Below, piece by piece: positions 1-64,000 of a stretch of DNA of 64,000 bases. Source of the DNA: Candidatus Baldrarchaeota archaeon. Lineage in GTDB: Archaea > Asgardarchaeota > Baldrarchaeia > Baldrarchaeales > DXJG01. A program made the translations under genes and the position numbers. The stretch is from assembly GCA_019056805.1 (NCBI GenBank), contig DXJG01000007.1, positions 1,992 through 65,991 of the forward strand. Reading direction: 5' to 3'. How positions within the stretch are numbered: the first letter of the stretch is position 1; each line of letters starts with the position of its first letter. The notes below the pieces were generated by a model that saw only the letters and a list, made by a program, of their open reading frames with translations, was not told the DNA's origin and did not search any database.

Positions 1-246
1 ACTCCTACAATAATTTATGATCATCATTTGTTAAGAGATGCAAAATATCGTGAAAGAGTAAGCAAAGTGTATGATGTAGCAAAAAGAGAAGATAAATATG
101 TTTTAACAGCAGCTGAGTTTTTGGGCGAAGAACCCATGATAATTAAAGCTATTAAATGGAAAGAAAACGAAGAAGAACTCGAAGAATATATAAAAATGGC
201 TCAAAAAGAAATGGAAAGTTTCATACGAAAAACTAAACAAAAATAA
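1..246 (+). CDS. Hypothetical protein, C-terminal fragment (reading frame is open to the window start)
   Basis: ORF track 28..246; the same frame has no stop back to position 1, so the gene probably begins upstream of the window. No recognisable motif. Confidence 0.4.
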   Translation, partial: TPTIIYDHHLLRDAKYRERVSKVYDVAKREDKYVLTAAEFLGEEPMIIKAIKWKENEEELEEYIKMAQKEMESFIRKTKQK

Positions 247-257
247 AAAGGGTTGGG

Positions 258-3200
258 TTATTGTTTTGAGGGTTTAACTAGACTTTTTTCCATTGCTGCT
301 CGCTTTCTTTTGCGCATAATTACTATAGCTACACCGATTATTGCCACAGCAATTATTACGAGGTACATTAATGGTATTTCTCTTGGTGGTGGTGCTTCTT
401 CTCCTGGTTTACCTATTGTTGGTATCCAGCCAGCCAAGAATTCTGCTAATGAGCTTACTATTGTTTTCTTTTGTTTGCCGGAGTATACTACTACTTCAGG
501 GTCTTCGTAGACGAAGTATCCGTCCCATTTCGGAAATCCTACGCTTAGGAAGTACATGGTACTTTGGAATGTCCATCCGCCAACGCTTGTTTCAGATTCG
601 TAGTCTGTGTACGTTGCAACGAAGGTGCTTAGCGGAATTGTGTGAGTTGAAACGTTGCAAACCATGCTTAGGTTTCCGCCCCAGATGTATGTGTCACCCA
701 TGTTTACCTCTGCAAACTTTAATCCACTAGTGTCTAGTGAAATTCTTGATGCTTCTACAATTTCATCTGGGGTTATTGGTGTTCCATCTTCACTTACTAC
801 TTCCCAGCTTCCACTTGTTTCTGCGTAGATGTAATAGTTGAGTGATAAGCTTAGGTTTTCTAAAACGGCTATGCCCGTTGGTAGGTCTAGATCCCAGTTT
901 CCTATATGTTGGTCTATCTTTATGCGAGCCTCTGTACTATTTGTTGCTGTTGAGTTTTCTACGTAGAAGTGTAGTTTGAAGGATAGTTCTTCAAGTGAAG
1001 CGTCTACCGGGCGTTCTTGGAATGTGCGGAGATCTGTGCCATAAATTTCTTCACCATACCATGCGTAGTAGCTTCTTCCAAACGGGAACATTGTACCATT
1101 AATGTCAAGATATGAAACACCGAATTCTACGCTTTCGTTTATTGGAAGTGTTAACATTCCGGTTTCATTGTAGATGCCAAAGGCTTCTCCGGGAGTAACG
1201 AATATTACATTGCCTACAGCTTCAGGTATGAAGTAATGAGTAGCCTCGTCTTCATCCATGATCAGATTGTCATTTGTATCGTTGTAGATAAATATACCTG
1301 CGTATTCGTATCTAAGATCTACATGGTAGGATTGGAAGGTTTCATTTTCTCCTGTTGAAACCCAGTATGATTGTTGGAAGCCGAACCAGAGCCATGTCCA
1401 AGTGACTTCTTCTTTAACCCAGTCCCAACCTTCTTCTTCAGCCTTTTTGAGGTAGTCTTCCCATGTCATGTTTCTTGCCATTCTTGCAATGTCCCAGTAT
1501 CCTGATTTAGGAGCATTTCTCTCGGTGTCCCAGAGAGTTTCATTTATTATGGCCATCGTCTCTGGTGAAACTGGTGTCATGTTTGTGTAGAACCAGTAGT
1601 ATGTTTCATTCCATCTGTTCCAATAGGTATTGGTGGATGTTCCCATCCAAGCATTTACAATTAATTCATCGCCGGGTATTACTGGGTTTGGATCGTACAC
1701 TATATTAACGTCAAGGCCATTTACTGTTTCATTCCAGCCGAATTCTCCAACATATACCCTCTTAACATAGAATTGATCATCTGTTGTACTTAGATCTCCA
1801 TCTAAGTCTAGTGCACCAGTTGTAGGATCTATTGTCCACTTTCTGTAACCCCAAAGACCCCATTCAGGGGATCCAACAATTACATCCCAAACTTCGTACC
1901 TGTAGGAAACATCGCCCCACCGAAGTTCTTCAAGATGCCAAGTCACGGGGTAACCCCAAGAGAGACGAGCTACCTTGATATGCTCAACATATAGATTTGT
2001 TGTGTAATTTACACCATTTACCGTTATATTGTATATTGGGAATTCATATTCGTAAGAGTAGAGGTCATTATAGTATCTTGGCGGTATAGTGTACCACCAT
2101 TCTGGGTGCAGAAGCCAGTTGATCGGTATTAGATCGTACCATGCACCTGACACTGTGTAAATACGGTAGTAGTCATACATTAGATTTATTGATCTATACT
2201 CGTTTATCCATACTGTTGTATTGTAGGTTTCACCGTTCCATGTGAAGGTTTCTGGTCCAGGATATTCATATCCGCCTAGTTCTACGGTCACTATTCCTAT
2301 AAACTCGTAGTCTTCTAAGCTTTCCAGATCTATTCTGGAACCGTTAAGCAGATACAAAACATAAGTATTGTTTTCCCAGTCATATTCTGGTTCAGGGATA
2401 ACTGTGTAATATATGGTACCACTTACGTTTACTTCAAAAAAGACAACCCTTAGATGACGGGATACATCTAGGAGTGTTCCATTAAACAGAGTAACATTAC
2501 CAGATTCAGTGGTGGAATCGTAGGTGAAATAGTCAACATATAATTTTATTAGGCTTTCTCTATCGTATGATCCCTGGTTTGTCAGATTTCCTATGAATAT
2601 TGCAAATCCTATTTCTTCGATATCCCAACAATCTATTCCAGATACCTTCGTGTATAAGCCTTGTCCCTTTGTAATGCTATAGGTCACACCATCTACGATA
2701 ATGTATCCTGTCGTAGCACCCTCATAATCGTAATGAATAAGGTACAAGGAACCATTTACTAAGGCGTAATCGTCTTCAGGAACTGCTCCACCCTCGCTCT
2801 TTGGCTGCTGTAGGCACCACCATGAAAGCCATTCGTACTCGTCACTTACACCTTCATATGGAAGCTCTACTCTTTCTTCTCCCACTAAGGTGTAATACCA
2901 AGATCTTTTGAACCATTCGGGTACAATTATGGACTTTCCATTGTATTCCCCGACATAATATGCTGATGGATATTCGATGTAGTATCTTTTACCATTTCTT
3001 TCAAAGTAATACATGTACATATAGTCGTAGTCATACCTTACGTAAATCTTTGTTCCGTTTTCAAGTAGAATATAGTATTCCTGTGCTATGTAGTCCCAGT
3101 CTATCCACCCCTTTGTAAGGTTAACCCATGTGGTTCCATTGATAACGGTAAAGTAACCACCAAACTCGACTGGTACTCTGCCGATCTTCTCAACGTTTAA

Positions 3201-6200
3201 ACAATAATTGTAGTCTGCTAACCATATAATTTCTCCATCTAGAGTAATTATGAAGTAGGCTTCTTCAAAAATACTCCACCATGGCGAACTCATATACGTT
3301 GTAATGTTGTAAGTCTCGCCAGTAGTTTCGTCGTAGATTGTTGCATTATATATGAATGCATGGTATGCTTCATATACGTAAATCTTTGTTCCGTTTTCTA
3401 ATATGTAGTAGCGTTTGTATTCGTAGGTTGTTGGATCCCATTCTTCACGTAGCAATCTGTATTCGTATTCGTATCCGTTCCAGAACTTTATTTCTTTTAA
3501 CGGTAGTTTTTCGCCGTTTATTAATATGTAGGGCTTACTTAAGATGAGATATTTCTTGCCATTTGATGTTTCTGCATAGTATCTTGTCTCTGGGTTGGGT
3601 ATGTATACTTCAACGCTTCCATTATTAATGGTATAGACTTTGCTGTATGCCCAGTCTTCTAAAATATGTTCTCCCCATGGTTCAGTATAATCTGGACCAT
3701 ATGTCCAGTTAAGCAAGTTAACACTAAAACTGTATCTTTGGTCATTGGCGTATTCGGTGAAACTCATATTCACTTGAATGAGATACTTTCCATCTTCTGT
3801 GGCGAAAGCACTATAATTGTTTACAATAATATAGGTTTCGTTTACGACTGTGTCTTTGTGATGCCAGTCTAGCCACATATTTATCCATTCACCAGAAGTC
3901 TGGTTGAAAGAGTAGTGTTCCCAATGCCATCCTTCAACTTCTTCCATCGTACCTGTGGTCTCATTCCATATTTCGTACGTACCATACTCGTAGACCTCTT
4001 TGTTAGTTTGATTGTAAACTATTATTTCTGTGGTGTTTTCTCTTAGATTTATTGTTGCAATTATTTCCAAGTTGCTCCATATAGTTTCATTTTCGCTCCA
4101 ATAGTAATTCCAACAGTTGAATCTAACTCTTATTCCATCGACATCGGTTACAAGCTGACTGCCACCTTCCATTTCTACTTCAACTATAAACCATTGGCCA
4201 GGATTAGTCGCAAAATACCAAGTTCCAGAAGTTGCTCCTTCTTGATCTCTAATTCTAACATTAATTACTGGTTTCTCTACGGAAAGTTGATGTGCATTTT
4301 CATATATCCACTCCCAGTCTCTTGGCCATATCCTCCACTGACTACTATATACGTAGTAGTCTATCCATAGGTTTGGCCCAGGATTTCCTATGAACTTCCC
4401 TTCAAATTCTAATATGATTTTATTATCTTCAACGGTTTTTGTGCCGCTTATTAGCTCGTAGAGCCGTAATTCAGAGGGTACCTCCTCGATTTTCCAACCT
4501 TCCACATAGTCAATGTATTGTCCCCATTCATCCTCTTTTAGTGTTTCATTCCAGTATTGGTAGAGCAGATAATAGTTAAAAGTACCGTCTGTATTATTGT
4601 AGAAGAGAAGCAAATTGGGTGAAGCCCAGTCTGTTGTTTCTACCTCATAATATTCTCCTGTTGTTTCGTCCCAGTAAACTCTTGTTACATTTATTTCTTT
4701 AGCAATAGTTACCCATTGCTCCATTAGATATGGTCCAAACACCCACTCCCTTGTTATTATTGTGGCATTTGGATCCCAAACATATGTGTCTAGGGTTTCA
4801 TTGTATACCCAGCCTCCATGATATACCCTGTATTCTTCATGCCACCCCGTCACATTAACATAGGTCCTCAAGCTATATGGAAGACGAATTACTATGCTGG
4901 CGTTTCTAAAATCAGCATCAGATATCCCGGTTATGTTTAGTCTTATGATAAATGTTTGGTTGATTCCAACACTACGGATTAATTCATAGTCTGTGTTTAA
5001 TATTTCTGCTAGGTACGTACCACCATACATCATGTCAAAGTATACTGCTACTTCGTCCCATGGACCGCCTATGGCGACCTCTTTGTATAAGCTTAGTTCA
5101 CTGTCCCAATAATAGTACGAGGATGTACTAATGTAATTGCTTTCATTGTCAAAGATGTTTAGATAGACATTGTATATTCCTTTTGGAGTTAGGTCGTTAA
5201 ACTGGCCTGTTATTACGAAGTTATATTGATCTGGGGTTTCAATTAGGGTTGTTTGACTTTGATTCAATGTAAAGAACTCACCCGTAGTACTGCCGTATGG
5301 GTCTGAATAGTTATAAATAGAGGTCCATGTAGACCAATCATTCGATGAGTAATCGTAGTAAATTGATAGATAGGCGGATATATTTACGGCCCACATATTC
5401 CAAGATAGATCTATTGTTCCAAGTTCGGTGCCTTCTTCAAATAGGAGTTTGGGAATTGTTATGTTTATCATTACAGGTGCGTTTAATTCAATCCATGTGT
5501 CTGGTGTAACCAAATACCAGGTTTCGGTTGTTGTGTTGTAGCAGAATATGTCGTAATGTGCTTTGGGGCCAAACTCCCAGCTTATGTCTCGGTATGTCCA
5601 GTTCCATCCCCATGTTTCGTTGTATAGTCTCCACCATACTCTTATCTCGGGTGGTAAATTCATTACTGATGGGTCGACATAAATTGCGTCTTCAGTTTCA
5701 TAGTATAGTAGCTCACTGAAGAACGGTATGATATGCAAGGTATACGTTGTATCAGCTAGCCAATTTCCTATGATTATTTTGAATCCTACAAAGTTTAAGC
5801 TGGCATTTCTTGCTCTTTCTATAGCGTCTCTTGCGTCAAAAGGCACTGAGCATTCTGGGGTCCCAAAGTCATATGACTGATAGGGTTCAACAGGGTTAAG
5901 TTCATCATTATAAAAGTCTATAAGTACTGATTCGATTGTCGCTCCGTTGTCTATGGAGGCATTAAATCCAGTTAAAAATTCAATTGCTCTTAGTTCTGCT
6001 ATTATTAAGATTTCTACAGTACCGCTATCCGCGCTTGTGTTGGAGAATGTTATAAATAGTTCTCCTTCGATGAAAGAAGCATTAAAGAAGGCTAAAACTC
6101 CTAATTCCTCATTGTAGAATATATATACATTTGGCTCTCCTTCTTCTCCTTCTTCTGGTGGTGGATATTCTGCTCCGCCTGCTTCTACTCTAAAGTGGTG

Positions 6201-6710
6201 CTCTGTGTTTTCAGTCCAGTCTCTTATGGTTACCGTAAACTTAACACAAGTTGCTCCAATGTCAGTTGCTCTTACAGCTATTTCTTCACCGTTTATACTT
6301 ATGGTTGTTCGATCTGTGCCTATGTTGGTGACTGCATAAGTATCTAAAACGTTAAATGCATCATCACAAAGATGTATACTTAATGAATCAATTATGGCGC
6401 CGCCGTCGATGCTTAGTGACAGTTCTTGTAGTCCCCTTACACCGTCAAGTGTGACGTAAATTAATAAATCTACAGTTTCACTGTCTTTTGAACTATTTTG
6501 AAAAGTGATTTCAAGCCCGTTTTCAATTAATGTATAATTGAAATAGTCTAGTGGTTTTCCTTCAGCATAATAGTCTACCATTATTACGGGGCTTTCTCCT
6601 TCCTGTTTTGGTATCATTGCCGAACTTAAGTTAATACTCGAAAGAACTATTAGTACACAAAGTATCACTGAAAAAAGAGGCTTAAAACCTATTTTATTTA
6701 CCATTTTCAT
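258..6710 (-). CDS. Giant cell-surface protein (2150 aa), signal peptide plus C-terminal transmembrane anchor, aromatic-rich and probably N-glycosylated
   Basis: Uninterrupted 6.45-kb ORF. N-terminus MKMVNKIGFKPLFSVILCVLIVLSSINLSSA looks like a signal peptide; C-terminus has one hydrophobic helix (LMYLVIIAVAIIGVAIVIM) followed by RKRKR. Very rich in Y/W/T/N/E with many N-x-S/T sequons and internal repeats (e.g. YILENGTKIYV twice). Confidence 0.85.
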   Translation of the reverse strand: MKMVNKIGFKPLFSVILCVLIVLSSINLSSAMIPKQEGESPVIMVDYYAEGKPLDYFNYTLIENGLEITFQNSSKDSETVDLLIYVTLDGVRGLQELSLSIDGGAIIDSLSIHLCDDAFNVLDTYAVTNIGTDRTTISINGEEIAVRATDIGATCVKFTVTIRDWTENTEHHFRVEAGGAEYPPPEEGEEGEPNVYIFYNEELGVLAFFNASFIEGELFITFSNTSADSGTVEILIIAELRAIEFLTGFNASIDNGATIESVLIDFYNDELNPVEPYQSYDFGTPECSVPFDARDAIERARNASLNFVGFKIIIGNWLADTTYTLHIIPFFSELLYYETEDAIYVDPSVMNLPPEIRVWWRLYNETWGWNWTYRDISWEFGPKAHYDIFCYNTTTETWYLVTPDTWIELNAPVMINITIPKLLFEEGTELGTIDLSWNMWAVNISAYLSIYYDYSSNDWSTWTSIYNYSDPYGSTTGEFFTLNQSQTTLIETPDQYNFVITGQFNDLTPKGIYNVYLNIFDNESNYISTSSYYYWDSELSLYKEVAIGGPWDEVAVYFDMMYGGTYLAEILNTDYELIRSVGINQTFIIRLNITGISDADFRNASIVIRLPYSLRTYVNVTGWHEEYRVYHGGWVYNETLDTYVWDPNATIITREWVFGPYLMEQWVTIAKEINVTRVYWDETTGEYYEVETTDWASPNLLLFYNNTDGTFNYYLLYQYWNETLKEDEWGQYIDYVEGWKIEEVPSELRLYELISGTKTVEDNKIILEFEGKFIGNPGPNLWIDYYVYSSQWRIWPRDWEWIYENAHQLSVEKPVINVRIRDQEGATSGTWYFATNPGQWFIVEVEMEGGSQLVTDVDGIRVRFNCWNYYWSENETIWSNLEIIATINLRENTTEIIVYNQTNKEVYEYGTYEIWNETTGTMEEVEGWHWEHYSFNQTSGEWINMWLDWHHKDTVVNETYIIVNNYSAFATEDGKYLIQVNMSFTEYANDQRYSFSVNLLNWTYGPDYTEPWGEHILEDWAYSKVYTINNGSVEVYIPNPETRYYAETSNGKKYLILSKPYILINGEKLPLKEIKFWNGYEYEYRLLREEWDPTTYEYKRYYILENGTKIYVYEAYHAFIYNATIYDETTGETYNITTYMSSPWWSIFEEAYFIITLDGEIIWLADYNYCLNVEKIGRVPVEFGGYFTVINGTTWVNLTKGWIDWDYIAQEYYILLENGTKIYVRYDYDYMYMYYFERNGKRYYIEYPSAYYVGEYNGKSIIVPEWFKRSWYYTLVGEERVELPYEGVSDEYEWLSWWCLQQPKSEGGAVPEDDYALVNGSLYLIHYDYEGATTGYIIVDGVTYSITKGQGLYTKVSGIDCWDIEEIGFAIFIGNLTNQGSYDRESLIKLYVDYFTYDSTTESGNVTLFNGTLLDVSRHLRVVFFEVNVSGTIYYTVIPEPEYDWENNTYVLYLLNGSRIDLESLEDYEFIGIVTVELGGYEYPGPETFTWNGETYNTTVWINEYRSINLMYDYYRIYTVSGAWYDLIPINWLLHPEWWYTIPPRYYNDLYSYEYEFPIYNITVNGVNYTTNLYVEHIKVARLSWGYPVTWHLEELRWGDVSYRYEVWDVIVGSPEWGLWGYRKWTIDPTTGALDLDGDLSTTDDQFYVKRVYVGEFGWNETVNGLDVNIVYDPNPVIPGDELIVNAWMGTSTNTYWNRWNETYYWFYTNMTPVSPETMAIINETLWDTERNAPKSGYWDIARMARNMTWEDYLKKAEEEGWDWVKEEVTWTWLWFGFQQSYWVSTGENETFQSYHVDLRYEYAGIFIYNDTNDNLIMDEDEATHYFIPEAVGNVIFVTPGEAFGIYNETGMLTLPINESVEFGVSYLDINGTMFPFGRSYYAWYGEEIYGTDLRTFQERPVDASLEELSFKLHFYVENSTATNSTEARIKIDQHIGNWDLDLPTGIAVLENLSLSLNYYIYAETSGSWEVVSEDGTPITPDEIVEASRISLDTSGLKFAEVNMGDTYIWGGNLSMVCNVSTHTIPLSTFVATYTDYESETSVGGWTFQSTMYFLSVGFPKWDGYFVYEDPEVVVYSGKQKKTIVSSLAEFLAGWIPTIGKPGEEAPPPREIPLMYLVIIAVAIIGVAIVIMRKRKRAAMEKSLVKPSKQ

Positions 6711-6993
6711 TACTTTTCCTCCAAAGTCATAACATTTATTATTACCTATTGTTGTATTATCTACTACTATAATTTAATTCTGGTAATGAAAATGTACTAG
6801 TTTGTATATATAAAAATTTTTGCAACGCGATGTTTTAGTAACATGTTATAACAAAAAGTTATCCTAGTAGTCAATGTAAGTCCGAAAACCACTCAAGAAA
6901 TTAATAAATAATAATTCACAATTTACTGTTCATAAATCGAAACCTTATTATAATATGTATTACCACAAGTCTATATCTTAGTGAAAAATAAGT

Positions 6994-7021
6994 CAATTCA
7001 CTTGAAATCCCGAGTGAATTG
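6994..7021. promoter_or_regulatory. Inverted repeat (9-bp arms CAATTCACT / AGTGAATTG, 10-nt spacer) ending about 10 nt before the start codon of the 7032 gene
   Basis: Read directly from the sequence; lies in the AT-rich divergent intergenic region between the 258..6710 and 7032..9194 genes. Confidence 0.3.
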
Positions 7022-7031
7022 AGGGATAAAA

Positions 7032-9194
7032 ATGAATGAAATATTAATTTCAGCTGTTTTGATCCTTTTACCTAATATTTTAATAGCTTTGATTGTCCTT
7101 TTGATGAGATATACTCGTTTTAAAGAAATTGCATTGCGTACAGGAATAGCCTTCTCTGCGTTTTGGCTAATATATTGTATTGGCTCAAGTATAGTTTTCA
7201 ATTTGATCGGAGTTGAACCGAACTTAGTTTATTCTTCCCGAGATTTTTCAATATCAAACTTAAAGACTCTTGCAACTTATGTAGTATCTCTAGCAATATA
7301 CTCTCTCACTTTGACAATCACTTACCCGGTTTTCATGTTCCCATTTGTTTTCTTCCTTGCTCCTATAATAGCCGTTTTAATTCTACTTTACGCCGTTAGA
7401 GGAAGAGGAATAAAAGAAATAACTTTTTGGATCGATTTAAAACCCAAAAGATTGATGGGGTGGGATGAAGAAAAAGAGGTTTTGAAACTTTTAATAGCTC
7501 TTCTACCTGTTTCTCTATATTTCTTAACATCATTACTACGAATATTGAAATACGAGGAAGATCCGCTTTCGGTTGGTAGTACCTTGTTGGGCTGGGTACT
7601 TGAAATTTATATGCTTTTTCTTTTATCTTTCATAGTGGCGGTGAATCTTCTTTATACTTCTCGTGTTTATCACGGAAACAGGTTTGTAGGTGAAACTATT
7701 AGAAGAAATACCTTCAATAATCTCTTATCTATAAGTATTGTGCTTTCGTCCGTAAGTCTTATACTTTTTGTACAAATTTTCAAGGGAATCATCTACGTTT
7801 TCATATACTTCTCACTATATTACATTGCGATAACTATTATTTTCCTTTCATTCTTCAAAGTAATGGAACCAACTTCCGTGTATATCTTTGCTAAAATTCT
7901 AACTTTTATGAGAGATGAAAATAAATTCCAAAGAATATTTGAAAAAAGAACGCTTGTACTAGGCATTATAGTTGGTATAGTGGTTACTTTAGCTTCTCTT
8001 TTCTGCACATACGCTTTTATATCGGTTTATTGGAGCTACGTGAATATAGATCTAGATGCCCTTTTAGGTGAATGTTCTTTAGATAGCAGCCCCTCCCTGG
8101 AAATTTTGGAAATTTTAAACATACTTATTTCTTTAGGATCTTTACAAAGATTTTTTGAAATAGCAATTATAATGTTTCTTATCTATGCGCTCAGAAATAT
8201 GGTTAAAATAAAATTTTTCATAGCTGGCATATATGTAGGCATATTTAAGGTATTTGCTGACTATCCCCTTTTACAGCGCGCAACTAAAGCTTGGACTACA
8301 ACTGTATTTTCAAGTGCGAACATTGGTTTCGTCAACATTTTAGTTCCAAGGTTTGCCTATCTAGGATTGACAACTTCTTATCTGGGTTCATCTGTCTATC
8401 AATTTATAGTCATACCTATACTTCTCCTTAAACTTTTAGCAACACTCTTAGTTTTTACTGTTTTAGTTTACTTAAAATTTGGTAAACTTGTTCAGTTTAT
8501 CGATGTTGAAGCTGGACATCAAATAAAATATATATGTGAAGTTGAACCTGACTATATTACTCCTAACTCGTTGATAAAACTGAAAATAGCAAAAATATTT
8601 GAAGAAAAAATTCCAGAAGATCTTTTACAGATCGTAGAATTCTTTAAGACAAAAACATACACTTTTCAAGAATTAAAAGAAAAATTAGGCATGCCTGATG
8701 AAAAATTAAAGAAAATTCTCCGATATCTGCATGAAAATTACATTATTGACATTTACGACTGCGAATTTAAAATAGTTACACCAGCACCAGTGATAGAAGG
8801 AATATATATTGTGAATACAGACGGTATAGCTCTGTACAGTAAGTCATTTGGTGAAGTAAAAGTCGAACCTTTATTGATTTCAGGTATGCTTTCAGCAATA
8901 ACTAGCTTCGTTAAAGAAACAACAAGAAGTCAACAATATTTGCAAGCTATTGATCACGGTGATGTCGTTCTCATGATAGAATATGGAGATGGATTTTTCG
9001 TCACCCTTTTGGCGAACAGAGAAACCCCTGAAATTCGTATGAAATTAAGGGAATTTGTTAGGCGATTCCAAGAAAAATACGGTGAAATTCTCAAACGATG
9101 GAGTGGAGATCCCGGTGAATTTGAAAATGTTGAAAAATTAGTCAATGAAGTTTTTGAAATCACATCTACTAGTGAAGAAATAACCACTACCTAG
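7032..9194 (+). CDS. Polytopic membrane protein with C-terminal cytoplasmic domain (putative roadblock/longin-like alpha/beta domain)
   Basis: First ~500 aa contain many hydrophobic helices; C-terminal ~220 aa are hydrophilic with pattern GIYIVNTDGIALYSKSFG...LISGMLSAITSF...FFVTLLAN...KRWSGDPGEF, homologous to the C-terminus of the 48963..51935 protein. Confidence 0.8.
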   Translation: MNEILISAVLILLPNILIALIVLLMRYTRFKEIALRTGIAFSAFWLIYCIGSSIVFNLIGVEPNLVYSSRDFSISNLKTLATYVVSLAIYSLTLTITYPVFMFPFVFFLAPIIAVLILLYAVRGRGIKEITFWIDLKPKRLMGWDEEKEVLKLLIALLPVSLYFLTSLLRILKYEEDPLSVGSTLLGWVLEIYMLFLLSFIVAVNLLYTSRVYHGNRFVGETIRRNTFNNLLSISIVLSSVSLILFVQIFKGIIYVFIYFSLYYIAITIIFLSFFKVMEPTSVYIFAKILTFMRDENKFQRIFEKRTLVLGIIVGIVVTLASLFCTYAFISVYWSYVNIDLDALLGECSLDSSPSLEILEILNILISLGSLQRFFEIAIIMFLIYALRNMVKIKFFIAGIYVGIFKVFADYPLLQRATKAWTTTVFSSANIGFVNILVPRFAYLGLTTSYLGSSVYQFIVIPILLLKLLATLLVFTVLVYLKFGKLVQFIDVEAGHQIKYICEVEPDYITPNSLIKLKIAKIFEEKIPEDLLQIVEFFKTKTYTFQELKEKLGMPDEKLKKILRYLHENYIIDIYDCEFKIVTPAPVIEGIYIVNTDGIALYSKSFGEVKVEPLLISGMLSAITSFVKETTRSQQYLQAIDHGDVVLMIEYGDGFFVTLLANRETPEIRMKLREFVRRFQEKYGEILKRWSGDPGEFENVEKLVNEVFEITSTSEEITTT

Positions 9195-9333
9195 CTTAAA
9201 TCAACACATATTATTTTGTTAAGTTTTTGTAGAAATTTGGTGTCATCTTATTTCAAAAGATTTATAAGACATTTGAAGGATGTTGATTCCTCTCCTTTTG
9301 TTAAAAGGCGAGAAAATTTGGAGTTGAGGCATT

Positions 9334-10464
9334 TTGGGTTTTAAAGAATTAAATATTGGAGACAATGTTCTATCAGCAATTTACACGATGGGCTATGAAG
9401 AACCATCACCTATACAAAAAGAGACAATACCATTGATTTTATCTGGAAGAGACGTAATAGGACAGGCGAGGAGTGGAAGTGGAAAAACAGCGGCTTTCGG
9501 TATACCTTTAGTAGAAATGACAGACCTAGCGGATCATAATGTTCAAGCTTTAATACTTACACCAACAAGAGAACTGGCAGAGCAAGTATCGAGGGAAATA
9601 GCTAACATCGGAAGAAAAAGAAGAGTAAAAGTATATGCCATTTATGGTGGCGTACCCATTGGACCTCAAATGGAAAAATTACGGAGAGGAATACATATAC
9701 TTGTTGGGACTCCTGGACGTTTACTTGATCATTTACGGAGAAGGACATTAAATCTTCGAAATGTTAGAGTGGTTGTTTTAGATGAGGCTGATAGAATGCT
9801 TGATATGGGCTTTATAGACGATATTTCAACAATTCTTTTCCATGCAAAAAACAGAAAACAAACGTTATTATTTTCTGCGACTATGCCTTACGAGGTAATA
9901 GAATTATCAAGAAAGTATATGAAGAACCCTATAGCTGTAAAAATTTCTCGAGACGAGTTAATTGTTGAACATATAGACCAATATTATGTTGAGACAAGTC
10001 GAAAAAATAAGTTAGAAGTTTTAATGAGAATCTTAGATGAACATCATGGGAAGAAGATCATGGTTTTCTGTGCAACAAAGAGAAAGACAACGCATGTCGC
10101 TTGGAAACTGAGAAAATCAAGATACTCTACACTTTGTTTGAATGGAGATATGACTCAAGGTCAAAGAAACTGGTCAATGGCAGTCTTTAGAGAACCAGGT
10201 AGCAAAATACTTGTAGCGACCGACGTAGCTTCCAGAGGAATAGATGTACCCACGACAGATTTGGTGATAAACTTCGATATTCCAAGGAATTTGAAAGATT
10301 ATGTTCATAGAATAGGTCGAGCAGGAAGATTTGACAGAAGAGGAAAATCTATAACACTAATAACACAAGAAGATCACTCATTCTTAAGAAGAATACTTAG
10401 ATCTAACAAAATGGAAAAATACTATTTCAGCGGTAAACGTAAATTTGATAAACGTAGATTTTAA
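9334..10464 (+). CDS. DEAD-box ATP-dependent RNA helicase
   Basis: Motif I GQARSGSGKT, Ia PTRELA, II VLDEADRMLDMGF (DEAD), III SAT, VI HRIGRAGR. TTG start per ORF track. Confidence 0.93.
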   Translation: MGFKELNIGDNVLSAIYTMGYEEPSPIQKETIPLILSGRDVIGQARSGSGKTAAFGIPLVEMTDLADHNVQALILTPTRELAEQVSREIANIGRKRRVKVYAIYGGVPIGPQMEKLRRGIHILVGTPGRLLDHLRRRTLNLRNVRVVVLDEADRMLDMGFIDDISTILFHAKNRKQTLLFSATMPYEVIELSRKYMKNPIAVKISRDELIVEHIDQYYVETSRKNKLEVLMRILDEHHGKKIMVFCATKRKTTHVAWKLRKSRYSTLCLNGDMTQGQRNWSMAVFREPGSKILVATDVASRGIDVPTTDLVINFDIPRNLKDYVHRIGRAGRFDRRGKSITLITQEDHSFLRRILRSNKMEKYYFSGKRKFDKRRF

Positions 10465-10746
10465 ACACGTATTTTCGCTTAATTTTAGCCATGCGAAGGG
10501 TAGATCGTGAAGAACTATCCTTTGTATTTTAGCTAAACTTTATTTTATAATTTGGTGGAGATGACACATTTTTAATTTAAATGCAACCATATTTTGTCTT
10601 TGTGATTAAAAATGGGTAATTTGGTATTCTTAACATATTTGGTAAGACGAAAGAAATTGAAGATTCTGTAACTTTTACATTGTGATATTTAAGAAAGTCG
10701 CAATTTTATCAAAAAATTTAAGTATTATCGCATTAAAATTTTTATG

Positions 10747-10775
10747 CATCTCCAGATATTTAGTTCTTGGAGATG
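10747..10775. promoter_or_regulatory. Imperfect inverted repeat (CATCTCCA / TGGAGATG, ~13-nt spacer) ending about 6 nt before the GTG start of the 10782 gene
   Basis: Read directly from the sequence; possible operator or translation-modulating hairpin. Confidence 0.25.
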
Positions 10776-10781
10776 TGAGAC

Positions 10782-13700
10782 GTGTTTCACCCTGATTTTA
10801 ACAAGAAGGCTTCTCCAACAACTAAATTAATATCTATGCTTCTGCTTTTAGCTCTTCTCTTAACCTACTGCTACTATCCAGCGACATTGTTTACGAATAC
10901 AAACTATCCGCAAACTACCTCCCTACTAATTTATAGAGACAATGAAACCACTGATAGCTTGACAAAGGTATCTTACGATGACGAAAATTTACAAGAATGG
11001 TTAAGTTCACTTAGAAGCTTAGAGGTTCCAGCAGGATCTCCAATGGATATTTATCCCGTTAGGGAGAGCATAGCTGTTGATTTATGGCCGGGAATCTATT
11101 TTCCGGAGGATGTTGAAATTTATAAGCCTCTTATAGAGGATCTTCATGCTCAAGGAATAAAATATATGATTTATAGGAATTTTTACATGGTTACTGATGT
11201 AAACTACACTTACCTATGTGAGTATTATCCTGGTTTCAATGCATCGAATGCTGGTTTTATAGATTTAGATGGAAACCCGTATATAGTAGATTATGATCCC
11301 TACGGTACACCAATATTTAGAGCTTCAACAAATAGACCTTATTGGCAAAGTTTTCTCATAAATTCAACGAAATTAGCTATCGATGCTGGTGTAGATGCTG
11401 TTGTTTTTGATGTTGGATTTGGACATTATCCTCCAAATGAGTTAAATTTTGATCCAGATAGCATTAAAGATTTTAGAGAATACCTAGCAGAAAAATATAC
11501 TTCAGAAGAATTGGCTTCAAAATTTAATATTTCTGACATTTCTACATTCGATTTTGGGCAGTATCTTAGAGATCTAGGATATAATGCTAGTAGTTTAAGG
11601 GAAGCTTTAACGCAAGGAACATCATTGGGATACTATGCTGATTTGTTATGGTCGGAGTGGTGTGAATTTCATCTTAAAGTTTTGGTGGAGTTTTATAAGA
11701 GACTTTATACCGAGGTAAAAGAATATGCTCAAAGTAAAGGACGAGATTTCTATGTTTTCTCCAATATTTATCATGGTCTTGATCCCCAGTACAATATACT
11801 CTATTTGATTAATTATGTGGATGGTATCTATGCAGAAATTTTCTTTGATGATTTACAGTATCCAAATAGAACTCCAGCAACAGTTTATAAGGTAGCTTAT
11901 AGTTTAGGGAAACATTATATCCCTATGACTTCTCCATCCAACGATTCGGAACTATATCCATTATATATTGCAGAGCTTTTTGCATGTGGCAGCTGGACGG
12001 GTGGAGCAGGAAACTATACTCCATATTTCCTTTTTGTTAACTCGCATCCTGAACTATTCAGTAAGGAACAGGACGGTGAAATAGGACTTGTTTACTCTTT
12101 AGCTTCAAGTGAAAACTATAGTTCATTTGAGGGTGCCTTTTACCTTCTCTCTGATACCCAGCGTAGTTTTGATGTTATTGTTTTTGGAGATAATAAGTGG
12201 TTTAATGAAAGCTTGACATTAAATGACTTGTTAAAGTATAGAGCAATTTTACTACCTAATACTGGTTATCTTACAGATGAACAAGTTGAATTGCTTCTGA
12301 ACTATGCTGAACAAGGTGGTATTCTAATAGGCATTGGAAGTGTTGGAACACGAAATGAAACCGGGGAAATTGTCAACTCAGAGACTCGAACAACGTTTAT
12401 CAGCCTTTTTAATGGTAGCATAGTTTCTTATGGAAGTGGAACAGTTATTTCATGGACCAGTGATATAGCTTTACAGTACTTATTGCAGAGAAATACAACA
12501 CTTTTAGAAGAATTTGAAAATAGATTAAGTGAAGTGTTTTCTCCCGAAATCATAACAAGCTTTACCCACAATACCACTATATTTCAATACTGGGATCCTG
12601 AATCTAATGCTATGATCTTTCATTTCTTAAATCGTGAATATGACTCCAAAAACGATGTAATAACACCTCAACACGATGTGAGCTTTAAGTTTACTTTAAG
12701 ACCTGAATTGGACGGTCTTCCTCTTGAAATAAGATTTTATTCACCGAATGACTATTTCGAAGGAATAGAGTTGACTTACAGCTCAGATCCTAATGGATAT
12801 GTGGAAGTAACAATTCCGAAAGTACATATATGGGGTATTTTGCGTGTGGAAGCTAAGAAAAAAGCAGTACAAGAAGATTTAGTAATTAACAGTCCAACCG
12901 TGCTTAAGGATCAAGTTATAGTTTTGAACGGTAACCTATTAGTTAACTCAAAGTTGACATTGGAGAATGTTATTTTAAAGATGAATAGTTCCCTTGACAG
13001 GGTGTTTCGAATAGAAGTTTATGAAGGAGGAGAACTTGTTATCAAAGACTCTGTCATTACTGCGTATGATCCAAAGTATCACTATTATGTTAAGGTGAAT
13101 AAGGGCAGTCGGTTCTATATGGAGAATAGTGAGTTAAGCCATGCTGGTGTTTGGGGACCTATGTATGCTGGAGGGCTGTGGATAAACACGGATGATGTCA
13201 TAATCTTAAACTGTACAATACATAGTAATTATGACTATGGAATACATGTATATAATGCTTCATACGTCGAGATAATAAACTGTAAAATTTACGGCAACAA
13301 TATAGGAATATACTTGCTCAATTCATCTTTCGTAACCATCTCTAAATGTAACATTTACGATAATTCAATTGGTATCTACGAAAAGGGAAGCTACTATTCT
13401 ACAATCAAACACAGTCATATCTCAAATAATTTATACTGGGGAATAACAATTTGGGACTCTCTATTCCCATTAATATCTGATAGTACCATTCATGATAGTG
13501 TCCATGATGGAATTATCATTTGGTACTCGTTTTTCGCAAAAATTTACAACTGCAAAGCTTACAGTAATGAAAATGGTTTTAACATACGATACACGCCTTT
13601 AGTGACAGTTTCAAGTAGCGAAGTGTATAACAATGAGGAGGCAGGCTTGTTTTTCTTCCATGTTGAGCTTCTGTATGGTCATCCGTTGGCAATTCTTGAT

Positions 13701-15104
13701 TCTCTTGGCACTATAGTTGCTAACAGTTTTTACAATAACACATATGGCATATACATGTTGGAAAGTGAAAAAACTAAGATTGAAGCTTGCAATATACTTG
13801 ATAACACGTGGGGAATATATGTTGAAGGAACTACTCAATGCACTTTCATTTTCCGTTCAAACTTCATTGATAACACCGATCACATTTATGTTGATGAAAA
13901 GGCTCAAGGAAAAATTCAATTTGACAACATAACAATTGGAAACTACTGGGATGACCACAGTGGAGAAGATGCTGATGGTGATGGTATTATTGATACACCT
14001 TATACTATTAACTCGGTAGATAAAGACTATAAGCCGCTAGCTAATCCAGTTACTATCGTAAAAATAGAAGATATATATGGGCCTATGATCACGGACATTC
14101 AAGTCGTGAAAGAAGAGGGAAATGAAAATTACAATTTAACAATATCTGTTAATGTCACTGATGATTCTTGGTTAAGTTGGGTTTTAATGAACGGAACAAT
14201 ACATAATTTGCCGGGTGGAGAAAACTATCCTTTGATGCGTATAATGGTATATTTCTACGATCCCTTTGCTACTATCTTAGGCTATGATAGGTCAAACTTC
14301 AATCTTCTTCCATCAGAAGGATATCCTCTCAAAACATGTACAGCTTCAACTCAGTTCACTTTTCCTCTTAGCTATAAGCCTCATTTCAAGATTTTTGCTG
14401 TGGATACCTATGGGAACTGGGCTGAAAATGACTCTACAACTCCTCATATAACTGGTATATTTTGGGATCCAAGTAGTCCTGAATATGATGAAGAGGTAAC
14501 TGTGTTTGTTCATGTATTTGATCAAAGCAGGATATCTGAATGTTTACTAAGTTACTTTAATGGAACAGAGTGGAATAACGTTTCAATGATATATAATGAG
14601 GAAACAAATGCAATGGTTGGAAGCATTCCAAAACAACCATATGGAGTTACAGTAGAATTCAAGGTAATTGTTAAAGATACTATGAACAATATAGCTGTAA
14701 GTGCAACTTATTCTTACACTGTTAAAGATACTACTCCGCCAATATTGAGAATAATTCAGCCAAGTGGCGGAGAAACAATTTCTAATGATGTTAATGTTAC
14801 TTGGGAGTCCTATGATGAAGGTTCGGGGTTAAAAGAATTCAAAATTTATTTAAATGGAACATTAAAAGCTACTTTGCCCCCTACAACATCCTGTTATCTT
14901 CTATCTAACTTAACACCAGGTTCTTACAATGTTACAGTTGAAGCTGTGGATAATGCTGGCAACCGTGCAACTGCATCAATAGTTTTCAAGTATGTCTCTG
15001 AAGAAGGTGGATTACCTAACTCTCTCATACTCATGGGAGGAACAATAGCCGGTGTTGTAATTATAGTTACAGTGTTTTTAATGAGAAAGAAACTAAAAGA
15101 TTGA
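10782..15104 (+). CDS. Large surface-anchored protein (1440 aa) with parallel beta-helix (PbH1/NosD-like) repeats and Ig-like domains
   Basis: N-terminal hydrophobic segment; central run of repeats of the type IINCKIYGNNIGIYLLNSSFVTISKCNIYDNSIGIY typical of right-handed beta-helix proteins; Ig-like region near the C-terminus; C-terminal TM anchor LILMGGTIAGVVIIVTVFLMRKKLKD. N-terminal ~600 aa may be a glycoside-hydrolase-like domain (weak). Confidence 0.85.
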   Translation: MFHPDFNKKASPTTKLISMLLLLALLLTYCYYPATLFTNTNYPQTTSLLIYRDNETTDSLTKVSYDDENLQEWLSSLRSLEVPAGSPMDIYPVRESIAVDLWPGIYFPEDVEIYKPLIEDLHAQGIKYMIYRNFYMVTDVNYTYLCEYYPGFNASNAGFIDLDGNPYIVDYDPYGTPIFRASTNRPYWQSFLINSTKLAIDAGVDAVVFDVGFGHYPPNELNFDPDSIKDFREYLAEKYTSEELASKFNISDISTFDFGQYLRDLGYNASSLREALTQGTSLGYYADLLWSEWCEFHLKVLVEFYKRLYTEVKEYAQSKGRDFYVFSNIYHGLDPQYNILYLINYVDGIYAEIFFDDLQYPNRTPATVYKVAYSLGKHYIPMTSPSNDSELYPLYIAELFACGSWTGGAGNYTPYFLFVNSHPELFSKEQDGEIGLVYSLASSENYSSFEGAFYLLSDTQRSFDVIVFGDNKWFNESLTLNDLLKYRAILLPNTGYLTDEQVELLLNYAEQGGILIGIGSVGTRNETGEIVNSETRTTFISLFNGSIVSYGSGTVISWTSDIALQYLLQRNTTLLEEFENRLSEVFSPEIITSFTHNTTIFQYWDPESNAMIFHFLNREYDSKNDVITPQHDVSFKFTLRPELDGLPLEIRFYSPNDYFEGIELTYSSDPNGYVEVTIPKVHIWGILRVEAKKKAVQEDLVINSPTVLKDQVIVLNGNLLVNSKLTLENVILKMNSSLDRVFRIEVYEGGELVIKDSVITAYDPKYHYYVKVNKGSRFYMENSELSHAGVWGPMYAGGLWINTDDVIILNCTIHSNYDYGIHVYNASYVEIINCKIYGNNIGIYLLNSSFVTISKCNIYDNSIGIYEKGSYYSTIKHSHISNNLYWGITIWDSLFPLISDSTIHDSVHDGIIIWYSFFAKIYNCKAYSNENGFNIRYTPLVTVSSSEVYNNEEAGLFFFHVELLYGHPLAILDSLGTIVANSFYNNTYGIYMLESEKTKIEACNILDNTWGIYVEGTTQCTFIFRSNFIDNTDHIYVDEKAQGKIQFDNITIGNYWDDHSGEDADGDGIIDTPYTINSVDKDYKPLANPVTIVKIEDIYGPMITDIQVVKEEGNENYNLTISVNVTDDSWLSWVLMNGTIHNLPGGENYPLMRIMVYFYDPFATILGYDRSNFNLLPSEGYPLKTCTASTQFTFPLSYKPHFKIFAVDTYGNWAENDSTTPHITGIFWDPSSPEYDEEVTVFVHVFDQSRISECLLSYFNGTEWNNVSMIYNEETNAMVGSIPKQPYGVTVEFKVIVKDTMNNIAVSATYSYTVKDTTPPILRIIQPSGGETISNDVNVTWESYDEGSGLKEFKIYLNGTLKATLPPTTSCYLLSNLTPGSYNVTVEAVDNAGNRATASIVFKYVSEEGGLPNSLILMGGTIAGVVIIVTVFLMRKKLKD

Positions 15105-15333
15105 TCGTCATGCGAAATAAAAGAAACATTTGTGTGAACTGTGTTAGATGTAAGTATTTAGAATTTGTAACGATTTTAGGTAATGGATTAAACGCCTTTA
15201 TAATCATAAATAAGATAAAACTCAGATGAAGCTACTTATAGGGGACAGGAATTGGAGATGTTTAAATATCGTTGCACTACAGTAAGTATGCTGTCACAGA
15301 GCTTAATTTGAAGAAGTTTATTGGTGGTGTAGA

Positions 15334-16560
15334 TTGCAGTTTGGAGCTTTCTTTGGTATTTGGCTGATTTTCTTAATATTTATATTTATGCTAGCTGCTG
15401 AAGAAAGTCAAAGGAGAAAAGAAACTTTTCAGAAAATATATTCATGGTTAAAACAGAAATCTAAAAAGATATATTATGAAAAAGGCGGCTTTTTGAAAAG
15501 ACCTAGAATTATTGCAGAATTGAAACCAGAAATGGAATTGGAACGAGTTGAAGTTACAACATTTACTGTTCACCACGGGTATTATACAGGTACACATTAC
15601 GCTTCACATGCAAGAACTTATCTTAGAATCTTGGGTACGAGTGAGGAAGGTACTTTTGTAAACATCACTATAAGAGATGAAGGTCTTTTTGATAAACTTG
15701 CTATAGGGCTAGGACTTACAAAAGATATAGATTCAGGAGACCCCATATTTGATCAAACACATAGAATTAAAAGTGGAACACCTGAAATCGCCCTTAAACT
15801 CCTAAAGGATAAACAATTTAGAGATTATGTATCAATGATTCGTGATTTAAGGAAGTTTGAAATTAGAGGAGGAAAACATTTACATTTTATAGTTGAGTGT
15901 AATTATGACGTTTCATCTGCTGTGAATGCTATTTTAGCTATGGAAAGAACTGCAGAAGTTTTAGCGCCAGAGATTGAAAGAAAACCAGTAAAGGTTGAAA
16001 AAGCAAGACCCGTAACCCCGAAAGTAGAGCCTCGCAGAGCCGTAAGTTCCGAGGTAACGTTGAAATTGAAGAAAGAGTTTGAAAAATTGTCAATTTCTGT
16101 TTCTAAATTAGAATTTAAACCTTCAGAAGAAAACTTCACTAGGGTGATCATTACACCTTTACTAGGCGAATTCGATTACGTGCAATATGAAATCACTGAA
16201 AAATTGAAGGTAAGAGCTTTGGATAATCTTGAGAAACCTGCAAGTAAAACAATTACGATTCAGATATACCCCAAAGATATGAAAACAACCTCAACTCAAA
16301 AACCTACCTCTATTGAGGAAATCAAGACATTATTTGATATTAGGTGTGAGGATCAAGAAGTTTTAAGAAGAATTTCCGAAGCATACATACTTTTTGAAGT
16401 ATTAAGCGAGATTAAAGAATTGTCTAACTTCAATGTAAAACTGCAAGGCCAAACAATGGAAATATACTTAGAATGTGGCTTAAATCCAGAGAATATTAGG
16501 AGAGCTTATGAAGTAATCAGAGAAGCTGCATGGTGGACAAAATTCTATATACTAATTTAA
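15334..16560 (+). CDS. Uncharacterised membrane-anchored protein, paralog family member 1
   Basis: N-terminal TM helix; about 50-60 percent identical by eye to the 16723..17955 product, with shared blocks RVIITPLLGEFDYVQYEI and EEIKTLFDIRCEDQEVLRRISEAYILF. Confidence 0.75.
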   Translation: MQFGAFFGIWLIFLIFIFMLAAEESQRRKETFQKIYSWLKQKSKKIYYEKGGFLKRPRIIAELKPEMELERVEVTTFTVHHGYYTGTHYASHARTYLRILGTSEEGTFVNITIRDEGLFDKLAIGLGLTKDIDSGDPIFDQTHRIKSGTPEIALKLLKDKQFRDYVSMIRDLRKFEIRGGKHLHFIVECNYDVSSAVNAILAMERTAEVLAPEIERKPVKVEKARPVTPKVEPRRAVSSEVTLKLKKEFEKLSISVSKLEFKPSEENFTRVIITPLLGEFDYVQYEITEKLKVRALDNLEKPASKTITIQIYPKDMKTTSTQKPTSIEEIKTLFDIRCEDQEVLRRISEAYILFEVLSEIKELSNFNVKLQGQTMEIYLECGLNPENIRRAYEVIREAAWWTKFYILI

Positions 16561-16722
16561 ATCTGAACACTTTGTCTTTATTATTAATCTGTTTTAATTC
16601 TCCGGCTTTAATTTCTTTTTAGAAATACATAGAAGCATGAAAATGAAAATACTTAAATAAATGTACTTGATTTTAACTTATGAGTAATTATAGAAAGCTA
16701 TCTTGAGGGGGAATAATATAGG

Positions 16723-17955
16723 TTGTACTCTTTATGGTTTATATGCTTGTGGTTTGCATGTTCAACGTTGGTAATTATATTAGCTATTTGGTTTGAAAAA
16801 ATAAGAAAAGCAAGAATAACAGAAATCTTTCAGGAAATTTTCTTTTGGTTAAAAGAGAAATCTGAAAGAATACGTTATGAAAATCATAAAAACCCTAGAA
16901 TTACAGCTGAGTTAAAACCAGAATGGCAATTAGATCAGGTTGAAGTTACAACGTTTATTGATAAATATGAACACTATTACGACTACTATATGTTACGTGC
17001 ATCTGAAAGATTTAATCTTAGGATTTTAGGTGTAGGTGAGGGGAAACATTTTGTAAGTCTTGCTATAAAAGATAAAGTCCCTTTTGATAGAAGTGTTTTA
17101 GGATCAGGGTTTGCAGAATATGTAAAATCTGGAGATCCAGTATTTGATCATTGGCATATCATTAGGAGTAAAACACCTCAAGCCGCTCTCAAACTTTTAA
17201 AAGACGATAAATTTAGAAGCTACATCAGTAATATACACAAATTAAGAATTTTCAAAATTGAGGGAGATGGAACTCTAAGTTTTACTGTTGAATGTAACTA
17301 TGATCCAATATCTGCTAAAAATGCCATTTTGGCTATGAAAAGAGTATTAGAAGTTCTATCACCAAAAACTAAGGAAAAAACTGCCGTTAGTGAAAGGGTT
17401 AAACCCGCTGTTTTAAAAGCTGAACCTCAGAAAATTATAGATCCCGAATTACTTTTAAACTTAAGAAAAGAATTTGAAAAATTATCGACCCATGTTTCTA
17501 AGTTAGAGTTTAAACCCTTGGAGGAAAATTTCTCTAGAGTGATCATTACTCCTTTACTAGGCGAATTCGATTACGTGCAATATGAAATTGCTGAAAAATT
17601 GAAAGTAGAAGCAATAGACGACCTTAAGAAAACTGTAGAAAAACCCATTACAATTGAAATACGTCCTAAAGAAGTAACGTTATCATTAGGTCAAAAAATA
17701 GCTTTTATTGAGGAAATCAAGACATTATTTGATATTAGGTGTGAGGATCAAGAAGTTTTAAGAAGAATTTCCGAAGCATACATACTTTTTGATTCTTTGA
17801 GCAAAATCAAAGAATTGTCTATCTTCAGCATAAAGTTGCAAGATTCAACGTTGAAAATATGTTTAGAATGTAGTGTCGATCCTGAAAACATCAGAAAAGC
17901 TTATGAAGCAGTTAAAGAAGCTGTCAATCTGGTTAAATTCCACCTATTAATCTAG
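16723..17955 (+). CDS. Uncharacterised membrane-anchored protein, paralog family member 2
   Basis: Same architecture and conserved blocks as 15334..16560; tandem arrangement. Confidence 0.75.
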   Translation: MYSLWFICLWFACSTLVIILAIWFEKIRKARITEIFQEIFFWLKEKSERIRYENHKNPRITAELKPEWQLDQVEVTTFIDKYEHYYDYYMLRASERFNLRILGVGEGKHFVSLAIKDKVPFDRSVLGSGFAEYVKSGDPVFDHWHIIRSKTPQAALKLLKDDKFRSYISNIHKLRIFKIEGDGTLSFTVECNYDPISAKNAILAMKRVLEVLSPKTKEKTAVSERVKPAVLKAEPQKIIDPELLLNLRKEFEKLSTHVSKLEFKPLEENFSRVIITPLLGEFDYVQYEIAEKLKVEAIDDLKKTVEKPITIEIRPKEVTLSLGQKIAFIEEIKTLFDIRCEDQEVLRRISEAYILFDSLSKIKELSIFSIKLQDSTLKICLECSVDPENIRKAYEAVKEAVNLVKFHLLI

Positions 17956-18214
17956 GACTCGAAATATCTCATAACCATATACATCTAGTTATTTTCCGAC
18001 ATATATTGCGGTTGGAAGAAAAAATTTGCTTAAATGGATATATGTTGCTCTTCGAATTTTAGGTAGATACTGGTTTTGAATTCGTGTATTTTGAGGTTTC
18101 AAATGTGGAAGAAATGATACATCAATCGTCATTATTATCCTTTGTAAAAATAAAAACTACGACAAATATTTAAATAAGGTAAATTGAATAAATAGTTAAG
18201 AAGGTGGGGATTAG

Positions 18215-18875
18215 ATGCAGTTTGGTTCCTATTTTTTGCTTTGGTTAATTGTTATAACTCTACCGATAATTTTGGCACCTATTTTCCTAATATTTCTAGA
18301 GAAAAAGAAGATAAAAGAAACTTTACAGCAAACTTACTCTTGGTTAAAAGAAAAATCTCCAAAAAATATACATTGATAAGGTTCATACAAAGAATCCCAA
18401 GATCATAGCCGAGATAAAACCAGAATGGCAATTAGATCAGGTTGAAGTTACAACGTTTCCTATAGGTGCTTTTACATCTCCCAGGCGCGGTCTGTTTTTC
18501 TTCTTTCCAAGAAACTACTTTAGTATCTCAGGTATAAAGGAAATAGAATCGCCTATAAAATTTGTAGTAACGGGAAGAGATCCTTTGTCTGTAACCATTG
18601 CCAGATCGGAGTTTAAACATGATTTTGAGACAGGAGATCCCGTATTTGACCGAAGATACATGGTTAAGGGTGAAGACTCTGAAGCGATTCCCAAGATTCT
18701 AAGTGATTCTAAGTTTAGAAGCTACATATTGGGAATATACGATCTGATAAAGTTTGAAGTCAGAGGAAATAAACATGTAAGTTTCATAGCTGAGTGCAAC
18801 CCTGATATTAAATCTGTAGAAAACAGCATTTTAGCAATGAAAAGAATAATAGAAATTTTATCAGAAACCATCTAA
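18215..18875 (+). pseudogene. Decayed third copy of the tandem paralog family (frameshifted N-terminus, truncated C-terminus)
   Basis: A short ORF from ~18215 (MQFGSYFLLWLIV...SWLKEKSPKNIH-stop) matches the paralog N-termini, then similarity continues in another frame (KNPKIIAEIKPEWQLDQVEVTTF ... GDPVFD ... FRSYI ... ECN ... ILAMKR) and stops at 18875, lacking the ~230-aa C-terminal half. A 43-bp stretch is identical to copy 2. Confidence 0.6.
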
Positions 18876-19071
18876 ATCTTACGATAATGTATCTACAATA
18901 TCAGAACTTGTGGATATTATTTTCACATTTATTATAATGTTGGATTAGGGTTTAGTAAGGCATATATAGTTAAGTGTTTCATCGTTCTTTTACCATGAAT
19001 TAATTTTGAATTTAAATTATGATTTAGTTTGTAGGGAAGATGATGGGCTACGTTATTAGGAGGAGAAAGTT

Positions 19072-19392
19072 GTGAACAGTACTCAGCATGGAAATAGGCA
19101 GAGCTCTATAAGGATTCAAGTGAAGTTCTTGGCGTCGTTAAAACATATTTTGGGAGTTAAAAATGTTGATTTGGAAATTTCTCAGCCAATGAAGTTGATA
19201 GAAGTTTTAAATTTACTTGTAGAAAAATATGGAGAAAAATTCAGGGAAGCTGTGTTTGATGAAGAAGGAAAAGTTAGAAATGAGCTTCTTATCTTGGTGA
19301 ATGATGCGGAAATCTCTGTGCTTAACGGATTAGATACTAAAATATCTGATGGAGATACAATAACTCTACTACCTACAGTGCATGGAGGATAA
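19072..19392 (+). CDS. MoaD/ThiS-family ubiquitin-like small protein (SAMP-like) with C-terminal Gly-Gly
   Basis: 106 aa ending in ...TITLLPTVHGG; size and diglycine terminus are typical of the beta-grasp sulfur-carrier/modifier family. GTG start preceded by GGAGG. Confidence 0.75.
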   Translation: MNSTQHGNRQSSIRIQVKFLASLKHILGVKNVDLEISQPMKLIEVLNLLVEKYGEKFREAVFDEEGKVRNELLILVNDAEISVLNGLDTKISDGDTITLLPTVHGG

Positions 19393-19456
19393 ACCTAGTT
19401 TCACATCTTCATAGGTCTTTACTTAACATTAACATGATTTTGTGGAGGAATAAATT

Positions 19457-20332
19457 ATGAGATTTTCTGGTATGTTAAGAATAGGGGTTGTGCAATTTGA
19501 GATCAGAGAAATAAATAGTTTTGATGATTTTAAGCAACATGTCACTAAACTTGTTGAATCAGCCGCAGAACAAAAAGTAAATTTACTGGTTTTTCCAGAA
19601 CTTTTTACCCTTGAACTTTTAAGCATAAAAAATATTTTTGAATCAAATGAAGTAGCAAAATCTTTAGCTGAGTATTACGAAGATTATTTTAACCTATTTT
19701 CGGAACTAACTGTAAAATATGGTTTTCTTATACTTGCTGGTTCAACTGCCACGGAAAGAAGTGGAAAATATTTCAACACAGCTCACCTATTTTTACCGAG
19801 TCGAGAAGTGATAAAATATGATAAAATTCATTTACATCATATTGATAAAACTTTAGGGTTTTCACCGGGGTTAAAACCTGTTATAGCAGATGTAATATTT
19901 GGCAAAGTTGGTTTAATGATTTGTTACGATGTTGGTTTCCCAGAACTTGCACGAATACTCGCACTCAAAGGTTCCTATATTCTTTTAGTGCCAAGTGCGG
20001 CACCTGGTAAATCTGCGTGGAACTGGTTAAGGTATTGTTGCCATGCTAGGGCAATAGAAAACCAAGCAATTGTAGTACACTCATGTCTTATAGGTAAATT
20101 TGGGGAATTAATGTTTAAAGGAAAATCTGCAGTAATTTCTTCAACAGACTATGAGAAAAGTGGAATTATAGTTGAAAGCGAGTATGATAAAGAAACTTTA
20201 ACAATTGGAAATATTGATTTAAAGCGGTTTTGGAAAATTAGGGAAAAAACAAGAGCACCTGTACTCAAAGATTTAATACCAAGCATTTACAAACAGTTAT
20301 GTGAAATAAATTGGAAAATGCAAACAGAGTAA
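19457..20332 (+). CDS. Carbon-nitrogen hydrolase (nitrilase superfamily)
   Basis: Catalytic-triad context: LLVFPELF (Glu), a conserved Lys region, and LMICYDVGFPE (Cys). Confidence 0.8.
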   Translation: MRFSGMLRIGVVQFEIREINSFDDFKQHVTKLVESAAEQKVNLLVFPELFTLELLSIKNIFESNEVAKSLAEYYEDYFNLFSELTVKYGFLILAGSTATERSGKYFNTAHLFLPSREVIKYDKIHLHHIDKTLGFSPGLKPVIADVIFGKVGLMICYDVGFPELARILALKGSYILLVPSAAPGKSAWNWLRYCCHARAIENQAIVVHSCLIGKFGELMFKGKSAVISSTDYEKSGIIVESEYDKETLTIGNIDLKRFWKIREKTRAPVLKDLIPSIYKQLCEINWKMQTE

Positions 20333-20369
20333 ATTTCTCAAAAACAATAGTGGATGCATCATTATTGTT

Positions 20370-20981
20370 TTACTCATATTGTAGTTGTTTTAGTCTTTGA
20401 TGAAGTTTCGTGACTAATTTCTCTGCTTCTTCTAAATTGCCTTCTGAAACTTTTGTAAGTGCCTTTTCAATGTCATCGGTATGTTCATCCTGATTATAAC
20501 CTGAAATTTTTAAATGAAGTTGCGCACGTATACCTGATTTTCTGCAGTTTTCATTAATTAACTCAAGTATAGAAAGTTTTGATGATACTTCTCTTGCAAA
20601 CCTTAAGTCTTCAAGTAATAGGTCAAGAATCCTCTTGTATTCTGGAAGAATAAGAGCCTGTACTTGTTCAGAAGTAGCTTTTAAATCATCATTTATCATA
20701 TCAATGGTTTTTAGAATACCCATTATCGTGTTATACAGTTGCATTCGAACTTGAAACCATAGTTTTAACCTTTCTGTTAGATTTAAATACTCTTTAAAAT
20801 AGGTTTCCGCGGATGGAAAATAGGTTTCTAGATGCTTAGACCTCGTAGAGATATTATCCGGATATTCGCTTAAAACTGTTTCAACAATTTTCTTAATTAT
20901 ATCTGAAATATTTTTTAATAATTGACTCGGTGATTTTTTAGCCTGATCCAACGTCTTTCCCTCGCTCAAAACAATAACCAT
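20370..20981 (-). CDS. Hypothetical protein, predicted all-helical
   Basis: 203-aa ORF with ATG start; no recognisable motif. Confidence 0.55.
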   Translation of the reverse strand: MVIVLSEGKTLDQAKKSPSQLLKNISDIIKKIVETVLSEYPDNISTRSKHLETYFPSAETYFKEYLNLTERLKLWFQVRMQLYNTIMGILKTIDMINDDLKATSEQVQALILPEYKRILDLLLEDLRFAREVSSKLSILELINENCRKSGIRAQLHLKISGYNQDEHTDDIEKALTKVSEGNLEEAEKLVTKLHQRLKQLQYE

Positions 20982-21614
20982 GTATCTCTATGATCATATA
21001 TTGTTGTTACAACTACAACTACTAAGTTATGTCAATCTACCATATAAGCTTATTGATCATGAAGATAGGAAGTTCTACTACTAAAACTTCACAATTTTAC
21101 CTATAATACCAGAATTTCATTAAAATTCTTAGATAAAACAATTGACATCCTTAAACTGCCAAGAAAAACATAAAACACAAAAATAAGTGAACAAACTATT
21201 TATTGAAGTTTCGGATTCAAAAGTTGTTCTAAAAGCAATATTTCCAAGAACCAATAACTAGAGTTGTCTGCTTTTCAATCATAATTAAGATGTTTGAAAG
21301 AATTTAGAAAAACAATTTATTTGTTCCTTAATTTTGTTATATCTCGCCACAAAAACTAAATTTCATAATAATATTTGAATAGGGTGTGAATGTTTAATAC
21401 TAAAAGGGTTTTAGTTTCCTTAATATTTGTGATATCATTTATTGCTACCTCATTTCTAAATTTGGCGGTTGCAGCAGAAAATTCTTCTTTTATGGGAATC
21501 GAAGATAAACAAAAATATTTGCCAAAATATACTAGAATTATTCATTTTAGCGAGGTAGAGGTAATAGGTGCTGAGGTTGCTTTTCTTTACGCTGTTTGGA
21601 CAGTTGCAGAAATA

Positions 21615-22781
21615 TTAGATTGTTATAATTTCCTCTATTTTTATATTTCTTTTAGACAGTTCCTCTAAAATCGTTTTGAAAATTCTGTGGTCTGTTCCTA
21701 TTTTCTCTGGAGGAAATATCCCGGTTCCATTGATTTCTTTTTGACCGACTAATTGAGTTACAATAGATGCAATGTAGGATGTAGTACGTGCCATGGAAGT
21801 TATTTTTTCTTTTTCGTCATAGTAATCTATGAGATTATAGATGTATTCTACACTTCTTCCTCTTTCTTCTCCCACAATCTTTATTCTCATTACTGTAAGA
21901 TCCTTTTCTTCTCCTAGTTGAAGTCGAGGTGTTAAAAGTTTTGTTAGAAATTCTCTGGGAGGAATTTTTACGGATTTTATTTCTATCGGTTCTGTATCTA
22001 AGAGTCCACATTCTATTAGGGTTTTTATTTTTTGAACATGCCCGGGGTATCTTATTGTTTTTTCACACATCTCTTCTACATCTCTCAGGGAAGAAAACTC
22101 TCTATATGTAAATAGAAGTGAAGCTAAACCGTCCGTGTAAAAACATTCTAATCCGCCTATTTCTGATACGTACATTTCTTCAAGTCCAGAAAGTGCTTCA
22201 ACCTCTACTATTTTACCGTTTTTTACGATTCTGGCTTTTTCAGTATATTCTTGCCAGACACTTTCAAGGTTAAAAACAATTCTATACTCTAATGGTGGTT
22301 TAGGCTTCTGTGGAAGCCCACCAACCATGATTTTAACCATTTTTGCCTTTTCTAATCTACTAGCAACGTGACCTACTAACATATTGCTAAGTCCAGGAGC
22401 CACGCCACATCCTGGAACAATAATTATACCCTTTTCTTGTGCAATTTTATGTAGGGACATGTATTCGTCTTCAAAAGTTAAATCAACAACGTTAACTCCT
22501 TCATTCACTTCTGTTTTGAGCGCATGAAAACTTATTTCGTGTGGAAGAGCGTTAACGACAACGTCAACATTTTCACGTCTTAATAGATTGCTTAAAGCTG
22601 TTGAATTTGTTACATCAACTACAACGGTTGATAATTTATCGCTTTTAATTTTTTGAAGAACTTTTTCAACTTCTTCTTTAAATTTGCTAGTTAAAATAAC
22701 TTCTGAAACTATGTTACTTTTAACTAGGTCCATGGCCACTACAGATCCCATCATTCCAGCGCCTAATACCATTACTTTCAT
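21615..22781 (-). CDS. Saccharopine dehydrogenase-like NAD(P)-binding oxidoreductase
   Basis: N-terminal Rossmann motif MKVMVLGAGMMGSVVAMDL; overall length and pattern match saccharopine dehydrogenase / homospermidine synthase-like proteins. Start moved to the internal ATG (the track's 22802 start is a TTG). Confidence 0.8.
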   Translation of the reverse strand: MKVMVLGAGMMGSVVAMDLVKSNIVSEVILTSKFKEEVEKVLQKIKSDKLSTVVVDVTNSTALSNLLRRENVDVVVNALPHEISFHALKTEVNEGVNVVDLTFEDEYMSLHKIAQEKGIIIVPGCGVAPGLSNMLVGHVASRLEKAKMVKIMVGGLPQKPKPPLEYRIVFNLESVWQEYTEKARIVKNGKIVEVEALSGLEEMYVSEIGGLECFYTDGLASLLFTYREFSSLRDVEEMCEKTIRYPGHVQKIKTLIECGLLDTEPIEIKSVKIPPREFLTKLLTPRLQLGEEKDLTVMRIKIVGEERGRSVEYIYNLIDYYDEKEKITSMARTTSYIASIVTQLVGQKEINGTGIFPPEKIGTDHRIFKTILEELSKRNIKIEEIITI

Positions 22782-22906
22782 CTTGTTGTCCCCTTCCTCC
22801 AATAAGTAGGGTTTTGAATAATAATGTTAAGTCTCTATCTCGATATAAAAATAAATCACATTATTCTATAACAATATATTGTAACTTGAAGGGGAGAAGA
22901 TGATAA

Positions 22907-23614
22907 GTGAATATTAGTTTTAGGAAGATTGAAGATGTTCTACAGAACTTATCAGAGGTTGAAGAGGTCTTTAAAGAAATTAAAAGCGTAATTAAAGAAC
23001 TGGTCAACGTTAAAACGGAAAATGAACAATTAAAAGGCGAAATAGTCAATTTAAAAGCCGAGTTAAGAATATTGAAAGAGAAATCACATAAACTTGAGAA
23101 AGAAAACACGGAGTTAAAAAACACTTTAGAAACAAGAGAAAATGAAATAAACCAATTAAATGAAGCAATTTCCTCTTTAACAAGTGAAAATAAGAAGCTT
23201 AAAGAGGATTTAGAGATTGCTGAGAAAAAATTCTCAGAATTAGATGAGTATAAAGAAAGAACTGAGGAAGAAAACAAAAAATTGAAAAACGAATTAGATA
23301 AGATTTCTGAACAGTTTGAGAAGATATCTCAAATGTATAGGGAGATTGCTGGTGAAAGAGAAAGAGTTGAAGACATAAAAGAACTTTTAACAATATATGT
23401 AACGTTGCTTGAGACTGTTTTTGCAGGTATGCCTCATGCAAAAGTACTGTGGTTGTTACATGGGGTTCCAAAAATGAAAAGAAGTGAAATAACGAAAACA
23501 GCGGGATTTAAGCCTGCAATCATACTTAAAAGCATACATGACTTGGAAAGAGCAAAACTAGTTGAATATGAGAGAGAAAAAGATGAAGTACGCATACTAA
23601 GAAGACTATACTAA
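22907..23614 (+). CDS. Coiled-coil protein with C-terminal winged-helix-like domain
   Basis: About 150 aa of heptad-rich E/K/L sequence (ENEQLKGEIVNLKAELRILKEKSHKLEKENTELKN...) followed by a ~70-aa globular tail (KVLWLLHGVPKMKRSEITKTAGFKPAIILKSIHDLERAKLVEY). Confidence 0.6.
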   Translation: MNISFRKIEDVLQNLSEVEEVFKEIKSVIKELVNVKTENEQLKGEIVNLKAELRILKEKSHKLEKENTELKNTLETRENEINQLNEAISSLTSENKKLKEDLEIAEKKFSELDEYKERTEEENKKLKNELDKISEQFEKISQMYREIAGERERVEDIKELLTIYVTLLETVFAGMPHAKVLWLLHGVPKMKRSEITKTAGFKPAIILKSIHDLERAKLVEYEREKDEVRILRRLY

Positions 23615-23743
23615 TGTCTCAACTATTAACATTGATCGTATTCTAAATTGGCAGTAAAGAAAACTAAGTAAATGAAGTTCCTAAACAGCCAAGATAATTT
23701 TACGTTTTTATAAGTTGCTTATTCCTGGCGAATCTCGACGATT

Positions 23744-23971
23744 TTAAATTTCAAATGTACCCGGTACATCAGGATGTGGTGGGATTCTAGGTTTTCCCGG
23801 TTTCCCAGGTTTTATCGGTGGTGTTGGTCTCTTAATTCTAGCAAGGTCTAATTCAAACTTTGTTGAACATTGAGCACAGTAGATTTCACCGTTTACTGTA
23901 ACTTTGAAAAGTTCACTTCCACATTTAAAGCATTTAGCCCATTCCAACAAACTCACCAACAAACATAACAT
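23744..23971 (-). CDS. Small zinc-ribbon protein with Pro-rich tail
   Basis: CFKCGS...CAQCS pairs of cysteines; C-terminal PPIKPGKPGKPRIPPHPDVPG. Directly downstream of the ChlI/ChlD-like gene on the same strand. Confidence 0.55.
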   Translation of the reverse strand: MLCLLVSLLEWAKCFKCGSELFKVTVNGEIYCAQCSTKFELDLARIKRPTPPIKPGKPGKPRIPPHPDVPGTFEI

Positions 23972-24058
23972 GCACCGACATAAAAATCTATCTGAAAAAA
24001 CTAAAGTAAAAACAAAGTAATTGTAAAATCAATATGTGAAAACTTGGATTATATGGTT

Positions 24059-26398
24059 TTAGAGGCCTTTATCTAACATATTAAGGATAGAAGTTCTAAC
24101 ATTTACCAGAGTTCTCTCATTTATGTCACATTCAAAATAAGTTCCATTAGCTGCCTGAACAATTTTCCAAGCAAACATAGAAGAAATATTTTTGAATATT
24201 CCCCCACCAGCGACAGGATTAATTAATATGAATGGTATTTGCTCTCTTCTAATAATTTTAGCAACTTCTATAGCGTCTTTAAGAGCTGTCACCGACTTAC
24301 CCCATCTAAGTTTTCTTAAGGGTACATTTGCAGCTGCATCAGAAATAACTATTATAGCTGGTATAACCTCCCTATCTCTAATCTTCTCTTCCTTTGCAAC
24401 TTCTAAAGCTCTAAGCATTCCCAAGGCAAGAGGCGTATACCCACTTGCTTTCAATCTCATAATTAGATCGATAATTTTCCTGAAATTTGACGTTGGACGT
24501 TGAAGAACATAAGCAGAATCTCCTCTAAAGACAATGAGTCCAACTTTATCTCTATGTCTATAAGCTTCCCCGTAAAGAGATATTACAGCATTGCCTACAG
24601 CGTCTTGCCAAGCGGCCATAGACCCGCTCATGTCTAAAACAAGGATAAGGGATAAGGGAGCCTTATATACCCTGACTTTCTCTCTAATATCTCGAGGTAA
24701 AACCTTGATTGCTAATTGTCCATGAGAACTGTTTTTCATAAGTATTCCCTGAGTTACTGCTGCGGATCTAATTGTGGCAGGCCAATGAATATCTACGTGA
24801 TCTAATTGTCGAGGGACTGTGTAACTAATACATTTGCCTTTATGTCTAGTTGTTAATGTTAAAACACGTTTTCCCACAGCTTTTCTAGTAAGTTGGACAT
24901 CTTGCTTACTGGGCTTTATTCTAACAATTTTCCTGAAAAATCCCTTAATTTTTTCAGGTAATGGTAGAGAACCATCAAATAAACTGGAATCCAAATAAGA
25001 TCTGGAATATATAGTTAAAGGAAGTATTTCGATTCCTTTAGTCTTCTTTTTCTTCCCTCTTTTTATTTTAATAAAGTCTACTATTTTTATTAAATGAGAT
25101 TTCACTTTACTAAAAGGTTTTTTCCGATATTTAGAGTAAACAATCTCGTTAATAACATCGTCTTTGATAGGACCCTTTTTACTTTTAAGTGAAAAAGGTT
25201 TTCCTTTCTTTTCAGATTTTCCCTCCATGAGTATAAATCTTTTCTTTTTCTTAGTTTCGTTATTTTTCAATTTTTTTGGATTTACTTTTTTACTTTTGGT
25301 TTTCCCCTTAATTTCTTCAATAGGTTTAATTTCGGTTTTTATTTCTTTTTTAACGGTCTGTAAGGCATTTTTAAAGGCTTCATCTATTTCTCTTGGCGTT
25401 GCAGGTTCTTCTCGACCCTTATTTCGTGTTCTGTGACTTAATGCAAGTCTAGCAGCTATCCTGATATCTTCAGGAATAACTTCAGTTCTTTCATGAAAAG
25501 CTGCAATAGCTTTAGCTGCTTCACAAATTACAATATCTGGTCTATGACCATCAACGTTTAAAGTAAGTGAAATTTTCGCGGCAACATACATTAACCATTC
25601 CGAAATCTTGACTTTTGGAAGAATTTCTCTAGCTCGTATAATTTTTTCTCTAAGTTCTTTTTGAAATGGTTCCCATTTTTTCCTAAATTCTTTAGGATTT
25701 TCTTTAAACTCTAAATTACGCTTGATAATTTCAACTCTTTCATGAATATCCTTAATGCTTTCAATTTTTACATGTAAAGCAAATCTATCGAGGAGTTGTG
25801 GTCTTAATGAACCTTCTTCTGGGTTCATTGTACCAACTAAAATGAATTTTGAGGGATGTGACACTGATATGCCTTCACGTTCAACAATGTTGACTCCCAT
25901 TGCAGCAGCATCAAGCAAATCGTCCACTAAATGATCAGGTAGCAAATTTACTTCATCAACATAAAGAATGTTTTGATTTGCTTCTGCAAGAATACCTGGT
26001 TCTAAAGCTTTAACTCCCTCCTTTATAGCTCTCTCAATGTCCAAGGAACCTACTAGACGATCCTCTGTTGCACCTAAAGGCAATGTCACGACCTTCATCT
26101 TTCTTTTGACGACAGGTAGTTTGTCACCTGATTCGTATCTTTTTCTACATTCTTCACACATAGCAGAGGGATCGTGAGGATTACAGTCAAAGGGACAATC
26201 TGCAACAACCTCAACTTCTGGAAGTAAGTCTGCAAGTGCCCTAACAGCTGTACTTTTTCCAGAACCCTTTTCGCCAGAAATTAGCACACCACCAATGGCT
26301 GGATTAATAGCATTTAGAATCAAAGCTAGTTTAAGTTCCTCTTGACCGACAATAGCTACGAAAGGGAAAACAAAGTCCTCAAACAAGCTACACGTCAC
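24059..26398 (-). CDS. ChlI/ChlD-family AAA+ ATPase fused to a C-terminal von Willebrand factor A domain (Mg-chelatase-like)
   Basis: N-terminus [50 protein letters not shown] matches ChlI/BchI including Walker A; Cys-rich insert CPFDCNPHD...CEEC; Lys-rich linker; C-terminal VWA with MIDAS motif [12 protein letters not shown] start. Confidence 0.9.
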
Positions 26399-26656
26399 CT
26401 GTCATATAGCTCGTTATACTGTTAGCTGATTATGATCATGACAAAACACATTATATTTCTTTCCTAGTATTAGAGTTTCCAATCAAAACCTTGACTACTA
26501 TTTTGTTTTCAGATTTACATATATTTCTAAAATTATTGAAATGTTTACTCTCAAGAAGAAAAACTGTGTTAATGTAAAAGATTAAGGGTGTATAATGGGT
26601 GGATAAGTATTCTCATAATCAGTTTGTTAGTACTAGAATTCGGTGCAGTGTTGTAC

Positions 26657-27439
26657 TTAAAGCAGTTTCAGAATCATTGCTATAATGAATGGAGAATTCG
26701 CACAAAAATGTATGATACACCCTGGCAGTATGGATTTTGTTCTAAATCTTATTTCCCCAAGGAAAATGCCTGTAATAGATGCACCTAAGATAGTTGTCCA
26801 AAGTTTGCTGTAAACCTTGAATATGTTTTCGTTAAAATAGATTAGTATAATTGGAGTTGGGAGATGCCATAAACCGAAAGAAATCCCTGTGAAAATCGAT
26901 GCAACAGATATTTGGAAACCATGTAAATTTAATGTTTCAGAGTGGAAAGTTTCTTGGCTCCTTTTGAATAAATATCCTCTAAAAAGAAGTTCTTCAAACA
27001 CGGGGCCAAATGTAAGAGTGAAAATAGCTGTAATAAGTAGTCTTGTTAAGGTTACTTCTCCCTTTATTTCTGTCGGAAAGAAAAACTCAATAGTTAAAGC
27101 TACAAGGTAAAAGAAAAAGATGAAGATAAAAATCGCTTTCCATTGCTTTGAGGAGACAGTTTTAGTAGTTAGTCCCAAATCCTCTGCATTATAACTAAAG
27201 AAAAATTGGCTGTTTATCCAGATCCAAAATAATAAGAGAATTACTAGAAAAACGCCAACCTTGGCTATTGATTTTGCATATGTAGTTGTAGCGAAGTAAC
27301 TAGAAGCATTAAAGGCTATCAAAATTAGTAGTGTTTCGCAAATTAAAATCAATGTGGCAAAATTTTTCGACGTTGTGTCATGATTCTGACCTTTAGGGCT
27401 GGATGTTACCTTTCCCGCTTTACTGTCTTCGAGAGACAT
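26657..27439 (-). CDS. CPBP-family intramembrane metalloprotease (CAAX protease / Abi-like)
   Basis: Multi-TM protein with the family signatures EELLFRG (motif 1), FGLWH (motif 2) and a C-terminal HFxxN-type motif (IHFCAN). Confidence 0.8.
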   Translation of the reverse strand: MSLEDSKAGKVTSSPKGQNHDTTSKNFATLILICETLLILIAFNASSYFATTTYAKSIAKVGVFLVILLLFWIWINSQFFFSYNAEDLGLTTKTVSSKQWKAIFIFIFFFYLVALTIEFFFPTEIKGEVTLTRLLITAIFTLTFGPVFEELLFRGYLFKRSQETFHSETLNLHGFQISVASIFTGISFGLWHLPTPIILIYFNENIFKVYSKLWTTILGASITGIFLGEIRFRTKSILPGCIIHFCANSPFIIAMILKLL

Positions 27440-27451
27440 TGGAAACCGCTC

Positions 27452-27862
27452 TCATCTACTTTCATCTAAGGCTTCTCTTATTGTTCTCTCTCTTTCAAGG
27501 ATATATTTTCTATATTTTTCATCTTTTTGCAATATTTTTCTAGTCGCCATTTTATCTATAAGATGAATCAGTAGGTCTTGGTAGGTTTTAGTACTAAAGG
27601 TCATTCCCCTCACTCTTTGTTCGATTTTTATTAGTCCCATTTCCTCTAGGTTTTTTATCGCAATATCTATCATTTTGGGGTTTATTATTTCGGGTTCTCC
27701 AAGAGTTTTATAGAACTTAATTAAATCTTGAGAAATTTCTGTTTTCCATAAAACTCCATGAAACACTGACAAAATTCTTAGTATGTCGAGCATTAGGCTT
27801 GAAACATCATCTTCACTAGCTTTAATAAAAAGATTTGAAACTTTTTCTTCTATTTCTGACAA
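27452..27862 (-). CDS. Hypothetical protein, possible winged-helix DNA-binding protein
   Basis: 136-aa ORF immediately upstream of and co-directional with the CPBP protease gene (12-nt gap); start codon uncertain (TTG). Confidence 0.5.
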   Translation of the reverse strand: MSEIEEKVSNLFIKASEDDVSSLMLDILRILSVFHGVLWKTEISQDLIKFYKTLGEPEIINPKMIDIAIKNLEEMGLIKIEQRVRGMTFSTKTYQDLLIHLIDKMATRKILQKDEKYRKYILERERTIREALDESR

Positions 27863-27953
27863 TTTTTCCTCCTCACATTAAACGATTATATAAGTTTATT
27901 TTAACGGTTTAGGTTTTAAATGTTTATAAACAATGTACATGTAAGATTTAGAG

Positions 27954-28496
27954 GTGATAAGCATGCCTATTTATAAACTTGGAAATAAGATTCCGAAAAT
28001 TAGTGAATCTGCCTATGTTCATCCTGATGCCGTAATTATTGGGGATGTAGAAATTGGAGAGAGGGTTTTTATAGCGCCCGGTGCTGTACTGCGTGGAGAT
28101 AATAACAAAATTATAATTGGAGACTACTCAAATGTCCAGGATAATGCTGTGATCCACACTGAGCCAGAATTTGAAACTATAATTGGAAGATATGTGAATA
28201 TTGGACATGGAGCAATGATACATGCTCATATAATCGAGGATTATGCAGCAATAGGAATGAATGCAGTATTAGACTATAGGAGTATAATTAGGAGAGGAGC
28301 AATTGTAGGAAACGGCGCCGTTGTACCGGGATTTAAAGAGGTTCCAGAGAATACCATAGTGGTTGGAATACCAGCAAAGCCGTTGAGAAAAGTAGAGGGA
28401 AAAGATGATCCAGCTAGAAAAAGAATAGACGGTTTTCTAAGTCGATATAGAAAATTTACAACGCTTTATCGTGAAGAACTTCAAAGAATAGAATAG
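27954..28496 (+). CDS. Gamma-class carbonic anhydrase-like hexapeptide-repeat protein
   Basis: Left-handed beta-helix hexapeptide repeats (AYVHPDAVIIGDVEIGERVFIAPGAVLRGD...) and spaced His residues typical of the gamma-CA/YrdA/PaaY family. Confidence 0.88.
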   Translation: MISMPIYKLGNKIPKISESAYVHPDAVIIGDVEIGERVFIAPGAVLRGDNNKIIIGDYSNVQDNAVIHTEPEFETIIGRYVNIGHGAMIHAHIIEDYAAIGMNAVLDYRSIIRRGAIVGNGAVVPGFKEVPENTIVVGIPAKPLRKVEGKDDPARKRIDGFLSRYRKFTTLYREELQRIE

Positions 28497-28581
28497 TCTC
28501 ATGTAAATATCCTTGATTTATCATTCCATTAGTTCTTCAATTTTCATTTATTTGTTAGTTAGGATGTTTTGAGTTATTTGA

Positions 28582-30891
<2,310 letters not shown>

Positions 30892-30954
30892 CAATAATTT
30901 TCTTCACATCATGGATTTTAATGATTAAAATCTTTATGCAAGTAGCAATGAAGT

Positions 30955-31653
30955 TTATTTTGTGGTGTCTAGTTTTTTGGAGAGTTCTTCTATGGTTATT
31001 GGAAGTGCGTATTCAAATGTACATGCTTTTGCTGAATTAATCTGGCATTCCACTTCTTCTGATTTAACTACAGGTACTCCTAGGTATTCGAGTGACCCTA
31101 ATATGAAACCGTTTACAAATTCACATACTTTTTTATTTTCTGGTTTTCCATCGCAAGGACAATTCGCAACTGAAATAGTTATTTTTCGATCTGTTGGTTT
31201 AAATTTTTCCACTCTATAACTTAATCTTGGCAACATAGTGGGAACAAATATACCTAGTACATATTCGAATTCAATAGGTTTACTTTCTCCTTTAAGTTGC
31301 ATATCTTGATATTTAGAGCATAGTTTTCCCAGTTTATATCCGATTTCAAAAGGTGAGGGCAAGTGTTTTTTCTCAAGAAACTCATCTAATACTTTGATGA
31401 GGCTTTGTATAAGGAATCTTGCTATGTCGGTTTTTCTATATTTGAAGGTTGTACGAAGAAGCCAGAAAGTATATTTTCCTATATTTCTACTAACAACAAG
31501 TCCGGCTTTTTCCAGTTCTGGCATATATTTTGCGATCGTATTACGATGTCTCTTTGTAACTTCGGATATTTCCTCGATTGTCATGCCCCACACGGTTCCT
31601 TCTAAGGCATTTAAGATCTCTTCAACTATTTTTTTATTTAGTTTCTTGATCAA
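30955..31653 (-). CDS. HTH-type transcriptional regulator with C-terminal Cys-rich V4R-like ligand-binding domain
   Basis: N-terminal winged-helix pattern (MTIEEISEVTKRHRNTIAKYMPELEKAGLVVS); C-terminal CPCDGKPENKKVCEF...ECQINSAKAC. V4R assignment is tentative. Confidence 0.7.
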   Translation of the reverse strand: MIKKLNKKIVEEILNALEGTVWGMTIEEISEVTKRHRNTIAKYMPELEKAGLVVSRNIGKYTFWLLRTTFKYRKTDIARFLIQSLIKVLDEFLEKKHLPSPFEIGYKLGKLCSKYQDMQLKGESKPIEFEYVLGIFVPTMLPRLSYRVEKFKPTDRKITISVANCPCDGKPENKKVCEFVNGFILGSLEYLGVPVVKSEEVECQINSAKACTFEYALPITIEELSKKLDTTK

Positions 31654-31736
31654 CTCTGGTACTCACCTTTGGCACTGCTTTGACTGATACTCTCCTACTC
31701 TTTCATCTAAGTTAATAATCATTACCATATATAAAA

Positions 31737-31784
31737 ATGTGCATTAATGCACATAAAGTTTATATGTGCATTAATGCACATATA
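31737..31784. promoter_or_regulatory. Two copies of a perfect palindrome ATGTGCATTAATGCACAT (second copy extended to 24 bp TATATGTGCATTAATGCACATATA), centres 27 bp apart
   Basis: Read directly from the sequence; lies between the divergently transcribed regulator gene (start 31653) and the ABC operon (start 31887). Candidate operator pair. Confidence 0.6.
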
Positions 31785-31886
31785 CATGTAGTTACCTATA
31801 CACTAATCAAGATCCTAGTACTACGGGTGGAAACCGTGGGACAAAAGAACCCCTCAGACAGTAATAAGCAAGGAAAACCGGTTCAT

Positions 31887-33008
31887 ATGATCTCCATTGC
31901 TGGCGAAATCTTCGAAACAAAAGTATTAGCAGTAATTCTACCAATGTTTGCAATAATGGAGAGTTTGAGTTTTCTAGGAAACTTTTACACAGTTACATCT
32001 ATCTTTCAGACACCTCTCAACTACGTTACAAGCATTATCGTAATTTTCTTCAGTCTTCTAGGCACATATGGAACAGTCAAGAAAAATAGGTTTTTGCTTC
32101 ATCTATCATTACTAGCACCCATCACGATTATAATTTCTACAATTCAATTTCTAATTATTTCTAAAACTTCCCTGCAAACTATTTACCTGATATCTGGAAT
32201 TTCTGTTTTAGGAATAAGCTTACTTTGCCTTTACACTTCTTATAGAACCTTATCCTATTTACAAACTTTACAATCTTCCATCTCAGAAACACGAGAGAGG
32301 ATAAAAAGTGAGTATACGGTGGAACTTATTGATGTGGTAAAAATATACAAGATAGGGCCAATTGAGGTTCCAGCATTAAACGGTGTGAATCTTAAAATTA
32401 AGAAAAGAGAGTTTGTAGCAATAATGGGTCCTTCAGGTTCGGGTAAATCAACTCTTCTACATATAATTGGTGCATTAGATCGACCTACTTCAGGCAAAGT
32501 TATCATTGATGGAGTAGATATTTCCACCCTCAGCAATGATGAACTTGCAAAACTGCGTAATAAAAAAATTGGCTTTGTTTTTCAAGCATACAACCTAATT
32601 AACAGATCTACAGTGCTTAGAAACGTTGAGTTACCTGCACTTATAGGAGGAACGTCTAAAAAAGAGCGTATAAAGAAGGCTATTAAACTACTTGAGACCT
32701 TAGGGCTGAGTGATACTATTTATAGGAAACCTAAGACATTAAGTGGCGGTCAACAACAGCGTGTGGCTATTGCTAGAGCAGTAATCAATGATCCAGAAAT
32801 CATTTTGGCTGATGAACCTACTGGAAACCTTGACTCTAAATCAGGTAGAGAAGTTATGATGTATTTAAGAAAAATGAATAGAGAATTAGGAACAACCATA
32901 ATTGTTGTTACCCATGATAGAGAAATTGCTGAGATGACTGATAGAATAATTCACATTCGAGATGGAAAAATCATTGGAGAAGAGGTTTTAAGGAGGAAAG
33001 AAACATGA
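31887..33008 (+). CDS. ABC transporter ATP-binding protein (MacB/LolD-like) with an N-terminal four-helix membrane segment
   Basis: Walker A GPSGSGKSTLL, Q-loop, signature LSGGQQQRVAIARA, Walker B ILADEPTGNLD. Start set at the first ATG after the palindrome region; an in-frame GTG further downstream would give a conventional ATPase without the membrane segment. Confidence 0.85.
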   Translation: MISIAGEIFETKVLAVILPMFAIMESLSFLGNFYTVTSIFQTPLNYVTSIIVIFFSLLGTYGTVKKNRFLLHLSLLAPITIIISTIQFLIISKTSLQTIYLISGISVLGISLLCLYTSYRTLSYLQTLQSSISETRERIKSEYTVELIDVVKIYKIGPIEVPALNGVNLKIKKREFVAIMGPSGSGKSTLLHIIGALDRPTSGKVIIDGVDISTLSNDELAKLRNKKIGFVFQAYNLINRSTVLRNVELPALIGGTSKKERIKKAIKLLETLGLSDTIYRKPKTLSGGQQQRVAIARAVINDPEIILADEPTGNLDSKSGREVMMYLRKMNRELGTTIIVVTHDREIAEMTDRIIHIRDGKIIGEEVLRRKET

Positions 33009-34639
33009 AGAAACCATATACATTTTTAATTATTGCGATTTTGATGATATTTATCGTAAACATAAGCTTTATGAATGTAGTCTATGCTCAAACTTCCGTG
33101 GATTTTGAAATACTTAGAGTTGTTTGGGGAACTCCCCAAGATAATCCTATAATTGTTAATCCGGGAGACACAAATGTACCTCTCACAATATATGTGAAAA
33201 ACAATTCTAGTGAAAGCCTTGTAGGTGTTAGAGGAGAATTAAATCTTACAGAACCGTTTAGGCATACTGAAAACAATAATTATTCTGCTATCTCTATCGG
33301 GACACCCATTGAAAGTAGCAATGTTCTTTCGCCAACAGGAGAAGTTTTACCATGGGGCACCTTTACCCTAACATACCATTTAAACATAAATAACACCGCT
33401 AAGAAAGGCACATACACGTGTACATTAACCATATACTACACAGTAAACTCCAGTACCCTCGGTTATGTCCCAGGCGTACCTAGAACCTATTCCGTAACAA
33501 TTATTATATATAATCGAGCACCATCTATTGAATCTTATCGACCAGCCGATCTAAATGTCGCTGTTTATGTAAATGATAGTGTAGAGTTTTTTGTTAAATG
33601 CAGCGATCCAGATAACGATACTTTGAGCTATGAGTGGACTTTTGATGGCGAAGTTGTTGCAACTACAAATAATTATACCTATATAGCTACGGAAGATGAT
33701 ATTGGAACTCATAATTTAGAGTTTGCAGTTGACGATGGCGAACTTAGAACAACTATGACATGGACCATCACTGTTACAAAAACAATCATAACATATGTTA
33801 ATGTAAGTAGTAATTATCTTTTTGGCGGCTTTGAAACAGAAGTAAACATAACAATCAGAAATAATGCATGGGACGGAACTGTCCAGATTTCCTTTGGTAT
33901 TCAATCACCTCTAGTTATTCATGGAAACAGTTCTTGGACATTTAAGTCAGTGTTTCCAAATCAAGAACTTACCGTACCCGTAGTTATTTATGTTCCTAAA
34001 GCTGCTATAGGTAACACGTTCACAGGAACCTTAACAATAAGTTACGACGATGAATATGGAAATAGCTATACAGAAAACCATAACATTGGTTTTGTGGTCA
34101 GAGGCCAGGTGTCTTTGGTTGCTTATGATTATGCAATTATACCCAATCCGGTTTCGCCAGGTGAAAAGGTTTCAATCAGTGCAACTTTATTGAATAAAGG
34201 TACAGTGACGGCAATGTTTGTTAATGTATCGATTCAACCAAATGAGGTTTTACTTTTATCTCAAGAAAGTAGTAGCTATATTGGGGAAGTTGAAGAAAAC
34301 TCTCCAGTTCCCTTTACAGTTTCGGCCTATGTTAAGTCAGATGTCCAAAATGGAACGTACCCAGTAATAATTACTATTACTTATACAGACGATTTATTCG
34401 AAGAACATTTGTTTAACATTACAGTGGAAATAACAGTACAAAAGTCGTCTGGAGACGAAACAGCGTCTGAAGAAAAAGTTGGTTTCCTTGAATTACTTTA
34501 TCGCGGTGGTTTGACCATCTTAATAAGTGTAGTAACGTTAATCGCAATTGTAGTGCTTTACCTTAAAAGATCCGCAAAACCTCTGCCTACTTCTTTCATG
34601 TTTGTAAACTATCCGCTTGGTGGTAACATTGAATATTGA
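33005..34639 (+). CDS. Secreted/surface protein with PKD-like beta-sandwich domains and C-terminal TM anchor, encoded inside the ABC operon
   Basis: Signal peptide MKKPYTFLIIAILMIFIVNISFMNVVYA; PKD-like segment SDPDNDTLSYEWTFDGEVV; C-terminal helix LTILISVVTLIAIVVLYL followed by KRSAK. Start overlaps upstream stop (ATGA). Confidence 0.8.
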   Translation: MKKPYTFLIIAILMIFIVNISFMNVVYAQTSVDFEILRVVWGTPQDNPIIVNPGDTNVPLTIYVKNNSSESLVGVRGELNLTEPFRHTENNNYSAISIGTPIESSNVLSPTGEVLPWGTFTLTYHLNINNTAKKGTYTCTLTIYYTVNSSTLGYVPGVPRTYSVTIIIYNRAPSIESYRPADLNVAVYVNDSVEFFVKCSDPDNDTLSYEWTFDGEVVATTNNYTYIATEDDIGTHNLEFAVDDGELRTTMTWTITVTKTIITYVNVSSNYLFGGFETEVNITIRNNAWDGTVQISFGIQSPLVIHGNSSWTFKSVFPNQELTVPVVIYVPKAAIGNTFTGTLTISYDDEYGNSYTENHNIGFVVRGQVSLVAYDYAIIPNPVSPGEKVSISATLLNKGTVTAMFVNVSIQPNEVLLLSQESSSYIGEVEENSPVPFTVSAYVKSDVQNGTYPVIITITYTDDLFEEHLFNITVEITVQKSSGDETASEEKVGFLELLYRGGLTILISVVTLIAIVVLYLKRSAKPLPTSFMFVNYPLGGNIEY

Positions 34640-35828
34640 AAAGTATCTTTCTCTTCTACCCCTTTCCTTTGAAGCACTAAAGGAACGAAAGTTACGTTCT
34701 ACTTTAACAATTCTCATGGTACTTGTTGGTAGCGGTCTTCTTGTTGCAGTTAATGGGATTAGTACAGGAACTTTAACTTATATTGACCAACAATTTTCGA
34801 ATTTAGGTGCAAACTTGATAATTATGACTCCTAGAGGCACAGATTTTGAAATTGATGATAATATAGTTAAGGAAGTTTCTCGTATTGAAGGTGTAACTGA
34901 GACTATTCCCTTTATACAATCGGTAGTTCGTATAGAGTCTAGGAGAGAAAGCCAATCAGTAGTTGCAGTAGGGGTAGATCACTCTAAGCTCCACTTAATA
35001 TTTCCAACCCTTAAATTAGAAGAAGGAAACCTTGTGTCTTACACAGACAGTGTAGGAATTGTTCTGGGCAATTTGGTTGCTTATGGTTCAGGCGGAGAAC
35101 CTTTCGCAACAGTTGGGCAAACAGTGAAACTAAGGTATAGTACTACGATTGAAGGAGAACAAGTCGTATTTGAGAAAAATTTCATAGTTCGTGGAGTATT
35201 GGAATATATAGGTAGTGGTTTAATACCTGTAGATCAAATGGTTTTCATCTCGCTCCCTGCAGCTAATTCGTTTTTTGAACGACACAACAAATATGATGGA
35301 ATATATATAATAACGGCTGATCCTTCTTTGAACGATGAAATTATGGATCAGCTACAAGATATGTATAATGTAAATGTTCTTTCGCCACAAACTATTATTG
35401 AAGTAATTAATCGAGTTAGTAATGCAATATCATTCTTTGTAGGTAACATAGCTACGGTATCACTTCTTGTAGCTTCTATCGGAATTATTACAACTCTTTG
35501 GACCTCTGTACTCGAGAGAATAAGGGAAATAGGTGTACTAAAATCCATAGGATTTCAAGAAAATGACATACTTGTTCTTTTCTTAAATGAAGCCGCTATT
35601 ATAGGTATGATTGGAGGGACTTTAGGTTTAATTTTTGGAGTTATACTTGCTCGTATTCTCATGATAATCATATCACCAGAATTTGCAACCGTTATACAAC
35701 CTATTTTCACCGTGGAAAGCTTGGTTTCTACATGGCTTCTCAGTTTAGGTTTAAGCATAGTCGCTGGACTTTATCCAGCTTGGAGAGCGTCAAAACTCGA
35801 CCCAGTGGCAGCACTAAGACATGAATAA
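34617..35828 (+). CDS. ABC transporter permease, FtsX/MacB-type
   Basis: N-terminal TM (KLRSTLTILMVLVGSGLLVAV), large extracellular domain, then a C-terminal three-helix FtsX-like bundle; overlaps the preceding gene by 23 nt. Confidence 0.85.
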   Translation: MVVTLNIEKYLSLLPLSFEALKERKLRSTLTILMVLVGSGLLVAVNGISTGTLTYIDQQFSNLGANLIIMTPRGTDFEIDDNIVKEVSRIEGVTETIPFIQSVVRIESRRESQSVVAVGVDHSKLHLIFPTLKLEEGNLVSYTDSVGIVLGNLVAYGSGGEPFATVGQTVKLRYSTTIEGEQVVFEKNFIVRGVLEYIGSGLIPVDQMVFISLPAANSFFERHNKYDGIYIITADPSLNDEIMDQLQDMYNVNVLSPQTIIEVINRVSNAISFFVGNIATVSLLVASIGIITTLWTSVLERIREIGVLKSIGFQENDILVLFLNEAAIIGMIGGTLGLIFGVILARILMIIISPEFATVIQPIFTVESLVSTWLLSLGLSIVAGLYPAWRASKLDPVAALRHE

Positions 35829-35962
35829 ATCGGAATCAAAGAACATGAAGTTACTTACAATCTTTTAGCTGTTTTAAATAAGTTAATACGTTAACCCTTG
35901 AAATAGAAACCTTATATAAGATTTAGCTTTACATATAGTTTAGACTTGATAAGAGATAGGAC

Positions 35963-37405
35963 TTGAGTGAAATGAGAGGGGAAGAGAAAACAAAAAACTT
36001 GGATAAGATATTTAATCCAAAATCCGTCGCTATAATAGGAGTCTCGAATGATCCTAGGAAACTAGGTTATCAATGTCTTAAAGCATTGTTAATGGACGGA
36101 TATCAAGGGAAAATTTATCCTGTACATCCTCAACTAAAAGAATTAATGGGAATAAAAGTGTATAACAGTTTGGATGAGATAGATGACCATATAGATTTAG
36201 CTATTATAGCAATATCTGCCCCAAAGGTTCCAGATGTTTTAAAAGAATGCGCTAAAAAGAATATAAAAGGTGTAATTATTATTTCTTCTGGTTTTAAAGA
36301 ACTTGGTAAGCAAGGGGAAATCCTTGAAGAGCAGTTAAAGAAAATTGCTGAAGAACATAGTATTTGTATAGTGGGGCCAAATTGTCTTGGAGCAACAAAT
36401 ACAAAGATAAATTTGAACGCTACCTTTTTCCCAAGCTTTGTAAAAGTTAAATCAGGAAGCGTTTCTTTGATTAGTCAAAGTGGGGGAATTACTGGAAATC
36501 TTCTTTATCATGCAGTTGACATAGGAACCGGGATTGCAAAATTTGTAAGTGTAGGAAACAGATGTAACTTGGATTTTGCGGATTATATTGAATATTTTTA
36601 CAGAGATCCTGAAACGAAGGTAATTGGAATATTTTTAGAAGGTACAGAAGATGCGAGGAGAATGTATGAGGTCGCGAAACAAGTCACCAAAATGAAACCT
36701 ATACTTGTGTATAAGGCTGGTAAAACGAAAACGGGAAGGAAAGGTGTTAAAAGTCATACGGGGTCTCTAGCTGGAAGATCTGAATTGTATAGTGCAGTTT
36801 TTAGACAAGCAGGTATCATAGAAGTTCAAAGTATAAAGGAACTGGTAGAGGCTGCAAAAGCATTGTCTGTGGTAAAATATCCACCGAAGGGAAATCGTGT
36901 AGCAATAATAACTCATACAGCTGGACCTAGTATAGTTGCAACTGATATACTGGAGGCAAGAGGCTGCAAACTAGCGGAATTATCAAAAGAAACTATAAAA
37001 AATATACAAGGTCTTTTACCGTTTTCGATACCGATAACAAACCCTTTGGATATGCTTGGATTTGGATACGCAATACCTGAACTGTATGGTGAAACTGTAA
37101 AGAGGATATTGGCGGATAATAATGTTGATTTTCTCTTAGCAATATACTCACCTTCTTTTCAATCTGAAATAAGAGTACCTGCGAAAGAATTGATTGAAGC
37201 AGTTGAAGAGTACAGAAAGCCGGTAGTGGCGGTTTTAAATGCACCAATATCCAAAAAACCTAAGGAAGCAGAGAACTTGGAAAAAGCAGGGATACCGGTG
37301 TTTTTTGATCCTGAAAGTGGTGCAAAAGCTTCGGCAATCCTCATATACTATTACACAAAAATAAAACCTAAAATTTTAGATTCAGACATATTAAATTCTG
37401 AATAA
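35963..37405 (+). CDS. Acyl-CoA synthetase (NDP-forming), alpha-subunit-like CoA-binding protein
   Basis: N-terminal CoA-binding Rossmann region (PKSVAIIGVSNDPRKLGYQ), succinyl-CoA-synthetase-like region with candidate phospho-His context SHTGSLAG. Confidence 0.85.
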   Translation: MSEMRGEEKTKNLDKIFNPKSVAIIGVSNDPRKLGYQCLKALLMDGYQGKIYPVHPQLKELMGIKVYNSLDEIDDHIDLAIIAISAPKVPDVLKECAKKNIKGVIIISSGFKELGKQGEILEEQLKKIAEEHSICIVGPNCLGATNTKINLNATFFPSFVKVKSGSVSLISQSGGITGNLLYHAVDIGTGIAKFVSVGNRCNLDFADYIEYFYRDPETKVIGIFLEGTEDARRMYEVAKQVTKMKPILVYKAGKTKTGRKGVKSHTGSLAGRSELYSAVFRQAGIIEVQSIKELVEAAKALSVVKYPPKGNRVAIITHTAGPSIVATDILEARGCKLAELSKETIKNIQGLLPFSIPITNPLDMLGFGYAIPELYGETVKRILADNNVDFLLAIYSPSFQSEIRVPAKELIEAVEEYRKPVVAVLNAPISKKPKEAENLEKAGIPVFFDPESGAKASAILIYYYTKIKPKILDSDILNSE

Positions 37406-37525
37406 TCTAACAAAAATGTCATAAAGTATCATATAATCTTTATTTTTCATTAAATGGTTTTAAGGTCTTCAAATGATGCTGGTAAACGCTAATTGTTCTA
37501 TTTTTGTTTAACGTAAAATATTATA

Positions 37526-40500
37526 ATGGTAAACTGCAAATTTGAACTTATAATATATATTACAACATTGTATGCGGGTGTTCTGATGAAAAGGACCATC
37601 TGCATATTAATAATTTTAGTGATGACATTAGCAGCCATTATGGATATAGTTGCCATGCCAGAGATAGATAGCGGGTCCCAGATTATAACTGCAGATAGGA
37701 AAGTATCATCTAACCTTGAAGATGACGTTATAATGTTAAGTAAGAACCAACCGCTTGAAAACCTCACAGCAGAACGTTTTTCAATTATCAGTTCGTTTCA
37801 TCGTGCACTTGGTAACTTTACTGGAGATGATATGCCAGAAGTTGCCTCAATAGCATATATAGACGGTAGAATACATTTCTATGATCTAGTTAATCGACAA
37901 ACGTATGCAATTAACAATGACACAGCTGGACCACAAGCTTGGAATGGTCTAATAATTGCTCGAGGAAATTTTGACCCAGACCCATGGGACGAGGTCATTA
38001 CTATTAACAAGACTGGTATCATAACAATTATAGATGGCAATGCTACAACTATCAAACGCATCGATCTGAACATTACAGAAGATATTAGTAATGTCATGTT
38101 TTTCGAAGTAGTTGATTTAGATCTTAATGGATACTCTGATACAGTAATGCTACTTAGAACAAACACATCGAAGGAAATTTTTACTATAGTAAATGGGACT
38201 CCTAGCGCTACCGAGGTGGTTCCTACAAATTTAACCTTGTCTCTTGCATTGGATGTAACTATAGGCAACTTTGCAGCCAATGATGGATTAGAACTTGCAA
38301 TTGTATATTCTGACTATACAGTAACCGTATATAATTATACATTTCAGCGTCTTGTGAATAGTACTATTCCTAATGTTTGTAGGATAGCAACTATAAGCAA
38401 CGCATCTTGGCACTATGATGCCCTTATTGCACTACTTTTAACCACACCAAAAAATGTAACTATTTACAATGCAACCACGCTAACGCCGCTTGGCTACTCG
38501 ACGTTAGTCGACTTTTATTTGAATGTAAAACCAAAGGCAGCTGACCTTGATGACGACAAAACAAATGAAGTTATAATTCCTACAGCAGATGGATTTGCAA
38601 TTTTTGACCTAAACACAAATAATATTACAAAAACAGCTATTCTATTTACAAATAGCCCAACATATCTTATTACATCGAAAATCACTAGAGACCAGACCTA
38701 TGACTTTGTAATTGGCAACAATGAAGTTCTATTCATGTTTAAGGGTGTCAAGGGTAGTGTTGCAAAGCCGAGAATTCTGCGAAAAATTTCTGAGCCTTCC
38801 TATATTCAGACATGTGAAGTATGGCAATACGACACTGGCTTACCGGATCTTTTCGTTCTAACCGATCTAACTGATTTTTCTCTTTATGTTTATAGGTCAG
38901 ATTCTAGTGCGCCACGTCTTAGTGATTTGAAAGTCTATCCTACTAGACCAACAGTTGATGATAGCTATGTTTCTATTTCAGCAAAAATCATCGACGAAGG
39001 TGTTTTTGATAATCCTGTTTTAGTCTATAACATTACTACGGTCAGTGGTACACTTTTAGAGCAAGGAGAAGTTTTAATGGTATCAGAATCATATATGAGT
39101 GATACCTATCTTGTTTATCTTTCGGATTTAAAAGCTGGGACATATACTTTCAAAATTATTGTAACTGACAGCTACGATAATAGAGCGATTTACGATAACA
39201 ACGGTTCCCTATATACATTCAATGTTTACAGTAAACTTCTGTTTCGAACAACGCTTCAAACGGTTACCTTGACCGCCCCTACTATAACTAGTGATCATCC
39301 AATGGATTTAGGTAAGCTGGATGGAGATCAATATGATGATGTAGTAATTGGAGTTTCAGATCATGCAGAGATCATATGGGGTAACCATAGCGTTACAATA
39401 CTTGATACATGGGCTGATGTAGACAATGTGGAAGTATATGTTGCGAATCTGCTAGCTGGTTCAAACGACGATATATTAGTTTACTATTATAATGTTACAA
39501 GCTCTCAGTATCAAATTAATATTTATGACGGTTTTTCACTAGAGGTATCAAAAAGATATACGTTCACCTCGGAAGTTCAGAATTTTGCATTTGGCGATGT
39601 TGACGGTGATGGATATGAGGATTTAGTGTTTAGTTTAGATGTAAATACTACACACGACAAACTCATCGTAATGAATACGGTAACCAGTGTAACTTTGCTA
39701 GAAAAAGAAATTATAAACACCCTTTACGTTGGAGTGTTCAATCTTACAGAAGACCAATACATGGATGTTATTGCGGTATCATTTGACTCCTCAACTAAGA
39801 TACTTAATTTAACTGCTTATGCTGGTGAACAAAATTTAAACATGATATACTTTTTCAACCAGTCTTTCCCAAGCGACGAAGATGTATATGAAGTGGTGGT
39901 TTTTGTCGATAACTTCATAACAACTGAATATTTGCAGGTTGCACTTGCCACAGGTTTATCGGGACATGACAAAATATTTTTATTGAACGCTAGTAACGGC
40001 TACTATTTAAAAGAGCGCGAAATACCATATATAACAGGACTGACTCCTGTTGATTACGGATTCGATGGGATCAAAGAGATATCCCTTATTTTATACGATA
40101 ATTCACTGATTATAGTTAGTTTGGCTAACGAATCCTTCAGTTTTAAGAAAGATTCGTTACTCCCAGAAACGCCTATTTCAACATTTTGGGATCATTTCGA
40201 TGAGGATAATTATAAGGACTTGATATATGTTCTATCTGATGAGATCGCTGTATATTCAATTGCTGAGGATCGTTTCGAAGTTGTACAGTATCCGTTCAGA
40301 ATGATACATTCGGCGAGTATTGGTAAATTCTTTGAACTTCCAAGCAAAGACATCTGTTTCCTTACGTATGACTTGATTTTTGAAAAATACATAAACATAA
40401 ATATGTTCTATAGACCAAACATTACTTTGTCCCTTAGCAACAATATTGTAGCTCAAGGCGAATCCACCGAGGTAATCGTAGAGATTAGAAACGTGTTTGG

Positions 40501-42442
40501 AGATCCTGTCACTGAAAGCGATATACTGGGAATTCTTGAGTTGGATGGAAGTGTTTTGCAAACAAGTAGCTTTACTTCACATGGAAATGGTATATACAGC
40601 CTTACTGTTAGTGCAACGAACATGCCTTTAGGATACTACAATCTCTCTGTGATTATAGATGATCCCTATTATGGTACTTTCACGTTCAGTGAAAATCTTA
40701 CGGTTACGGGTCAAATAGATGGCGTACTTATAAGCCCAGATAAAGTTCCACAAGGCGGATTTGCACTACTAAATGTAACTCTATCAGATCAATATGGGTA
40801 TCCTGTAACAAACGCGATCGTCAACATTACTTTCAATGGGCAGGTTTACACACCCGATAAAATCATTAGAAACATGTATCTCTTCAAGATATCAACAGAG
40901 AATTTGTCTGTTGGACTATATACCATTATGGTTACGGCGGATCATGAATTAACGCCGCCGATACAAATAAATTCTACTATTAGTTTAACGGGGATTCCCC
41001 ATGTTTCAGTTAGGGGAAACGGAATTACAGAGCCTCCTGTAATTCAAGGGACAGCATTCGATGTAGCTTTGGATTTGTATGATGAATACAATTATACAAT
41101 TGATGGTGCAACTATAATTGCATATTTCTTTGGAAAGCCGTACACATTTACGGACTTAGGAAATGGAACTTATATTGCTAATGTACCCACGGAAAATGTA
41201 CCAGGAGGTATACACTCTCTCTTAATAGAAGTGAATCATGATTACCTTGAAAGACAAGTGTTTAGGGTAAATGTAACTGTTATAGGTAACATAAACCTAG
41301 AGGTGACTATTTCCCCGGATTACATTGAACAAGAGTCTACGATGGAAGTTAGAATAGTGGCTGTTGATGACTTTGGGTATCCGATAATAGGTGCAAATGT
41401 TAGAATTCTATTTGCAAATGAAACTTACACTGCTGAGAACATAAGGGACAATATATATGTCGCAACAATAAATGTAGGAAAAATATACCATGGTGAATAC
41501 CCACTTACAATAGAGGTTAACGGACAATTCTACACGACAAAGATTGCAGTGGAGACAGTATATGTTTATCCGAAGATACCAAAACTTGATTTATCACCAC
41601 AAACATTAATGACATTACTGGGAATTTCAATGGGTGTTTCGTTCGTAGGTTTATCATTATACTATGGCATTTCATCAAAATTGACTAGGAGTCTTTCAGT
41701 AGATGAAAGACAAAGACTACTTATGAGTTTCAAACCCTTAGACCTTACCTACTTTGCACTTGCCCTACTTCTGTTCGGTACGCTTGGAACTGCAGGCTAT
41801 CTTTACATAAAAGAATTCTACGAGTTAGCTGTGGCAGTTCTAGGGCTGGCATTAATGGAATTGTTATTAGTATATGGTATATGGCTTTACAGAGACGCTG
41901 CATATACACTAGTTACTGAGAAAATGTCTATTAAACGGGCTGTTGCAAGTTTATGGCACATAGTTTTAGCACCAATGATAGTACTAGGGATATTTGAATG
42001 GGGAGCGAACATCGAATGGTTTGCATACTATCTTCTTGGAGAAACAATAAACCTTGGTGTAATAGAGTTACCGTCACTGTACGTCAGTCTATTAGGTACT
42101 TACATTACTTCAATAATAGTTTTAGTTGCAAACATTTACCTTAATTCGAGAAGACTGAAGAACAGATTCCGTGAAATGAGAGTGGGTGGAACACCGGAAA
42201 AGGTAATAAACGAAGAGAAGATTATACAGCTTGGTAAAATGTCTAGTTCGATTAGAATTAAGTTCTTCGGTTTCCTTGTAATTCTCGGTGCAAGCTTAGT
42301 TTCAACGACACCGCTGCTACAGTACTATCAGTTAGGCGTTGTTGTAGTTCTTCCACTGATTTTCATAGTAGTAATTCCATATATAGTTTCTAAGATTCTA
42401 GGTGCACTAGGATTTACAAAGAGAACTATAGAAAGAGGATAG
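37526..42442 (+). CDS. Giant surface protein (1638 aa) with FG-GAP-like and Ig-like repeats and a polytopic C-terminal membrane domain
   Basis: Signal peptide (MKRTICILIILVMTLAAIMDIVA); D-x-D/N-G-D-G-Y-x-D motifs (DLNGYSDTV, GDVDGDGYEDLVF, LDGDQYDDVVIG); Ig-like repeats; last ~270 aa contain about 6-7 hydrophobic helices. Likely true start is the ATG encoding MKRT (about 60 nt inside the ORF). Confidence 0.85.
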   Translation: MVNCKFELIIYITTLYAGVLMKRTICILIILVMTLAAIMDIVAMPEIDSGSQIITADRKVSSNLEDDVIMLSKNQPLENLTAERFSIISSFHRALGNFTGDDMPEVASIAYIDGRIHFYDLVNRQTYAINNDTAGPQAWNGLIIARGNFDPDPWDEVITINKTGIITIIDGNATTIKRIDLNITEDISNVMFFEVVDLDLNGYSDTVMLLRTNTSKEIFTIVNGTPSATEVVPTNLTLSLALDVTIGNFAANDGLELAIVYSDYTVTVYNYTFQRLVNSTIPNVCRIATISNASWHYDALIALLLTTPKNVTIYNATTLTPLGYSTLVDFYLNVKPKAADLDDDKTNEVIIPTADGFAIFDLNTNNITKTAILFTNSPTYLITSKITRDQTYDFVIGNNEVLFMFKGVKGSVAKPRILRKISEPSYIQTCEVWQYDTGLPDLFVLTDLTDFSLYVYRSDSSAPRLSDLKVYPTRPTVDDSYVSISAKIIDEGVFDNPVLVYNITTVSGTLLEQGEVLMVSESYMSDTYLVYLSDLKAGTYTFKIIVTDSYDNRAIYDNNGSLYTFNVYSKLLFRTTLQTVTLTAPTITSDHPMDLGKLDGDQYDDVVIGVSDHAEIIWGNHSVTILDTWADVDNVEVYVANLLAGSNDDILVYYYNVTSSQYQINIYDGFSLEVSKRYTFTSEVQNFAFGDVDGDGYEDLVFSLDVNTTHDKLIVMNTVTSVTLLEKEIINTLYVGVFNLTEDQYMDVIAVSFDSSTKILNLTAYAGEQNLNMIYFFNQSFPSDEDVYEVVVFVDNFITTEYLQVALATGLSGHDKIFLLNASNGYYLKEREIPYITGLTPVDYGFDGIKEISLILYDNSLIIVSLANESFSFKKDSLLPETPISTFWDHFDEDNYKDLIYVLSDEIAVYSIAEDRFEVVQYPFRMIHSASIGKFFELPSKDICFLTYDLIFEKYININMFYRPNITLSLSNNIVAQGESTEVIVEIRNVFGDPVTESDILGILELDGSVLQTSSFTSHGNGIYSLTVSATNMPLGYYNLSVIIDDPYYGTFTFSENLTVTGQIDGVLISPDKVPQGGFALLNVTLSDQYGYPVTNAIVNITFNGQVYTPDKIIRNMYLFKISTENLSVGLYTIMVTADHELTPPIQINSTISLTGIPHVSVRGNGITEPPVIQGTAFDVALDLYDEYNYTIDGATIIAYFFGKPYTFTDLGNGTYIANVPTENVPGGIHSLLIEVNHDYLERQVFRVNVTVIGNINLEVTISPDYIEQESTMEVRIVAVDDFGYPIIGANVRILFANETYTAENIRDNIYVATINVGKIYHGEYPLTIEVNGQFYTTKIAVETVYVYPKIPKLDLSPQTLMTLLGISMGVSFVGLSLYYGISSKLTRSLSVDERQRLLMSFKPLDLTYFALALLLFGTLGTAGYLYIKEFYELAVAVLGLALMELLLVYGIWLYRDAAYTLVTEKMSIKRAVASLWHIVLAPMIVLGIFEWGANIEWFAYYLLGETINLGVIELPSLYVSLLGTYITSIIVLVANIYLNSRRLKNRFREMRVGGTPEKVINEEKIIQLGKMSSSIRIKFFGFLVILGASLVSTTPLLQYYQLGVVVVLPLIFIVVIPYIVSKILGALGFTKRTIERG

Positions 42443-42463
42443 AGACTCCTCAAACCTAACTTT

Positions 42464-43156
42464 TTATTTTTGTTTTAGTGTTTTTACTGCTAGTTCTGGG
42501 TTGTTTGTTACAATACAATCGACTTTCATATTTGCAAATTTAATCATATCACTTGGATTATCGACCGTCCAAACTGCGATTTTTAAACCATTTTCATGCA
42601 CTTTATCTACAATTTCAGGTGTTACAAGGGTATATTTTGGAACCACAAAATCTATTCTTAAAGTAGTCGCTATCTTCAGCATATTTCCTCTAAATTTTCC
42701 ACCAAAAATTGCTCCTACCAAAATTCTTGAATTTAACTTCTTAACTTTCTTTACAATTTCAAAGTTAAAGGATGTTATAATTGAATCATTAATTATTTTC
42801 TTTTCCTCTAGCGCTTCAATCACTTTATTTTCAAAACCTTCTTCTTTAATTTCAACTATAATTTTCCCTTTCATTTCTTTAACTACTTCCAAGGCTTCTT
42901 CTAGAGTAGATATTCTTTCCCCCTTCCCAAAATCCAGTTTCTTAAGTTGATTAAGTGTCATTTCACGTACATACCCGTGACCATTAGAAGTTCTGTCAAC
43001 AGTTTCATCGTGAATGACCACTGGCACGTTGTCTTCTGTTAATCTTACATCTATCTCTACAGCGTCTGCTCCAACCTTGAAAGCTCTAATAATGCCTCTA
43101 AGCGTATTTTCAGGTTCATGTACAGGATCACCTCTATGACCCACAATAAAAACCAT
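42464..43156 (-). CDS. Glycerophosphodiester phosphodiesterase
   Basis: Family N-terminal signature IVGHRGDPVHEPENTLRGIIRAFKVGADAVEIDVRLTEDNVPVVIHDETVDRTSNG. Start set at the internal ATG (MVFIVGHRG). Confidence 0.9.
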   Translation of the reverse strand: MVFIVGHRGDPVHEPENTLRGIIRAFKVGADAVEIDVRLTEDNVPVVIHDETVDRTSNGHGYVREMTLNQLKKLDFGKGERISTLEEALEVVKEMKGKIIVEIKEEGFENKVIEALEEKKIINDSIITSFNFEIVKKVKKLNSRILVGAIFGGKFRGNMLKIATTLRIDFVVPKYTLVTPEIVDKVHENGLKIAVWTVDNPSDMIKFANMKVDCIVTNNPELAVKTLKQK

Positions 43157-43200
43157 TGTGAAAACCTCAGTTTTATTATATTTCAACGAGAAATATTAAA

Positions 43201-43659
43201 CTATTCTAGTAGTTTTCTGATAGGGTCTTTTGGATCGAATTTTGTGGTTTCGTAGACCATTAGGGTTTCTGTTTTCTTAACTGCAGGTAAGCTTTGAATT
43301 CTTCTTAATACGCCTCTTAGCTCATCTATGTTTCTTACTACAACTTCCACTATTATATCAAATCTCCCTAAAAGATAGTGAATTTGAGATATTTCTTTGA
43401 AAGTTTTAATTATTTTATCGGTTTCCTTTCTAAACTCTGTTTGCGGCTCTGCAATGATAAGAATGTATGCCTTTATCTTAAGACCTATAACGTTAGGATC
43501 TATGTCAATTGTGAATTTAATACCCTTTTTTCTTAACTCTTTAATCCTAGCATAGATACTTTGCCTTGTCATTCCACATTTCTTAGCTAATTCGGTGATT
43601 GGTTGTCTGCCATCTTTTAACAATTCCCTTAGTAGCAATTTATCTTTCTCATCAAACAT
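43201..43659 (-). CDS. Lrp/AsnC-family transcriptional regulator
   Basis: N-terminal HTH (LLKDGRQPITELAKKCGMTRQSIYARIKEL) plus C-terminal RAM domain pattern. Start set at internal ATG. Confidence 0.9.
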   Translation of the reverse strand: MFDEKDKLLLRELLKDGRQPITELAKKCGMTRQSIYARIKELRKKGIKFTIDIDPNVIGLKIKAYILIIAEPQTEFRKETDKIIKTFKEISQIHYLLGRFDIIVEVVVRNIDELRGVLRRIQSLPAVKKTETLMVYETTKFDPKDPIRKLLE

Positions 43660-43769
43660 GTTAAAACATTGACACACAACTTATATTTTAAGTTTACCAT
43701 ATTGCAATATAGAACGTATTTTTTTGGACAAAATGTCTAATTTTTGGGGACAATTCTTTTATTATTGTT

Positions 43770-44030
43770 TTGCCAAGAATAAGAGGGTTTTCCATGATGG
43801 GAGATGGATTGGGCACCTATATTACAAAACAAAAATCAGAAATAAAGAATAATTCATTTAAAATTGGGAAAACCAAGATCACTTCAGACCCTTTCTTTTT
43901 AAAGAATAAAGGCGGGGAAAAAACGAAAGGAGATAGAGTATCTATAATTGCTGAAATAAGCTGGGTAAAACAGGAAAGCAAAGTTCTCATTTGGAGATTT
44001 CACAAAGAGAATTCTAATTTTGTAGTTTAA
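43770..44030 (+). CDS. Small hypothetical protein (86 aa)
   Basis: ORF only; no motif. May be non-coding. Confidence 0.25.
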   Translation: MPRIRGFSMMGDGLGTYITKQKSEIKNNSFKIGKTKITSDPFFLKNKGGEKTKGDRVSIIAEISWVKQESKVLIWRFHKENSNFVV

Positions 44031-44063
44031 AAATTTTAAAGAAATTTTAACTGGGTGCTTCAG

Positions 44064-45953
44064 ATGATAGATTTAAAAGAGAGATTTGTGAGAAATAGTT
44101 TCAAAAAACTCATGAAAATAAACAATCCATATCTTCATTCCTTTGTAGAAAAATATGTAAGACTTTGTAACCCTGATAGAATCTTTGTAAATTCAGGTAC
44201 TTCCGAAGATTTGAAATACATCAGAGAGGCAGCGATTAAATATGGAGAGGAAATAAAACTCAAGGTAGAAGGACATACAGTTCATTTTGATGGTTATTAC
44301 GACCAAGCAAGAGATAGAGAAAATACCAAAATTCTTCTACAAAAAGGGGCTAATTATGGTAAACATATCAACTGGATAGATAAGGAAAAAGGACTTAAAG
44401 AGATTCATGAAATTTTAAAAGATATTATGAAGGGAAAAGAACTTTTTATATGTTTTTACACTTTAGGTCCTGTAAATTCAGAATTTACAATTCCATGCGT
44501 GCAGTTAACTGATTCAGCTTATGTTGCTCATTCAGAAAACATTCTTTTTAGGCAAGGCTACGAAGAATTTTTAAGAAGAGGCCCTGATCCTTCCTTTTTC
44601 AAGTTTGTTCATAGCGCTGGAAAACTTGACGAAAGGAAAAACTCTAAAAACATAGATAAAAGAAGAATTTACATTGATCTTGAAAATGAAGTGGTTTACA
44701 GTGTAAATACCCAGTATGGAGGAAACACTATAGGTCCGAAGAAGCTTGCACTTAGACTTGCAATAAATAGGGCTTCAAAAGAAGGTTGGCTTGCAGAACA
44801 TATGTTTATAGTTGGAATAAGTGGTCCTGGTGGAAGAGTCACCTACTTTGCTGGTGCTTTTCCATCTCTCTGCGGGAAAACGTCCACAGTTATGATTCCT
44901 GGTGAGAAATTGATAGGTGATGATATAGCATTTTTGAGAAAAAGAAATGGGAAAGTTTATGCTGTAAACGCTGAAAAAGGTATTTTCGGAATCATATCGG
45001 GCATAAATTCCAAGGATGATCCCGTAATTTTCAAGGCACTTCATTCTCCTGGGGAAATTATATTTTCCAATGTTCTTGTAACTGAAAATGGAGAGGTTTA
45101 CTGGGATGGTAAAGACGCTCCAATGCCAGAAAGAGGGATAAACCATTCAGGAGAATGGTACAAGGGCAAAAAAGACGCTGAAGGAAAAATAATTCCTCCC
45201 GCCCATCCTAATGCAAGGTTTACATTGAGCCTTGATCTGCTTGAGAATTTCGATCCTAGGTTAAATGATCCTATAGGAGTTGAAATACGGGGAATTATCT
45301 ATGGAGGAAGAGATTCGGACACTTGTGTTCCCGTAGAACAGTCTTTTAACTGGGTTCATGGAGTAATTACAAAAGGTGCTTCTCTTGAATCAGAGACAAC
45401 CGCCGCAACCCTTGGAAAAGTGGGAGAAAGAAAACTTAATCCGATGGCAAACCTTGATTTTCTTCCCATAAGTATAGGTAGATATGTGGAGATGTACTTA
45501 GAATTTGGTAAAGATCTTGAAAATCTGCCTCTAATTTTTTCAGTAAATTACTTTCTCAAAGACAAAGATGGCAAGTTTCTTACTGAGAAAACTGATAAGA
45601 GAGTTTGGCTTAAGTGGATGGAATTGAGAGTCCATAATGAAGTAGATGCAATAAAAACCCCCACTGGATATATTCCCACATACGAAGATTTAAAAAGACT
45701 TTTTAAAGAAGTTTTAAACAAGGATTATAGGGAAGAAGATTATATAAAACAATTCACATTAAGGATTCCTGAAAATCTTGCAAAAATAGATAGAATACTT
45801 AAGATATATGGAAATATACCTGGGACTCCTGATATAATCTTTCATGTTCTTGAAAAGCAGAAAGAAAGACTTTTAAAGACAAAAGAGAGATTAGGAGAAT
45901 ATGTCTCACCTTTCGACTTTCCTCTAACTACAAGATGTCATGTATCTTGTTAA
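44064..45953 (+). CDS. pck: Phosphoenolpyruvate carboxykinase (GTP)
   Basis: GTP-PEPCK kinase-1a P-loop FPSLCGKTS, YGGNTIGPKK region, overall length ~630 aa. Confidence 0.93.
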   Translation: MIDLKERFVRNSFKKLMKINNPYLHSFVEKYVRLCNPDRIFVNSGTSEDLKYIREAAIKYGEEIKLKVEGHTVHFDGYYDQARDRENTKILLQKGANYGKHINWIDKEKGLKEIHEILKDIMKGKELFICFYTLGPVNSEFTIPCVQLTDSAYVAHSENILFRQGYEEFLRRGPDPSFFKFVHSAGKLDERKNSKNIDKRRIYIDLENEVVYSVNTQYGGNTIGPKKLALRLAINRASKEGWLAEHMFIVGISGPGGRVTYFAGAFPSLCGKTSTVMIPGEKLIGDDIAFLRKRNGKVYAVNAEKGIFGIISGINSKDDPVIFKALHSPGEIIFSNVLVTENGEVYWDGKDAPMPERGINHSGEWYKGKKDAEGKIIPPAHPNARFTLSLDLLENFDPRLNDPIGVEIRGIIYGGRDSDTCVPVEQSFNWVHGVITKGASLESETTAATLGKVGERKLNPMANLDFLPISIGRYVEMYLEFGKDLENLPLIFSVNYFLKDKDGKFLTEKTDKRVWLKWMELRVHNEVDAIKTPTGYIPTYEDLKRLFKEVLNKDYREEDYIKQFTLRIPENLAKIDRILKIYGNIPGTPDIIFHVLEKQKERLLKTKERLGEYVSPFDFPLTTRCHVSC

Positions 45954-46110
45954 ATACGGTGTTAAAACAACAGGGCAAATTCGTAGAATAGTATTAATAG
46001 CACTTAAACAAGTTTAATAACCCGCTTTTTGAGACGTTTCAAAATATGATATGAAAACTAAAAAACCACAACTTTAAGTAAAATTAAAGCTAAATTCAAG
46101 GGGAACAATT

Positions 46111-46422
46111 TTGAAAAGACAAAAAAGTTCTAAGGAACTTTATAAGCTTGCTATACGGCTTAGAATTCCCAGAGATATCCTTTACAAGGAGACTAAAAGT
46201 TTTTTTAAAGAAAAGGAATATCATTTGGAAAGAGAAAGGTTTCCTACATTTATGCTTTTTAAGGGGGAAGAAGGTATTTGGCAAGTGCGGTTCAGAAAGG
46301 AAAGAGAGGAAACACGAGTGGAGCTTTCGTTTATACCTCAAGTTCCTCGATTAAGAAAGAAGCAACAAGAAAAAATACGTGGGGAACTCGCAGAATATAT
46401 TACACATATCGAAAGTTTATGA
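46111..46422 (+). CDS. Small basic hypothetical protein (103 aa)
   Basis: ORF with TTG start; overlaps alternative-frame ORFs; coding status uncertain. Confidence 0.35.
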   Translation: MKRQKSSKELYKLAIRLRIPRDILYKETKSFFKEKEYHLERERFPTFMLFKGEEGIWQVRFRKEREETRVELSFIPQVPRLRKKQQEKIRGELAEYITHIESL

Positions 46423-46554
46423 TACCAAATCTATAAACATTTACAATCATTACCAAGATGAGCCTAGATTAGCTGCTCAAATTTTATCGTGTTGACGGAA
46501 AAATAAAAAAATATATGTCCATAAATTGTTTTATCATCATCGGGAGGATCTCAT

Positions 46555-47337
46555 TTGACCGATATCGCAATTTTGACAAAAGATCTAACGAAAATTTTTG
46601 GCCATATAACTGCCGTGAAAAATTTGAATCTAGAAGTTAAAAAGGGAGAAACTTTTGGTCTTTTAGGTCCTAATGGAGCTGGAAAAACCACAACTGTTAG
46701 AATGCTTAATGCAATAATAAAACCTACTTCTGGAACAGCCATTGTTGCTGGTTACGATATTCTTAAGCAACCAGATATGGTAAAAAGGAATACAGGGCTT
46801 TTACCTGAGACTCCTGGTATATATGAGAAGCTTACGGCTAGAGAATTTTTAATTTTTATTGGAAAACTTTATGATGTAGAAAGAGATATTTTGGAGGATC
46901 GTGTTGGTGATCTACTTAAAATATTTGAATTAGAGAATAGAGCTGACGATTTATTGGAAAGTTATAGTCGTGGTATGAAACAAAAGGTTTTAATTGCAGC
47001 TGCGCTTGTGCATGATCCTTCTATAATATTTTTAGATGAACCGACTGCAACTTTAGATCCCGCTAGTGCTAGAATGGTTAAAGATATGATTAAATTGCTT
47101 TCTGAAAAGGCTGATAAAACGATTTTTCTCTGTACACATATTTTGCCCGTTGCCACAGAGCTTTGTGACAGGGTTGGCATAATTGATAGAGGAGTTTTGC
47201 TAGATGTTGGTACACCCAAGGAGTTAATGGATAAAACAGGTACTGAAAGCTTGGAAGACGCTTTTATAAAACTAACTGGGCGTGAAAGGAAAGAAGCTGC
47301 AGAACTTTTAGAGTGGAGAGAACCATTACATCAGTGA
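46555..47337 (+). CDS. ABC transporter ATP-binding protein (ABC-2 type)
   Basis: Walker A GLLGPNGAGKTT, signature-like YSRGMKQKVLIAAAL, Walker B IIFLDEPTATLD. Confidence 0.93.
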   Translation: MTDIAILTKDLTKIFGHITAVKNLNLEVKKGETFGLLGPNGAGKTTTVRMLNAIIKPTSGTAIVAGYDILKQPDMVKRNTGLLPETPGIYEKLTAREFLIFIGKLYDVERDILEDRVGDLLKIFELENRADDLLESYSRGMKQKVLIAAALVHDPSIIFLDEPTATLDPASARMVKDMIKLLSEKADKTIFLCTHILPVATELCDRVGIIDRGVLLDVGTPKELMDKTGTESLEDAFIKLTGRERKEAAELLEWREPLHQ

Positions 47338-47346
47338 GGGATTTTT

Positions 47347-48948
47347 ATGGCTGATTGGAGAGTAATTGCTGAAAATGAGTTAAGATTAATGACGAGTCGT
47401 TTTCATAATAAAAGAAAACTTCTGATTGCTGTAGTACTTGTACCTACTGCAATATACTTTTACATTATTAATCATTTCCTAGCTCCCTTCTTTTCTTCTC
47501 CAGAAGTAAAAACAATGCTTGAAACATTTCCATCGATACTAGTATGGGTTCTTCATTTTTTATTGTTTTATGCTTTTGTTATGGCGGCTTTTACGCCTCT
47601 CTCCGGCACTTTACGTGAAGCTACAGCTGAACCTATCGAAGTACTTTTATCAACACCAATAAAGCCTCAACATGTCTTAGTAGGGAGATTTATTGCTAGA
47701 TCACTTATTTACATCATGGGAGCAATAATTTTGTTTGCGCCTCTAGATGTTCTGTTTTACATTGTTTATGAGTCTTCTATTTTAGCTCTTATAGTTGTAA
47801 ATTGTCTTATTGCTGTTATGGTAGCTGTTGCTGTATGGATTAGCATATTATCAATTTCAATTATTATGTCTAAATTTGGAAAAACTGAAAGAGGTCGAGA
47901 TATAGCGAAAGCTCTTAATTTAATTCTTGCTTTGTTACTCTTCATTTTTCTCTACGGAAGTGGATGGTTTAGTGGCTCTATTTCCCCGGAACAAGCTTCA
48001 AGACTCACCAGAGTTTTGGAATATTTGCCTAGTGGATGGGTTGCAAACATAATATCTGAAATAGTTATAGGAGTTTCGCCAGAGATACCACTATATGTAA
48101 ATATTGGGGCATTATCGATCTTTTGTGCCAGTGTATTTTTTATTGGTTACCATGCTGCTGGTCGTTTCTATAGCTTAGAGCCTGTTGAAACTGTAAAAGT
48201 CACTGTTATAAAGGAAAACTTTGGATATTCTTTTATTAGAAAAATTATTCCTGGTAAACTTGGTGAGTTGACAGTTCTTCACTTTAAGGAATTTGCAAGA
48301 TATATGGAGTCTTTGTCAAGGTTTGTTTATGGTTTAGCTATTTCGGTTTTTATACTTTATATGATGGCGATTTCTATGTCAAAAACTTCCCAGGGAATGG
48401 ATATACTTGTCTATTCTTTTGTGACCGTTTACTGTGTTCCGTTTATAACCTTGCTTGTGGCAGGAGATATCACTATTAGAGGTAAAGAGAAGCTTTGGAT
48501 TTTCCGTCACGCACCGAGAGGAATATTACTTTTCGTATTAGGAAAGTATATTCAATCGATAATTGTGCAACTTCCAATTGTTATCGCTGTGCCATTAACA
48601 TTTCATTTTCTTAATCCTAATCTTCCTATGAAATCTTTGATTGAATTAGCATTAATAGCTTTTACTTTGCTTTTTGGCTGTACAGCGGAGATTATTGGGA
48701 TTTTCTGTTTAAATCCTGCCTTTAAAGAAAAGAGTGCAAAATATACAATAAATACGCTGATTTATGTGGCTTTAACCATGTTTGTACCCATGTTCATATT
48801 TTTCGGAATTGTTGCATCTGGGTCGCCACCGGAACAAGGCTTAGAAAATCTATTAACAATTATTAGATGGGCGCCAGTCGGATTATCGCTACTCTTAGGG
48901 TTTACTTTAATGTTTCTGGGCATCAAAAATCTCTCACGAATGGAATAG
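47347..48948 (+). CDS. ABC-2-type transporter permease (multi-pass membrane protein)
   Basis: 533-aa highly hydrophobic protein immediately downstream of the ATPase gene (9-nt gap). Confidence 0.8.
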   Translation: MADWRVIAENELRLMTSRFHNKRKLLIAVVLVPTAIYFYIINHFLAPFFSSPEVKTMLETFPSILVWVLHFLLFYAFVMAAFTPLSGTLREATAEPIEVLLSTPIKPQHVLVGRFIARSLIYIMGAIILFAPLDVLFYIVYESSILALIVVNCLIAVMVAVAVWISILSISIIMSKFGKTERGRDIAKALNLILALLLFIFLYGSGWFSGSISPEQASRLTRVLEYLPSGWVANIISEIVIGVSPEIPLYVNIGALSIFCASVFFIGYHAAGRFYSLEPVETVKVTVIKENFGYSFIRKIIPGKLGELTVLHFKEFARYMESLSRFVYGLAISVFILYMMAISMSKTSQGMDILVYSFVTVYCVPFITLLVAGDITIRGKEKLWIFRHAPRGILLFVLGKYIQSIIVQLPIVIAVPLTFHFLNPNLPMKSLIELALIAFTLLFGCTAEIIGIFCLNPAFKEKSAKYTINTLIYVALTMFVPMFIFFGIVASGSPPEQGLENLLTIIRWAPVGLSLLLGFTLMFLGIKNLSRME

Positions 48949-48962
48949 TAAAATTTTATGTT

Positions 48963-51935
48963 CTAGGCTTCCGAGGTATTTTCTGAAATTTTTGATACTT
49001 CAGTTTCATGTTTGGAATGTTGCGGGTATATTATGAGTAGTTCTTTATTTTCCTTTAACTTTAGCACCGTTTTGTATAATTTTATTCTCTCTGATTTTGG
49101 TAATTTTTCAAGTTCTTTTGCTAATTTTGGCATGTAAAAGAATTGGTCTTGATTTGAAATTTTTTGAATGATTTCCTTTAAGGAGCTAGGTATTTTTCTA
49201 CTGTCTTCTATCTTGTACATTGCCAAATTTTCTTTTCCAAAGATCTCATATATGATCTCCTCTGTGCCATTAAAAACTCCTAAGTCTCCTCTCCAATTAT
49301 TAAAAACATCTTTGAATTTTTCTTCGAATTTTTGTGTAATTTCTCTAATTATTTCTTTATTTTTAAGTTTCTCAGTTGAAATAGCAATTGTATATGTGTG
49401 CTCTCCAGAGGAACATGTTAAAAATCTTGGCTCTGGATCTCCATATGATATCTCATCAAGATATCCTACTTTACCGTTACTAAGTTCTGTGTAAAATGTT
49501 TGAACAGCTTGTATGAACCCAGCTATTAATTCAGGACTTCTTTCCTCGCCACCAAAAATTTTAACGTCTCTTACTGGAAGCCCGCTCCTTTTCTCAACTA
49601 ATAATATCTCTTCTATCGATGAAATGGAAGATAAGTGTTCTATTTCATTAATCAATTTTGCGATTGATTTTTTTCTGTGCACAAAGTAGACAGATGAAGA
49701 AAAGAAGAAAAGAAATAAGAAAATAAGTTCTTTGAAATATTGTTTAACATTTTCTTTCACTTTTTCCAGTATAGGAGCTAAGGATAAGTATGGTGTTATT
49801 TCTATGGTTTTTTCCTCCGATTGTGAAGGTAAATATTCTCTACTTCCATTAAAGTACACTATTATTGTTAGGTTTCCAGCTGTTTGCATTTTAAAATTGT
49901 AAAAAGCTTTGCCCTCGTTATTAGTTACAAGCGTTTCATTCCACTCTCTAGTTGTACCGTTTAAGGAAGTGAATTTTAACATTAAAATTAATTCTTTACC
50001 TGGGACCCCTGTTCCGTTAATATCTGTTAGTGTTATTTCAATTCCTATGTTCTTCCCGACAGAGGCTTTTGAAGGAGCTTCAAGAATTATCCTTGTTGGA
50101 ATAGGATAAATAAGATTTAGGGTTATATTTACATGAGTTTCTTCATAATATTCTTTTATTACGTATATTGAAACGTTATACATTCCTTCTGTTAATCCAT
50201 TTGTACCAACTATGCCCTCGTAACAGTTTGTTATGTTATTATAAGTGAATTGAATTGTTCCTTTTATCCATTTTCCGTAAATATTTGCATCTGTTATATT
50301 CTCTCCGGTTATGCCATCGACACATCTAACTTTAATGGTTATATTTTCTCCTAAAAGATAATATTCGCTTAGATTTTCAACTATAATCTTTATGGTGTAG
50401 AAAACGGAAAATGTACTTATTCTATACCCTATTTCCGTTCCATTGTAGAATAGTATTGCTACTTTGTATTCTCCTTTTTCCACGTTTTGAGGTATCCATG
50501 TGAAATTACTGCCTTCACTTATGTTCTTCGTTTCTTCATGAATTTTCACGTCAGTTACGTTGTATATTGCCATGGTTAAGTTTCCATTTGAAACTGTTAC
50601 TGTTGATTTCCACTGTACAGAAAATTCTATTTTGTGGTTTATCGTAACATTTGCTGGGTGGTCTAAACTTTTTATATAGTTTATTCCTTGAAAAATTAGA
50701 AACCATGGATCACTCATATTTACTGTTATTAAGTTTTCCTGTCTATCTATTACGTTATTTGTATTGTTTTGCAATGTCCAGTCTGATGGAACATGGAATT
50801 TCGTGCTACAATTCAAATAGCCGCTGGGAAAAGTGTAAGTTGAGTTAACATACCATGTAACATTATCATAGTTTGTGTTAATGAAACAAGATGTGTGTAA
50901 CAATTCTTCTTTTAAATGAGTAGTTTCACATGTGATATTAAATTTAAGTAACCAACTTGCCGTAACATTTAAAATTACGGGATCTTCAGTGATAAGATTC
51001 GTAAAAGTCCATGTTCCATTTTCATTAACTGATATATTATTTACTTTTAATTCATAGTCTTGAAAACTAGTTAATAACGGGGAAAGATGGACATATTGCA
51101 AAAAATAGTCTACATCTTCAGGTATGAAACTATTAGAATCAGAGTCGTAGTAGTATGCATATCCTTCATCAACTCCGTCGGTTGAAGCTGCTGGTGTAGA
51201 ATCATTATATGCCAGCCAACATACGTCTTCACTTGCCGTTAAGGCTCGAGCATATAGGTGCAAGAAGAACGTGTTATCGTAGGTTTTTGATGTGTCAAGT
51301 AAAAGGGGTGGATCGATTGTTATGTTTAATTGTAAGTATTGTGTTCCACTAATACTCATAATTGTGGTGTTGCTGATGAGCGTGGTATCTGGGTACGGTA
51401 GAATCTGCTCTTGAATTATTGTTCCTGTCGCATTCATTATAGCCCAGTCAATTGTTATTCCAGATATCACAGAGATGTTTAACTTTACTTCTAAACTCGT
51501 AAGATAACATATGCGAGGAACTCGAAAAGACATTACTCTTGGATAATCTCCAATAGAAATATTTCCCAAGGGAAGAGGGTCTTCAGGGTGTTGCATTTCT
51601 ATTTCTTTTGTTAGATTTTGCGGCTCTATATTTGTGAAGTTTAAAGCTATCTTTTCTGTGTTAAACCCGTGGGTTACAATATTTAGCGGGCTATAAAATG
51701 CGTCATTTTTTGCATCGAGAGACCTAACATGTGTTGTTTCATTATTTATCCAGTTTTTGATTTGTATTGCTGTTAGGTTTGAATGAATAATTCTATCACT
51801 AGACAAGGTAAAATTTGAAGTACATTGGGAAGGAAATGTTGAATTGGCTAAAACCTGTGGAGGGCTCATTATTGCGAAAAATATTAAAATTACTACAAGA
51901 AGTGTTAAAGTCTTCAGTTTTTCCACCAGAGTCAC
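48963..51935 (-). CDS. Large surface protein (990 aa): signal peptide, ~700-aa extracellular region, single TM, ~240-aa cytoplasmic tail with roadblock/longin-like domain
   Basis: N-terminal MTLVEKLKTLTLLVVILIFFAIMSPPQVLA; hydrophobic helix IFLFLFFFSSSVYFV followed by HRKK at ~aa 725-745; tail IEEILLVEKRSGLPVRDVKIFGG...LIAGFIQAVQTF...NNWRGDLGVF is homologous to the C-terminus of the 7032..9194 protein. Confidence 0.85.
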   Translation of the reverse strand: MTLVEKLKTLTLLVVILIFFAIMSPPQVLANSTFPSQCTSNFTLSSDRIIHSNLTAIQIKNWINNETTHVRSLDAKNDAFYSPLNIVTHGFNTEKIALNFTNIEPQNLTKEIEMQHPEDPLPLGNISIGDYPRVMSFRVPRICYLTSLEVKLNISVISGITIDWAIMNATGTIIQEQILPYPDTTLISNTTIMSISGTQYLQLNITIDPPLLLDTSKTYDNTFFLHLYARALTASEDVCWLAYNDSTPAASTDGVDEGYAYYYDSDSNSFIPEDVDYFLQYVHLSPLLTSFQDYELKVNNISVNENGTWTFTNLITEDPVILNVTASWLLKFNITCETTHLKEELLHTSCFINTNYDNVTWYVNSTYTFPSGYLNCSTKFHVPSDWTLQNNTNNVIDRQENLITVNMSDPWFLIFQGINYIKSLDHPANVTINHKIEFSVQWKSTVTVSNGNLTMAIYNVTDVKIHEETKNISEGSNFTWIPQNVEKGEYKVAILFYNGTEIGYRISTFSVFYTIKIIVENLSEYYLLGENITIKVRCVDGITGENITDANIYGKWIKGTIQFTYNNITNCYEGIVGTNGLTEGMYNVSIYVIKEYYEETHVNITLNLIYPIPTRIILEAPSKASVGKNIGIEITLTDINGTGVPGKELILMLKFTSLNGTTREWNETLVTNNEGKAFYNFKMQTAGNLTIIVYFNGSREYLPSQSEEKTIEITPYLSLAPILEKVKENVKQYFKELIFLFLFFFSSSVYFVHRKKSIAKLINEIEHLSSISSIEEILLVEKRSGLPVRDVKIFGGEERSPELIAGFIQAVQTFYTELSNGKVGYLDEISYGDPEPRFLTCSSGEHTYTIAISTEKLKNKEIIREITQKFEEKFKDVFNNWRGDLGVFNGTEEIIYEIFGKENLAMYKIEDSRKIPSSLKEIIQKISNQDQFFYMPKLAKELEKLPKSERIKLYKTVLKLKENKELLIIYPQHSKHETEVSKISENTSEA

Positions 51936-52087
51936 CGTAAGATATACTACTTTTCACTTTCATCAATTACTACTATTATTATAACAATATTATATAAAAT
52001 CATTTTAGCCATTGTTGTAAAGTTAAAATTGATATAGAAAACCAGATTCAAATATTAGTGAATTCTTGAAAAGCGGGATGAACCCTG

Positions 52088-52624
52088 ATGAAGAAGGAAA
52101 ATTTCACAAGTGTTGTTAAGAAAGTTCTTGAAAAGGAAGGAAAGTATATTAGTGGTAAAAGGAATGCAGCGGTTTTGGTCCCTTTAAGTATAGATAAGGC
52201 GCTTTATATTACATTTATAAAAAGGTCTAAAAATCTACAATTTCACAGAGGGGAAGTAGCGTTTCCTGGTGGTCTAAGAAAAAATAATGAAAGTCCTTTG
52301 GAGACAGCTTTTAGAGAAGCATGGGAAGAATTGAGAATACGGAAAGAAAATGTAGAAGTTCTTGGTTTTCTTCCTCCAACAGAAACTAGAACAACTAATA
52401 TTTACATTGTACCTGTTGTTGGATTAATACCGTTAAACTATCCATTCAAACTAAATAAAAAAGAAATAGAAAAAGTAATGCAAATTCCTATCAAAGAACT
52501 ATATAAAAACGTGTACGAAGATTTTTATGGAAAATATTATTTACATGATGGCTATAAAATCTGGGGAGCAACTGCAAGAATCTTGACAACCCTCTTAAAC
52601 AAGCTAAAAACAATAATCAAATGA
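52088..52624 (+). CDS. NUDIX hydrolase (CoA pyrophosphatase-like)
   Basis: Nudix box GGLRKNNESPLETAFREAWEELRI. Confidence 0.88.
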   Translation: MKKENFTSVVKKVLEKEGKYISGKRNAAVLVPLSIDKALYITFIKRSKNLQFHRGEVAFPGGLRKNNESPLETAFREAWEELRIRKENVEVLGFLPPTETRTTNIYIVPVVGLIPLNYPFKLNKKEIEKVMQIPIKELYKNVYEDFYGKYYLHDGYKIWGATARILTTLLNKLKTIIK

Positions 52625-52801
52625 TATCCCTATTTTCCATCAAAATATACTGAATTTAGTTTTTCCTTAAAAATTGTGATCCGTTTATTGGACAATTTCG
52701 ATTAATACAAACATAGTTACCTCAATTATTAAGTTTTAATTTCGAAGTTATTGATTAATCTTAATAAGGTTACAGTGTGTTATTATTTCTTGGTGTTTTT
52801 G

Positions 52802-53323
52802 ATGGAGATCAAAATTGGTGAATTGTTTAAGGAAGCTATGGAACACCCTTCGAAAGAATCCATTATTATGATGTCTGAAGGACTTGAAAAATTTGTTTTA
52901 ATGGTTATTAACGCTCTTGGAATTTTAGAAGAAAGAATTATCAACTTAGAAAATGAACTAAAATCTCTAAAGGAGACCATAGAATCAAAATTAAAGATAG
53001 AAAAAATGGAAATCCCACCAGCAAAACCTGTTCAAATTCCTGAATCAAAACTTCCTCCCTCACTTCCACCAGTTCCCTCCAAACCTACAGAAGAAATAGT
53101 TAAACCACCTACAAAGCCTCCTAAGGAGATAAGTGCTCCTAAGACTGTCGGGCCTGAAGAAAAAGATATTGAAGCCTTTAGAAAAGGATTGTTAAAACCT
53201 ACACCGAAAATTGAGGAAAAGGAGAAAAAACCTGTCTCTCTCAGAGATGCTCTTATGCAAGAATTAAAAAACTATTTTAATACTGCTATGAAAAAGGTTC
53301 GTAAAGAGGAAGTAGAGGAATGA
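52802..53323 (+). CDS. Hypothetical protein with coiled-coil and Pro-rich linker
   Basis: Start set at the internal ATG (MEIKIGELF); central PPAKPVQIPESKLPPSLPPVPSKPTEEIVKPPTKPPKE. Confidence 0.5.
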   Translation: MEIKIGELFKEAMEHPSKESIIMMSEGLEKFVLMVINALGILEERIINLENELKSLKETIESKLKIEKMEIPPAKPVQIPESKLPPSLPPVPSKPTEEIVKPPTKPPKEISAPKTVGPEEKDIEAFRKGLLKPTPKIEEKEKKPVSLRDALMQELKNYFNTAMKKVRKEEVEE

Positions 53324-53328
53324 AAATT

Positions 53329-54246
53329 CTAGGATAATATTTTTAGTACTTTTTCTTTTATTTCTTGAAGTGATGATAGAAGTTTTCCTAGTTTAAAGTC
53401 TCTTTCTTTTAGTATTGAAAACATAGCTATTTCATCGCTTATGTTGTAAACTGCGATGTATTCTCTTTTTATATGCCACAGTGCTAAGTCTGCTGTATCA
53501 AAGGTTATGTATCCGCTTTTACGTAGTTGCGAGAACATTGTTCTCACCGTCTCGATAGGTTTTATTAGAGATTTTGCAGATACATATTTTAGTTTCTTCG
53601 GGTTAATGAGTTCTTTGCTTATTGCTGAAGCTATTTCTAAACCGTCTCCCTTGTTTAGAATGAAAGATGCTAAGGCTTTTTGTTTTTTATTGAATTTTGC
53701 TAAGATTTTATGGATTTTCTCAGCCACTTCTTTTGCTTCTTTGGAAAGAACGCTATCTAAGAGTTTACAAACAACCGTTCTAGCTGTTCCCTCTGGTATA
53801 GATGTGGCCTCAACAACCACATTATGATTTCCAAATATTTTTCGTATTTCCTTTATGGAAATCTTTTTTATATCATATTTGCTGGCTAAAACGAATATTC
53901 TTGCATTCGGAGAATATTTTTTAAGATATTCTAGGGCTTTAAGATATTCTTGTTTTGCTTCATCGATTGTTTCTTTGTTAGAGGAGTCTACTACGAAGAA
54001 GAATGCACCTACGTTTGAAAATATTTTTCCTGACCATTGATCTGTGAAATATTTGTATATGAATTGTTTTTGTCCTCCTACATCAAAAGTTGTAACTTCT
54101 AATAAGCCTCTATACTTGTATGTTTTTGTACTTACAAATTCTGTTGGTTCTAAGTTCTTTACATCGTCCCAGTCTTTCCCTTCAAAAACATGTTTAACCA
54201 AAGATGTTTTTCCAGCTGCTCTTAACCCCATTATTAAAACTTTCAT
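53329..54246 (-). CDS. Small GTPase of the Arf/Sar/Rag-like type with a ~140-aa C-terminal extension
   Basis: G1 GLRAAGKTS, G3 DVGGQ (the form seen in Arf/Sar and Rag families), G4-like ASKYD; start set at the internal ATG (MKVLIMG). Confidence 0.85.
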   Translation of the reverse strand: MKVLIMGLRAAGKTSLVKHVFEGKDWDDVKNLEPTEFVSTKTYKYRGLLEVTTFDVGGQKQFIYKYFTDQWSGKIFSNVGAFFFVVDSSNKETIDEAKQEYLKALEYLKKYSPNARIFVLASKYDIKKISIKEIRKIFGNHNVVVEATSIPEGTARTVVCKLLDSVLSKEAKEVAEKIHKILAKFNKKQKALASFILNKGDGLEIASAISKELINPKKLKYVSAKSLIKPIETVRTMFSQLRKSGYITFDTADLALWHIKREYIAVYNISDEIAMFSILKERDFKLGKLLSSLQEIKEKVLKILS

Positions 54247-54376
54247 TTTAAACAACCTTTAATGCTATTTCAAAACTTGAATTTAATTTATTTACTTCTA
54301 AATAGAGTATATACTTTTCTATTAGAAACATATTATTACAATTAAAAATGTAGACTTCATTTGCAGAATTTCAACT

Positions 54377-55741
54377 TTAAGACGCAATAACGTAGGTAAT
54401 TGAGATTAAACAAAAGTTGATTAAAATATATAGAAGCAAGATTATTATTCCTCGTTTATTCACTAATTTTCCTTTAGAAGACCCTAAATATATTAGGATT
54501 CCAGAAATAAAGCTTAGAGTTGCATAGTGAATTTCTGAGGGATCAGGAAATTTTGGATAGAAAAGTTCTGGAATAAGTAGGGTTGGTAAATTCACTACTT
54601 TAAGCAATAGAAGTAGAAGTTCGATGAAAATCAAGATGAGACATGTTTTTGACAATTTTTCTCTAACCGTTATTAGCGAACATATGAGAAGTGAAGAAAT
54701 TAGCATTAATGTTAATGTGAAGAGATTATAGCCTACATAAATTAGATAGGTGATTATACAGAGAGATATTATAATTATGAGGTCTCTATATGGAAAACTT
54801 ATTCTTTGAGTGATTCTTTTGGCTTTTCTACTGCCTAAAGTTCCCATGGAAATAAGAAATCCGGATAGTAAGGCTAAAAATATGTATATATAGAAACTTG
54901 AGGTTATAGTCGCAGGAAAAGGCTGCAGACCTTTAATGACTGTTAAATTAAATAATTTTGTAGCTATTGCTTGAGAAGAGGTTAAAGCAAGTTCAACTAT
55001 AACTAATACATATACTAAATATAGTGGCCAGTCTTTTCTAGCGTATAAGTTGAAAAGAAGTGCTCCCCAAGTTGCATAAAATATTATGGTTGTAATTTCA
55101 TACATAGCAAATGAAAATGTAAGTAACACCATACCTAGGATGAATATAAGTCCCCTTATTGGTAAAGGTGACTCAGAGATCTCTGAAATTTTCCTATCTA
55201 CCTTTTCGACTAAGGCTGGCCTTTTTAATGGTTGAAATAATTTAACGTGTTTCTTATCTTCTACTTTTGGGGACAATGGTTTTTTGAGAGATTTCAATTG
55301 TTTATAGAAGGATTTTAATATTTTTTGATAATTGCTCCAGTTTTCTTGCATTTTTGATATAACATTTGATAACTTTTCTTTTACATCCTCTGAATCTTCA
55401 ATTTCATCTGCAATTATGGCCAAAGCGTATATTTCCTTACCTCCTCTAGCTTCTTCAGACTCTATATAAAATCTTTTAGCTAAACATTTGGTACCTGAAA
55501 TCGAGAACAAAGTGTATTCTAGTTCCTCCCCCATTCCAATCGCGTTTTTTGCTATTTTCTCTAAAATTTCGGGTTTTCGTGCAAAAAGTCTACCAGGATA
55601 TTTATTTACTGGTATGAAACCTTTAACTTCATCAAACTTACATAGAACTAAACCCTTTAGGTTAACTTTTCTATCTTTTACAGATTCTTCCACCTTAAAA
55701 TTACTTTCACTGGACTTTTGATTCTCTTTATTATTTGTCAA
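54377..55741 (-). CDS. Membrane protein with N-terminal cytoplasmic alpha/beta domain (possible roadblock/longin-like) and C-terminal polytopic region
   Basis: N-terminal ~150 aa hydrophilic (GLVLCKFDEVKGFIPV...EIYALAIIADEIEDSEDVKEKLSNVISKMQENW), then about 8 hydrophobic helices. Lies immediately upstream of, and on the same strand as, the GTPase gene. Confidence 0.75.
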   Translation of the reverse strand: MTNNKENQKSSESNFKVEESVKDRKVNLKGLVLCKFDEVKGFIPVNKYPGRLFARKPEILEKIAKNAIGMGEELEYTLFSISGTKCLAKRFYIESEEARGGKEIYALAIIADEIEDSEDVKEKLSNVISKMQENWSNYQKILKSFYKQLKSLKKPLSPKVEDKKHVKLFQPLKRPALVEKVDRKISEISESPLPIRGLIFILGMVLLTFSFAMYEITTIIFYATWGALLFNLYARKDWPLYLVYVLVIVELALTSSQAIATKLFNLTVIKGLQPFPATITSSFYIYIFLALLSGFLISMGTLGSRKAKRITQRISFPYRDLIIIISLCIITYLIYVGYNLFTLTLMLISSLLICSLITVREKLSKTCLILIFIELLLLLLKVVNLPTLLIPELFYPKFPDPSEIHYATLSFISGILIYLGSSKGKLVNKRGIIILLLYILINFCLISITYVIAS

Positions 55742-55940
55742 CTTACATAATTACCTCCAACAAACGTTCAAAGCCTAAAATAGTGAAGCGGTATTTAACA
55801 GCCCTTAATTTAGTTAATTAAAACTTATCTATTATGAAACTTAAAAACGCTTCTAAGAATTTCTGTGTGCGTATATCTAAAATTAAAGGTAAAATGGTTT
55901 CAACAGAGGAAAACGAACTAAAAGTTCAAAATAACACTTG

Positions 55941-56831
55941 TCATGCTATTGTAAGTGTATAAATTCCAAGAATAATAACTGCAATGCCTAGTAAACGTAA
56001 CTTATCAAGTTTTTCTTTAAGAACTGTAGTTCCAAGAATTGTTGAGAATAGCGGGGAACTAGAGGCTATTATAGTAGTTTTAGCCACACCTATCAGATTT
56101 ATTGCAAAAAGGAAGAGTAGTGATCCAAGTCCTATCGCAAAAATACCCCCGATCGAGAGAACGAGTAGGGTCTTTTTATCCATGCTTTTGAGCTCCTTTT
56201 TCCGTCTCTCTTTAGATAATATTAGTAGCCATACGATTATGTTAAGAATTAATAGCCTTACAAGATTTAAGAAGACGGGAGATACACTTAGGAGAACAAT
56301 TTTAAGAATTGTCATACTTATACCCCAAGAAAGGGAAGCCATTATTGCAGCAATTAAACCTCTAACCATGTGTTTACTCTGACTGTTTTCAGCTTTGAGA
56401 AACAATAAAAATACCCCTAGTACAACAAGTATAGCGCTTATGAAGGTCCATATGTTGATAGTTTCTTGTAAGAAGAAGTATGCGAAAATTGCGACAAAAA
56501 GGGAATATGTATAAGAAACTGGATGTCCTATTGCTACACCAGCATCTCTAATAGCCACAAGAAATAAGGAATCGCCAAGAAGAATGCCGAAAGAAACATC
56601 TACTACTATAAGTAAGAAAAGCCATACGGATAAATTATGAATTTGATATATTTCGCCCATAATTGCTACTGCGGCAAGCATAAAAATTAGGCTTGGAATT
56701 GTTCTAATGCCATTTGCAACTATTACATCTGAGTTTTCTGTTTTTAACCCAACTTTATAAAGTACTGTTGCTAAAGACCACGAGATCGCTGTTAATAAAC
56801 TTAACACAATCCCAACTTCTACTGTATGCAA
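55941..56831 (-). CDS. EamA/DMT-family transporter (copy 1)
   Basis: 296 aa, about 10 TM helices in two homologous halves; paralog of 59877..60767. Confidence 0.85.
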   Translation of the reverse strand: MHTVEVGIVLSLLTAISWSLATVLYKVGLKTENSDVIVANGIRTIPSLIFMLAAVAIMGEIYQIHNLSVWLFLLIVVDVSFGILLGDSLFLVAIRDAGVAIGHPVSYTYSLFVAIFAYFFLQETINIWTFISAILVVLGVFLLFLKAENSQSKHMVRGLIAAIMASLSWGISMTILKIVLLSVSPVFLNLVRLLILNIIVWLLILSKERRKKELKSMDKKTLLVLSIGGIFAIGLGSLLFLFAINLIGVAKTTIIASSSPLFSTILGTTVLKEKLDKLRLLGIAVIILGIYTLTIA

Positions 56832-57329
56832 AATTGTGTCCCCATCACTGTTTTTACTGGTTAAACATTTTAGTGATAAAATAGTAGTTTGATATAAATT
56901 TTCGCATCGAAAAATGACGTAAATGGAACAAATTTTAATCGGATTTTCCCGTTGACCTGTTCAGACCTGTTATTTGTCGATAGTTTTATGTTTACATTTA
57001 AAGCCACCTTTGACTGTTAGACCACACTATTCACTCTAATTACATGCTTTGATTTTTGTAAATAAAGGATTTTTACAAGCAATAACATGAAAATACAGCA
57101 TTCAAAATATTATTGGATGAAATTATAGGAAAACATTTTGAAAAAGGATACATAATCTTTTCATTTGTTAAAGAATTAAAAGGAAAAAACGAGTTATTAA
57201 AATAAAATATTTTTAATTCGGTTTTAGTTTCTTAGCCAAAAATTGTTGACCAGAAAAACCATTAATTGAGTAAAATTAATTAAATATGGTTACACTAAAG
57301 TTAAATTACAAATTGTATCGGGGATAGTT

Positions 57330-57974
57330 GTGCTACCATTAGAATACATTGTTAAGGTTGTAATTATTACCTCCTCTGGTGCTTTATCTCCTGGTCCCCT
57401 TACAGCTTCAACCATCGCTGCTGGATCTAGTGAAGGTTGGAAAAATGGATTTAAAATTAGTGTGGGACATATGATCGTAGAAATGCCTCTAGTGTTTTTA
57501 ATAGCTTTTGGCATCGCAACCCTGCTTGCAACACCTGTTATTGAAAGAGTGATAAGTTTTGCCGGGGGCAGTCTTCTAATATTACTAGGTGCTTTTATGC
57601 TGAAAGACGTATTTAAAAAAGATTTTGGCGACGAAAATGTTTCTAGTAATGCTGTGCGTTCTCCCCTTATGATTGGAATTTTACTTTCTCTTTTTAATCC
57701 ATATTTTTTAGTTTGGTGGATACTTGTAGGTGGAGCTCTCGTCATTGAAGCTATACTTCTTGCAGGTCTTATAGGTGTTGGTTTAATGTTTATTGCGCAT
57801 ATTTGGATGGACTATGCTTGGTTAATGCTATTATCTGAACTTTCTAAGAAGGGAAAACAGATTCTTAAAACAAAGGGATATAAGATATTATTAGCTGGTA
57901 TTTCGCTTGCTTTGATATTTTTTGGAATAGATTTTATCTCTTTATCAATATTTGGTTCAGGCATCCTTCTATAG
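57330..57974 (+). CDS. LysE/RhtB-type small exporter-like membrane protein
   Basis: About 6 TM helices and N-terminal SPGP motif characteristic of the LysE translocator family; GTG start. Confidence 0.7.
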   Translation: MLPLEYIVKVVIITSSGALSPGPLTASTIAAGSSEGWKNGFKISVGHMIVEMPLVFLIAFGIATLLATPVIERVISFAGGSLLILLGAFMLKDVFKKDFGDENVSSNAVRSPLMIGILLSLFNPYFLVWWILVGGALVIEAILLAGLIGVGLMFIAHIWMDYAWLMLLSELSKKGKQILKTKGYKILLAGISLALIFFGIDFISLSIFGSGILL

Positions 57975-58060
57975 AAACTTTTACAACTCATTAAATTAGT
58001 AAAATACATATGAGAACTAAATTCTCTCCACTTATAGAATAGAGAGGATGTTGAAGTGCA

Positions 58061-58981
58061 ATGTCCAAAATTGAATTTGATCCTCGTTTTTGGCATAATA
58101 TTCAAGGTCCCTTCGAAATGGATGTTTCAAGAAGATTTGAATACGATGAGGATTCTTTAGAATTGATTAGACGATGGTTGAGACTTCATGATTCCCAAGT
58201 TGAGGTAATAGTGGAAGTTGGTTCTGGAAGTGGATATTTTACCGAGAAACTTGTTGAAATGACTCATGGACAAGCAAAAATAGTTTGTGTTGAGCCAGAT
58301 GATGTACTAAGACGATATGCTGAAACTAAACTAGCTGGAAAAGCTGAATTTTTAAGTGGTTATGTTGAAGATCTTCCTTTGCCAAGTGATTACGCTGATT
58401 TAACAGTTTGCCACATCCTTCTACATAACCTTCCTGATATTTACAAAGCAGTAAGAGAAATGGTACGCGTAACGAGAAAAGGTGGCATAGTTGCAGCAAT
58501 AGAACCTGCTATAGGAAGTTTCCATTATTATCCTGACGAAACGCTTAACAAACTTATTGAAAAAGTTCAAAAAGCTTTTGGCAAGAGTGTTTGGGAATTA
58601 AGAACTAAATTAATGAAATATCCAAGGGAGAAGCCTTGGATATACAAACCAGCTTATTATGTCAAGGTTTTTCACGAATGCGGGCTTACGGAGATAGAAA
58701 TTCATGGAATCTTGTCTGTGTTCCTTTTAAGCGATCCACGTAGGTCTAGAAATCAGATAATAGAATGGCTCAAAGATAGATTAAAAGTATTAAAGGAAAC
58801 CGAAAAACAGGATTATGTTATTTTAAAGCGTGGTGGATTGAGTAAACAAGAGATAACCAGGTATCGTCAAAAATATAGACAGTACTTAGAAAAATTGATA
58901 AAGAAACCTGAACTCATCTCTGAAACTCATGAAATGGAAATAACTTCGAGAATATTAATTTTAGGCCTAAAAAGAGAGTGA
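58061..58981 (+). CDS. Class I SAM-dependent methyltransferase
   Basis: Motif I VVEVGSGSGYFTEKL, acidic motif II region, motif-post-I pattern. Confidence 0.8.
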   Translation: MSKIEFDPRFWHNIQGPFEMDVSRRFEYDEDSLELIRRWLRLHDSQVEVIVEVGSGSGYFTEKLVEMTHGQAKIVCVEPDDVLRRYAETKLAGKAEFLSGYVEDLPLPSDYADLTVCHILLHNLPDIYKAVREMVRVTRKGGIVAAIEPAIGSFHYYPDETLNKLIEKVQKAFGKSVWELRTKLMKYPREKPWIYKPAYYVKVFHECGLTEIEIHGILSVFLLSDPRRSRNQIIEWLKDRLKVLKETEKQDYVILKRGGLSKQEITRYRQKYRQYLEKLIKKPELISETHEMEITSRILILGLKRE

Positions 58982-59166
58982 AATCTGTTATTTAAGATGA
59001 ATAATGTTATGTCATTTATGATGTATATTGTAGTAGTATTTGTAGCAACATTTATATTGTAATGATATTATAATATGTTTGTAAAAAGCTTTTTTATAGA
59101 TTCGGCAAAACAACTGGGGTTCTTGGATTGGGTAGGAAAGCTCTCGCAGTATACATTGGAGCATGT

Positions 59167-59844
59167 ATGTCTCGTAACTCTATGCCTAGAATGCGGGGAT
59201 ATATTTTCCCTGATGGAAAATATGTATTTATACCTCAGGTAAGTAGTAATCAACATGCTCCAGGTCCAACCTATAGAGATCTAGGCCTTGACGAGTATGT
59301 ACACCCCAGTTATTATGGATTAAAGGTACATTACGACCCTGAATTTGAAACTTTCACATATGGTGAATACGTAGGGAAAGCAGATCCATGTACTAAGAAT
59401 TTGTTGCAGTTAAAACCTGGCGATTATTTGTTTTTTGTTACGTCTCTCCAGTTTAGCCCTGGTTCCTATAGACGCGAGTGGTGGGTTAAGCTAGAATGGG
59501 CTTATTACATCATTGGTTATTTTGAAATAGAAGAGATATTTAATCACAAGGACCTTAACGTGGCTGCTGTTCAACATAAGTTGCGTAATAATGCTCATAT
59601 TATTGCAGGAGACACAAGGCCTGACCTTGTAATATGGAAAGGTAGTGAACGCTCCGCAAAATTAGAATACGCTGTTCCAATAAGTGATAAAAATATTCCA
59701 ACCTCTCTAGCTTGTGAAATTTTCAAAGTAGATTTAAGGAAGAGAATAAGGCCTAGATGGTGGCAAACCTATTTAATAAATGAAAATAGACTTGAGAAAC
59801 TATGGAGACTCATTAAATCAATCAATATTATTCACATTTTCTGA
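59167..59844 (+). CDS. Hypothetical protein
   Basis: ORF 59128..59844; start tentatively placed at the first ATG. No recognisable motif. Confidence 0.5.
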   Translation: MSRNSMPRMRGYIFPDGKYVFIPQVSSNQHAPGPTYRDLGLDEYVHPSYYGLKVHYDPEFETFTYGEYVGKADPCTKNLLQLKPGDYLFFVTSLQFSPGSYRREWWVKLEWAYYIIGYFEIEEIFNHKDLNVAAVQHKLRNNAHIIAGDTRPDLVIWKGSERSAKLEYAVPISDKNIPTSLACEIFKVDLRKRIRPRWWQTYLINENRLEKLWRLIKSINIIHIF

Positions 59845-59876
59845 TTTTACTATTTTTGTTGTAAAATGTTAATTTA

Positions 59877-60767
59877 TCATGTTATTGCGAGTATATAGAT
59901 TCCAAGGATAATAGTTGCTATACCTATTGTACGTGGTTTATCGAGTTTTTCTTTAAGTATTGCAACTCCGAAAATTGTTGAAAAGAGTGGAGAACTTGAG
60001 GTTATTATTGTAGATTTCGCTGCACCTATCAAATTTATTGAGAAAAGAAATAATAGTGCTCCGAGACCTATTCCAAGAATACCACCAGCTAACAGAACAG
60101 TTAAACTTAATCTCCTCAAATTCTTAATTTCTTTCCTCTTACTTCTTTTGGGTAGTATTAGTAGCCATACAATTATATTAAGAACAATTAACCTTACAAA
60201 GTTAAGGAAGAGAGGCTCTATGTTTAGAAGAAGAACTTTGAGAATGGGTATGCTTGTACCCCAGCAAAAAGCAGCTAACAATGCTGCAATTAATCCTTTA
60301 ACCATATGATTATTTTGATTTCTCTCCGCTTTGAAAAATAATAGAAATATTCCTGAAACGACGAGTATAGCGCTTATGAAGGTCCATATGTTGACGGTTT
60401 CTTGTAGGAGGAAGTATGCAAAGATTGTGACAAAAAGAGAGTACGTATATGATACTGGGTATCCTATTGCTACACCAGCATCTCTTAAAGCTATGAAAAA
60501 CAAGCAATCACCAAGTAAAATACCTAGGGAAACATTTACTACTATAAGGAAGAGAAGCCATGAGGTTAGTTTGTTAACTTCGCTTAATTTTCCCATGATT
60601 ATTGTTACGAGAAATATAAAGATTAAAGCTGAAACGGCTCTAACACCATTTGCAACTATTACATCTGAATGTTCTTCTTTCAACCCAACCTTGTAGAGCA
60701 CCGCTGCCAGTGACCATGAAATCGCTGTTAATATGCTTAACAGTATTCCAATTTCTTCTGCAAGCAA
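59877..60767 (-). CDS. EamA/DMT-family transporter (copy 2)
   Basis: Roughly 65 percent identical by eye to 55941..56831 (ILTAISWSLA.VLYKVGLK...HSDVIVANG.R, GDSLF/GDCLF, RDAGVAIG.PVSYTYSLF). Confidence 0.85.
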   Translation of the reverse strand: MLAEEIGILLSILTAISWSLAAVLYKVGLKEEHSDVIVANGVRAVSALIFIFLVTIIMGKLSEVNKLTSWLLFLIVVNVSLGILLGDCLFFIALRDAGVAIGYPVSYTYSLFVTIFAYFLLQETVNIWTFISAILVVSGIFLLFFKAERNQNNHMVKGLIAALLAAFCWGTSIPILKVLLLNIEPLFLNFVRLIVLNIIVWLLILPKRSKRKEIKNLRRLSLTVLLAGGILGIGLGALLFLFSINLIGAAKSTIITSSSPLFSTIFGVAILKEKLDKPRTIGIATIILGIYILAIT

Positions 60768-60940
60768 GACTTACACCTGATAATTTTAGTTGATATTTGG
60801 AATTTGAAACAGCAGAATACAATATCAACTTAACATAAAATTTTCTCTCTTAATTACTGGTACAGTTTTAATATCTTATGTAATCGTTGGGAACATGTTT
60901 CACATTGTTATAAATTACTGTTATAAGATATAATGGGTTG

Positions 60941-61774
60941 TCAACGTTTTAGTATACCTATTGCCATTATTATGAGAGCTTCCATCAGTTTATACGCTTC
61001 TACGATATCTTGAGCTGTGTAGCCTACGATGTTTCCTTGTATTCTTTTAACATTGGGAATAAGTTCAGCTACATCTGCCATTGTTGAATCTGTAAACTCT
61101 AACTCAACGTTAAAGGGTGGTTGAGGCTTAAATGAAGCAACTTGTTTCTTCTTTACTTTTTCAATCGCCTTGGGAACAGCTTTTCTTATTTCTTTTTCTA
61201 TGGTTTTTGGATGTTTTGTTAATGCTGCTCTACGTCCCAAAGCATACTTAGTAACTATTGTCTCGATATTTGGTACGGTGTTTTTAGCATGTTCAATAAG
61301 TTTATCATCTCCAGTAACAAGTGATATTGGCACATTGTAGTATCCTGCTACTGCAGCATTTAGCCAAAATTCGCTTACTTCAAATCCATTGATTTTGATT
61401 CTTTGTATTGTTGACCCGCTTATTGTATGATCTAAGATAGAGTGAATGGTCCCCTTCTTTGAATGATAACCTAGAAATAGAGCTGTATCAAATCCTTTGT
61501 CTATGTAAGCAACCATGCATGTGGCTCTTGGAAACCCTGTTACTACGTCAACATATTCTGGTAATTCTTCTATTAGAAGATTTATCATACTGCCATGGGA
61601 ATCTGCGACAACAATCTTCTCTGCACCAGTTTCTTGTAGCGCTTCAACTGCTGCTTTAACTTCTAGTGTCATCCATTTTCTAGCCCTTTCATACTCTTTT
61701 GAGTCAGATATGACATGTTTTAAAGAAACAACACCAACAATACCCTCCATATCGACTGAAATAAAAACTCTCAA
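60941..61774 (-). CDS. M55-family D-aminopeptidase (DppA-like)
   Basis: N-terminus MRVFISVDMEGIVGV, characteristic of DppA/M55 peptidases; length 277 aa. Confidence 0.85.
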   Translation of the reverse strand: MRVFISVDMEGIVGVVSLKHVISDSKEYERARKWMTLEVKAAVEALQETGAEKIVVADSHGSMINLLIEELPEYVDVVTGFPRATCMVAYIDKGFDTALFLGYHSKKGTIHSILDHTISGSTIQRIKINGFEVSEFWLNAAVAGYYNVPISLVTGDDKLIEHAKNTVPNIETIVTKYALGRRAALTKHPKTIEKEIRKAVPKAIEKVKKKQVASFKPQPPFNVELEFTDSTMADVAELIPNVKRIQGNIVGYTAQDIVEAYKLMEALIIMAIGILKR

Positions 61775-62230
61775 ACATTACACCTCCACTGGTAACATAA
61801 ATCATCTTCTATTTGTTAATTCGTTTTAGTAAACTTTCTTCACTACTGATTTCTCTCTAATTTAATTAATCTTATTTTAACAAGATAGCGGAAGATACGA
61901 TTTTATCACATAAGTTTAATAATTTAAAGGATAGCTTGATTTGATAGAATTAAAGGTTATCATTATTGAATTATTTAATAATATAATGAAGGTTACTAAG
62001 TTTATTTTTGAAAGACTATTAATTATATGATACTATTAGAAAATTAAATAGTTTAGAATATAGATTAAATAAAATTTTATGTTAAACTGTCAAATTGTTT
62101 TAAAGTTCTTGAGATAAATTTTTAAATATTCAAATTCTCTTATTTTAGCAAAAAATTACCTTCTAGCTTACTTTCTCGATCAAAGCAAAAAGCAAGATGC
62201 TCTTAAAAATGGGATAAGAGGTGTATAAAA

Positions 62231-64000
62231 GTGGATATCGCAGTTGAGCCAGAATGGTGGTACCTATGGATTCCTTTGCTAGCTAGCCTCATAGCTATTG
62301 GTGTGATTGCATATCTTATATCATACATTAAAAAGAAACCCGTTGGAACAGAGAAAATGAAAGAAATCGCCGAGGCTATCAGAATAGGCGCTAAGGCCTA
62401 TCTAAAACGTCAAAACACCACGATCGCCATGGTCGCCCTGATTATAGCTGTCGGTCTATACATATATGACTTTGTCAGTCACGGTGGAATCCCATTCTAT
62501 TCCCTTGCATTCGTTCTAGGAGCAGCAGCATCTACCTTAGCCGGGTACATAGGTATGAACATCTCCACAATTGCTCATGTAAGAACCACCGAAGCCGCTA
62601 GGAACCATAATCTTCCCGAAGCAACAAAAATCGCATTTCGTGGCGGTGCAGTCACAGGTTTAGGTATTACAAGTATAAGTATTCTCAGCCTCACCATCTT
62701 ATACTATGTTTATTCAATGATTGCCGGTGTTCCAAACCCAGAACTAGTAGTTAGCTTCGGTTTCGGTGCCAGCTTAGTAGGTCTTTTTGCCCAGCTTGGA
62801 GGCGGCATCTACACTAAGGGTGCAGATGTTGGTGCAGATATAAGTGGAAAGGTTGAAGAAGGAATTCCTGAAGATGATCCAAGAAACCCAGCAGTAATAG
62901 CTGACCTAGTTGGAGACAACGTAGGCGACTGCGCTGGCAGAGGAGCTGACCTATTTGAATCTTTCACCGATAACAATATTGGTGCTATGATTCTTGGAAT
63001 AGCACTCGTAGCATACTTTGGCTTCGCTGGCGTAGTATTTCCATTAATTGCAGGTGCCATCGGCATCGTAGCCTCAATTATCGGTATCTTAACCGTAGGT
63101 AAAATTAAGAAAGATGACCCAATGATGTCAATAAATGCAGGATACATTCTAATGGGTATCACGGCAGCGATTTTGTTCTATATCTCCATAGTATTAATGT
63201 TAGGAGGAAAAATTGTCTTTTTCATCGATATTGTTATTGGCATAATCACCGCTGTTTTAGTTGGCCTCTTAATACAATATTACACCAGCTATCAATACAA
63301 GCCAGTTAAGACCATAGCTGAGGCAGCAAAAACAGGGCCTGCAACAAACGTTATCACAGGACTAGCAGTCGGAATGAAGAGCACTGGAATACCACTCATC
63401 GTATTATCTGCTGCGATAATTATCTCGTACATAATCTCTGGCGGATTAGTCGACCATAAGATGGGCTTTTACGGAATCGCCATGGCTACACTGGGCATGT
63501 TATCTATGACCAGTATAATCATGTCCTCTGACACATTTGGCCCAATAACCGATAATGCCGGTGGAATTGCAGAAATGTCTGGCCTTGGCGAAGACGTTAG
63601 AAAAATCACTGACATGCTAGACTCTATTGGTAACACTACAAAAGCTATAACTAAAGGATATGCCATGGGCTGTGCAACACTTTCAGCATTCGTCCTCTTT
63701 GCATCATACCTTGAAATAGTATCCGCAAGGATCCCAGATTTCACCATTAGCCTAACATCGCCTGTAACGATTCTAGGACTGTTTCTTGGAGGAATTGTTC
63801 CATTCCTATTCTCAGCATACGCAATAGAGGCTGTTGGAAAAGCAGCATTCAAGATTGTAGAGGAAGTAAGAAGACAATTCAGAGAAATACCTGGATTAAG
63901 AGAAGGAAAAGCAAAGCCGAGATACGATGTGGCTGTTGACATTGCGACAAAGGCAGGTATAAAGGGTATGCTTATCCCTGGTGCCATAGGTATTATAAGT
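62231..64000 (+). CDS. hppA: Membrane-bound H+-translocating (V-type) inorganic pyrophosphatase, 5' portion; runs off the window end
   Basis: My own translation from the GTG at ~62231 gives [55 protein letters not shown], the canonical PPase motifs. Not in the ORF track because the frame has no stop before the window end. Confidence 0.93.

Follow-up and report, generated by a model that had tools for sequence, protein, structure and literature searches.

Organization of the locus

Three tandem genes for related membrane-anchored proteins are located on the forward strand of the window, the whole 64-kb stretch of DNA that was analyzed. A search of its six-frame translation with the family HMM yielded just these three copies. 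Copy 1 (15334-16560, clade A) is a long form of 408 amino acids with a TTG start codon. It comprises a transmembrane (TM) helix at residues ~3-22 (15340-15399), a juxtamembrane helix to residue 42, a first domain (residues 40-212; 15451-15969), a basic Pro/Lys linker (residues 213-237; 15970-16044) and a second domain (residues 238-408; 16045-16557). Copy 2 (16723-17955, clade B) is a second long form with a TTG start codon, 410 amino acids in length, and shows the same order of TM helix, domain 1, linker and domain 2. Copy 3 (18215-18875, clade C) is natively short and consists of the TM helix and domain 1 only.

The initial annotation had described copies 1 and 2 as adjacent paralogs of ~410 amino acids, and this description is correct. 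They are 55% identical over the full length (BLASTP, E 4e-148), which rules out that the similarity is limited to low-complexity sequence. The shared N-terminal TM helix was recovered as a hydrophobic segment (residues ~3-22, mean Kyte-Doolittle 2.5-2.8) in all three copies and in orthologs. Among the motifs reported as conserved, GDP[IV]FD, ECNYD, ILAM.R, RVIITPLLGEFDYVQYEI and EEIKTLFDIRCEDQEVLRRISEAYILF are present. FR.YI is confined to copies 2 and 3, while copy 1 reads FRDYV.

An archaeal-type TATA-box-like element, TTTAAATA, is located 73 nt upstream of copy 1 (15261-15268, forward strand). A second TTTAAATA lies 46 nt upstream of copy 3 (18169-18176, forward strand), and a promoter role is suggested for both. 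The start codon of copy 1 is preceded at 11 nt by a Shine-Dalgarno-like GGTGG, the ATG of copy 3 at 12-13 nt by AGGTGG. The frameshifted copy 3 keeps its putative expression signals.

A natively short third copy

Copy 3 had been taken for the decayed remnant of a long copy. It is instead the ortholog of a single-domain paralog of 217-219 amino acids, which is intact in relatives and is disrupted here by one extra base. The gene is split over two frames (18215-18376 and 18348-18875) by a +1 frameshift; removal of one base restores 219 amino acids. At the frameshift site (18356-18366, forward strand) the window reads TCTCCAAAAAAT, the intact L015 ortholog TCTCAAAAAAT. Either the C at 18359/18360 or one A of the A6 run (18361-18366) can be regarded as the extra base, with the same outcome. 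Stop codons follow at 18374-18379. Intact orthologs have been identified in L015 (P0164; 219 amino acids, 82% identical) and in L008 at 5991-6644 (217 amino acids, 58-60% identical). In comparison with P0164, copy 3 showed a dN/dS of 0.13 at a dS of 0.66, a sign of purifying selection. In all genomes, the clade-C short form stops at one common domain boundary. Over 4100 bp, the window and the JGI contig L009 do not differ by a single base, so that L009 provides no independent check of the frameshift. Programmed -1 frameshifting at A_AAA_AAT was considered and rejected, because -1 gives the wrong frame and +1 is required.

Gene conversion between copies 1 and 2

Two tracts are 100% identical in copies 1 and 2, which elsewhere share 67% identity at the DNA level. 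The first tract of 87 nt (16311-16397 in copy 1, 17706-17792 in copy 2, forward strand) encodes IEEIKTLFDIRCEDQEVLRRISEAYILF. The second tract of 38 nt (16156-16193 in copy 1, 17551-17588 in copy 2, forward strand) encodes PLLGEFDYVQYEI and is embedded in a region of ~100 nt with 88-95% identity. At 67% identity, the chance of such runs is ~6e-13 for 87 nt and ~3e-4 for 38 nt. Both are gene-conversion tracts, and the near-identical blocks noted initially do not reflect exceptional functional conservation. Copy 1 is the likely donor of the 87-nt tract, because the encoded peptide resembles the clade-A orthologs more than the clade-B protein P0015.

Paralog clades and selection

The copies fall into three paralog clades A, B and C. 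They are old and syntenic, with a DEAD-box helicase, the family gene(s), Urm1 and a CN-hydrolase in succession. The orthologs of copy 1 are 63-82% identical and retain this synteny. Clade B takes a long form in the window and in P0015. In L011 it is short and intact, in L007 short and interrupted by two in-frame stops. The N-domain of copy 2 clusters with P0015 and with these two short forms; its C-domain is 68% identical to that of copy 1 vs. 55% to that of P0015. Clade C has intact members in L008 and L015, a frameshifted one in the window and a 32-amino-acid relic in L001-L006. Comparisons of copy 1 with four orthologs yielded dN/dS values of 0.12-0.17, which places the family under purifying selection.

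Domain architecture and membrane topology

Domains 1 and 2 of the long protein are homologous (hhalign 95%, E 3.6e-8; HMMER cross-hit, i-E 1.2e-5). The long proteins have thus arisen by internal duplication of a domain of ~170 amino acids. No Lys or Arg residue precedes the TM helix, and 4-8 are found within the next 20 residues. Because of this charge pattern, the domains are predicted to be cytoplasmic, with the N-terminus outside and a single TM tether. On another contig, the C-domain is fused to Arrestin_N and Arrestin_C in two adjacent genes; the fusion to cytosolic arrestin domains argues for a cytoplasmic interaction module. The long form may represent an intramolecular pseudo-dimer of the domain, and the short forms may associate among themselves or with the long ones.

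Occurrence and sequence relationships

The proteins constitute a previously undescribed family that, as far as the searches indicate, is confined to few archaeal lineages. It is very rare: of 1.84 billion proteins, it accounts for 19 representative clusters. One locus, in a Baldrarchaeota MAG, was obtained in a scan of GTDB species representatives. A word-indexed search with broad alignment added three further fragments or short forms only.

A well-characterized family of known function was not found behind these proteins: Pfam, NCBIfam, PADLOC and PDB sequences gave no match above threshold. For DUF3137 (PF11335), a single member scored 13.2 bits (E 0.082), below the Pfam gathering cutoff of 26.1. 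The family profile detected nothing among PDB sequences, including 6T84, but one chance match (E 0.53). PF07946 was not matched at E<=10 by any of 20 family members in Pfam searches. An hhalign comparison with a CCDC47 profile gave P 0.16-0.43; this profile holds vertebrates only (Neff 1.2) and makes a weak test. An exhaustive HMM search revealed no sequence similarity to CCDC47 or TtfA. The absence of a known domain, as first noted, therefore holds at the sequence level. It does not hold at the fold level, where the TtfA/CCDC47 fold is predicted.

Predicted fold

AF2 models were obtained for copy 1 (pLDDT 79) and for the copy 3 domain (pLDDT 80.6, pTM 0.77), built on shallow alignments of 11-14 sequences. 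Foldseek reached a probability of 1.00 only for TtfA (E 1.1e-3, TM 0.57 on target) and CCDC47, so that the structure prediction advised in the initial annotation did produce a match. According to the models, the ~170-amino-acid domain adopts an extended secretion-chaperone-like alpha/beta fold. In solved structures, this fold is otherwise known only from TtfA and from the globular, cytosolic part of CCDC47. The wider secretion-chaperone-like fold is common, so that convergence or a very ancient origin could account for the resemblance.

The match may also be misleading, either through the shallow models or through convergence, and the proteins would then have an unrelated role, e.g. as a YbjN-like membrane-tethered regulator or sensor. 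The 11-14 rows of the alignments and the 7-12% sequence identity to the structural matches are in favor of this explanation. It is nevertheless considered unlikely, as the same topology emerged from two independent models of paralogs that are ~40% identical and from both halves of the long form. Moreover, three PDB chains come out on top in both structure searches, by a clear margin.

Proposed function

With moderate confidence, the family is interpreted as bitopic, TM-anchored, cytoplasm-facing proteins of the TtfA/CCDC47 fold, which would serve as non-enzymatic, membrane-proximal adaptors or chaperones of an integral-membrane partner. Rather than surface proteins, they are probably accessory subunits that assist a membrane machine. 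Both the adaptor function and the existence of a partner are proposed by analogy: CCDC47 and TtfA are N-terminally anchored, cytoplasm-facing accessory subunits of the Sec61 multipass translocon (PAT complex) and of the MmpL3 lipid transporter, respectively. The N-terminal TM helix would hold one domain (short forms) or two homologous domains (long forms) of ~170 amino acids at the membrane on its cytoplasmic side. Together with the juxtamembrane helix, it would dock onto the integral-membrane partner, while the client of the cytoplasmic domain or domains would be a protein or a ribonucleoprotein. Against this interpretation stand the lack of sequence-level similarity to CCDC47 and TtfA, the shallow alignments behind the AlphaFold models and a genomic context that names no partner. 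The confinement to very few lineages is odd for a core biogenesis factor.

Genomic context is a poor guide to function, since the neighbors of the close and the distant clades have nothing informative in common. Distant members are single-copy genes next to PmbA/TldD and SAM hydroxide adenosyltransferase, which are unrelated housekeeping genes. No translocon, insertase or RND-transporter gene adjoins them. Among the scanned ORFs of the window, no translocon, insertase, RND/MmpL, Sec or Asterix-like gene was seen. One candidate for an Asterix-like partner, a 108-amino-acid gene after P0026, does not encode a membrane protein.

Another reading holds that the domain is homologous to those of CCDC47 and TtfA. 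The proteins would then be true CCDC47 homologs, i.e. an archaeal forerunner that binds the ribosome near the exit tunnel at a SecY/YidC-type translocon and acts in multipass biogenesis like PAT. A PAT-type accessory factor would thus already have existed beside the translocon in Asgard archaea. The common layout, with the cytosolic domain behind a TM helix, agrees with this, and so does the Asgard-type host: the window also encodes a Gtr1/RagA-type GTPase, Urm1 and Cdc48, and the relatives are labeled Baldrarchaeia or Baldrarchaeota. This reading is rated as improbable. The sequence signal to PF07946 or the CCDC47 profile is missing, the latch helices, coiled coil and lumenal acidic region of CCDC47 are lacking, and neither translocon genes nor an Asterix-like neighbor (one candidate checked) lie close by. 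Bacterial TtfA scores equally well, so that the fold is not eukaryote-specific, and with ~19 representative clusters a spread over Asgard lineages is not seen. PAT components are absent from prokaryotes according to the literature (PMC9630114). In the literature searched, no paper links CCDC47 with Asgard archaea, or TtfA with CCDC47. If the homology is true, CCDC47, TtfA and the family would form one ancient superfamily of TM-anchored accessory subunits in all three domains of life. The family would then open a prokaryotic route to the question of how the PAT/multipass-translocon machinery arose, and provide a simpler system for the study of domain function.

The initial annotation had proposed birth-and-death turnover as in surface or interaction-related families. 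Turnover is borne out by the clades, which have been kept, pseudogenized or deleted differently across genomes. A surface-exposed or interaction-related family in rapid birth-and-death, arms-race evolution, to which the tandem array and the differential loss, truncation and pseudogenization of copies in related genomes would also point, is very improbable. The array does adjoin large predicted surface proteins, including a beta-helix/Ig protein of 1440 amino acids directly upstream. L001-L006 and L008 lack the gene of the latter at the corresponding site, and the helicase there is directly succeeded by the family gene. Purifying selection, with dN/dS of 0.06-0.17 between orthologs, and the predicted cytoplasmic facing argue against a diversifying surface family, as do the arrestin fusions and the age and synteny of the three clades. 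Immunity or antitoxin-like proteins, which are often small, alpha/beta and encoded in tandem paralog arrays beside giant proteins, would account for gene conversion and decay among tandem paralogs near giant ORFs (2150 and 1440 amino acids), but a polymorphic toxin or defense locus is the least credible setting, given that PADLOC gave no match, the 1440-amino-acid protein ends in a membrane anchor and not in a toxin domain, orthologs elsewhere follow a DEAD-box helicase, distant members are single-copy with housekeeping neighbors, and selection is strongly purifying.

Apart from the question of homology, this is a new, very rare family with a defined domain, architecture and evolutionary history. 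The locus shows domain duplication, repeated rise of single-domain forms, short-tract conversion and very recent inactivation. If the models are correct, a fold and a layout of TM helix plus cytoplasmic domain are common to CCDC47, to the mycobacterial drug-target partner TtfA and to an Asgard protein.

Comparison with known systems

Type III secretion class I chaperones and proteins of the YbjN-like fold (SycN, InvB, SicP, AmyR) are small and soluble and have no TM anchor. Their structures cover part of the ~170-amino-acid domain, with scores clearly below those of TtfA and CCDC47.

CCDC47 (PF07946/DUF1682; PDB 7TUT chain 4 and 9I78 chain 4) is a eukaryotic subunit of the PAT complex, has Asterix as its obligate partner and associates with the ribosome-Sec61 complex. 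Its only TM helix leads into a globular domain in the cytosol, and its basic C-terminal latch helices extend to the ribosome tunnel exit (PMC7505659; PMC12572126). The same layout is predicted for the family, with a globular domain of the CCDC47 fold after the one TM helix, and its proposed role is likewise that of a non-enzymatic accessory subunit close to the membrane. In CCDC47, the TM helix is preceded by a signal peptide and an acidic stretch in the lumen; that of the family begins at residue ~3, and both elements are lacking. Basic C-terminal latch helices or a coiled coil, through which CCDC47 binds the ribosome and Sec61, were not seen in the AF2 secondary structure, in which the short forms end directly after the domain and the long forms in one helix of 23 residues. 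CCDC47 contains one domain, the long forms two.

TtfA (TMM transport factor A; MSMEG_0736/Rv0383c, PDB 6T84) occurs in Mycobacteriales. Its TM helix spans residues 2-24, the C-terminal part is cytoplasmic, and residues 1-205 are essential (PMC6593404). In contrast to the archaeal family, it is a bacterial protein that only mycolate producers possess, and it acts together with MmpL3 in trehalose monomycolate export. TtfA has a disordered C-terminal tail in place of the second domain of the long forms. Both have the TM helix at the extreme N-terminus (residues 2-24 vs. ~3-22), the remainder on the cytoplasmic side (predicted for the family) and no enzymatic motif, and the functional unit of ~205 amino acids is comparable to the short forms of 204-219. 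An N-terminal TM helix with a cytoplasmic domain of ~180 amino acids in the 6T84 fold is, according to the models, also the layout of the family.

Array genes and family distribution

Copy 1 (15334-16560, 408 aa) and copy 2 (16723-17955, 410 aa) are encoded on the same strand and align from end to end with 55% identity (E 4e-148). Copy 3 (18215-18875) is spread over two frames. Positions 18215-18376 encode the start and the transmembrane (TM) helix, and 18348-18875 the remainder of the single domain. A family HMM searched against the six-frame translation detects only these three copies in the window. The tandem array of an uncharacterised family described in the initial annotation is thus confirmed by two ORFs and a third copy, and the motifs listed there are found in the array proteins. 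The novelty of the family at the sequence level holds as well: Pfam, NCBIfam and PADLOC models and PDB sequences gave no match.

The family is rare. Among 5.8 billion proteins, a word-indexed search yielded 15 clusters. When 1.84 billion representatives were searched exhaustively with an HMM, 19 proteins matched at E<=1e-3, only 10 of them at E<=1e-10. Named relatives originate from 'Candidatus Baldrarchaeia archaeon' and 'Candidatus Baldrarchaeota archaeon Yap30.bin4.67', and distant members (22-35% identity) are single-copy. The borderline matches P0040 and P0041 (E ~2e-4) have only the 'GDPxFD + helix' core in common with the family. In both, this core is followed by a multi-TM C-terminal region, and neither has a Pfam or PDB match. 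They hint at an occurrence of part of the domain in other membrane-protein architectures.

Protein architecture and topology

A hydrophobic helix at residues ~3-22 opens every full-length family member. Since lysine and arginine are absent before this helix and occur 4-8 times within the next 20 residues, the positive-inside rule predicts an external N-terminus and family domains that face the cytoplasm. The upstream TTG/ATG start is conserved, together with a GGTGG-type Shine-Dalgarno-like element. The missing TM helix in some database entries results solely from a later start picked by the gene caller.

In the AlphaFold model of copy 1 (pLDDT 79), a long helix (aa 2-42) runs through and past the membrane. 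Next come domain 1 (aa ~43-209) and, after a basic Pro/Lys linker that is disordered (aa 213-237), domain 2 (aa ~239-407), which has the same order of secondary structure elements as domain 1. The two half-profiles are colinear over 137 columns (hhalign probability 95%, E 3.6e-8), and the N-domain HMM detects the C-domain (i-E 1.2e-5). By these profile matches, the long form (TM helix, domain 1, linker, domain 2) contains a ~170-aa domain that has been duplicated internally.

Paralog clades, gene conversion and selection

The N-domain tree separates three paralog clades within the Baldrarchaeia-like group. Clade A consists of long forms, copy 1 and all syntenic orthologs. Clade B is long in copy 2 and the related protein P0015, short and intact on contig L011, and short with two in-frame stops on L007. 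Clade C is the short form (TM helix and one domain) and comprises copy 3, members on L015 and L008, P0029 and a 32-aa relic in L001-L006. Since A+B+C, A+B or A+C are retained depending on the genome, differential loss is real. The proposed birth-and-death turnover stands in this respect, but it acts on old paralogs.

The DNA of copies 1 and 2 is 67% identical. It includes two 100%-identical blocks, one of 87 nt (16311-16397 = 17706-17792, chance probability about 6e-13) and one of 38 nt (16156-16193 = 17551-17588, about 3e-4). Judged from the sequence, these blocks are gene-conversion tracts, which explains the 'highly conserved blocks' seen initially. The C-domain of copy 2 is 68% identical to copy 1 versus 55% to P0015, and conversion probably proceeded from copy 1 to copy 2. 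Comparison of copy 1 with four orthologs gave a dN/dS of 0.12-0.17 (N-domain alone, 0.06-0.09), values indicating purifying, not diversifying, selection. Together with the predicted cytoplasmic location, they speak against a 'surface' family.

Copy 3 had been regarded as a decayed remnant. However, the gene that follows the long form in L008 is intact; its 217-aa product (TM helix and one domain) is 58-60% identical to copy 3 and ends at the same point behind the ILAMKR helix. On L015, the more closely related P0164 (82% identity) is likewise intact, with an ORF of 219 aa. Removal of one base turns copy 3 into a colinear 219-aa ORF; the frameshift site reads TCTCCAAAAAAT in the window versus TCTCAAAAAAT in L015. 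The repaired gene compared with L015 shows a dN of 0.085, a dS of 0.66 and a dN/dS of 0.13, similar on both sides of the frameshift (0.125 and 0.129). The TATA-like box and the Shine-Dalgarno-like sequence appear intact. The family HMM detected no C-domain relic downstream of copy 3 in the six-frame translation of the window. The intact short orthologs, the dN/dS and the lack of such a relic mark copy 3 as a conserved short paralog, not a remnant. In view of the orthologs, the one-base repair, the dN/dS and the intact signals, copy 3 is either a functional gene very recently inactivated or an assembly error. A single further assembly was found; it is identical and provides no independent check. 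A -1 slip on A_AAA_AAT was ruled out, as the frame is not restored.

Genomic neighbourhood

The window has a G+C content of 30-40%. Conserved neighbours are a DEAD-box helicase, Urm1, a CN-hydrolase and two proteins of 720 aa and 2150 aa that lack Pfam domains. No Sec, YidC or RND gene was seen among the window ORFs scanned, and the genomic context points to no partner for the family. The 2150-aa ORF (258-6710, -) and the 720-aa ORF (7032-9194, +) have counterparts of similar size (giant ORF 1924-2179 aa; 716-720 aa), also without Pfam match, upstream of the helicase in L001-L004 and the JGI contig L009. Between helicase and copy 1 lies the gene of a 1440-aa protein (10782-15104, +) that combines Beta_helix/NosD repeats with Ig-like domains and has a C-terminal hydrophobic anchor with RKKLKD behind it. 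In L007, beta-helix and Ig ORFs, in split form, lie directly upstream of the long form; L001-L006 and L008 have no such gene between helicase and family gene.

Downstream, an Urm1/ThiS-type ubiquitin-like protein (19072-19392, +, 106 aa) precedes the CN-hydrolase (19457-20332, +). In six related loci (L001-L004, L008, L015) the pair likewise lies downstream of the family; there, AF_0692-like and/or tRNA_edit genes, absent from the window, intervene. Further downstream, a few kb from the array, are the genes for a MoxR-type AAA+ protein with VWA domain (24059-26398, -) and a Cdc48-type double-AAA ATPase (28663-30891, +). Besides the Urm1-type modifier and Cdc48, the window encodes a Gtr1/RagA-type small GTPase. 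This 308-aa ORF (53329-54255, -) strongly matches Gtr1/RagA (E 3.8e-27) and the Arf family; it is a eukaryote-type small GTPase, in keeping with an Asgard host. From these genes and the named relatives of the family, an Asgard archaeon of the Baldrarchaeia/Baldrarchaeota group is the most likely host. Two 296-aa EamA-family transporter genes (55941-56831, - and 59877-60767, -), about 3 kb apart, are likely another local paralog pair.

Predicted fold, proposed role and comparison with TtfA and CCDC47

In a Foldseek search of the PDB with the full-length copy 1 model, a probability of 1.00 was obtained only for the mycobacterial transport factor TtfA (E 1.1e-3) and for CCDC47 (E 0.07), a subunit of the eukaryotic ER translocon/PAT complex. 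From these matches, the ~170-aa unit is predicted to adopt the TtfA/CCDC47 version of a secretion-chaperone-like fold. Both proteins are accessory subunits of membrane machines; they are non-enzymatic, anchored in the membrane and exposed to the cytoplasm. TtfA is the partner of the MmpL3 transporter, and CCDC47 operates in the Sec61 multipass translocon/PAT complex. By analogy, the chances are about even that the array proteins act close to the membrane, as the adaptor or chaperone subunit of some membrane machine. The long form may represent a pseudo-dimer, and short forms may act as pairing partners.

On the metagenomic contig L012, two adjacent genes (8001-9599, + and 9697-11199, +) join an arrestin-like N-terminal part to the family C-domain; Arrestin_N+Arrestin_C, confirmed by Pfam for P0042 only, replaces the TM-anchored domain. 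The fusion fits a cytoplasmic interaction module that is brought to membrane proteins in various ways. A 278-aa ORF of the same cluster (2072-2908, -) is arrestin-like by eye only.

In TtfA, the TM helix lies at aa 2-24, the rest of the protein is cytoplasmic and aa 1-205 form the essential part (PMC6593404); the array family has a matching architecture. CCDC47 likewise combines one TM helix with a globular cytosolic domain, which contacts the ribosome and is followed by latch helices (PMC7505659, PMC12572126). The latch helices and the lumenal region are absent from the array family. Sequence-level tests gave no support for membership in the CCDC47 (PF07946) or TtfA families, and the literature searched contained no mention of CCDC47 with Asgard or of TtfA with CCDC47. 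A true archaeal CCDC47 relative is improbable, because the match to the bacterial TtfA is just as good and the family has so narrow a distribution. What the three have in common is a predicted fold and a layout of TM helix plus domain, not sequence membership. The array proteins form a new sequence family with domain duplication, of predicted TtfA/CCDC47 structural type. This orphan family is well defined, and its link to a eukaryotic translocon subunit, based on predicted structures, is unexpected.

What the first reader, a model, noticed from the sequence alone, without database searches (positions are those of the whole stretch)
16312..16397. Identical 86-bp and 38-bp DNA tracts inside otherwise diverged paralogs (gene conversion signature)
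About 86 bp at ~16312..16397 in copy 1 are identical to ~17707..17792 in copy 2, and ~38 bp at ~16156..16193 are identical to ~17551..17588, while the surrounding coding sequence is clearly diverged at both DNA and protein level. Such mosaic identity is typical of recent gene conversion between tandem paralogs, or of strong nucleotide-level constraint such as an embedded RNA or protein-binding site.
Basis: seen in the sequence. Interest (0 to 1): 0.45.

Follow-up and report, generated by a model that had tools for sequence, protein, structure and literature searches.

The report
Gene conversion between tandem archaeal paralogs
Two neighbouring, otherwise strongly diverged copies of an uncharacterised membrane-anchored protein gene in an Asgard (Baldrarchaeia) archaeon share short, perfectly identical DNA patches because one copy was recently used as template to overwrite part of the other; this is a clean but ordinary case of gene conversion.

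Summary
Window 16311-16397 equals 17706-17792 (87 nt) and 16156-16193 equals 17551-17588 (38 nt), inside two tandem genes, c1 (15334-16560) and c2 (16723-17955). These genes are otherwise 55% identical in protein and 67% in DNA, with saturated synonymous sites. Shuffles never reproduce such runs (0/20000), or do so in 2/20000 when only synonymous choices are reshuffled.

Orthologues from about ten other Baldrarchaeia contigs vary freely in the tract: 45 of 84 sites vary. The only other contig with two full-length copies has 66% identity there. There is no RNA-fold signal and no Rfam hit, so nucleotide-level constraint is rejected.

Segment trees show the cause. In the flanks c1 and c2 lie in two different C-domain clades (99% bootstrap). 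In the tracts c2 jumps into c1's clade as its sister (99%). So c1 was the donor and c2 the acceptor.

A third exact tract of 44 nt links c2 (16913-16956) to the frameshifted third copy, c3 (18415-18458). A related contig shows smaller tracts of the same kind. Three assemblies give identical sequence.

Verdict: recent short-patch gene conversion in a three-gene array. This is a known kind of event and of low to moderate interest. As a side lead, the protein's predicted fold resembles CCDC47 and TtfA.

The parts
15334..16560 (+). Paralog c1 (type A). It encodes 408 aa from a TTG start that is homologous to the ATG of c3 and L010n. It has an N-terminal TM helix, an N-domain, a linker and a C-domain of clade 'x'. 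It is the donor of tracts A and B.
   Evidence: ORF. It is identical to P0017/P0003. The closest orthologue is L013, at 82% aa identity. Clade assignment.
16723..17955 (+). Paralog c2 (type B), 410 aa. Its N-domain is sister to L014b and its C-domain flanks belong to clade 'y'. It is the acceptor of the converted patches.
   Evidence: (P0001).
18215..18875 (+). Paralog c3 (type C). It has the N-domain only and is disrupted by a 1-nt insertion near 18359, so it is a pseudogene or carries a sequencing error. It is the partner of the 44-nt tract.
   Evidence: Alignment to the intact orthologue L010:2029-2688.
16311..16397 (+). Tract A, copy in c1 (donor copy); 87 nt exact.
   Evidence: It is about 0.80 identical to x-type orthologues and about 0.70 to y-type.
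17706..17792 (+). Tract A, copy in c2 (converted copy). It encodes residues 329-357, a helix-strand-helix-helix element of the C-domain.
16156..16193 (+). Tract B, copy in c1; 38 nt exact. The high-identity stretch extends to 16212, with 54 of 57 nt identical.
17551..17588 (+). Tract B, copy in c2.
16913..16956 (+). Tract C, copy in c2; 44 nt exact. It encodes (L)KPEWQLDQVEVTTF.
   Evidence: (family D2).
18415..18458 (+). Tract C, copy in c3.

Best explanation
The locus is a tandem array of three old paralogs (A = c1, B = c2, C = c3) of a small, Baldrarchaeia-restricted family of N-terminally membrane-anchored proteins. A full-length member has two similar domains; c3 has only the first.

The identical tracts are the footprints of recent, non-reciprocal, short-patch homologous recombination (gene conversion) within the array. 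A strand from one copy paired with the neighbouring copy 1.4-1.5 kb away, and short intervals of the heteroduplex were copied from donor to recipient.

For the 87-nt tract and the 38-nt tract (54 of 57 identical when extended), c1 was the donor and c2 the recipient. For the 44-nt tract, c2 and c3 exchanged sequence. There the direction is not resolved; the 3' half looks c3-derived.

Shown here: the identity, the loss of all synonymous divergence, the restriction to this genome, the phylogenetic jump of c2's tracts into c1's clade, and reproducibility in three assemblies. Inferred: the molecular pathway (RadA-type strand exchange with localised mismatch resolution, as described for Sulfolobus acidocaldarius in PMC3367456), and whether tracts A and B come from one patchily resolved heteroduplex or from two events. 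No function needs to be attached to the tracts themselves.
For: (1) Exact identity over 87, 38 and 44 nt against a 67% DNA-identity background. Permutation tests gave 0/20000 and 2/20000.

(2) dS is 0.0 in tract A, against about 1 to 2.5 or saturation elsewhere. The neighbouring segment 16060-16155 has a low dN (0.097) but saturated dS, so protein-level selection alone does not preserve codons in this gene.

(3) Orthologues vary in tract A at 45 of 84 sites, both synonymous and non-synonymous. In tract A, c1 and c2 share residues (T, R, Q, F) that no other aligned family member has.

(4) NJ bootstrap trees. In the C-domain flanks, x{c1,L001,L010,L013,L016,L014b} separates from y{c2,L004,L006,L007,L011,L014a} at 99%. 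In the tracts, c1+c2 are sister at 99% inside x, and the y clade without c2 has 97% support. Identity values agree.

(5) The only other contig with two full-length copies (L014) shows 66% and 56% identity in the two tracts and no exact repeat of 17 nt or more.

(6) The same kind of footprint recurs. There is the 44-nt tract between c2 and c3. In the close relative L013 there are 34-nt and 20-nt exact tracts between its A and B genes. N-domain and C-domain types are combined differently in the window and in L014, which suggests older domain-scale exchanges.

(7) The sequence is reproduced with 0 mismatches in JGI contig Ga0209426_1000791 over 13.2 kb and in a contig from a different IMG metagenome record (3300002532). 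That contig begins exactly at the first base of the 87-nt repeat.

(8) A short-patch, discontinuous conversion mode is documented in an archaeon (PMC3367456).
Against: Before conversion the two copies were probably only about 70% identical in this stretch, judging from x-type versus y-type identity. The present flanks hold no identical run longer than 13 nt. In bacteria this would be poor substrate for classical homologous recombination, so the event needs a mismatch-tolerant pathway. That pathway is inferred, not shown, for this lineage.

No unconverted c2 allele from a very close relative is available to show the state before conversion. The three assemblies may derive from related samples, so they confirm the sequence but not independent populations. 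The direction of the 44-nt tract is ambiguous: there are 4 differences to the c3 orthologue L010n, 7 to the c2 relatives L014b/L011n, and a mixed pattern of character states.
Confidence: 0.88

Rival explanations
1. Nucleotide-level functional constraint: the tracts hold an embedded RNA element, an internal promoter or a protein-binding site, and its sequence is held fixed in both copies.
For: Perfect identity including synonymous sites is what such an element would also produce. A genome-specific element cannot be formally excluded.
Against: The tract is not conserved at the DNA level in any orthologue or in the L014a/L014b pair. 45 of 84 sites vary in the family. RNA folding z-scores are -0.13, +0.43, +1.09 and +1.55. 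There is no Rfam match at E<=1 apart from a chance CRISPR-DR hit elsewhere in the gene. Constraint would also not explain why c2's tract switches clade.
Confidence: 0.03
2. Assembly or polishing artefact: the identity was created by the assembler, or by reads mis-mapped between the copies.
For: The source is a metagenome-assembled contig. One short contig (L018) breaks exactly at the repeat, which shows that the repeat does perturb assembly.
Against: Three assemblies of different contig length (108 kb NCBI, 26 kb JGI, 1.7 kb JGI from another metagenome record) agree base for base. A contig that breaks at the repeat is what a true repeat of at least k-mer length gives. Reads from sequence only about 70% identical would not cross-map so as to homogenise exactly 87 nt. 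The tract is in frame and homologous to orthologues.
Confidence: 0.03
3. The reverse history: c2's C-domain is a recent copy of c1, and the identical tracts are what is left after the intervening segments were replaced by recombination with diverged alleles from other lineages.
For: The family is mosaic. N-domain and C-domain types are combined differently in the window and in L014. Recombination is therefore frequent, and incoming DNA from other lineages is conceivable.
Against: It needs at least three separate replacements with precise boundaries instead of one or two small conversions. c2's flanks have no close relative in the databases: the best identity is 0.71-0.74 and the best matches are scattered over different contigs. 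That pattern fits an old resident paralog. c2's N-domain is a distinct ancient type (B), grouping with L014b at 100% bootstrap.
Confidence: 0.04
4. Protein-level purifying selection plus codon bias gives identical codons by chance.
For: The tract lies in a structured, relatively conserved element of the C-domain. The genome is AT-rich and has biased codon usage.
Against: With the amino-acid pattern fixed, only 2 of 20000 synonymous reshuffles reach 87 nt, and that pool includes the tract's own codons. (126/192)^28 = 7.5e-6. The equally conserved segment 16060-16155 has saturated dS. The residues themselves differ among orthologues.
Confidence: 0.01

Closest known systems
Intragenomic gene conversion (concerted evolution) of prokaryotic paralogs. 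Concerted evolution in prokaryotes is surveyed in PMC6053082. From my own knowledge, examples include bacterial tuf genes and archaeal chaperonin subunit genes.
   Same: There is non-reciprocal homogenisation of a segment between paralogs in one genome. Within the segment the paralogs are closer to each other than to their orthologues. Synonymous sites are erased.
   Different: The tracts here are very short (38-87 nt). They sit in genes that are otherwise extremely diverged (55% aa identity), and the gene as a whole is not evolving in concert. The host is an uncultivated Asgard archaeon.
Short-patch, discontinuous gene-conversion mode of homologous recombination in Sulfolobus acidocaldarius (PMC3367456)
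   Same: Several short donor tracts are separated by unconverted recipient sequence, and the partners are moderately diverged. Tracts A and B, about 100 nt apart, fit patchy resolution of one heteroduplex.
   Different: That work used transformation with marked pyrE DNA in a crenarchaeon. Here the event is natural, intrachromosomal and only inferred from sequence. Whether Baldrarchaeia lack MutS/MutL was not tested.
Cassette-based segmental gene conversion for surface variation (Neisseria pilE/pilS, Borrelia vlsE; from my own knowledge)
   Same: A tandem array includes a truncated or pseudogene copy (c3) that shares an exact patch with an intact copy.
   Different: There is no evidence of a programmed system, of many silent cassettes or of hypervariable regions. 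Positive charges after the TM helix suggest that the bulk of the protein is cytoplasmic rather than surface-exposed (inference from the sequence).
Diversity-generating retroelement template/variable repeats
   Same: There is a pair of near-identical repeats about 100 nt long, one of them in the 3' part of a gene.
   Different: Both copies are coding and in register within homologous genes. There are no mismatches at all, so no adenine-specific mutagenesis. Pfam scans of every ORF of at least 150 aa from 258 to 30891 found no reverse transcriptase.

Membership tests
Gene conversion between paralogs | A segment of paralog identity far above the background of the same gene pair | tested here: met
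   87, 38 and 44 nt are exact against 67% overall DNA identity. Shuffles gave 0/20000.
Gene conversion between paralogs | Synonymous divergence is erased in the segment but high outside it | tested here: met
   dS is 0.0 in tract A and 0.22 in tract B, against about 1 to 2.5 or saturation elsewhere. Identical codons: 28/28 inside, 126/192 outside.
Gene conversion between paralogs | Phylogenetic incongruence: paralogs group by genome in the segment and by orthology in the flanks | tested here: met
   In the flanks, c1 is in clade x and c2 in clade y (99% bootstrap). In the tracts, c1+c2 are sister (99%) inside x.
Gene conversion between paralogs | Non-reciprocal: the donor keeps its native sequence and the acceptor is overwritten | tested here: met
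   The tract sequence is about 0.80 identical to c1-type orthologues and about 0.69 to c2-flank relatives. The direction of the 44-nt tract is unresolved.
Gene conversion between paralogs | The unconverted state is seen in a sister lineage or in population variants | not testable with these tools
   No genome close enough that carries a full-length c2 was found. No reads are available.
Embedded structured RNA or conserved DNA site | Nucleotide conservation across orthologues | tested here: not met
   45 of 84 sites vary. L014a and L014b are 66% identical.
Embedded structured RNA or conserved DNA site | Stable fold beyond shuffles, or a match to a known RNA family | tested here: not met
   z-scores lie between -0.13 and +1.55. 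No relevant Rfam match.
Diversity-generating retroelement | Reverse transcriptase nearby, and TR/VR mismatches at adenines | tested here: not met
   No RT domain in any ORF of at least 150 aa from 258 to 30891. The tracts have no mismatches.
CCDC47 (PF07946) / TtfA-like membrane-biogenesis factors (for the encoded protein, not the tracts) | Sequence-profile match to the family | tested here: not met
   No Pfam hit at E<=10 for 11 members or at E<=0.1 for 10 distant members. A PDB profile search finds neither protein.
CCDC47 (PF07946) / TtfA-like membrane-biogenesis factors (for the encoded protein, not the tracts) | Fold similarity of the globular domain, plus a single TM anchor | tested here: inconclusive
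   [not shown]

The most novel reading that the evidence does not exclude
The array is more than a passive target of recombination. Repeated segmental exchange among the A, B and C cassettes, including the truncated or pseudogene copy, could be a selected way of shuffling variants of a Baldrarchaeia-specific, membrane-anchored protein. The two domains of that protein have the fold of eukaryotic CCDC47 (the ribosome-associated PAT-complex / multipass-translocon subunit) and of mycobacterial TtfA. If so, this would be an unrecognised Asgard structural relative of a eukaryotic ER membrane-protein biogenesis factor, sitting in a recombinationally active locus.
Probability: 0.08. Interest if true: 0.65.

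Novelty: new member of a known kind. Interest (0 to 1): 0.27.

Why it matters
Taken alone, this is a textbook footprint of gene conversion. It matters mainly as a documented natural example of very short-patch, mismatch-tolerant recombination in an uncultivated Asgard archaeon, a group with no recombination genetics. It also gives a practical warning: trees of this small family, and of any Asgard paralog array, will be distorted unless mosaic segments are removed. It does not open a new question.

The more interesting by-product is the encoded family. It is orphan in sequence and restricted to a few Baldrarchaeia contigs, yet its predicted fold is closest to CCDC47 and TtfA. That lead deserves a proper structural-homology analysis, separate from this finding.

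Tried and rejected
- The exact-sequence look-up of c2 with an M start found nothing, because the collection stores the JGI version starting with L. This was resolved through P0016.
- The Foldseek afdb50 library was unavailable.
- Pfam scans of c1, c2 and c3, of all 11 aligned members at E<=10 and of 10 distant members gave no informative family.
- A profile search of PDB sequences gave only a chance hit to Csm1.
- The Rfam scan gave only a sub-threshold CRISPR-DR hit at 15511-15544 (18.9 bits against a gathering score of 38), which I treat as chance.
- RNA folding of both tracts on both strands showed no excess stability.
- A DGR reading was considered and rejected: no RT, no A-biased mismatches, and both repeats are coding.
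- A surface-antigen cassette system was considered and judged unlikely, because the positive-inside rule places the domains in the cytoplasm.
- Literature searches for archaeal homologues of CCDC47, and for any published link between CCDC47 and TtfA, found nothing.

Full report
**The observation**

The region holds three tandem + strand paralogs.
- c1 runs from 15334 to 16560 and encodes 408 aa.
- c2 runs from 16723 to 17955 and encodes 410 aa.
- c3 is a third, shorter copy at about 18215-18875. It covers only the first domain and is read in two frames.

Window 16311-16397 is identical to 17706-17792 (87 nt), and 16156-16193 is identical to 17551-17588 (38 nt). Both pairs sit at offset 1395, so they are in register in the two genes. 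The 87-mer occurs nowhere else in the window, even when three mismatches are allowed.

The codon alignment shows that the rest of the genes is strongly diverged:
- Protein identity is 54.7%.
- DNA identity is 67.2% over 1215 aligned nt.
- 60-nt windows range from 0.48 to 0.78 outside the two tract regions. They rise to 0.93 around 16153-16212 and to 1.00 at 16333-16392.

**Is it more than chance?**

Outside tract A, only 126 of 192 codons that encode the same degenerate amino acid in both copies are the same codon. Inside tract A, 28 of 28 are.

Three shuffling tests were run:
- With codon columns shuffled over the whole gene, the longest identical run averages 19 nt and never exceeds 48 nt. 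None of 20000 shuffles reaches 87.
- Within the better-conserved C-domain alone, 0 of 20000 shuffles reach 87, and 1 of 20000 has a second run of at least 38.
- A deliberately conservative test keeps the amino-acid pattern fixed and only redistributes synonymous codon pairs, with the tract's own codons left in the pool. It reaches 87 nt in 2 of 20000 shuffles and has a second run of at least 38 in 37 of 20000.

Nei-Gojobori dS between c1 and c2 is 0.0 in tract A and 0.22 in 16156-16209. Everywhere else it is about 1 to 2.5, or not computable because of saturation. The segment 16060-16155 is instructive: its dN is only 0.097 but its dS is saturated. Protein-level selection in this gene therefore does not preserve codons.

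**What the genes are**

Neither copy matches any Pfam family.

The word-indexed search of 5.8 billion proteins found 15 relatives, all at 52-57% identity to c2. One is labelled Candidatus Baldrarchaeia. A full HMM search of 1.84 billion cluster representatives found only 19 proteins at E<=1e-3. The one hit among GTDB species genomes is a Baldrarchaeota MAG, JAEOSG010000010. The family is therefore a small orphan family of an Asgard lineage.

The neighbouring genes are ordinary chromosomal genes:
- a 1440-aa beta-helix/NosD protein with Ig-like domains, upstream;
- Urm1/ThiS and a CN-hydrolase, downstream;
- a DEAD-box helicase, Cdc48, a MoxR/VWA protein and saccharopine dehydrogenase.
No reverse transcriptase and no recognisable mobile-element gene turned up in these scans, although the two large ORFs at 258-6710 and 7032-9194 matched no Pfam family.

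An AlphaFold2 model of c2 has mean pLDDT 77.6. It shows:
- an N-terminal helix, residues 2-44, comprising the TM segment and an extension;
- two similar alpha/beta domains, residues 47-212 and 241-408;
- a disordered linker joining the two domains.
Tract A encodes residues 329-357, a helix-strand-helix-helix element of the second domain.

**Comparison with relatives: the decisive test**

I collected about ten distinct orthologous loci from metagenomes and one MAG and built a codon alignment.

In tract A the orthologues differ from the window, and from each other, at both synonymous and non-synonymous sites. 45 of 84 sites are variable in the family. Several residues shared by c1 and c2 (T, R, Q, F) are found in no other aligned member.

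Only one other contig, L014, carries two full-length copies in tandem. There the two copies are 66% identical in tract A and 56% in tract B, with no exact repeat of 17 nt or more.

This rules out a nucleotide-level element conserved in the family. In line with that, the tracts fold no better than shuffled sequence, with z between -0.13 and +1.55 on both strands. Rfam gives nothing relevant.

**Direction and phylogenetic signature**

Neighbour-joining trees with 500 bootstraps were built per segment.
- N-domain: c2 groups with L014b (100%), which I call type B. c1 groups with L013 (99%), type A.
- C-domain flanks (16210-16308 plus 16399-16557): the family splits into clade x {c1, L001, L010, L013, L016, L014b} and clade y {c2, L004, L006, L007, L011, L014a} with 99% support.
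- The two tracts: c2 leaves clade y. That clade is recovered without c2 at 97%, and c2 becomes the sister of c1 (99%) inside clade x.

The raw identities agree. Both window copies are about 0.80 identical to x-type orthologues and about 0.69 to y-type in tract A. In the intervening segment, c2 is closest to L004/L007 (0.74) and c1 to L013/L001 (0.73-0.74).

The tract sequence is therefore native to c1 and foreign to c2. c1 was the donor and c2 the acceptor. The event is younger than the split from the closest available relative, L013, which has dS 0.4-0.6 to c1.

**More footprints of the same process**

A systematic scan of the array found a third exact tract. It is 44 nt long, 16913-16956 in c2 = 18415-18458 in c3. 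These two copies are otherwise only about 37% identical in protein.

This tract has 4 differences to the intact c3 orthologue L010n and 7 to the c2 relatives L014b/L011n. Its character states are mixed, so the direction is unresolved.

The closest relative, L013, has 34-nt and 20-nt exact tracts between its A gene and its N-only B gene. No other locus has any exact tract of 17 nt or more.

Array composition differs between contigs:
- A+B+C in the window;
- A plus an N-only B in L001, L013 and L016;
- A+C in L004, L006, L007 and L010;
- A followed by B in L014 and L011. Both copies are full-length type in L014, although its A gene is cut by the contig end. In L011 the contig ends inside the B gene.

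The x and y C-domain types are attached to opposite N-domain types in the window and in L014. My reading, which is inference, is that this array has a long history of unequal exchange, deletion and conversion. The tracts under study are the most recent events.

**Is the sequence real?**

JGI contig Ga0209426_1000791 matches the window with 0 mismatches over 13.2 kb.

A 1701-nt contig from a different IMG metagenome record (3300002532) matches window 16311-18011 with 0 mismatches. It starts exactly at the first base of the 87-nt repeat. That is what de Bruijn assemblers do at a genuine repeat. The contig carries c1's tract with c1-specific downstream sequence, the intergenic spacer, and the whole of c2 including its own tract. 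An assembly or polishing origin for the identity is therefore very unlikely, although read-level confirmation is still missing.

**Mechanism**

The best-supported explanation is intrachromosomal, non-reciprocal homologous recombination between direct repeats 1.4-1.5 kb apart.

One feature calls for comment. The partners were probably only about 70% identical in this stretch before the event, and the present flanks offer at most 13 identical bases. That is poor substrate for classical bacterial recombination.

It does fit the short-patch, discontinuous conversion mode described for Sulfolobus acidocaldarius. There, heteroduplex between moderately diverged DNAs is resolved by uncoordinated local excision and refilling, which gives several short donor tracts separated by recipient sequence (PMC3367456).

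Tracts A and B are separated by about 100 nt of unconverted y-type sequence. They could be one such patchily resolved heteroduplex or two separate events. The three mismatches in the extended tract B (54 of 57 identical over 16156-16212) slightly favour an older, separate event. These mechanistic steps are inferred, not shown.

**Comparison with what is known, and novelty**

Gene conversion and concerted evolution of prokaryotic paralogs are well established (for example PMC6053082). This is a new and unusually clean instance, in an Asgard archaeon and with very short tracts in very divergent genes. It is not a new kind of phenomenon.

A DGR reading fails: there is no RT, there are no A-specific mismatches, and both repeats are coding. 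A programmed cassette system is not supported. It remains the most novel reading that I cannot fully exclude.

**Side lead**

There is no sequence-level support. I found no literature on archaeal CCDC47-like proteins. This is a resemblance and not a membership claim.

**Verdict**

Interest is low to moderate.

Noticed in passing
[not shown]
   Followed up: partly
These two copies are otherwise about 37% identical in protein. The direction of transfer is unresolved.
   Followed up: yes
window 18215-18875 (about 18359): The third paralog (N-domain only, type C) carries a single extra C relative to the intact orthologue L010:2029-2688. This shifts the frame after about 48 codons, so it is either a pseudogene or a homopolymer-adjacent sequencing error. 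The same base is present in the JGI contig L002.
   Followed up: partly
L018 (JGI 3300002532, contig JGI24019J35510_1012307) 1-1701 = window 16311-18011: A short contig from a different IMG metagenome record begins exactly at the first base of the 87-nt repeat and is identical to the window. This is an assembler break at a true repeat.
   Followed up: yes
L013 8401-8434 = 9786-9819 and 8547-8566 = 9932-9951: The closest related contig shows its own 34-nt and 20-nt exact tracts between its full-length A gene and its N-only B gene. The B gene there has two in-frame stops. This suggests that conversion is recurrent in this array.
   Followed up: partly
L014 (ENA hydrothermal-vent metagenome contig) 2-700 and 897-2060, compared with window c1 and c2: N-domain type and C-domain type are combined in opposite ways in the two genomes. 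In the window they are A+x and B+y. In L014 they are A-like+y and B+x. L004, L006 and L007 carry A+y followed directly by type C. This implies older exchanges or deletion-fusions of whole domains within the array.
   Followed up: partly
P0035 (532 aa): A distant hit (E 2.8e-4) joins Arrestin_N and Arrestin_C domains to a C-terminal region that matches this family's second domain. It may be a domain fusion in another (unknown) organism.
   Followed up: no
window 10782-15104 and 258-6710: Very large proteins flank the array. One is a 1440-aa beta-helix/NosD protein with Ig-like domains and a C-terminal hydrophobic anchor. The other is a 2150-aa ORF with no Pfam hit here. In L013 a 1956-aa gene in the corresponding upstream, minus-strand position is annotated Peptidase_S8.
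   Followed up: no
window 19072-19392: A Urm1/ThiS-type ubiquitin-like small protein ending in GG lies directly downstream of the array, followed by a CN-hydrolase. The same pair follows the array in L015.
   Followed up: no

What the first reader, a model, noticed from the sequence alone, without database searches (positions are those of the whole stretch)
18215..18875. Third paralog copy is a pseudogene or gene remnant
A 53-codon N-terminal ORF matching the paralog N-termini ends in a stop; similarity resumes in a different frame (KNPKIIAEIKPEWQLDQVEVTTF, with a 43-bp tract identical to copy 2), the central region is diverged, and the reading frame terminates at 18875, about 230 codons short of the intact copies.
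Basis: seen in the sequence. Interest (0 to 1): 0.4.

Follow-up and report, generated by a model that had tools for sequence, protein, structure and literature searches.

The report
Conserved short paralog, one-base frameshift
The "third copy" is a normally short (219-codon) gene that is intact in related Asgard archaea and is interrupted here by one extra C, so it is an ordinary, very recent frameshift (or a consensus error) and not a decayed, truncated remnant.

Summary
A 53-codon ORF (18215-18376) matches the paralog N-termini. Similarity resumes in the +1 frame and runs to the stop at 18873-18875. A 44-bp tract (18415-18458) is identical to copy 2.

Removing one C at 18359/18360 restores a 219-aa ORF. 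Intact orthologs of 217-219 aa, 56-83% identical over their full length, occur in at least five other metagenomic lineages, in the same position downstream of a long paralog. The short length is therefore native, not a truncation. Long paralogs have two homologous domains and the short type has one.

The frame-corrected gene shows dN/dS 0.12 against its nearest ortholog, the same as intact pairs. It has fewer lineage-specific amino-acid changes than the intact sister lineage, and its promoter-like box and Shine-Dalgarno sequence are conserved. The frameshift is therefore very recent.

The identical frameshifted sequence is in three JGI assemblies, which argues against a one-off assembly error. 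No orthologue shares the frameshift and no RNA structure follows the site, so programmed frameshifting is unsupported.

The organism is a Baldrarchaeia (Asgard) archaeon. The family has no Pfam or NCBIfam match. Fold similarity to CCDC47 and TtfA is weak and inconsistent. Overall this is an ordinary finding.

The parts
18165..18184 (+). Conserved AT-rich box (AATATTTAAATAAGGTAAAT) about 30-50 nt upstream of the start codon. It is a candidate archaeal TATA/BRE-type promoter element.
   Evidence: The block is nearly identical upstream of the intact orthologue in L095. Promoter function is inferred, not tested.
18203..18209 (+). Shine-Dalgarno-like GGTGGGG, ending 5 nt before the ATG.
   Evidence: Read directly from the sequence. 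The same motif (GGTGGGG) is conserved in L095.
18215..18376 (+). Frame-0 segment of copy 3. It encodes 53 codons (the transmembrane helix and the start of the conserved WLKEKS motif) and ends at a premature TGA at 18374-18376, which is followed directly by TAA.
   Evidence: Codons 1-48 are orthologous to P0001-P0005.
18359..18360 (+). The lesion: CC where orthologues have a single C. This is a 1-nt insertion that turns codon 49 from CAA (Gln) into CCA and shifts the frame.
   Evidence: DNA alignment of the window with five orthologous genes. Deleting one C gives a 219-aa ORF. The same CC is present in L008/L012, L009/L013 and L014.
18361..18366 (+). A6 run immediately after the inserted C. It is shared with the sister lineage but interrupted in more distant orthologues. 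It is the only place where a +1 slip of Lys-tRNA (AAA to AAA) could restore the frame.
   Evidence: The slip is a theoretical possibility only and has no supporting evidence.
18361..18875 (+). +1-frame segment of copy 3. It encodes the globular alpha+beta domain and the C-terminal helix, and ends at the native stop TAA at 18873-18875.
   Evidence: tblastn against copies 1 and 2. Full-length alignment with intact orthologues that end at the same position.
18415..18458 (+). 44-bp tract identical to copy 2 (16913-16956). It encodes the family's most conserved motif, KPEWQLDQVEVTTF.
   Evidence: The sister orthologue is already 40/44 identical to copy 2 in this tract, and only CGA to CAG (R75Q) points to a micro-conversion from copy 2.
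15334..16560 (+). Copy 1, an intact long paralog of 408 aa: a transmembrane helix followed by two homologous domains.
   Evidence: D1 against D2 by hhalign gives E 9.5e-6.
16723..17955 (+). Copy 2, an intact long paralog of 410 aa. It is absent from the syntenic locus of the sister lineage.
   Evidence: L095-L099 carry only one long gene before the short one.

Best explanation
Window 18215-18875 is this organism's orthologue of a conserved, naturally short (217-219 aa) paralog. The family is a small one of N-terminally membrane-anchored proteins found in Baldrarchaeia-type Asgard archaea.

**Architecture.** Long family members (copies 1 and 2, about 400 aa) carry two homologous alpha+beta domains. 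The short type carries one domain and ends at its native stop, 18873-18875.

**The lesion.** In this population a single C was inserted at 18359/18360 (TCT CAA AAA became TCT CCA AAA A). This moves the ribosome out of frame after codon 48 and into a TGA at 18374-18376.

**Age.** The event is very recent. Everything else about the gene still looks like a gene under purifying selection: promoter-like box, Shine-Dalgarno sequence, start, native stop and conserved residues. It is therefore a nascent pseudogene or loss-of-function allele, not an eroded remnant.

**Shown:** the position and nature of the lesion, the native short length, synteny, the selection signature, and the presence of the lesion in three assemblies.

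**Inferred:** that the extra C exists in the cells' DNA, and that it abolishes the protein.
For: **One C restores the gene.** Deleting one C yields a 219-aa ORF.

**Intact orthologues exist.**
- They are 219 or 217 aa long, 83, 70, 68, 58 and 58% identical, with 100% coverage.
- Their genes align end to end with the window, including the stop.
- A metagenome scan found 9 loci. Eight are intact and only the window's own population is shifted.

**Synteny.** The order NosD-like beta-helix protein, long paralog, short paralog, Urm1, CN-hydrolase and saccharopine dehydrogenase is seen in Guaymas Basin and hydrothermal-vent contigs. A 408-aa plus 217-aa tandem is seen in L004-L006.

**Selection.**
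- dN/dS is 0.12 at dS 0.66 against the nearest orthologue. Comparisons among the intact orthologues give 0.12-0.21.
- The outgroup-polarised window branch has 11 nonsynonymous and 22 synonymous changes. The intact sister branch has 20 and 18.
- Window-specific changes at otherwise invariant sites are conservative: F9L, L67I, R75Q, I118V and V192A.

**Regulatory signals.** The upstream AT-rich box and the GGTGGGG motif are conserved.

**Not a one-off error.**
- The identical frameshifted sequence is present in JGI assemblies 3300027323, 3300004069 and 3300002532.
- No intact allele more than 83% identical exists among 5.8 billion protein clusters.
- No other split gene is evident in the 64-kb window.

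**Architecture.** Domain 1 against domain 2 of the long paralogs gives hhalign probability 83% and E 9.5e-6.
Against: - The three JGI assemblies are 100% identical over up to 17.7 kb. They may derive from related samples or from re-assembly of the same reads, so they are not proven independent. No read-level data could be inspected.
- The two Logan single-run assemblies of the same population do not cover the site. L010 starts at 18429, inside the 44-bp repeat.
- The complete lack of relaxed selection is what a consensus error would also produce.
- The A6 run next to the lesion could allow some +1 slippage, so 'no protein' is not demonstrated.
Confidence: 0.65

Rival explanations
1. The extra C is a sequencing or assembly consensus error. 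The gene is really an intact 219-codon ORF in the organism.
For: The gene shows no other defect and no relaxation of selection, which is what an intact gene would show. The three assemblies carrying the lesion are 100% identical and could share reads. The lesion changes a homopolymer length (C to CC) next to an A6 run.
Against: The same base is present in three separately deposited JGI assemblies and in the sequence supplied here. No other split gene is seen in 64 kb, so the assembly is not generally prone to indels. No intact allele of this population is on record.
Confidence: 0.2
2. The frameshift is real but is bypassed during expression. A +1 ribosomal slip of Lys-tRNA on the A6 run (AAA-A), or transcriptional slippage, would produce full-length protein, so the gene stays functional.
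For: The inserted C lies directly before an A6 run (18361-18366), where AAA-to-AAA re-pairing after a +1 slip is perfect. The shift window (18348-18373) contains this run. The gene is otherwise perfectly preserved.
Against: None of the other orthologous lineages (17 contigs examined) needs a frameshift. The A6 run is interrupted outside the sister lineage, so nothing is conserved as a recoding signal. No stimulatory RNA structure follows the site (z = +0.59). The A-site codon AAU is not a stop, and the genome's AT-rich composition suggests it is not rare. A canonical -1 slip on A-AAA-AAT would enter the wrong frame, which stops after a few codons.
Confidence: 0.08
3. This is the first reader's view: an old, decaying pseudogene or remnant that lost about 200 C-terminal codons and is diverging freely.
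For: The frame is broken and the product is about 190 codons shorter than copies 1 and 2. The centre is only about 37% identical to them.
Against: Orthologues of the same short length are intact in at least five lineages. The central region is conserved among them. dN/dS is 0.12 and the window branch shows no excess of nonsynonymous changes. There is only one disabling mutation. Only 196 nt separate the stop from the next gene, and that stretch has no similarity to the long paralogs' second domain.
Confidence: 0.04

Closest known systems
Recent single-nucleotide frameshift pseudogenes or loss-of-function alleles in prokaryotic genomes
   Same: There is one indel at a short homopolymer and a premature stop a few codons later. 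Regulatory signals are intact, and the rest of the coding sequence is indistinguishable from a selected gene.
   Different: Nothing material differs. The only unusual aspect is the host, an uncultured Baldrarchaeia (Asgard) archaeon known only from metagenomes, so reality of the lesion at read level and expression are untested.
Programmed frameshifting in archaea, such as Sulfolobus solfataricus fucA1 with -1 slippage at A-AAA-AAT (recalled from the literature, not checked here)
   Same: The window contains the same heptamer, A-AAA-AAT, in the 0-frame phase at 18360-18366/7.
   Different: A -1 shift would enter the wrong frame here, because +1 is required. The split is not conserved in any orthologue, and there is no downstream structure.
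CCDC47, the PAT-complex subunit of the eukaryotic ER multipass translocon (PDB 7TM3 chain 4)
   Same: Both have a single transmembrane helix followed by a cytosolic alpha+beta domain and a C-terminal helix. The AlphaFold model of the intact short orthologue P0001 gives Foldseek E 8e-6, probability 1.0 and TM-score 0.53 normalised to the query. The chain identity was confirmed.
   Different: There is no sequence signal: no Pfam PF07946 hit and hhalign probability 0.5%. The long paralog's model does not retrieve CCDC47 in its top 50 hits. The family lacks CCDC47's luminal acidic domain and long coiled coil. A resemblance is possible but homology is unproven.
TtfA, the mycobacterial N-terminally anchored accessory factor of the MmpL3 transporter (PDB 6T84)
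   Same: Both have an N-terminal membrane anchor plus an alpha+beta domain. TtfA is the top PDB hit of the copy 1 model, with E 2e-3 and TM-score 0.57 normalised to TtfA.
   Different: The match is weak, at 13% identity. TtfA is not among the top 50 hits of the short paralog model. It comes from an unrelated taxon and context.
DUF3137 (Pfam PF11335)
   Same: Distant profile hits of this family's GDPxFD region include proteins that carry DUF3137.
   Different: The window's own proteins do not match PF11335 at E <= 1. The link goes through weak intermediates with E of 1e-4 to 1e-5.

Membership tests
Decayed pseudogene / truncated gene remnant | Shorter than its orthologues (loss of coding sequence) | tested here: not met
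   Orthologues are 217-219 aa and end at the same stop.
Decayed pseudogene / truncated gene remnant | Relaxed selection: dN/dS approaching 1, or an excess of nonsynonymous change on its branch | tested here: not met
   dN/dS is 0.12. The window branch has 11 nonsynonymous and 22 synonymous changes, against 20 and 18 on the intact sister branch.
Decayed pseudogene / truncated gene remnant | Multiple disabling mutations | tested here: not met
   A single 1-nt insertion is the only lesion. Removing it restores the full ORF.
Young frameshift pseudogene / null allele | A disabling indel relative to intact orthologues, present in the genomic consensus | tested here: met
   There is an extra C at 18359/18360 relative to five orthologous lineages. 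The same sequence is in three JGI assemblies.
Young frameshift pseudogene / null allele | The lesion is supported by raw reads, and no full-length protein is made | not testable with these tools
   No reads, transcriptome or proteome are available.
Programmed ribosomal frameshift gene | Frameshift and slippery site conserved among orthologues | tested here: not met
   All other orthologous loci are in a single frame. The A6 run is interrupted outside the sister lineage.
Programmed ribosomal frameshift gene | Stimulatory element (downstream RNA structure, or a stop or rare codon in the A site) | tested here: not met
   The 121 nt spanning the shift site (18340-18460) folds no better than shuffled sequence, with z = +0.59. 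The 0-frame stop lies 8 nt beyond the A run.
CCDC47 (Pfam PF07946) | Sequence match to the family profile | tested here: not met
   There is no Pfam hit at E <= 1. hhalign of A2 against vertebrate CCDC47 gives probability 0.5%.
CCDC47 (Pfam PF07946) | Same fold of the cytosolic domain | tested here: inconclusive
   The short orthologue model hits 7tm3_4 at E 8e-6 with TM-score 0.53. The long paralog model does not.
CCDC47 (Pfam PF07946) | Partner Asterix/WDR83OS-like subunit and association with the ribosome and Sec translocon | not tested
   No search for an Asterix-like gene was made. Association cannot be tested in silico here.
DUF3137 (PF11335) | Match to the Pfam model above the gathering score | tested here: not met
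   The window proteins give no hit. Only a remote relative, P0046, reaches 38 bits.

The most novel reading that the evidence does not exclude
The three tandem genes may belong to a Baldrarchaeia-restricted family of N-terminally anchored proteins whose alpha+beta domain is a true homologue of the cytosolic domain of eukaryotic CCDC47, the PAT-complex chaperone of the ER multipass translocon. That would make it a previously unlisted Asgard 'eukaryotic signature' membrane-biogenesis factor. The frameshifted short copy would then be a population-level loss of one subunit type.
Probability: 0.08. Interest if true: 0.6.

Novelty: new member of a known kind. Interest (0 to 1): 0.15.

Why it matters
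Mostly this is a correction for annotation. The locus should be annotated as one 219-codon gene with a single-base frameshift. It should not be annotated as two small hypothetical ORFs (53 and 96 aa, as in the IMG gene calls), nor as a truncated remnant.

The finding also shows that the family has two conserved architectures, one-domain and two-domain, and that the short form is dispensable or freshly lost in one Baldrarchaeia population.

The gene family itself may merit a separate look. It is narrow and uncharacterised, restricted to Asgard-type metagenomes, and membrane-anchored, with weak fold resemblance to membrane-biogenesis accessory proteins. The pseudogene question as posed is routine.

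Tried and rejected
- **Pfam and NCBIfam** on copies 1-3 returned nothing significant.
- **GTDB species-representative genomes**, scanned with the copy 3 profile, returned no relative. A second scan with the window's CDC48 gave at most 63% identity and no taxonomy. Taxonomy came instead from names in the CDC48 cluster at >=90% identity.
- **Exact look-ups** of the 96-aa ORF and of P0007 failed, probably because of start-codon or record issues.
- **Large-scale gene conversion from copy 2** as the source of the lesion or of the 44-bp tract was rejected. The sister orthologue is already 40/44 identical to copy 2 in the tract and about 75% identical across 18300-18458, against 78% for the window. 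At most a 2-nt patch (CGA to CAG) is conversion-like. The lesion lies 55 nt upstream of the tract.
- **Mis-assembly across the 44-bp repeat** was rejected as a cause. Both sides of the repeat are copy-3-type and colinear with orthologues.
- **-1 programmed frameshifting at A-AAA-AAT** was rejected because it enters the wrong frame.
- **RNA elements.** There are no Rfam families and no tRNAs in the window. The promoter and terminator scan was uninformative, being a bacterial consensus applied to an archaeon.
- **CCDC47 homology** was tested by profile-profile comparison and by a second structure model, and was not corroborated.

Full report
**1. What is in the sequence**

Three same-strand genes follow a 1440-aa NosD/beta-helix protein:
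- copy 1, 15334-16560, 408 aa
- copy 2, 16723-17955, 410 aa
- the region in question, 18215-18875

In frame 0, an ATG at 18215 opens a 53-codon ORF that ends at TGA 18374-18376, followed directly by TAA. The +1 frame is open from 18348 to the TAA at 18873-18875.

tblastn of copies 1 and 2 against the window gives two collinear pieces:
- the N-terminus in one frame (E 2e-6 and 4e-3)
- residues ~28-214 in the next frame (E 7e-32 and 1e-30)

The longest exact match to copy 2 is 44 bp, 18415-18458 = 16913-16956.

**2. The lesion**

Aligning the window with the DNA of five orthologous genes shows one extra base. The window reads AAATCT-CC-AAAAAATATAC. The closest orthologue reads AAGATCT-C-AAAAAATATAC, which codes S-Q-K-I-Y. 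The A6 run (18361-18366) is shared with that orthologue, and the inserted base is a C at 18359/18360. Removing it gives a 219-aa ORF.

**3. The short length is native**

- The frame-corrected protein finds full-length intact relatives (100% coverage) of 219, 219, 219, 217 and 217 aa, at 83, 70, 68, 58 and 58% identity.
- A scan of JGI metagenome contigs found nine loci. Eight are intact at 217 or 219 aa. The ninth is the window's own population.
- The closest orthologue sits in the same neighbourhood in Guaymas Basin sediment and hydrothermal-vent contigs. The order there is NosD-like protein, one long paralog, the 219-aa gene, Urm1/ThiS-like, CN-hydrolase, a 210-aa gene, saccharopine dehydrogenase. 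DNA identity to the window is 84-89% in the flanks.
- More distant lineages carry a 408-aa plus 217-aa tandem.
- All orthologues stop where the window's +1 frame stops.
- The central region that looks "diverged" against copies 1 and 2 is conserved among the short orthologues.
- The long paralogs are an internal duplication. Their domain 1 and domain 2 align with hhalign probability 83% and E 9.5e-6, and their predicted secondary-structure order is the same. The short type is the one-domain form and ends just before the long forms' linker.

**4. How old is the frameshift?**

- By the Nei-Gojobori method, the corrected window gene has dN/dS 0.12 (dS 0.66) against its nearest orthologue. Pairs of intact orthologues give 0.12-0.21.
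- Polarising differences with four outgroup sequences, the window branch carries 11 nonsynonymous and 22 synonymous changes. The intact sister branch carries 20 and 18.
- The five window-specific replacements at otherwise invariant positions are conservative, and the sister lineage has the same number.
- The AT-rich box and the GGTGGGG motif upstream of the ATG are conserved.

There is no trace of neutral decay. The insertion is very recent on the scale of this divergence, or it is not real.

**5. Real or artefact?**

The exact 53-aa product is called on contigs of three JGI assemblies (3300027323, 3300004069, 3300002532). All three are 100% identical to the window across the locus and carry the CC.
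- No intact allele of this population exists among the protein clusters searched.
- The rest of the 64-kb window shows no other split gene.
- This favours a real insertion. However, the assemblies may share samples or reads, and two single-run Logan assemblies do not cover the site. One of them breaks inside the 44-bp repeat.
- I put about 0.2 on consensus error.

**6. Recoding?**

- A -1 slip on A-AAA-AAT enters the wrong frame, which stops after a few codons.
- A +1 slip of Lys-tRNA along the A6 run would restore the frame.
- Against that, no orthologue is split and the A run is not conserved beyond the sister lineage.
- No structure follows the site; the fold z-score is +0.59.
- No canonical start exists in the +1 frame before a TTG at 18585. 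That start would give a 96-aa fragment beginning mid-domain.
- Programmed frameshifting is unsupported. Low-level accidental bypass cannot be excluded.

**7. The 44-bp tract**

The tract encodes the family's most conserved motif. The sister lineage's short gene is already 40/44 identical to the window's copy 2 there. Of the four differences, TGG (Trp) is ancestral in short genes and the last T/C varies. Only the adjacent double change CGA to CAG (R75Q) makes the window's copy 3 look converted towards copy 2. Across 18300-18458, the window copy 3 is 78% identical to copy 2 and the sister orthologue is 75%. The tract is real. It reflects strong conservation plus at most a micro-conversion, and it is unrelated to the lesion 55 nt upstream.

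**8. What the family is**

- **Sequence searches.** There is no Pfam or NCBIfam match. A profile search of 1.84 billion representatives finds only 38 clusters at E <= 1e-3 and 11 at <= 1e-10. Weak outliers include DUF3137-containing proteins, and one arrestin-domain protein carries a domain-2-like tail.
- **Taxonomy.** Named relatives are "hypothetical protein [Candidatus Baldrarchaeia archaeon]". The window's CDC48 clusters at >=90% identity with Baldrarchaeota/Baldrarchaeia entries. The host is therefore a Baldrarchaeia (Asgard) archaeon.
- **Models.** AlphaFold models are confident, with pLDDT 84 and 83. They show an N-terminal transmembrane helix, a beta-rich alpha+beta domain (two in the long form) and a C-terminal helix.
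- **Short-form fold search.** The only Foldseek hit below 1e-3 is CCDC47 of the ER multipass translocon, 7TM3 chain 4, at E 8e-6 and TM-score 0.53. The chain identity was checked.
- **Long-form fold search.** The best hit is mycobacterial TtfA at E 2e-3, and CCDC47 is not retrieved.
- **Further checks.** Profile-profile comparison with CCDC47 is null. No paper in the library links CCDC47 to Asgard archaea.
- **Reading.** I read this as a generic resemblance among membrane-anchored alpha+beta domains. It is a lead and does not establish family membership.

**9. Verdict**

The "truncated remnant" interpretation is rejected. The "pseudogene" interpretation is accepted only in the sense of a single, very recent frameshift in an otherwise intact and conserved short gene. 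This is an ordinary event of low interest. The uncharacterised gene family is a separate and modest curiosity.

Noticed in passing
window 16723-17955 (copy 2) compared with L095-L099: The sister lineage (Guaymas Basin and related contigs, about 88% DNA identity) has only one long paralog, of copy 1 type, between the NosD-like gene and the short gene. Copy 2 is therefore an extra long paralog in the window's lineage. Its N-terminal motifs (WLKEKS, KNP, KPEWQLDQ) resemble the short type more than copy 1. A copy 2-type orthologue (P0006) exists elsewhere.
   Followed up: partly
window 18876-19071 compared with L095 6661-7796: In the sister lineage, a 55-aa ORF and a 154-aa YbaK/tRNA_edit-domain gene (PF04073) lie on the minus strand between the short paralog and the Urm1-like gene. 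The window has only a 196-nt spacer there, so there is an indel of about 1 kb right next to the frameshifted gene.
   Followed up: partly
window 15334-16560 and 16723-17955: The long paralogs are internal duplications. Domain 1 (about residues 28-213) and domain 2 (about 232-408) align with hhalign E 9.5e-6 and share the same secondary-structure order. The second domains of copies 1 and 2 are much more alike (about 78% DNA identity) than their first domains.
   Followed up: yes
L010 (Logan SRR3732688 contig), start = window 18429: A single-run assembly of the same population breaks inside the 44-bp repeat shared by copies 2 and 3. This shows the repeat is long enough to fragment short-read assemblies at this locus.
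   Followed up: no
window 19072-19392: A 106-aa Urm1/ThiS-family ubiquitin-related modifier gene (Pfam Urm1 E 2e-13) lies directly downstream, followed by a CN-hydrolase. The arrangement is conserved in relatives.
   Followed up: no
P0054 (532 aa, from the representative search): A protein with arrestin N and C domains carries a C-terminal region matching domain 2 of this family (profile positions 242-402, E 1.9e-4).
   Followed up: no
window 61775-62808: This is the largest stretch (1034 nt) without an ORF of >=90 aa, in a part of the window with higher G+C (0.40 against about 0.34). There are no Rfam or tRNA hits.
   Followed up: no
window 258-6710 (-) and 37526-42442 (+): Two giant ORFs of 2150 aa and 1638 aa were not examined.
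   Followed up: no

Follow-up and report, generated by a model that had tools for sequence, protein, structure and literature searches.

The window, the 64-kb stretch of archaeal DNA analysed here, carries on its minus strand (24059–26398) a GTG-initiated gene for a 779-aa protein of the 'ChlID' type, in which a ChlI-type AAA+ ATPase and a ChlD-type VWA domain are joined in one chain. Our main reading, to which we assign a probability of about 0.6, is that this fusion protein is a functional single-chain ChlI-ChlD motor of a large archaeal clade and most likely works on a client other than CobN.

Domain organization and motif integrity

The first-pass annotation had placed a ChlI-like AAA+ module and a ChlD-like VWA/MIDAS domain in a single 779-aa polypeptide, and the ORF, the Pfam and NCBIfam domains and alignments to ChlI and BchD structures in the PDB all agree with this architecture. 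Pfam recognizes AAA_lid_2, AAA_5, Mg_chelatase and VWA_2 (the match to AAA_5 is weak, as is one to bpMoxR), and the best NCBIfam match is to TIGR02442 (ChlI-ChlD fusion, 'putative cobaltochelatase'; 3.9e-194), ahead of the BchI-ChlI (1e-132) and BchD-ChlD (1e-108) models. The ChlI-like module, aa 8–342 (25373–26377, minus strand), aligns without gaps to PDB entries 8osf and 6l8d with E about 1e-112. It contains a Walker motif (aa 42–50), the Walker B sequence LYVDEVN (aa 145–151) and a GTMNPEEG/RPQLLDRF sensor-1 and Arg-finger region (aa 189–206) followed by the AAA lid, and these motifs and the ATPase residues are invariant in 120 relatives. Towards the C-terminus, a pre-VWA segment (aa ~529–580; 24659–24814, minus strand) stands out as conserved alignment columns and corresponds to PF26791 ('AAPxQ'), which a precomputed Pfam listing records in this protein and in all its relatives. 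It is followed by a ChlD/BchD-like VWA (integrin-I) domain (24062–24649, minus strand), identified by VWA_2 (7.6e-12), by alignment of aa 584–728 to the VWA domain of BchD (2x31, 2.9e-14) and by a confident AF2 fold. Its MIDAS is complete, with D589, S591 and S593 of the DMSGSM motif, T655 and D687 invariant or nearly so in the same 120 relatives, and the invariance of catalytic and MIDAS residues speaks for selection on an active enzyme. The AF2 model as a whole has a pLDDT of 58, too low for fold searches, and was used for linker disorder and the VWA fold only.

The 'Cys-rich CPFDC...CEEC insert' of the earlier description is accurate as to its cysteines, and inaccurate as to insertion. C68-x3-C72-x8-C81-x2-C84 (26147–26197, minus strand) occupies an existing ChlI loop of equal length, for which NDPFNSDPSDPDLMSDEVR is the ChlI counterpart in the PDB alignment. 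The cysteines are conserved in 113–120 of 120 clade members, and the same pattern is present in fusions linked to CobN in Haloferax (GCPYGCPPDDPARQCESC) and Ralstonia (GCAFNCAPDAPLAECEAC). The loop is a candidate metal binder.

More than 8000 homologues of the fusion protein were found, and a scan of species-representative genomes for the fusion family listed 80 loci. The sequence comparisons place the gene in a large archaeal clade that includes Bathyarchaeia, Hadarchaeia and Asgard archaea. A divergent member of this clade, the protein shares about 46% identity with the closest relatives sampled beyond its lineage, and groups with Baldr/Odin members in a neighbour-joining tree. A Gtr1/RagA GTPase and Urm1 are also encoded in the window, consistent with an Asgard genome, as is a 90% cluster of CDC48 that bears the names Baldr-/Odinarchaeota.

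A basic linker joins the two halves

The AAA+/VWA linker of ChlD is acidic and Pro-rich. In the fusion protein, the two halves are connected by a long, strongly basic, Lys-rich linker (aa ~356–528; 24815–25333, minus strand) that is predicted to be disordered, as the AF2 model has no secondary structure and a pLDDT below 50 over these residues. The linker is 29% K+R and 6% P, and with a net charge of +38 over aa 335–535 it does not conform to the ChlD type. Linkers of the clade have net charges of +18 to +38, a median of 25% K+R and lengths of roughly 170–200 aa, in contrast to the values of -62 and -8 obtained for Haloferax and Ralstonia, the two CobN-linked fusions in which the charge was measured.

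The linker coding sequence contains the slippery heptamer A_AAA_AAA in phase at codon 375 (25271–25277, minus strand), with a stop in the -1 frame three codons later, so that a programmed -1 frameshift could in principle generate a short ChlI-like protein in addition to the full-length product, as has been proposed for fs-chlD genes. Frameshifting in chlD-type genes, archaeal ones included, has published precedent, and at one locus from the Promethearchaeota (L081) each half has an ORF of its own, the two overlapping. Across 66 family genes, however, the correct phase shows no excess of heptamers (182, versus 300 and 153 in the other two), their position is not conserved and 9 genes have none in phase; chance should produce such heptamers wherever a sequence is AT-rich and codes for many Lys residues, and we judge this one to be of that kind. 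With family-level support absent from the 66 genes, membership in the fs-chlD group was rejected and a frameshift at this site is considered very unlikely.

Genomic context and the chelatase assignment

The most obvious alternative to our main reading is that the fusion protein is a standard chelatase component that works with a CobN-type large subunit, as the name of its best NCBIfam match would suggest. No CobN is encoded in the 64-kb window, where the four largest ORFs were checked and a tblastn search with an archaeal (Haloferax) CobN was negative, and no tetrapyrrole-pathway Pfam family was detected among the 34 window ORFs scanned. The original statement that the vicinity lacks CobN/ChlH and tetrapyrrole genes is therefore borne out for the window. 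The same holds for CobN in the neighbourhoods of 83 homologous loci (94 loci fetched, 1.4 Mb). When the large ORFs in the window and at these loci were considered as CobN candidates, they proved to encode beta-helix/NosD, Ig-like, clostripain and SMC proteins. In both CobN-linked controls, in contrast, the fusion gene adjoins cobN within a cob cluster, on pHME322 in Haloferax and on a megaplasmid in Ralstonia.

Family scores do not decide the issue. The cut-off of TIGR02442 is 779.45 bits, and the fusion protein, with 646.7 bits, falls below it, but so does the CobN-adjacent Haloferax fusion (696 bits), while the Ralstonia fusion exceeds it (839 bits). The cut-off is thus uninformative as a test of CobN dependence, a score below it is compatible with a chelatase role, and as 647 and 696 bits are not far apart, sequence alone cannot separate CobN-linked from unlinked fusions. 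The protein also scores below the equivalog cut-offs of TIGR02030 (442.3 versus 466.95 bits; clade members 403–432) and TIGR02031 (364.4 versus 499.55 bits), and given the former it is not filed as a Mg-chelatase I subunit proper.

Two further observations are in keeping with a chelatase role. The Cys4 loop is common to the CobN-linked fusions, and in 13 Bathyarchaeia loci a corrinoid adenosyltransferase of the CobA/CobO/BtuR family lies within ~5 kb of the fusion gene (about 4.7 kb away), inside a block of housekeeping synteny. Against it stand the absence of CobN and of tetrapyrrole genes described above, the opposite charge of the linker and published phyletic patterns. Most Bathyarchaeota MAGs with chlI/chlD-like genes have no cobalamin genes (Pan et al. 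2020, PMC7110647), and chlD-type genes whose function was termed 'unexplored' occur in genomes without the large subunit and without a B12 or chlorophyll pathway (Kuznetsov, Milenkin and Antonov 2022, PMC9227772). Taken together, we consider the standard chelatase role unlikely. The Bathyarchaeota genes reported by Pan et al. very likely belong to the clade described here, and the orphan status of chlI/chlD genes is already known from these two studies; no description of an Asgard member, of a location in a variable islet or of the basic-linker signature was found in the literature searched.

No neighbour of the fusion gene is conserved at all loci, and those that recur reflect subclade-specific synteny. 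They include DUF523, a CxxCG+TM family, PurE/PurM and a small TM peptide; MBL-fold, KH, RIO kinase, aIF1A and aIF2-beta proteins were recognized by eye, and DUF523, BtuR/CobO and DUF885 by Pfam. An unfused ChlI paralogue close to the fusion gene was considered and rejected, since the ORFs of ~360 aa that had suggested it encode PurM and grouped with the fusion gene through an artefact of single-linkage clustering.

The zinc-ribbon gene is independent of the fusion gene

A 75-aa protein with a Pro-rich tail is encoded directly downstream, as first described, on the same strand and at a distance of 87 nt (23744–23971, minus strand). The ORF is confirmed as a real gene by sequence differences that fall mostly at third codon positions and by the conservation of its four cysteines and its C-terminus, PPHPD[VI]PGTFEI. 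Its designation as a zinc ribbon follows from the CxxC...CxxC pattern, as Pfam Zn_ribbon matches are below threshold. The gene is lineage-restricted, with two clusters, its own included, among 5.8 billion proteins.

The first-pass annotation had also paired this protein functionally with the fusion, and one could envisage the MIDAS binding its Pro-rich or acidic C-terminal tail. The shared strand and short spacing, the retention of the arrangement in two near-identical contigs (L001 and L092) and the acidic end of the tail (...GTFEI), which could in principle be a MIDAS ligand, are compatible with such a pair. The pairing amounts, however, to adjacency in this genome. In L086 to L091, relatives that lack the fusion gene, the zinc-ribbon gene persists behind other genes, and when the downstream region was compared across the 73 loci at which it is readable, this zinc ribbon was present in the window alone. 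Nor is it related to the CxxCG...CSxKCE+TM family whose gene follows the fusion gene at 10 loci of Bathyarchaeia, hhalign giving a probability of 1%. Directly upstream of its start codon is a ~22-nt element, AGATAGATTTTTATGTCGGTGC (23972–23993, minus strand), that is conserved in the window, L089 and L086, where the sequences farther upstream are unrelated; with its A/T-rich box, this element is a candidate for the gene's own promoter. Given this synteny, the separate upstream element and the absence of homologues beside other family members, the partnership was rejected as extremely improbable, and we assign the 75-aa protein to a gene in its own right within the conserved flank.

The fusion gene occupies a variable islet

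Breakpoints in blastn comparisons with L089 and L086, and the gene tables of these loci, delimit an islet (24023–27315) that comprises most of an Rce1-like gene and the fusion gene. In L089 to L091, with flanks 81–89% identical in DNA sequence, the islet is replaced by a gene for a GNAT acetyltransferase, and in the more distant L086 and L087 by genes for a 265-aa protein and a DUF433 protein. Within this Asgard (Baldr/Odin-like) genome, the islet is a variable spot and the fusion gene part of its accessory content. The upstream neighbour encodes a 260-aa Rce1-like/CPBP intramembrane protease (26657–27439, minus strand; PF02517, 6e-18); Rce1-like ORFs are broken in L086. A CPBP ORF is near the fusion gene at 2 of 83 loci, and its linkage to the fusion was rejected and the adjacency judged coincidental.

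By analogy with MoxR-vWA conflict systems, a CPBP/Abi-type protease next to an AAA+-VWA protein could be seen as a mobile or defence cassette, and three alternative cargos at one spot in close relatives, one of them with an antitoxin-like DUF433 protein, would be in line with this. We nevertheless regard such a cassette as highly improbable. PADLOC returned a generic AAA+ match for the fusion protein (7e-7), and the CPBP neighbour is rare, as noted above. In Bathyarchaeia the fusion gene is embedded in stable housekeeping synteny. Base composition is that of the surroundings, and no integrase (among the ORFs scanned), tRNA or flanking repeat was seen; neither Rfam nor tRNA scanning of the window gave a match. 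The Rce1-like, 136-aa and zinc-ribbon proteins had no PADLOC match and the product of a 235-aa gene had coiled-coil-type matches only, so that membership in known anti-phage defence systems is unsupported by PADLOC.

Proposed role and significance

A chaperone-like remodelling role, as had been suggested from the behaviour of AAA+/VWA pairs outside chelatases, is by analogy the most reasonable reading of the fusion protein. To judge from class I chelatase motors and AAA+/VWA systems, it would most likely assemble into a ring. ATP hydrolysis by the ring would generate a force that the VWA domain, on its tether, relays to the client protein; the MIDAS may grip an acidic residue of this client, which would be remodelled or have a metal or cofactor inserted. 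That client is probably not CobN or ChlH, because the gene never lies beside one, the linker charge is the opposite of that in CobN-linked fusions and carriers documented in the literature are without the large subunit or the pathways; we infer that CobN independence extends to whole genomes. More specifically, although here we would stop a little short of even odds, the clade may constitute a large-subunit-independent AAA+-MIDAS machine that applies its polybasic tether and MIDAS to a non-tetrapyrrole client, representing a pre-chelatase or parallel use of the motor. Candidate clients would then include an acidic protein complex, a metalloenzyme under maturation and a nucleic-acid-associated particle.

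When no large subunit accompanies them, ChlI/ChlD-type genes still routinely receive the label 'magnesium chelatase' or 'cobaltochelatase', and they have been invoked in arguments that uncultured archaea make chlorophyll or B12. Comparison of this locus with 83 relatives and two CobN-linked controls shows that a chelatase annotation is unsafe for the clade, and offers genomic context and linker charge as simple discriminators. Should the clade indeed be CobN-independent, identification of its client would uncover a new function for an ancient motor, in the archaeal lineages closest to eukaryotes.

Comparison with known systems

The ChlID-type fusions of TIGR02442, which include the Haloferax HVO_B0050/pHME322 homologue and that of Ralstonia, are the best-scoring family and have the same chain order (AAA+, linker, pre-VWA segment, VWA/MIDAS) and the same Cys4 loop. 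They differ in adjoining cobN in cob clusters and in having an acidic linker, whereas the clade loci lack cobN and encode a basic one. With Mg-chelatase (PDB 8osf, 6l8d, 1g8p and 2x31), the similarity extends to a ChlI half aligned without gaps, a VWA domain that matches BchD and an overall order that is that of ChlD. Mg-chelatase, however, has separate ChlI and ChlD subunits and a porphyrin-binding ChlH, whereas here there is one chain, and the window has no ChlH or chlorophyll-pathway genes. The chlI/chlD genes documented without a large subunit (PMC9227772, PMC7110647) present a like situation, in anaerobes that lack the large subunit and/or the B12 or chlorophyll pathway, but the 'stage 1' genes of PMC9227772 carry a conserved frameshift signal and none is evident in this clade.

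For a role without CobN, the closest functional parallel is provided by NorQ-NorD, CoxD-CoxE, CbbQ-CbbO and RavA-ViaA, in which an ATPase ring and a VWA/MIDAS adaptor likewise act on a client metalloenzyme or complex. A motor-adaptor-effector logic common to CobSTN, NorQD, CoxDE, CbbQO and RavA-ViaA has been described (bioRxiv 10.64898/2026.07.21.739949). These pairs are mostly MoxR-type ATPases, made as separate polypeptides and usually encoded alongside their client, whereas the fusion protein has a ChlI-type ATPase fused to its VWA domain, with no client gene nearby.

Architecture and conservation of the fusion protein

Pfam identifies AAA_lid_2, AAA_5, Mg_chelatase and VWA_2 domains in the 779-aa product of a minus-strand ORF (24059..26398) that starts with GTG. 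The NCBIfam models TIGR02442 (ChlI-ChlD fusion, 'putative cobaltochelatase'; 3.9e-194), BchI-ChlI (1e-132) and BchD-ChlD (1e-108) also match, each below its curated cut-off. Residues 8-342 align with zero gaps to the cyanobacterial ChlI structures 8osf and 6l8d (E about 1e-112), and residues 584-728 match the BchD VWA domain structure 2x31 (E 3e-14). The single-chain AAA+-VWA architecture recognized in the first-pass annotation is therefore real. In an alignment of 120 relatives, the Walker A and Walker B motifs, the GTMNPEEG...RPQLLDRF region (sensor-1 and Arg finger), four loop cysteines and the MIDAS residues DxSxS, T and D of the VWA domain are all invariant or near-invariant and, judged from such conservation, the protein is an enzyme under selection and not a relic. 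The Cys-rich stretch described earlier as an insert adds no residues; in it, C68, C72, C81 and C84 substitute for other residues in an existing ChlI loop of unchanged length, and the Cys4 pattern is shared by the fusions of Haloferax and Ralstonia that are linked to CobN, the large chelatase subunit.

Family and clade placement

The protein database contains more than 8000 homologues of the fusion protein but, near-identical copies aside, the nearest have only about 46% identity, are mostly from Bathyarchaeia and are labelled 'Mg-chelatase subunit ChlI/ChlD' or 'VWA domain-containing protein'. Species-representative genomes scanned with the clade-specific C-terminal half of the protein yielded 423 relatives, and the best 80 of these are nearly all from Bathyarchaeia, with others from Hadarchaeum, Baldr-, Odin- and Promethearchaeota. 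A neighbour-joining tree places the window protein on a long branch, grouped with Baldr/Odin-type members. In one promethearchaeotal locus (L081), two ORFs that overlap by 4 nt encode the AAA+ part (8421-9548) and the linker-VWA part (9545-10819) separately, and one bathyarchaeial locus (L022) has two tandem full-length copies (8504-10801 and 10990-13380). By gene content the window is itself of Asgard type: the 90% cluster of its CDC48 includes Baldr- and Odinarchaeota proteins, and a Gtr1/RagA-family small GTPase (53329-54255, minus strand; PF04670, 3.7e-27) and a Urm1/ThiS-like ubiquitin-related modifier (19072-19392, plus strand) are eukaryote-like signature proteins that fit an Asgard origin.

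This family, its fused architecture and its 'orphan' situation have all been recorded before, and the window protein adds to it a new and divergent member from an Asgard archaeon. As reported in passages of Pan et al. 2020 (PMC7110647), Bathyarchaeota have 'many magnesium chelatase genes' (chlI/chlD-like), most of the MAGs with such genes lack cobalamin-biosynthesis genes, and this was taken to indicate possible chlorophyll synthesis; 'cobN' does not occur in the text and these passages do not mention a large subunit. Kuznetsov, Milenkin and Antonov 2022 (PMC9227772) documented chlD-type fusions, or chlI plus chlD, in genomes with no large subunit and neither a B12 nor a chlorophyll pathway, and stated that the role of such proteins without that subunit is unexplored. 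The basic-linker signature, the lack of CobN context at 83 loci and the variable-islet location, detailed below, are modest additions for which we found no description in the literature searched.

The large subunit

CobN is encoded by none of the window's four largest ORFs, an archaeal CobN query had no tblastn match within the 64 kb, and tetrapyrrole-pathway families are absent from the 34 window ORFs scanned, bearing out the initial reading that no CobN/ChlH or tetrapyrrole gene is nearby. Nor was CobN found at 83 non-redundant homologue loci, inspected for up to 10 kb per side. The search does detect CobN where present, as in Haloferax mediterranei pHME322 cobN is divergently adjacent to the fusion gene within a cob cluster, and in a Ralstonia megaplasmid the fusion gene follows a cobN-sized gap in which tblastn confirms CobN. 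A further occurrence without the large subunit is found in a cultured archaeon, Haloterrigena turkmenica, in which a pHTUR01 locus (L094, 6867-10041) has separate ChlD-like VWA and ChlI-like AAA genes, with neighbours annotated as mycofactocin biosynthesis or mycofactocin-coupled and no cobN within 8 kb.

We consider it probable, at roughly 60%, that the fusion motor serves some client that is not CobN/ChlH, and infer that this independence from CobN holds at genome scale. A conventional chelatase role, with the large subunit encoded elsewhere in the genome, seems unlikely. The only corrinoid-related hint found is a BtuR/CobO-type (CobA/CobO/BtuR) corrinoid adenosyltransferase ~4.7 kb from the fusion gene at 13 Bathyarchaeia loci (for example L047, 15087-15599; PF02572, 9e-46), and this gene is located inside a housekeeping synteny block, present near some fusion genes, with RIO kinase, aIF1A, aIF2-beta, a KH protein and an MBL-fold protein.

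Neighbours of the fusion gene

Recurrent neighbours are restricted to subclades of the tree, and there is no universal partner. At 18 loci of one subclade the gene directly downstream encodes a DUF523 (PF04463) protein, and the same position is filled in another, monophyletic Bathyarchaeia subclade (L009, L010, L011, L017, L023, L024, L026, L027, L028 and L065) by a CxxCG...CSxKCE protein of 123-133 aa that has no Pfam match, with an N-terminal four-Cys motif followed by hydrophobic/transmembrane segments. The zinc ribbon encoded in the window is unrelated to this family (hhalign probability 1%). PurE/PurM and the housekeeping block described above are similarly subclade-bound, and a short transmembrane peptide recurs in Asgard-type members. 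The fusion gene has very large NosD/right-handed beta-helix surface-type proteins encoded <10 kb away, both in the window (10782-15104, plus strand) and at two Bathyarchaeia loci (L065, 2316-5714; L067, 16517-19303), probably coincidentally. Window ORFs of 2150 aa (258-6710, minus strand) and 720 aa (7032-9194, plus strand), and the adjacent ~410-aa ORFs at 15334-16560 and 16723-17955 (both plus strand), have no Pfam match.

The zinc-ribbon gene and a variable islet

The 75-aa ORF at 23744..23971 (minus strand), 87 nt downstream of the fusion gene and on the same strand, is a real gene. Only two clusters of such proteins, its own and a second at 79% identity, are found among 5.8 billion proteins, and the copies differ chiefly at third codon positions, with the four Cys and a C-terminal PPHPD[VI]PGTFEI retained. 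The first-pass annotation paired this zinc ribbon with the fusion protein, a pairing that the comparative data do not uphold. In the closely related loci L089-L091, both flanks are syntenic with the window (81-89% DNA identity) and the zinc-ribbon gene is retained, as is the 235-aa coiled-coil/wHTH gene convergent with it, with ~1.2 kb encoding a GNAT acetyltransferase instead of window 24023-27315, an islet that contains most of an Rce1-like gene and the fusion gene (cf. L089 8778-9951 and L086 ~4174-5823). In the more distant L086 and L087, the zinc-ribbon gene is also retained, alongside a broken Rce1-like gene and, where the window has the fusion gene, genes for a 265-aa membrane protein and a DUF433 protein. 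The fusion gene is thus the variable element and the zinc-ribbon gene part of the constant flank. The zinc-ribbon start is directly preceded by a 22-nt element that is conserved in all three lineages, with unrelated sequence beyond it, and of the 73 loci whose downstream region is readable the window alone has this zinc ribbon beside the fusion gene. Given this close and distant synteny, upstream element and non-recurrence, the adjacency is circumstantial.

Flanked by a conserved 136-aa gene on one side and the zinc-ribbon gene on the other, the site is a gene-flux hotspot, with three alternative cargos in closely related genomes: Rce1-like plus fusion; GNAT acetyltransferase; and broken Rce1-like plus the 265-aa membrane and DUF433 proteins. 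The 235-aa coiled-coil protein (22907-23614, plus strand), which has a C-terminal TFIIE-alpha-like winged helix, is encoded tail to tail with the zinc ribbon in all three lineages examined and, given this constant co-occurrence, is a better candidate partner for it than the fusion protein.

Possible programmed frameshifting

Kuznetsov, Milenkin and Antonov 2022 (PMC9227772) described a conserved frameshift signal that generates a short and a long product, and in the window gene an A_AAA_AAA lies in phase at codon 375. In a set of 66 genes of the family, however, slippery heptamers show no enrichment in the correct phase (182 versus 300 and 153), their positions are not conserved and 9 genes have none in phase, so that programmed frameshifting in the clade is unsupported. 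Such a frameshift-generated two-subunit system, a true zinc-ribbon partnership and a defence-type cassette jointly account for only the small remaining probability.

Linker chemistry and comparison with known systems

With a TIGR02442 cut-off of 779 bits, the window protein scores 647 bits, six other clade members 606-638 bits, and the CobN-linked Haloferax and Ralstonia fusions 696 (also under the cut-off) and 839 bits, respectively. As these scores do not separate CobN-linked from non-linked fusions, we relied on genomic context and linker chemistry. The linker that joins the AAA+ lid to the pre-VWA segment, about 170-200 residues and unstructured in the AlphaFold2 prediction, is strongly basic in the window clade (net charge +38 in the window protein, and +29 and +18 in the clade relatives P0007 and P0016, none CobN-linked) whereas it is acidic in the CobN-linked fusions of Haloferax (-62) and Ralstonia (-8).

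The fusion protein most likely assembles into an ATP-hydrolysing ring of the ChlI type, from which the tethered VWA/MIDAS domain would capture an acidic residue of the client, and ATP-driven movement of the motor would then remodel the client or load a metal or cofactor into it. The current motor-adaptor-effector picture is provided by a CobSTN cryo-EM preprint (bioRxiv 10.64898/2026.07.21.739949), in which the AAA+ ring engages a 'shaft' segment preceding the adaptor VWA domain and the large subunit attaches near the MIDAS, and which lists NorQD, CoxDE, CbbQO and RavA-ViaA as non-tetrapyrrole analogues.

Follow-up and report, generated by a model that had tools for sequence, protein, structure and literature searches.

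Conserved Palindromes as Candidate Operators of a Winged-Helix V4R Regulator at a MacB-Type ABC Transporter Locus of Asgard Archaea

Introduction

Local repressors of the TetR/AcrR and MarR types are encoded divergently from efflux or ABC pump operons, and their inducer is often a substrate of the pump. MDR1, LrpA, Phr, and TrmB are archaeal repressors that act by occluding promoters. The switch proposed in the present study, in which a palindromic operator sits on divergent promoters beside the gene of its own regulator, is textbook in design. In discussions of the origin of eukaryotic trafficking proteins, V4R/TRAPPC3-like domains figure as precursors, and a candidate regulator built on such a domain therefore offers a concrete, testable function for one of them. 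The V4R/TRAPPC3 domains of Asgard archaea and of PoxR form homodimers and have a ligand cavity and a four-cysteine zinc site, which ties the sheet to a helix, and the study of the Asgard TRAPPC3/V4R domains suggests that ligands bind in the internal cavity (PMC10933270).

MsvR, which consists of an HTH and a V4R domain, is a methanogen-specific V4R regulator known from Methanothermobacter (MTH1349) and Methanosarcina (MA1458), and MaMsvR is a homodimer (PMC3729527). In Methanothermobacter, MsvR is encoded divergently from its target operon, and the shared intergenic region contains at least two inverted-repeat boxes (PMC3729527). The boxes overlap the start site of the target and the BRE/TATA of msvR itself, autoregulation proceeds by blocking of TBP/TFB, and DNA binding depends on the V4R cysteines (PMC3729527).

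The window, a 64-kb stretch of a Candidatus Baldrarchaeota contig that was analysed over its whole length, contains an arrangement of this kind: a regulator gene on the minus strand, a MacB-type ABC operon on the plus strand, and two palindromes between them. Like MsvR, the window regulator has an N-terminal HTH and a C-terminal V4R domain with conserved cysteines, it is encoded divergently, and its putative sites have the same promoter geometry. The spacing of C177, C203, and C211 (26 and 8 residues) equals that of C206, C232, and C240 in MaMsvR when published residue numbers are compared. However, the NCBIfam MsvR model NF053755 gives the window regulator only 23.8 bits against a cut-off of 220, and the match is confined to the HTH (residues 3-56). 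The operator is also different, with TGTGCATTAATGCACA here and TTCGTAN4TACGAA as the MsvR box; no MsvR box with up to three mismatches is present in 31654-31835, and the window-wide count of such boxes is not above chance. On the model score and the operator, membership of MsvR was rejected. Moreover, MsvR belongs to methanogens and controls oxidative-stress genes, whereas the window regulator comes from an Asgard archaeon and has a MacB-type ABC operon as its putative target; the window family also has a fourth conserved cysteine, C165.

The locus shares with the TetR/AcrR- and MarR-type repressors and with the archaeal promoter-occluding repressors a divergent regulator and pump, palindromic operators over the core promoter, and predicted autoregulation. 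In contrast to the TetR/AcrR and MarR types, the fold is a winged helix-turn-helix (wHTH) joined to V4R, and the promoter is archaeal and TBP/TFB-dependent. By analogy with those repressors, a pump substrate may act as the inducer of the window regulator, which is a guess. A full-text search found no paper with the motif, and no transcription factor/operator pair for Asgard archaea was found described in the literature search. What appears to be new is an Asgard-restricted regulator family with a defined 16-bp candidate operator and a defined target, the MacB-type ABC-Ig-FtsX operon.

Two Palindromes in the Intergenic Region

Site 1, the regulator-proximal predicted operator, occupies 31737..31754 and consists of the 18-bp perfect palindrome ATGTGCATTAATGCACAT, with the 16-bp core at 31738-31753. 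Site 2, the ABC-proximal predicted operator at 31761..31784, is the 24-bp perfect palindrome TATATGTGCATTAATGCACATATA; a second copy of the 18-bp sequence lies at its centre (31764-31781), with the core at 31765-31780. In the core, the half-sites TGTGCA and TGCACA flank TTAA and are 10 bp apart, which is one helical turn. The initial annotation, made from the letters of the window, had described the 18-bp repeat, the extension of its second copy to 24 bp, and a distance of 27 bp between the two centres, and remeasurement returned the same coordinates and the same distance. It had also placed the regulator gene about 85 bp away, and the start of that gene is indeed 84 nt from site 1. The open reading frame that begins at 31737 (MCINAH...) had been called an artefact of translating the palindromes; this is borne out by its first 33 codons, which have no counterpart in orthologues except for the near-identical locus L001.

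Apart from these two sites, the window has no perfect palindrome of at least 16 bp, and no further match to the 18-bp sequence with up to three mismatches is found across the 64 kb. The G+C content of the DNA is about 34%. In first-order Markov simulations, palindromes of at least 18 bp are expected at a mean of 0.53 per window, and a 24-mer palindrome arose in 2 of 200 runs. Two matches to the 18-bp sequence occurred in none of 100 dinucleotide shuffles. Chance is ruled out for the pair because the identical sequence occurs twice, while one palindrome alone would be unremarkable.

The Regulator and Its Family

The regulator gene (30955..31653, minus strand) encodes 232 residues from a TTG start, which is preceded by a Shine-Dalgarno-like AGGTGA at 31663-31668. 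The protein comprises an N-terminal wHTH (about residues 7-66) and a C-terminal V4R/TRAPPC3-like sensor domain (about residues 67-232). The Pfam V4R model (PF02830) scores 30.0 bits over residues 160-214 against a cut-off of 31, and a precomputed PF02830 match exists for 14 of the 19 regulator homologues found. Matches to the Pfam models TrmB, HTH_24, and HTH_11 are weak and all under their cut-offs. The AlphaFold2 model (pLDDT 88) divides the protein into a winged helix and, after it, a second domain of about 165 residues, and the former has the element order of a wHTH, with helices at 7-18, 26-33, and 37-49 and strands at 53-58 and 61-66. Foldseek relates the N-terminal domain to ArsR-type winged helices (6j05, 3cuo) and the C-terminal domain to TRAPPC3/Bet3, the V4R domains of PoxR and MopR (both phenol-sensing), MJ1460, and H-NOX. 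Among these, TRAPPC3 (6aq3, E=4e-4), PoxR (5frw), and MJ1460 (2oso) reach a probability of at least 0.99 each. The C-terminal domain has the Bet3-like two-layer alpha/beta fold, with probabilities of 0.98-1.0 and target-normalised TM scores of 0.38-0.49 to TRAPPC3, Bet3, PoxR, MopR, and MJ1460.

The sensor domains of PoxR, MopR, and DmpR and the Thor-TRAPPC3 protein thus have the same fold as the C-terminal domain by Foldseek. However, PoxR, MopR, and DmpR are bacterial sigma-54 enhancer-binding activators, and Thor-TRAPPC3 consists of the domain alone and lacks a DNA-binding part, whereas the window regulator joins the domain to a winged helix and is linked to a defined candidate operator.

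In the alignment of 19 homologues, T33, H36, R37, N38, T39, K42, and Y43 of the recognition region are invariant, as are G59, K60, Y61, and W64 of the wing. Among the cysteines, C165, C177, and C203 are conserved in at least 90% of the homologues and C211 is invariant. The family is small, with 15 representatives at E<=1e-30 and 44 at E<=1e-10 among 1.84 billion proteins. The named homologues and their loci all belong to Asgard MAGs (Baldr-, Njord-, 'Asgardarchaeia', and Promethearchaeati), and the databases label the family only as 'hypothetical protein' or 'predicted hydrocarbon binding protein'. The regulator represents a separate, undescribed, and Asgard-restricted family.

A distant subfamily (P0051-P0056) has an altered recognition helix (HRATVKKY, HRVTVQKY) and an altered wing (GYYT.V), and two of the four cysteines are missing; its operator probably differs from the core found here. 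The distant members P0052 and P0059 (L151 among the contigs) show no clear palindrome, but their contigs are just about 1 kb long.

The ABC Operon and Its Start Codon

The operon consists of three genes on the plus strand. The first (31836..33008, GTG start as corrected below, 390 aa) encodes an ABC ATPase of the MacB/LolD type, with Pfam ABC_tran at 4e-37 and NCBIfam MacB/LolD-like matches that remain under the equivalog cut-offs. The second (33005..34639) encodes a 544-aa protein that has hydrophobic segments at both ends and weak Ig/PKD/Big_9 matches, and for which no relative was found among PDB sequences. Its gene lies between the ATPase and permease genes in all loci. The third (34617..35828) encodes a MacB/LolC-like permease, in which MacB_PCD (5e-18) and FtsX (6e-20) are matched in Pfam and MacB is matched in the PDB at 5e-22. 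The combination of a MacB_PCD and FtsX permease with a LolD/MacB-like ATPase places the system among the type VII (MacB/LolCDE-type) ABC transporters.

The initial annotation had taken ATG 31887, about 100 bp from the palindromes, as the start of the ATPase gene. This part requires correction, since the start is most likely GTG 31836: a Shine-Dalgarno-like GGGTGG at 31825-31830 precedes it, and the N-terminus read from it, MGQKNPSDSNKQ, aligns with the starts of the orthologues (MGQKN..., MKPEK...). With this start, the 24-bp palindrome would therefore end 52 nt before the start codon. Public gene calls misplace the ABC start likewise, at an ATG inside the palindrome, in L001 (2655-3923, 422 aa), L010 (near 3856), and L149 (2325). 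The ATG triplets within the palindrome thus mislead gene callers into an over-long ABC ORF.

The ATPase also carries an N-terminal membrane extension of about 150 aa (31836 to about 32320), which contains several hydrophobic segments and has no Pfam match. The extension is common to all ATPase orthologues (378-398 aa) and is unusual among ATPases that pair with a separate FtsX/MacB permease.

Conservation Across Asgard Loci

Loci that encode homologues of the regulator were fetched from public assemblies and metagenomes. The regulator gene almost always adjoins the same ABC-Ig-FtsX genes, mostly in divergent orientation. In every divergent locus fetched, the intergenic region contains the 16-bp core or a variant with one to three mismatches, at 30-92% identity of the regulators to that of the window. 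Within about 250 kb of window and locus DNA, all matches with up to three mismatches are located between the regulator and ABC genes, save for L074, where the core lies just upstream of the ABC gene on a contig that shows the ABC and Ig genes, but no regulator gene, and then ends. Earlier advice had been to look for other copies of the palindrome: the 64-kb window holds no more of them, and other Asgard genomes carry the core at the orthologous locus.

The best local alignment between the intergenic region of the window and each of eight distant ones is centred on the palindrome every time, and the core is the sole intergenic element conserved across the orthologous loci over this range of regulator identity. 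Among 29 unique sites, the information content is 1.2-2.0 bits at all 16 positions, and the flanks are merely A/T-rich. The 14 variant site types contain 22 changed base-pair positions, of which 20 break the palindrome and 2 keep it; as the variants mostly break the dyad, the sequence itself is conserved, as expected of an element recognised by a protein, and not a hairpin.

The co-directional arrangement was read in L149, and the other co-directional loci (L009, L139, L140, L143, L148, and L150) were left out. L149 has the order ABC-Ig-FtsX-regulator on one strand, with two sites upstream of the ABC gene and none upstream of the regulator gene. It follows that the element is a part of the ABC promoter and accompanies the regulator family.

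The twin nature of the sites stands for the window and is lineage-specific beyond it, as relatives have one site (L006, L012, and L146), two, or three (L013). Centre-to-centre distances among the relatives are 27, 41, 48, 51-55, and 76-78 bp, with no helical phasing. A cooperative phasing of the twin sites was rejected on this variation, and cooperative binding of two dimers is unsupported because the spacing is neither conserved nor helically phased.

In the single-site lineage, several independent assemblies break 30-95 nt from the palindrome, inside the start of the ABC gene (L005 1-96, L007 1-46, L008 1-110, and L141 1-96). The 36-bp palindrome TTTATAAATATGTGCATTAATGCACATATTTATAAA may have caused these breaks during assembly.

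Predicted Promoter Geometry

A predicted BRE/TATA for the ABC operon is located at 31755..31766 on the plus strand and reads AAAG TTTATATG; its TATA box covers 31759-31766, with the centre about 73 nt before GTG 31836. The regulator gene has its predicted TATA box, TTTTATATAT, at 31727..31736 on the minus strand, and its TTG start follows 78 nt further downstream. For calibration, strict TATA-like octamers were located for eight other genes of the window, where they precede the start codons by 59-86 nt, and both predicted boxes fall inside this range. Transcription would then start near 31790 for the ABC operon and near 31704 for the regulator, as inferred from these positions. The orientation of the promoters and the starts are predictions, because a TATA box in AT-rich DNA reads almost alike on both strands.

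On this prediction, the two TATA boxes stand back to back with site 1 between them, and site 1 is on the BRE side of each promoter. Site 2 starts within the 3' end of the box of the ABC operon, falls between this box and the predicted transcription start, and covers about -25 to -8. In most lineages, AAA(A/G)TTTAT(A/T)A again comes after the upstream site when this is read towards the ABC gene; on the side of the regulator TATA box, the flank TTTTTATATA is also found in L001, L002, L036, and L135, and the single site of L006 has TTTATAAAT on either side. The element is thus a conserved, dyad-symmetric motif over the predicted core promoter that is co-inherited with the regulator. A scan for bacterial sigma-70 promoters found none, as expected for an archaeon, and its 'terminator' calls are the palindromes.

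Occurrence of the Motif Outside Asgard Archaea

A motif-only scan of 185,579 species genomes with the 16-mer gave at least 119 matches, mostly bacterial. Five of the matches listed are from Asgard archaea; a regulator homologue stands beside the transporter genes in four of them, and L074 is the fifth. No regulator homologue is found near any of the 114 non-Asgard matches listed. The 16-mer occurs with conserved flanks in Massilia, Undibacterium, and Oxalobacteraceae (L015, L019, L025, L028, L042, and others), in Halomonas (L016, L075, L077, and L122), and in Achromobacter (L033, L046, and L101). These bacterial lineages contain no homologue of the Asgard regulator, and their copies are presumably the operator of an unrelated bacterial regulator. 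Since the 16-mer is conserved in bacteria that lack the regulator, the motif is not unique to the Asgard regulator family.

In an Archaeoglobaceae MAG (L048, 2679-2708), the 16-mer forms the centre of the 30-bp perfect palindrome GACATTTTGTGCATTAATGCACAAAATGTC. Its surroundings contain only short ORFs, beside nucleotidyltransferase- and PIN-like ORFs, and no regulator or ABC homologue was detected near it.

Proposed Mechanism and Alternative Explanations

The initial annotation had proposed that the palindromes are operator sites of the adjacent dimeric HTH/V4R regulator, through which it would regulate itself and the operon, and all computational tests agree with this proposal. The conserved palindrome is very probably the binding site of the adjacent regulator, judging from linkage and conservation. 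In its full form, the proposal is that the palindromes serve as operators for a homodimer of the adjacent wHTH-V4R regulator, which represses its own gene and the ABC-Ig-FtsX operon, and this is probable. One regulator dimer would bind each 16-bp core, a fit suggested by the half-sites, which are one helical turn apart and thus suit two recognition helices. The invariant recognition helix and wing would match the invariant operator. A dimer bound to site 1 would occupy the BRE/TFB side of both promoters, and the bound regulator would block the assembly of TBP, TFB, and RNA polymerase, so that both the gene of the regulator and the MacB-type ABC-Ig-FtsX operon would be repressed. A signal sensed by the V4R domain would then release the regulator. 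This signal may be a hydrophobic small molecule in the V4R cavity, perhaps a substrate of the pump, or a change of the four-cysteine site in its thiol/redox or metal state; the two candidates are considered because MsvR is associated with thiol/redox or metal and PoxR/MopR with a hydrophobic ligand. We infer repression rather than activation, and likewise the existence of an inducing signal.

It is rather unlikely that the adjacent regulator binds the sites but activates, or that it has a dual role and activates from site 1 upstream of the BRE while repressing from site 2. TFB/TBP-recruiting archaeal activators such as Ptr2 and TFB-RF1 bind upstream of TATA/BRE, and site 1 is placed in the same way, immediately upstream of both predicted TATA boxes. 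In addition, the regulator promoter has no purine-rich BRE, as the operator itself takes up the sequence before its TATA box, and this promoter might therefore require assistance. However, site 1 is separated from the TATA boxes by 0-5 nt, which leaves no room for the TFB-BRE contacts. The ABC-proximal sites lie between TATA and start codon in all lineages, and MsvR, which has the same geometry and is the nearest analogue to have been characterised, is a repressor.

It is very unlikely that the palindromes are bound by something else, for instance a global transcription factor or a chromatin protein, and that the neighbouring regulator acts elsewhere. The assignment of the binding protein comes from linkage, bacteria without the Asgard regulator use the same 16-mer, and on the Archaeoglobaceae contig it is part of a palindrome that spans at least 30 bp and has no homologue of the regulator in its vicinity. 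Against this, the motif in Asgard archaea is found only beside the regulator family or the ABC operon, both in the loci of about 250 kb and in all five Asgard matches listed. Operator and recognition helix are co-invariant, and the window has no further copy.

It is highly improbable that the palindromes act as a nucleic-acid structure, whether a hairpin in the leader RNA, an attenuator or terminator, or a DNA cruciform. A consensus scan does find them terminator-like on the minus strand, but base identity and not pairing is kept, the stems are AT-rich with only six G-C pairs, and the sites are at the predicted starts or further upstream, in a stretch between divergent genes that requires no terminator. 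Rfam returned hairpin matches of the miRNA type, all of them far under the gathering scores, and a known RNA was rejected on this noise. The comparative data effectively refute the idea that the palindromes are a repeat that arose by chance, or that they were left by a mobile element or recombination site and regulate nothing. A single 18-bp palindrome is no great rarity in AT-rich DNA, but two identical copies are absent from all shuffles, the core is kept at the same promoter through 30-92% protein identity and a change of gene order, and there are no other copies in the window or the loci and no transposase nearby. A replication origin (ORB) and a mobile element were likewise rejected as readings, the motif being tied to the operon across lineages with no other copies.

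A wider idea, which is quite doubtful at present, is that the members of this Asgard-restricted family are transcription factors that sense lipids or hydrophobic ligands with a domain considered ancestral to the TRAPP subunits of eukaryotes. Their target would be a MacB-type 'mechanotransmission' ABC machine, which would work at the cell envelope together with an Ig-like surface protein. If this were true, the family would show a role of a V4R/TRAPPC3-like domain in Asgard archaea and, with its invariant 16-bp operator, would provide a ready-made, experimentally tractable transcription factor/operator pair for them.

Additional Observations

In L001, a relative that is 92% identical, a rubrerythrin-like gene (93 aa; 7232-7513) lies between the CDC48 and hexapeptide-transferase genes, and at the corresponding position the window has a gap of 166 nt alone (28497-28662). 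The taxonomy labels of the relatives are inconsistent: two regulators that are each 84% identical to that of the window are assigned to Baldrarchaeota (L036) and Odinarchaeota (L054), and a partial regulator homologue (P0004) is labelled Thermofilum. Similarly, the 90% cluster of CDC48 is mostly labelled Baldrarchaeota, and one of its members is labelled Bathyarchaeota.
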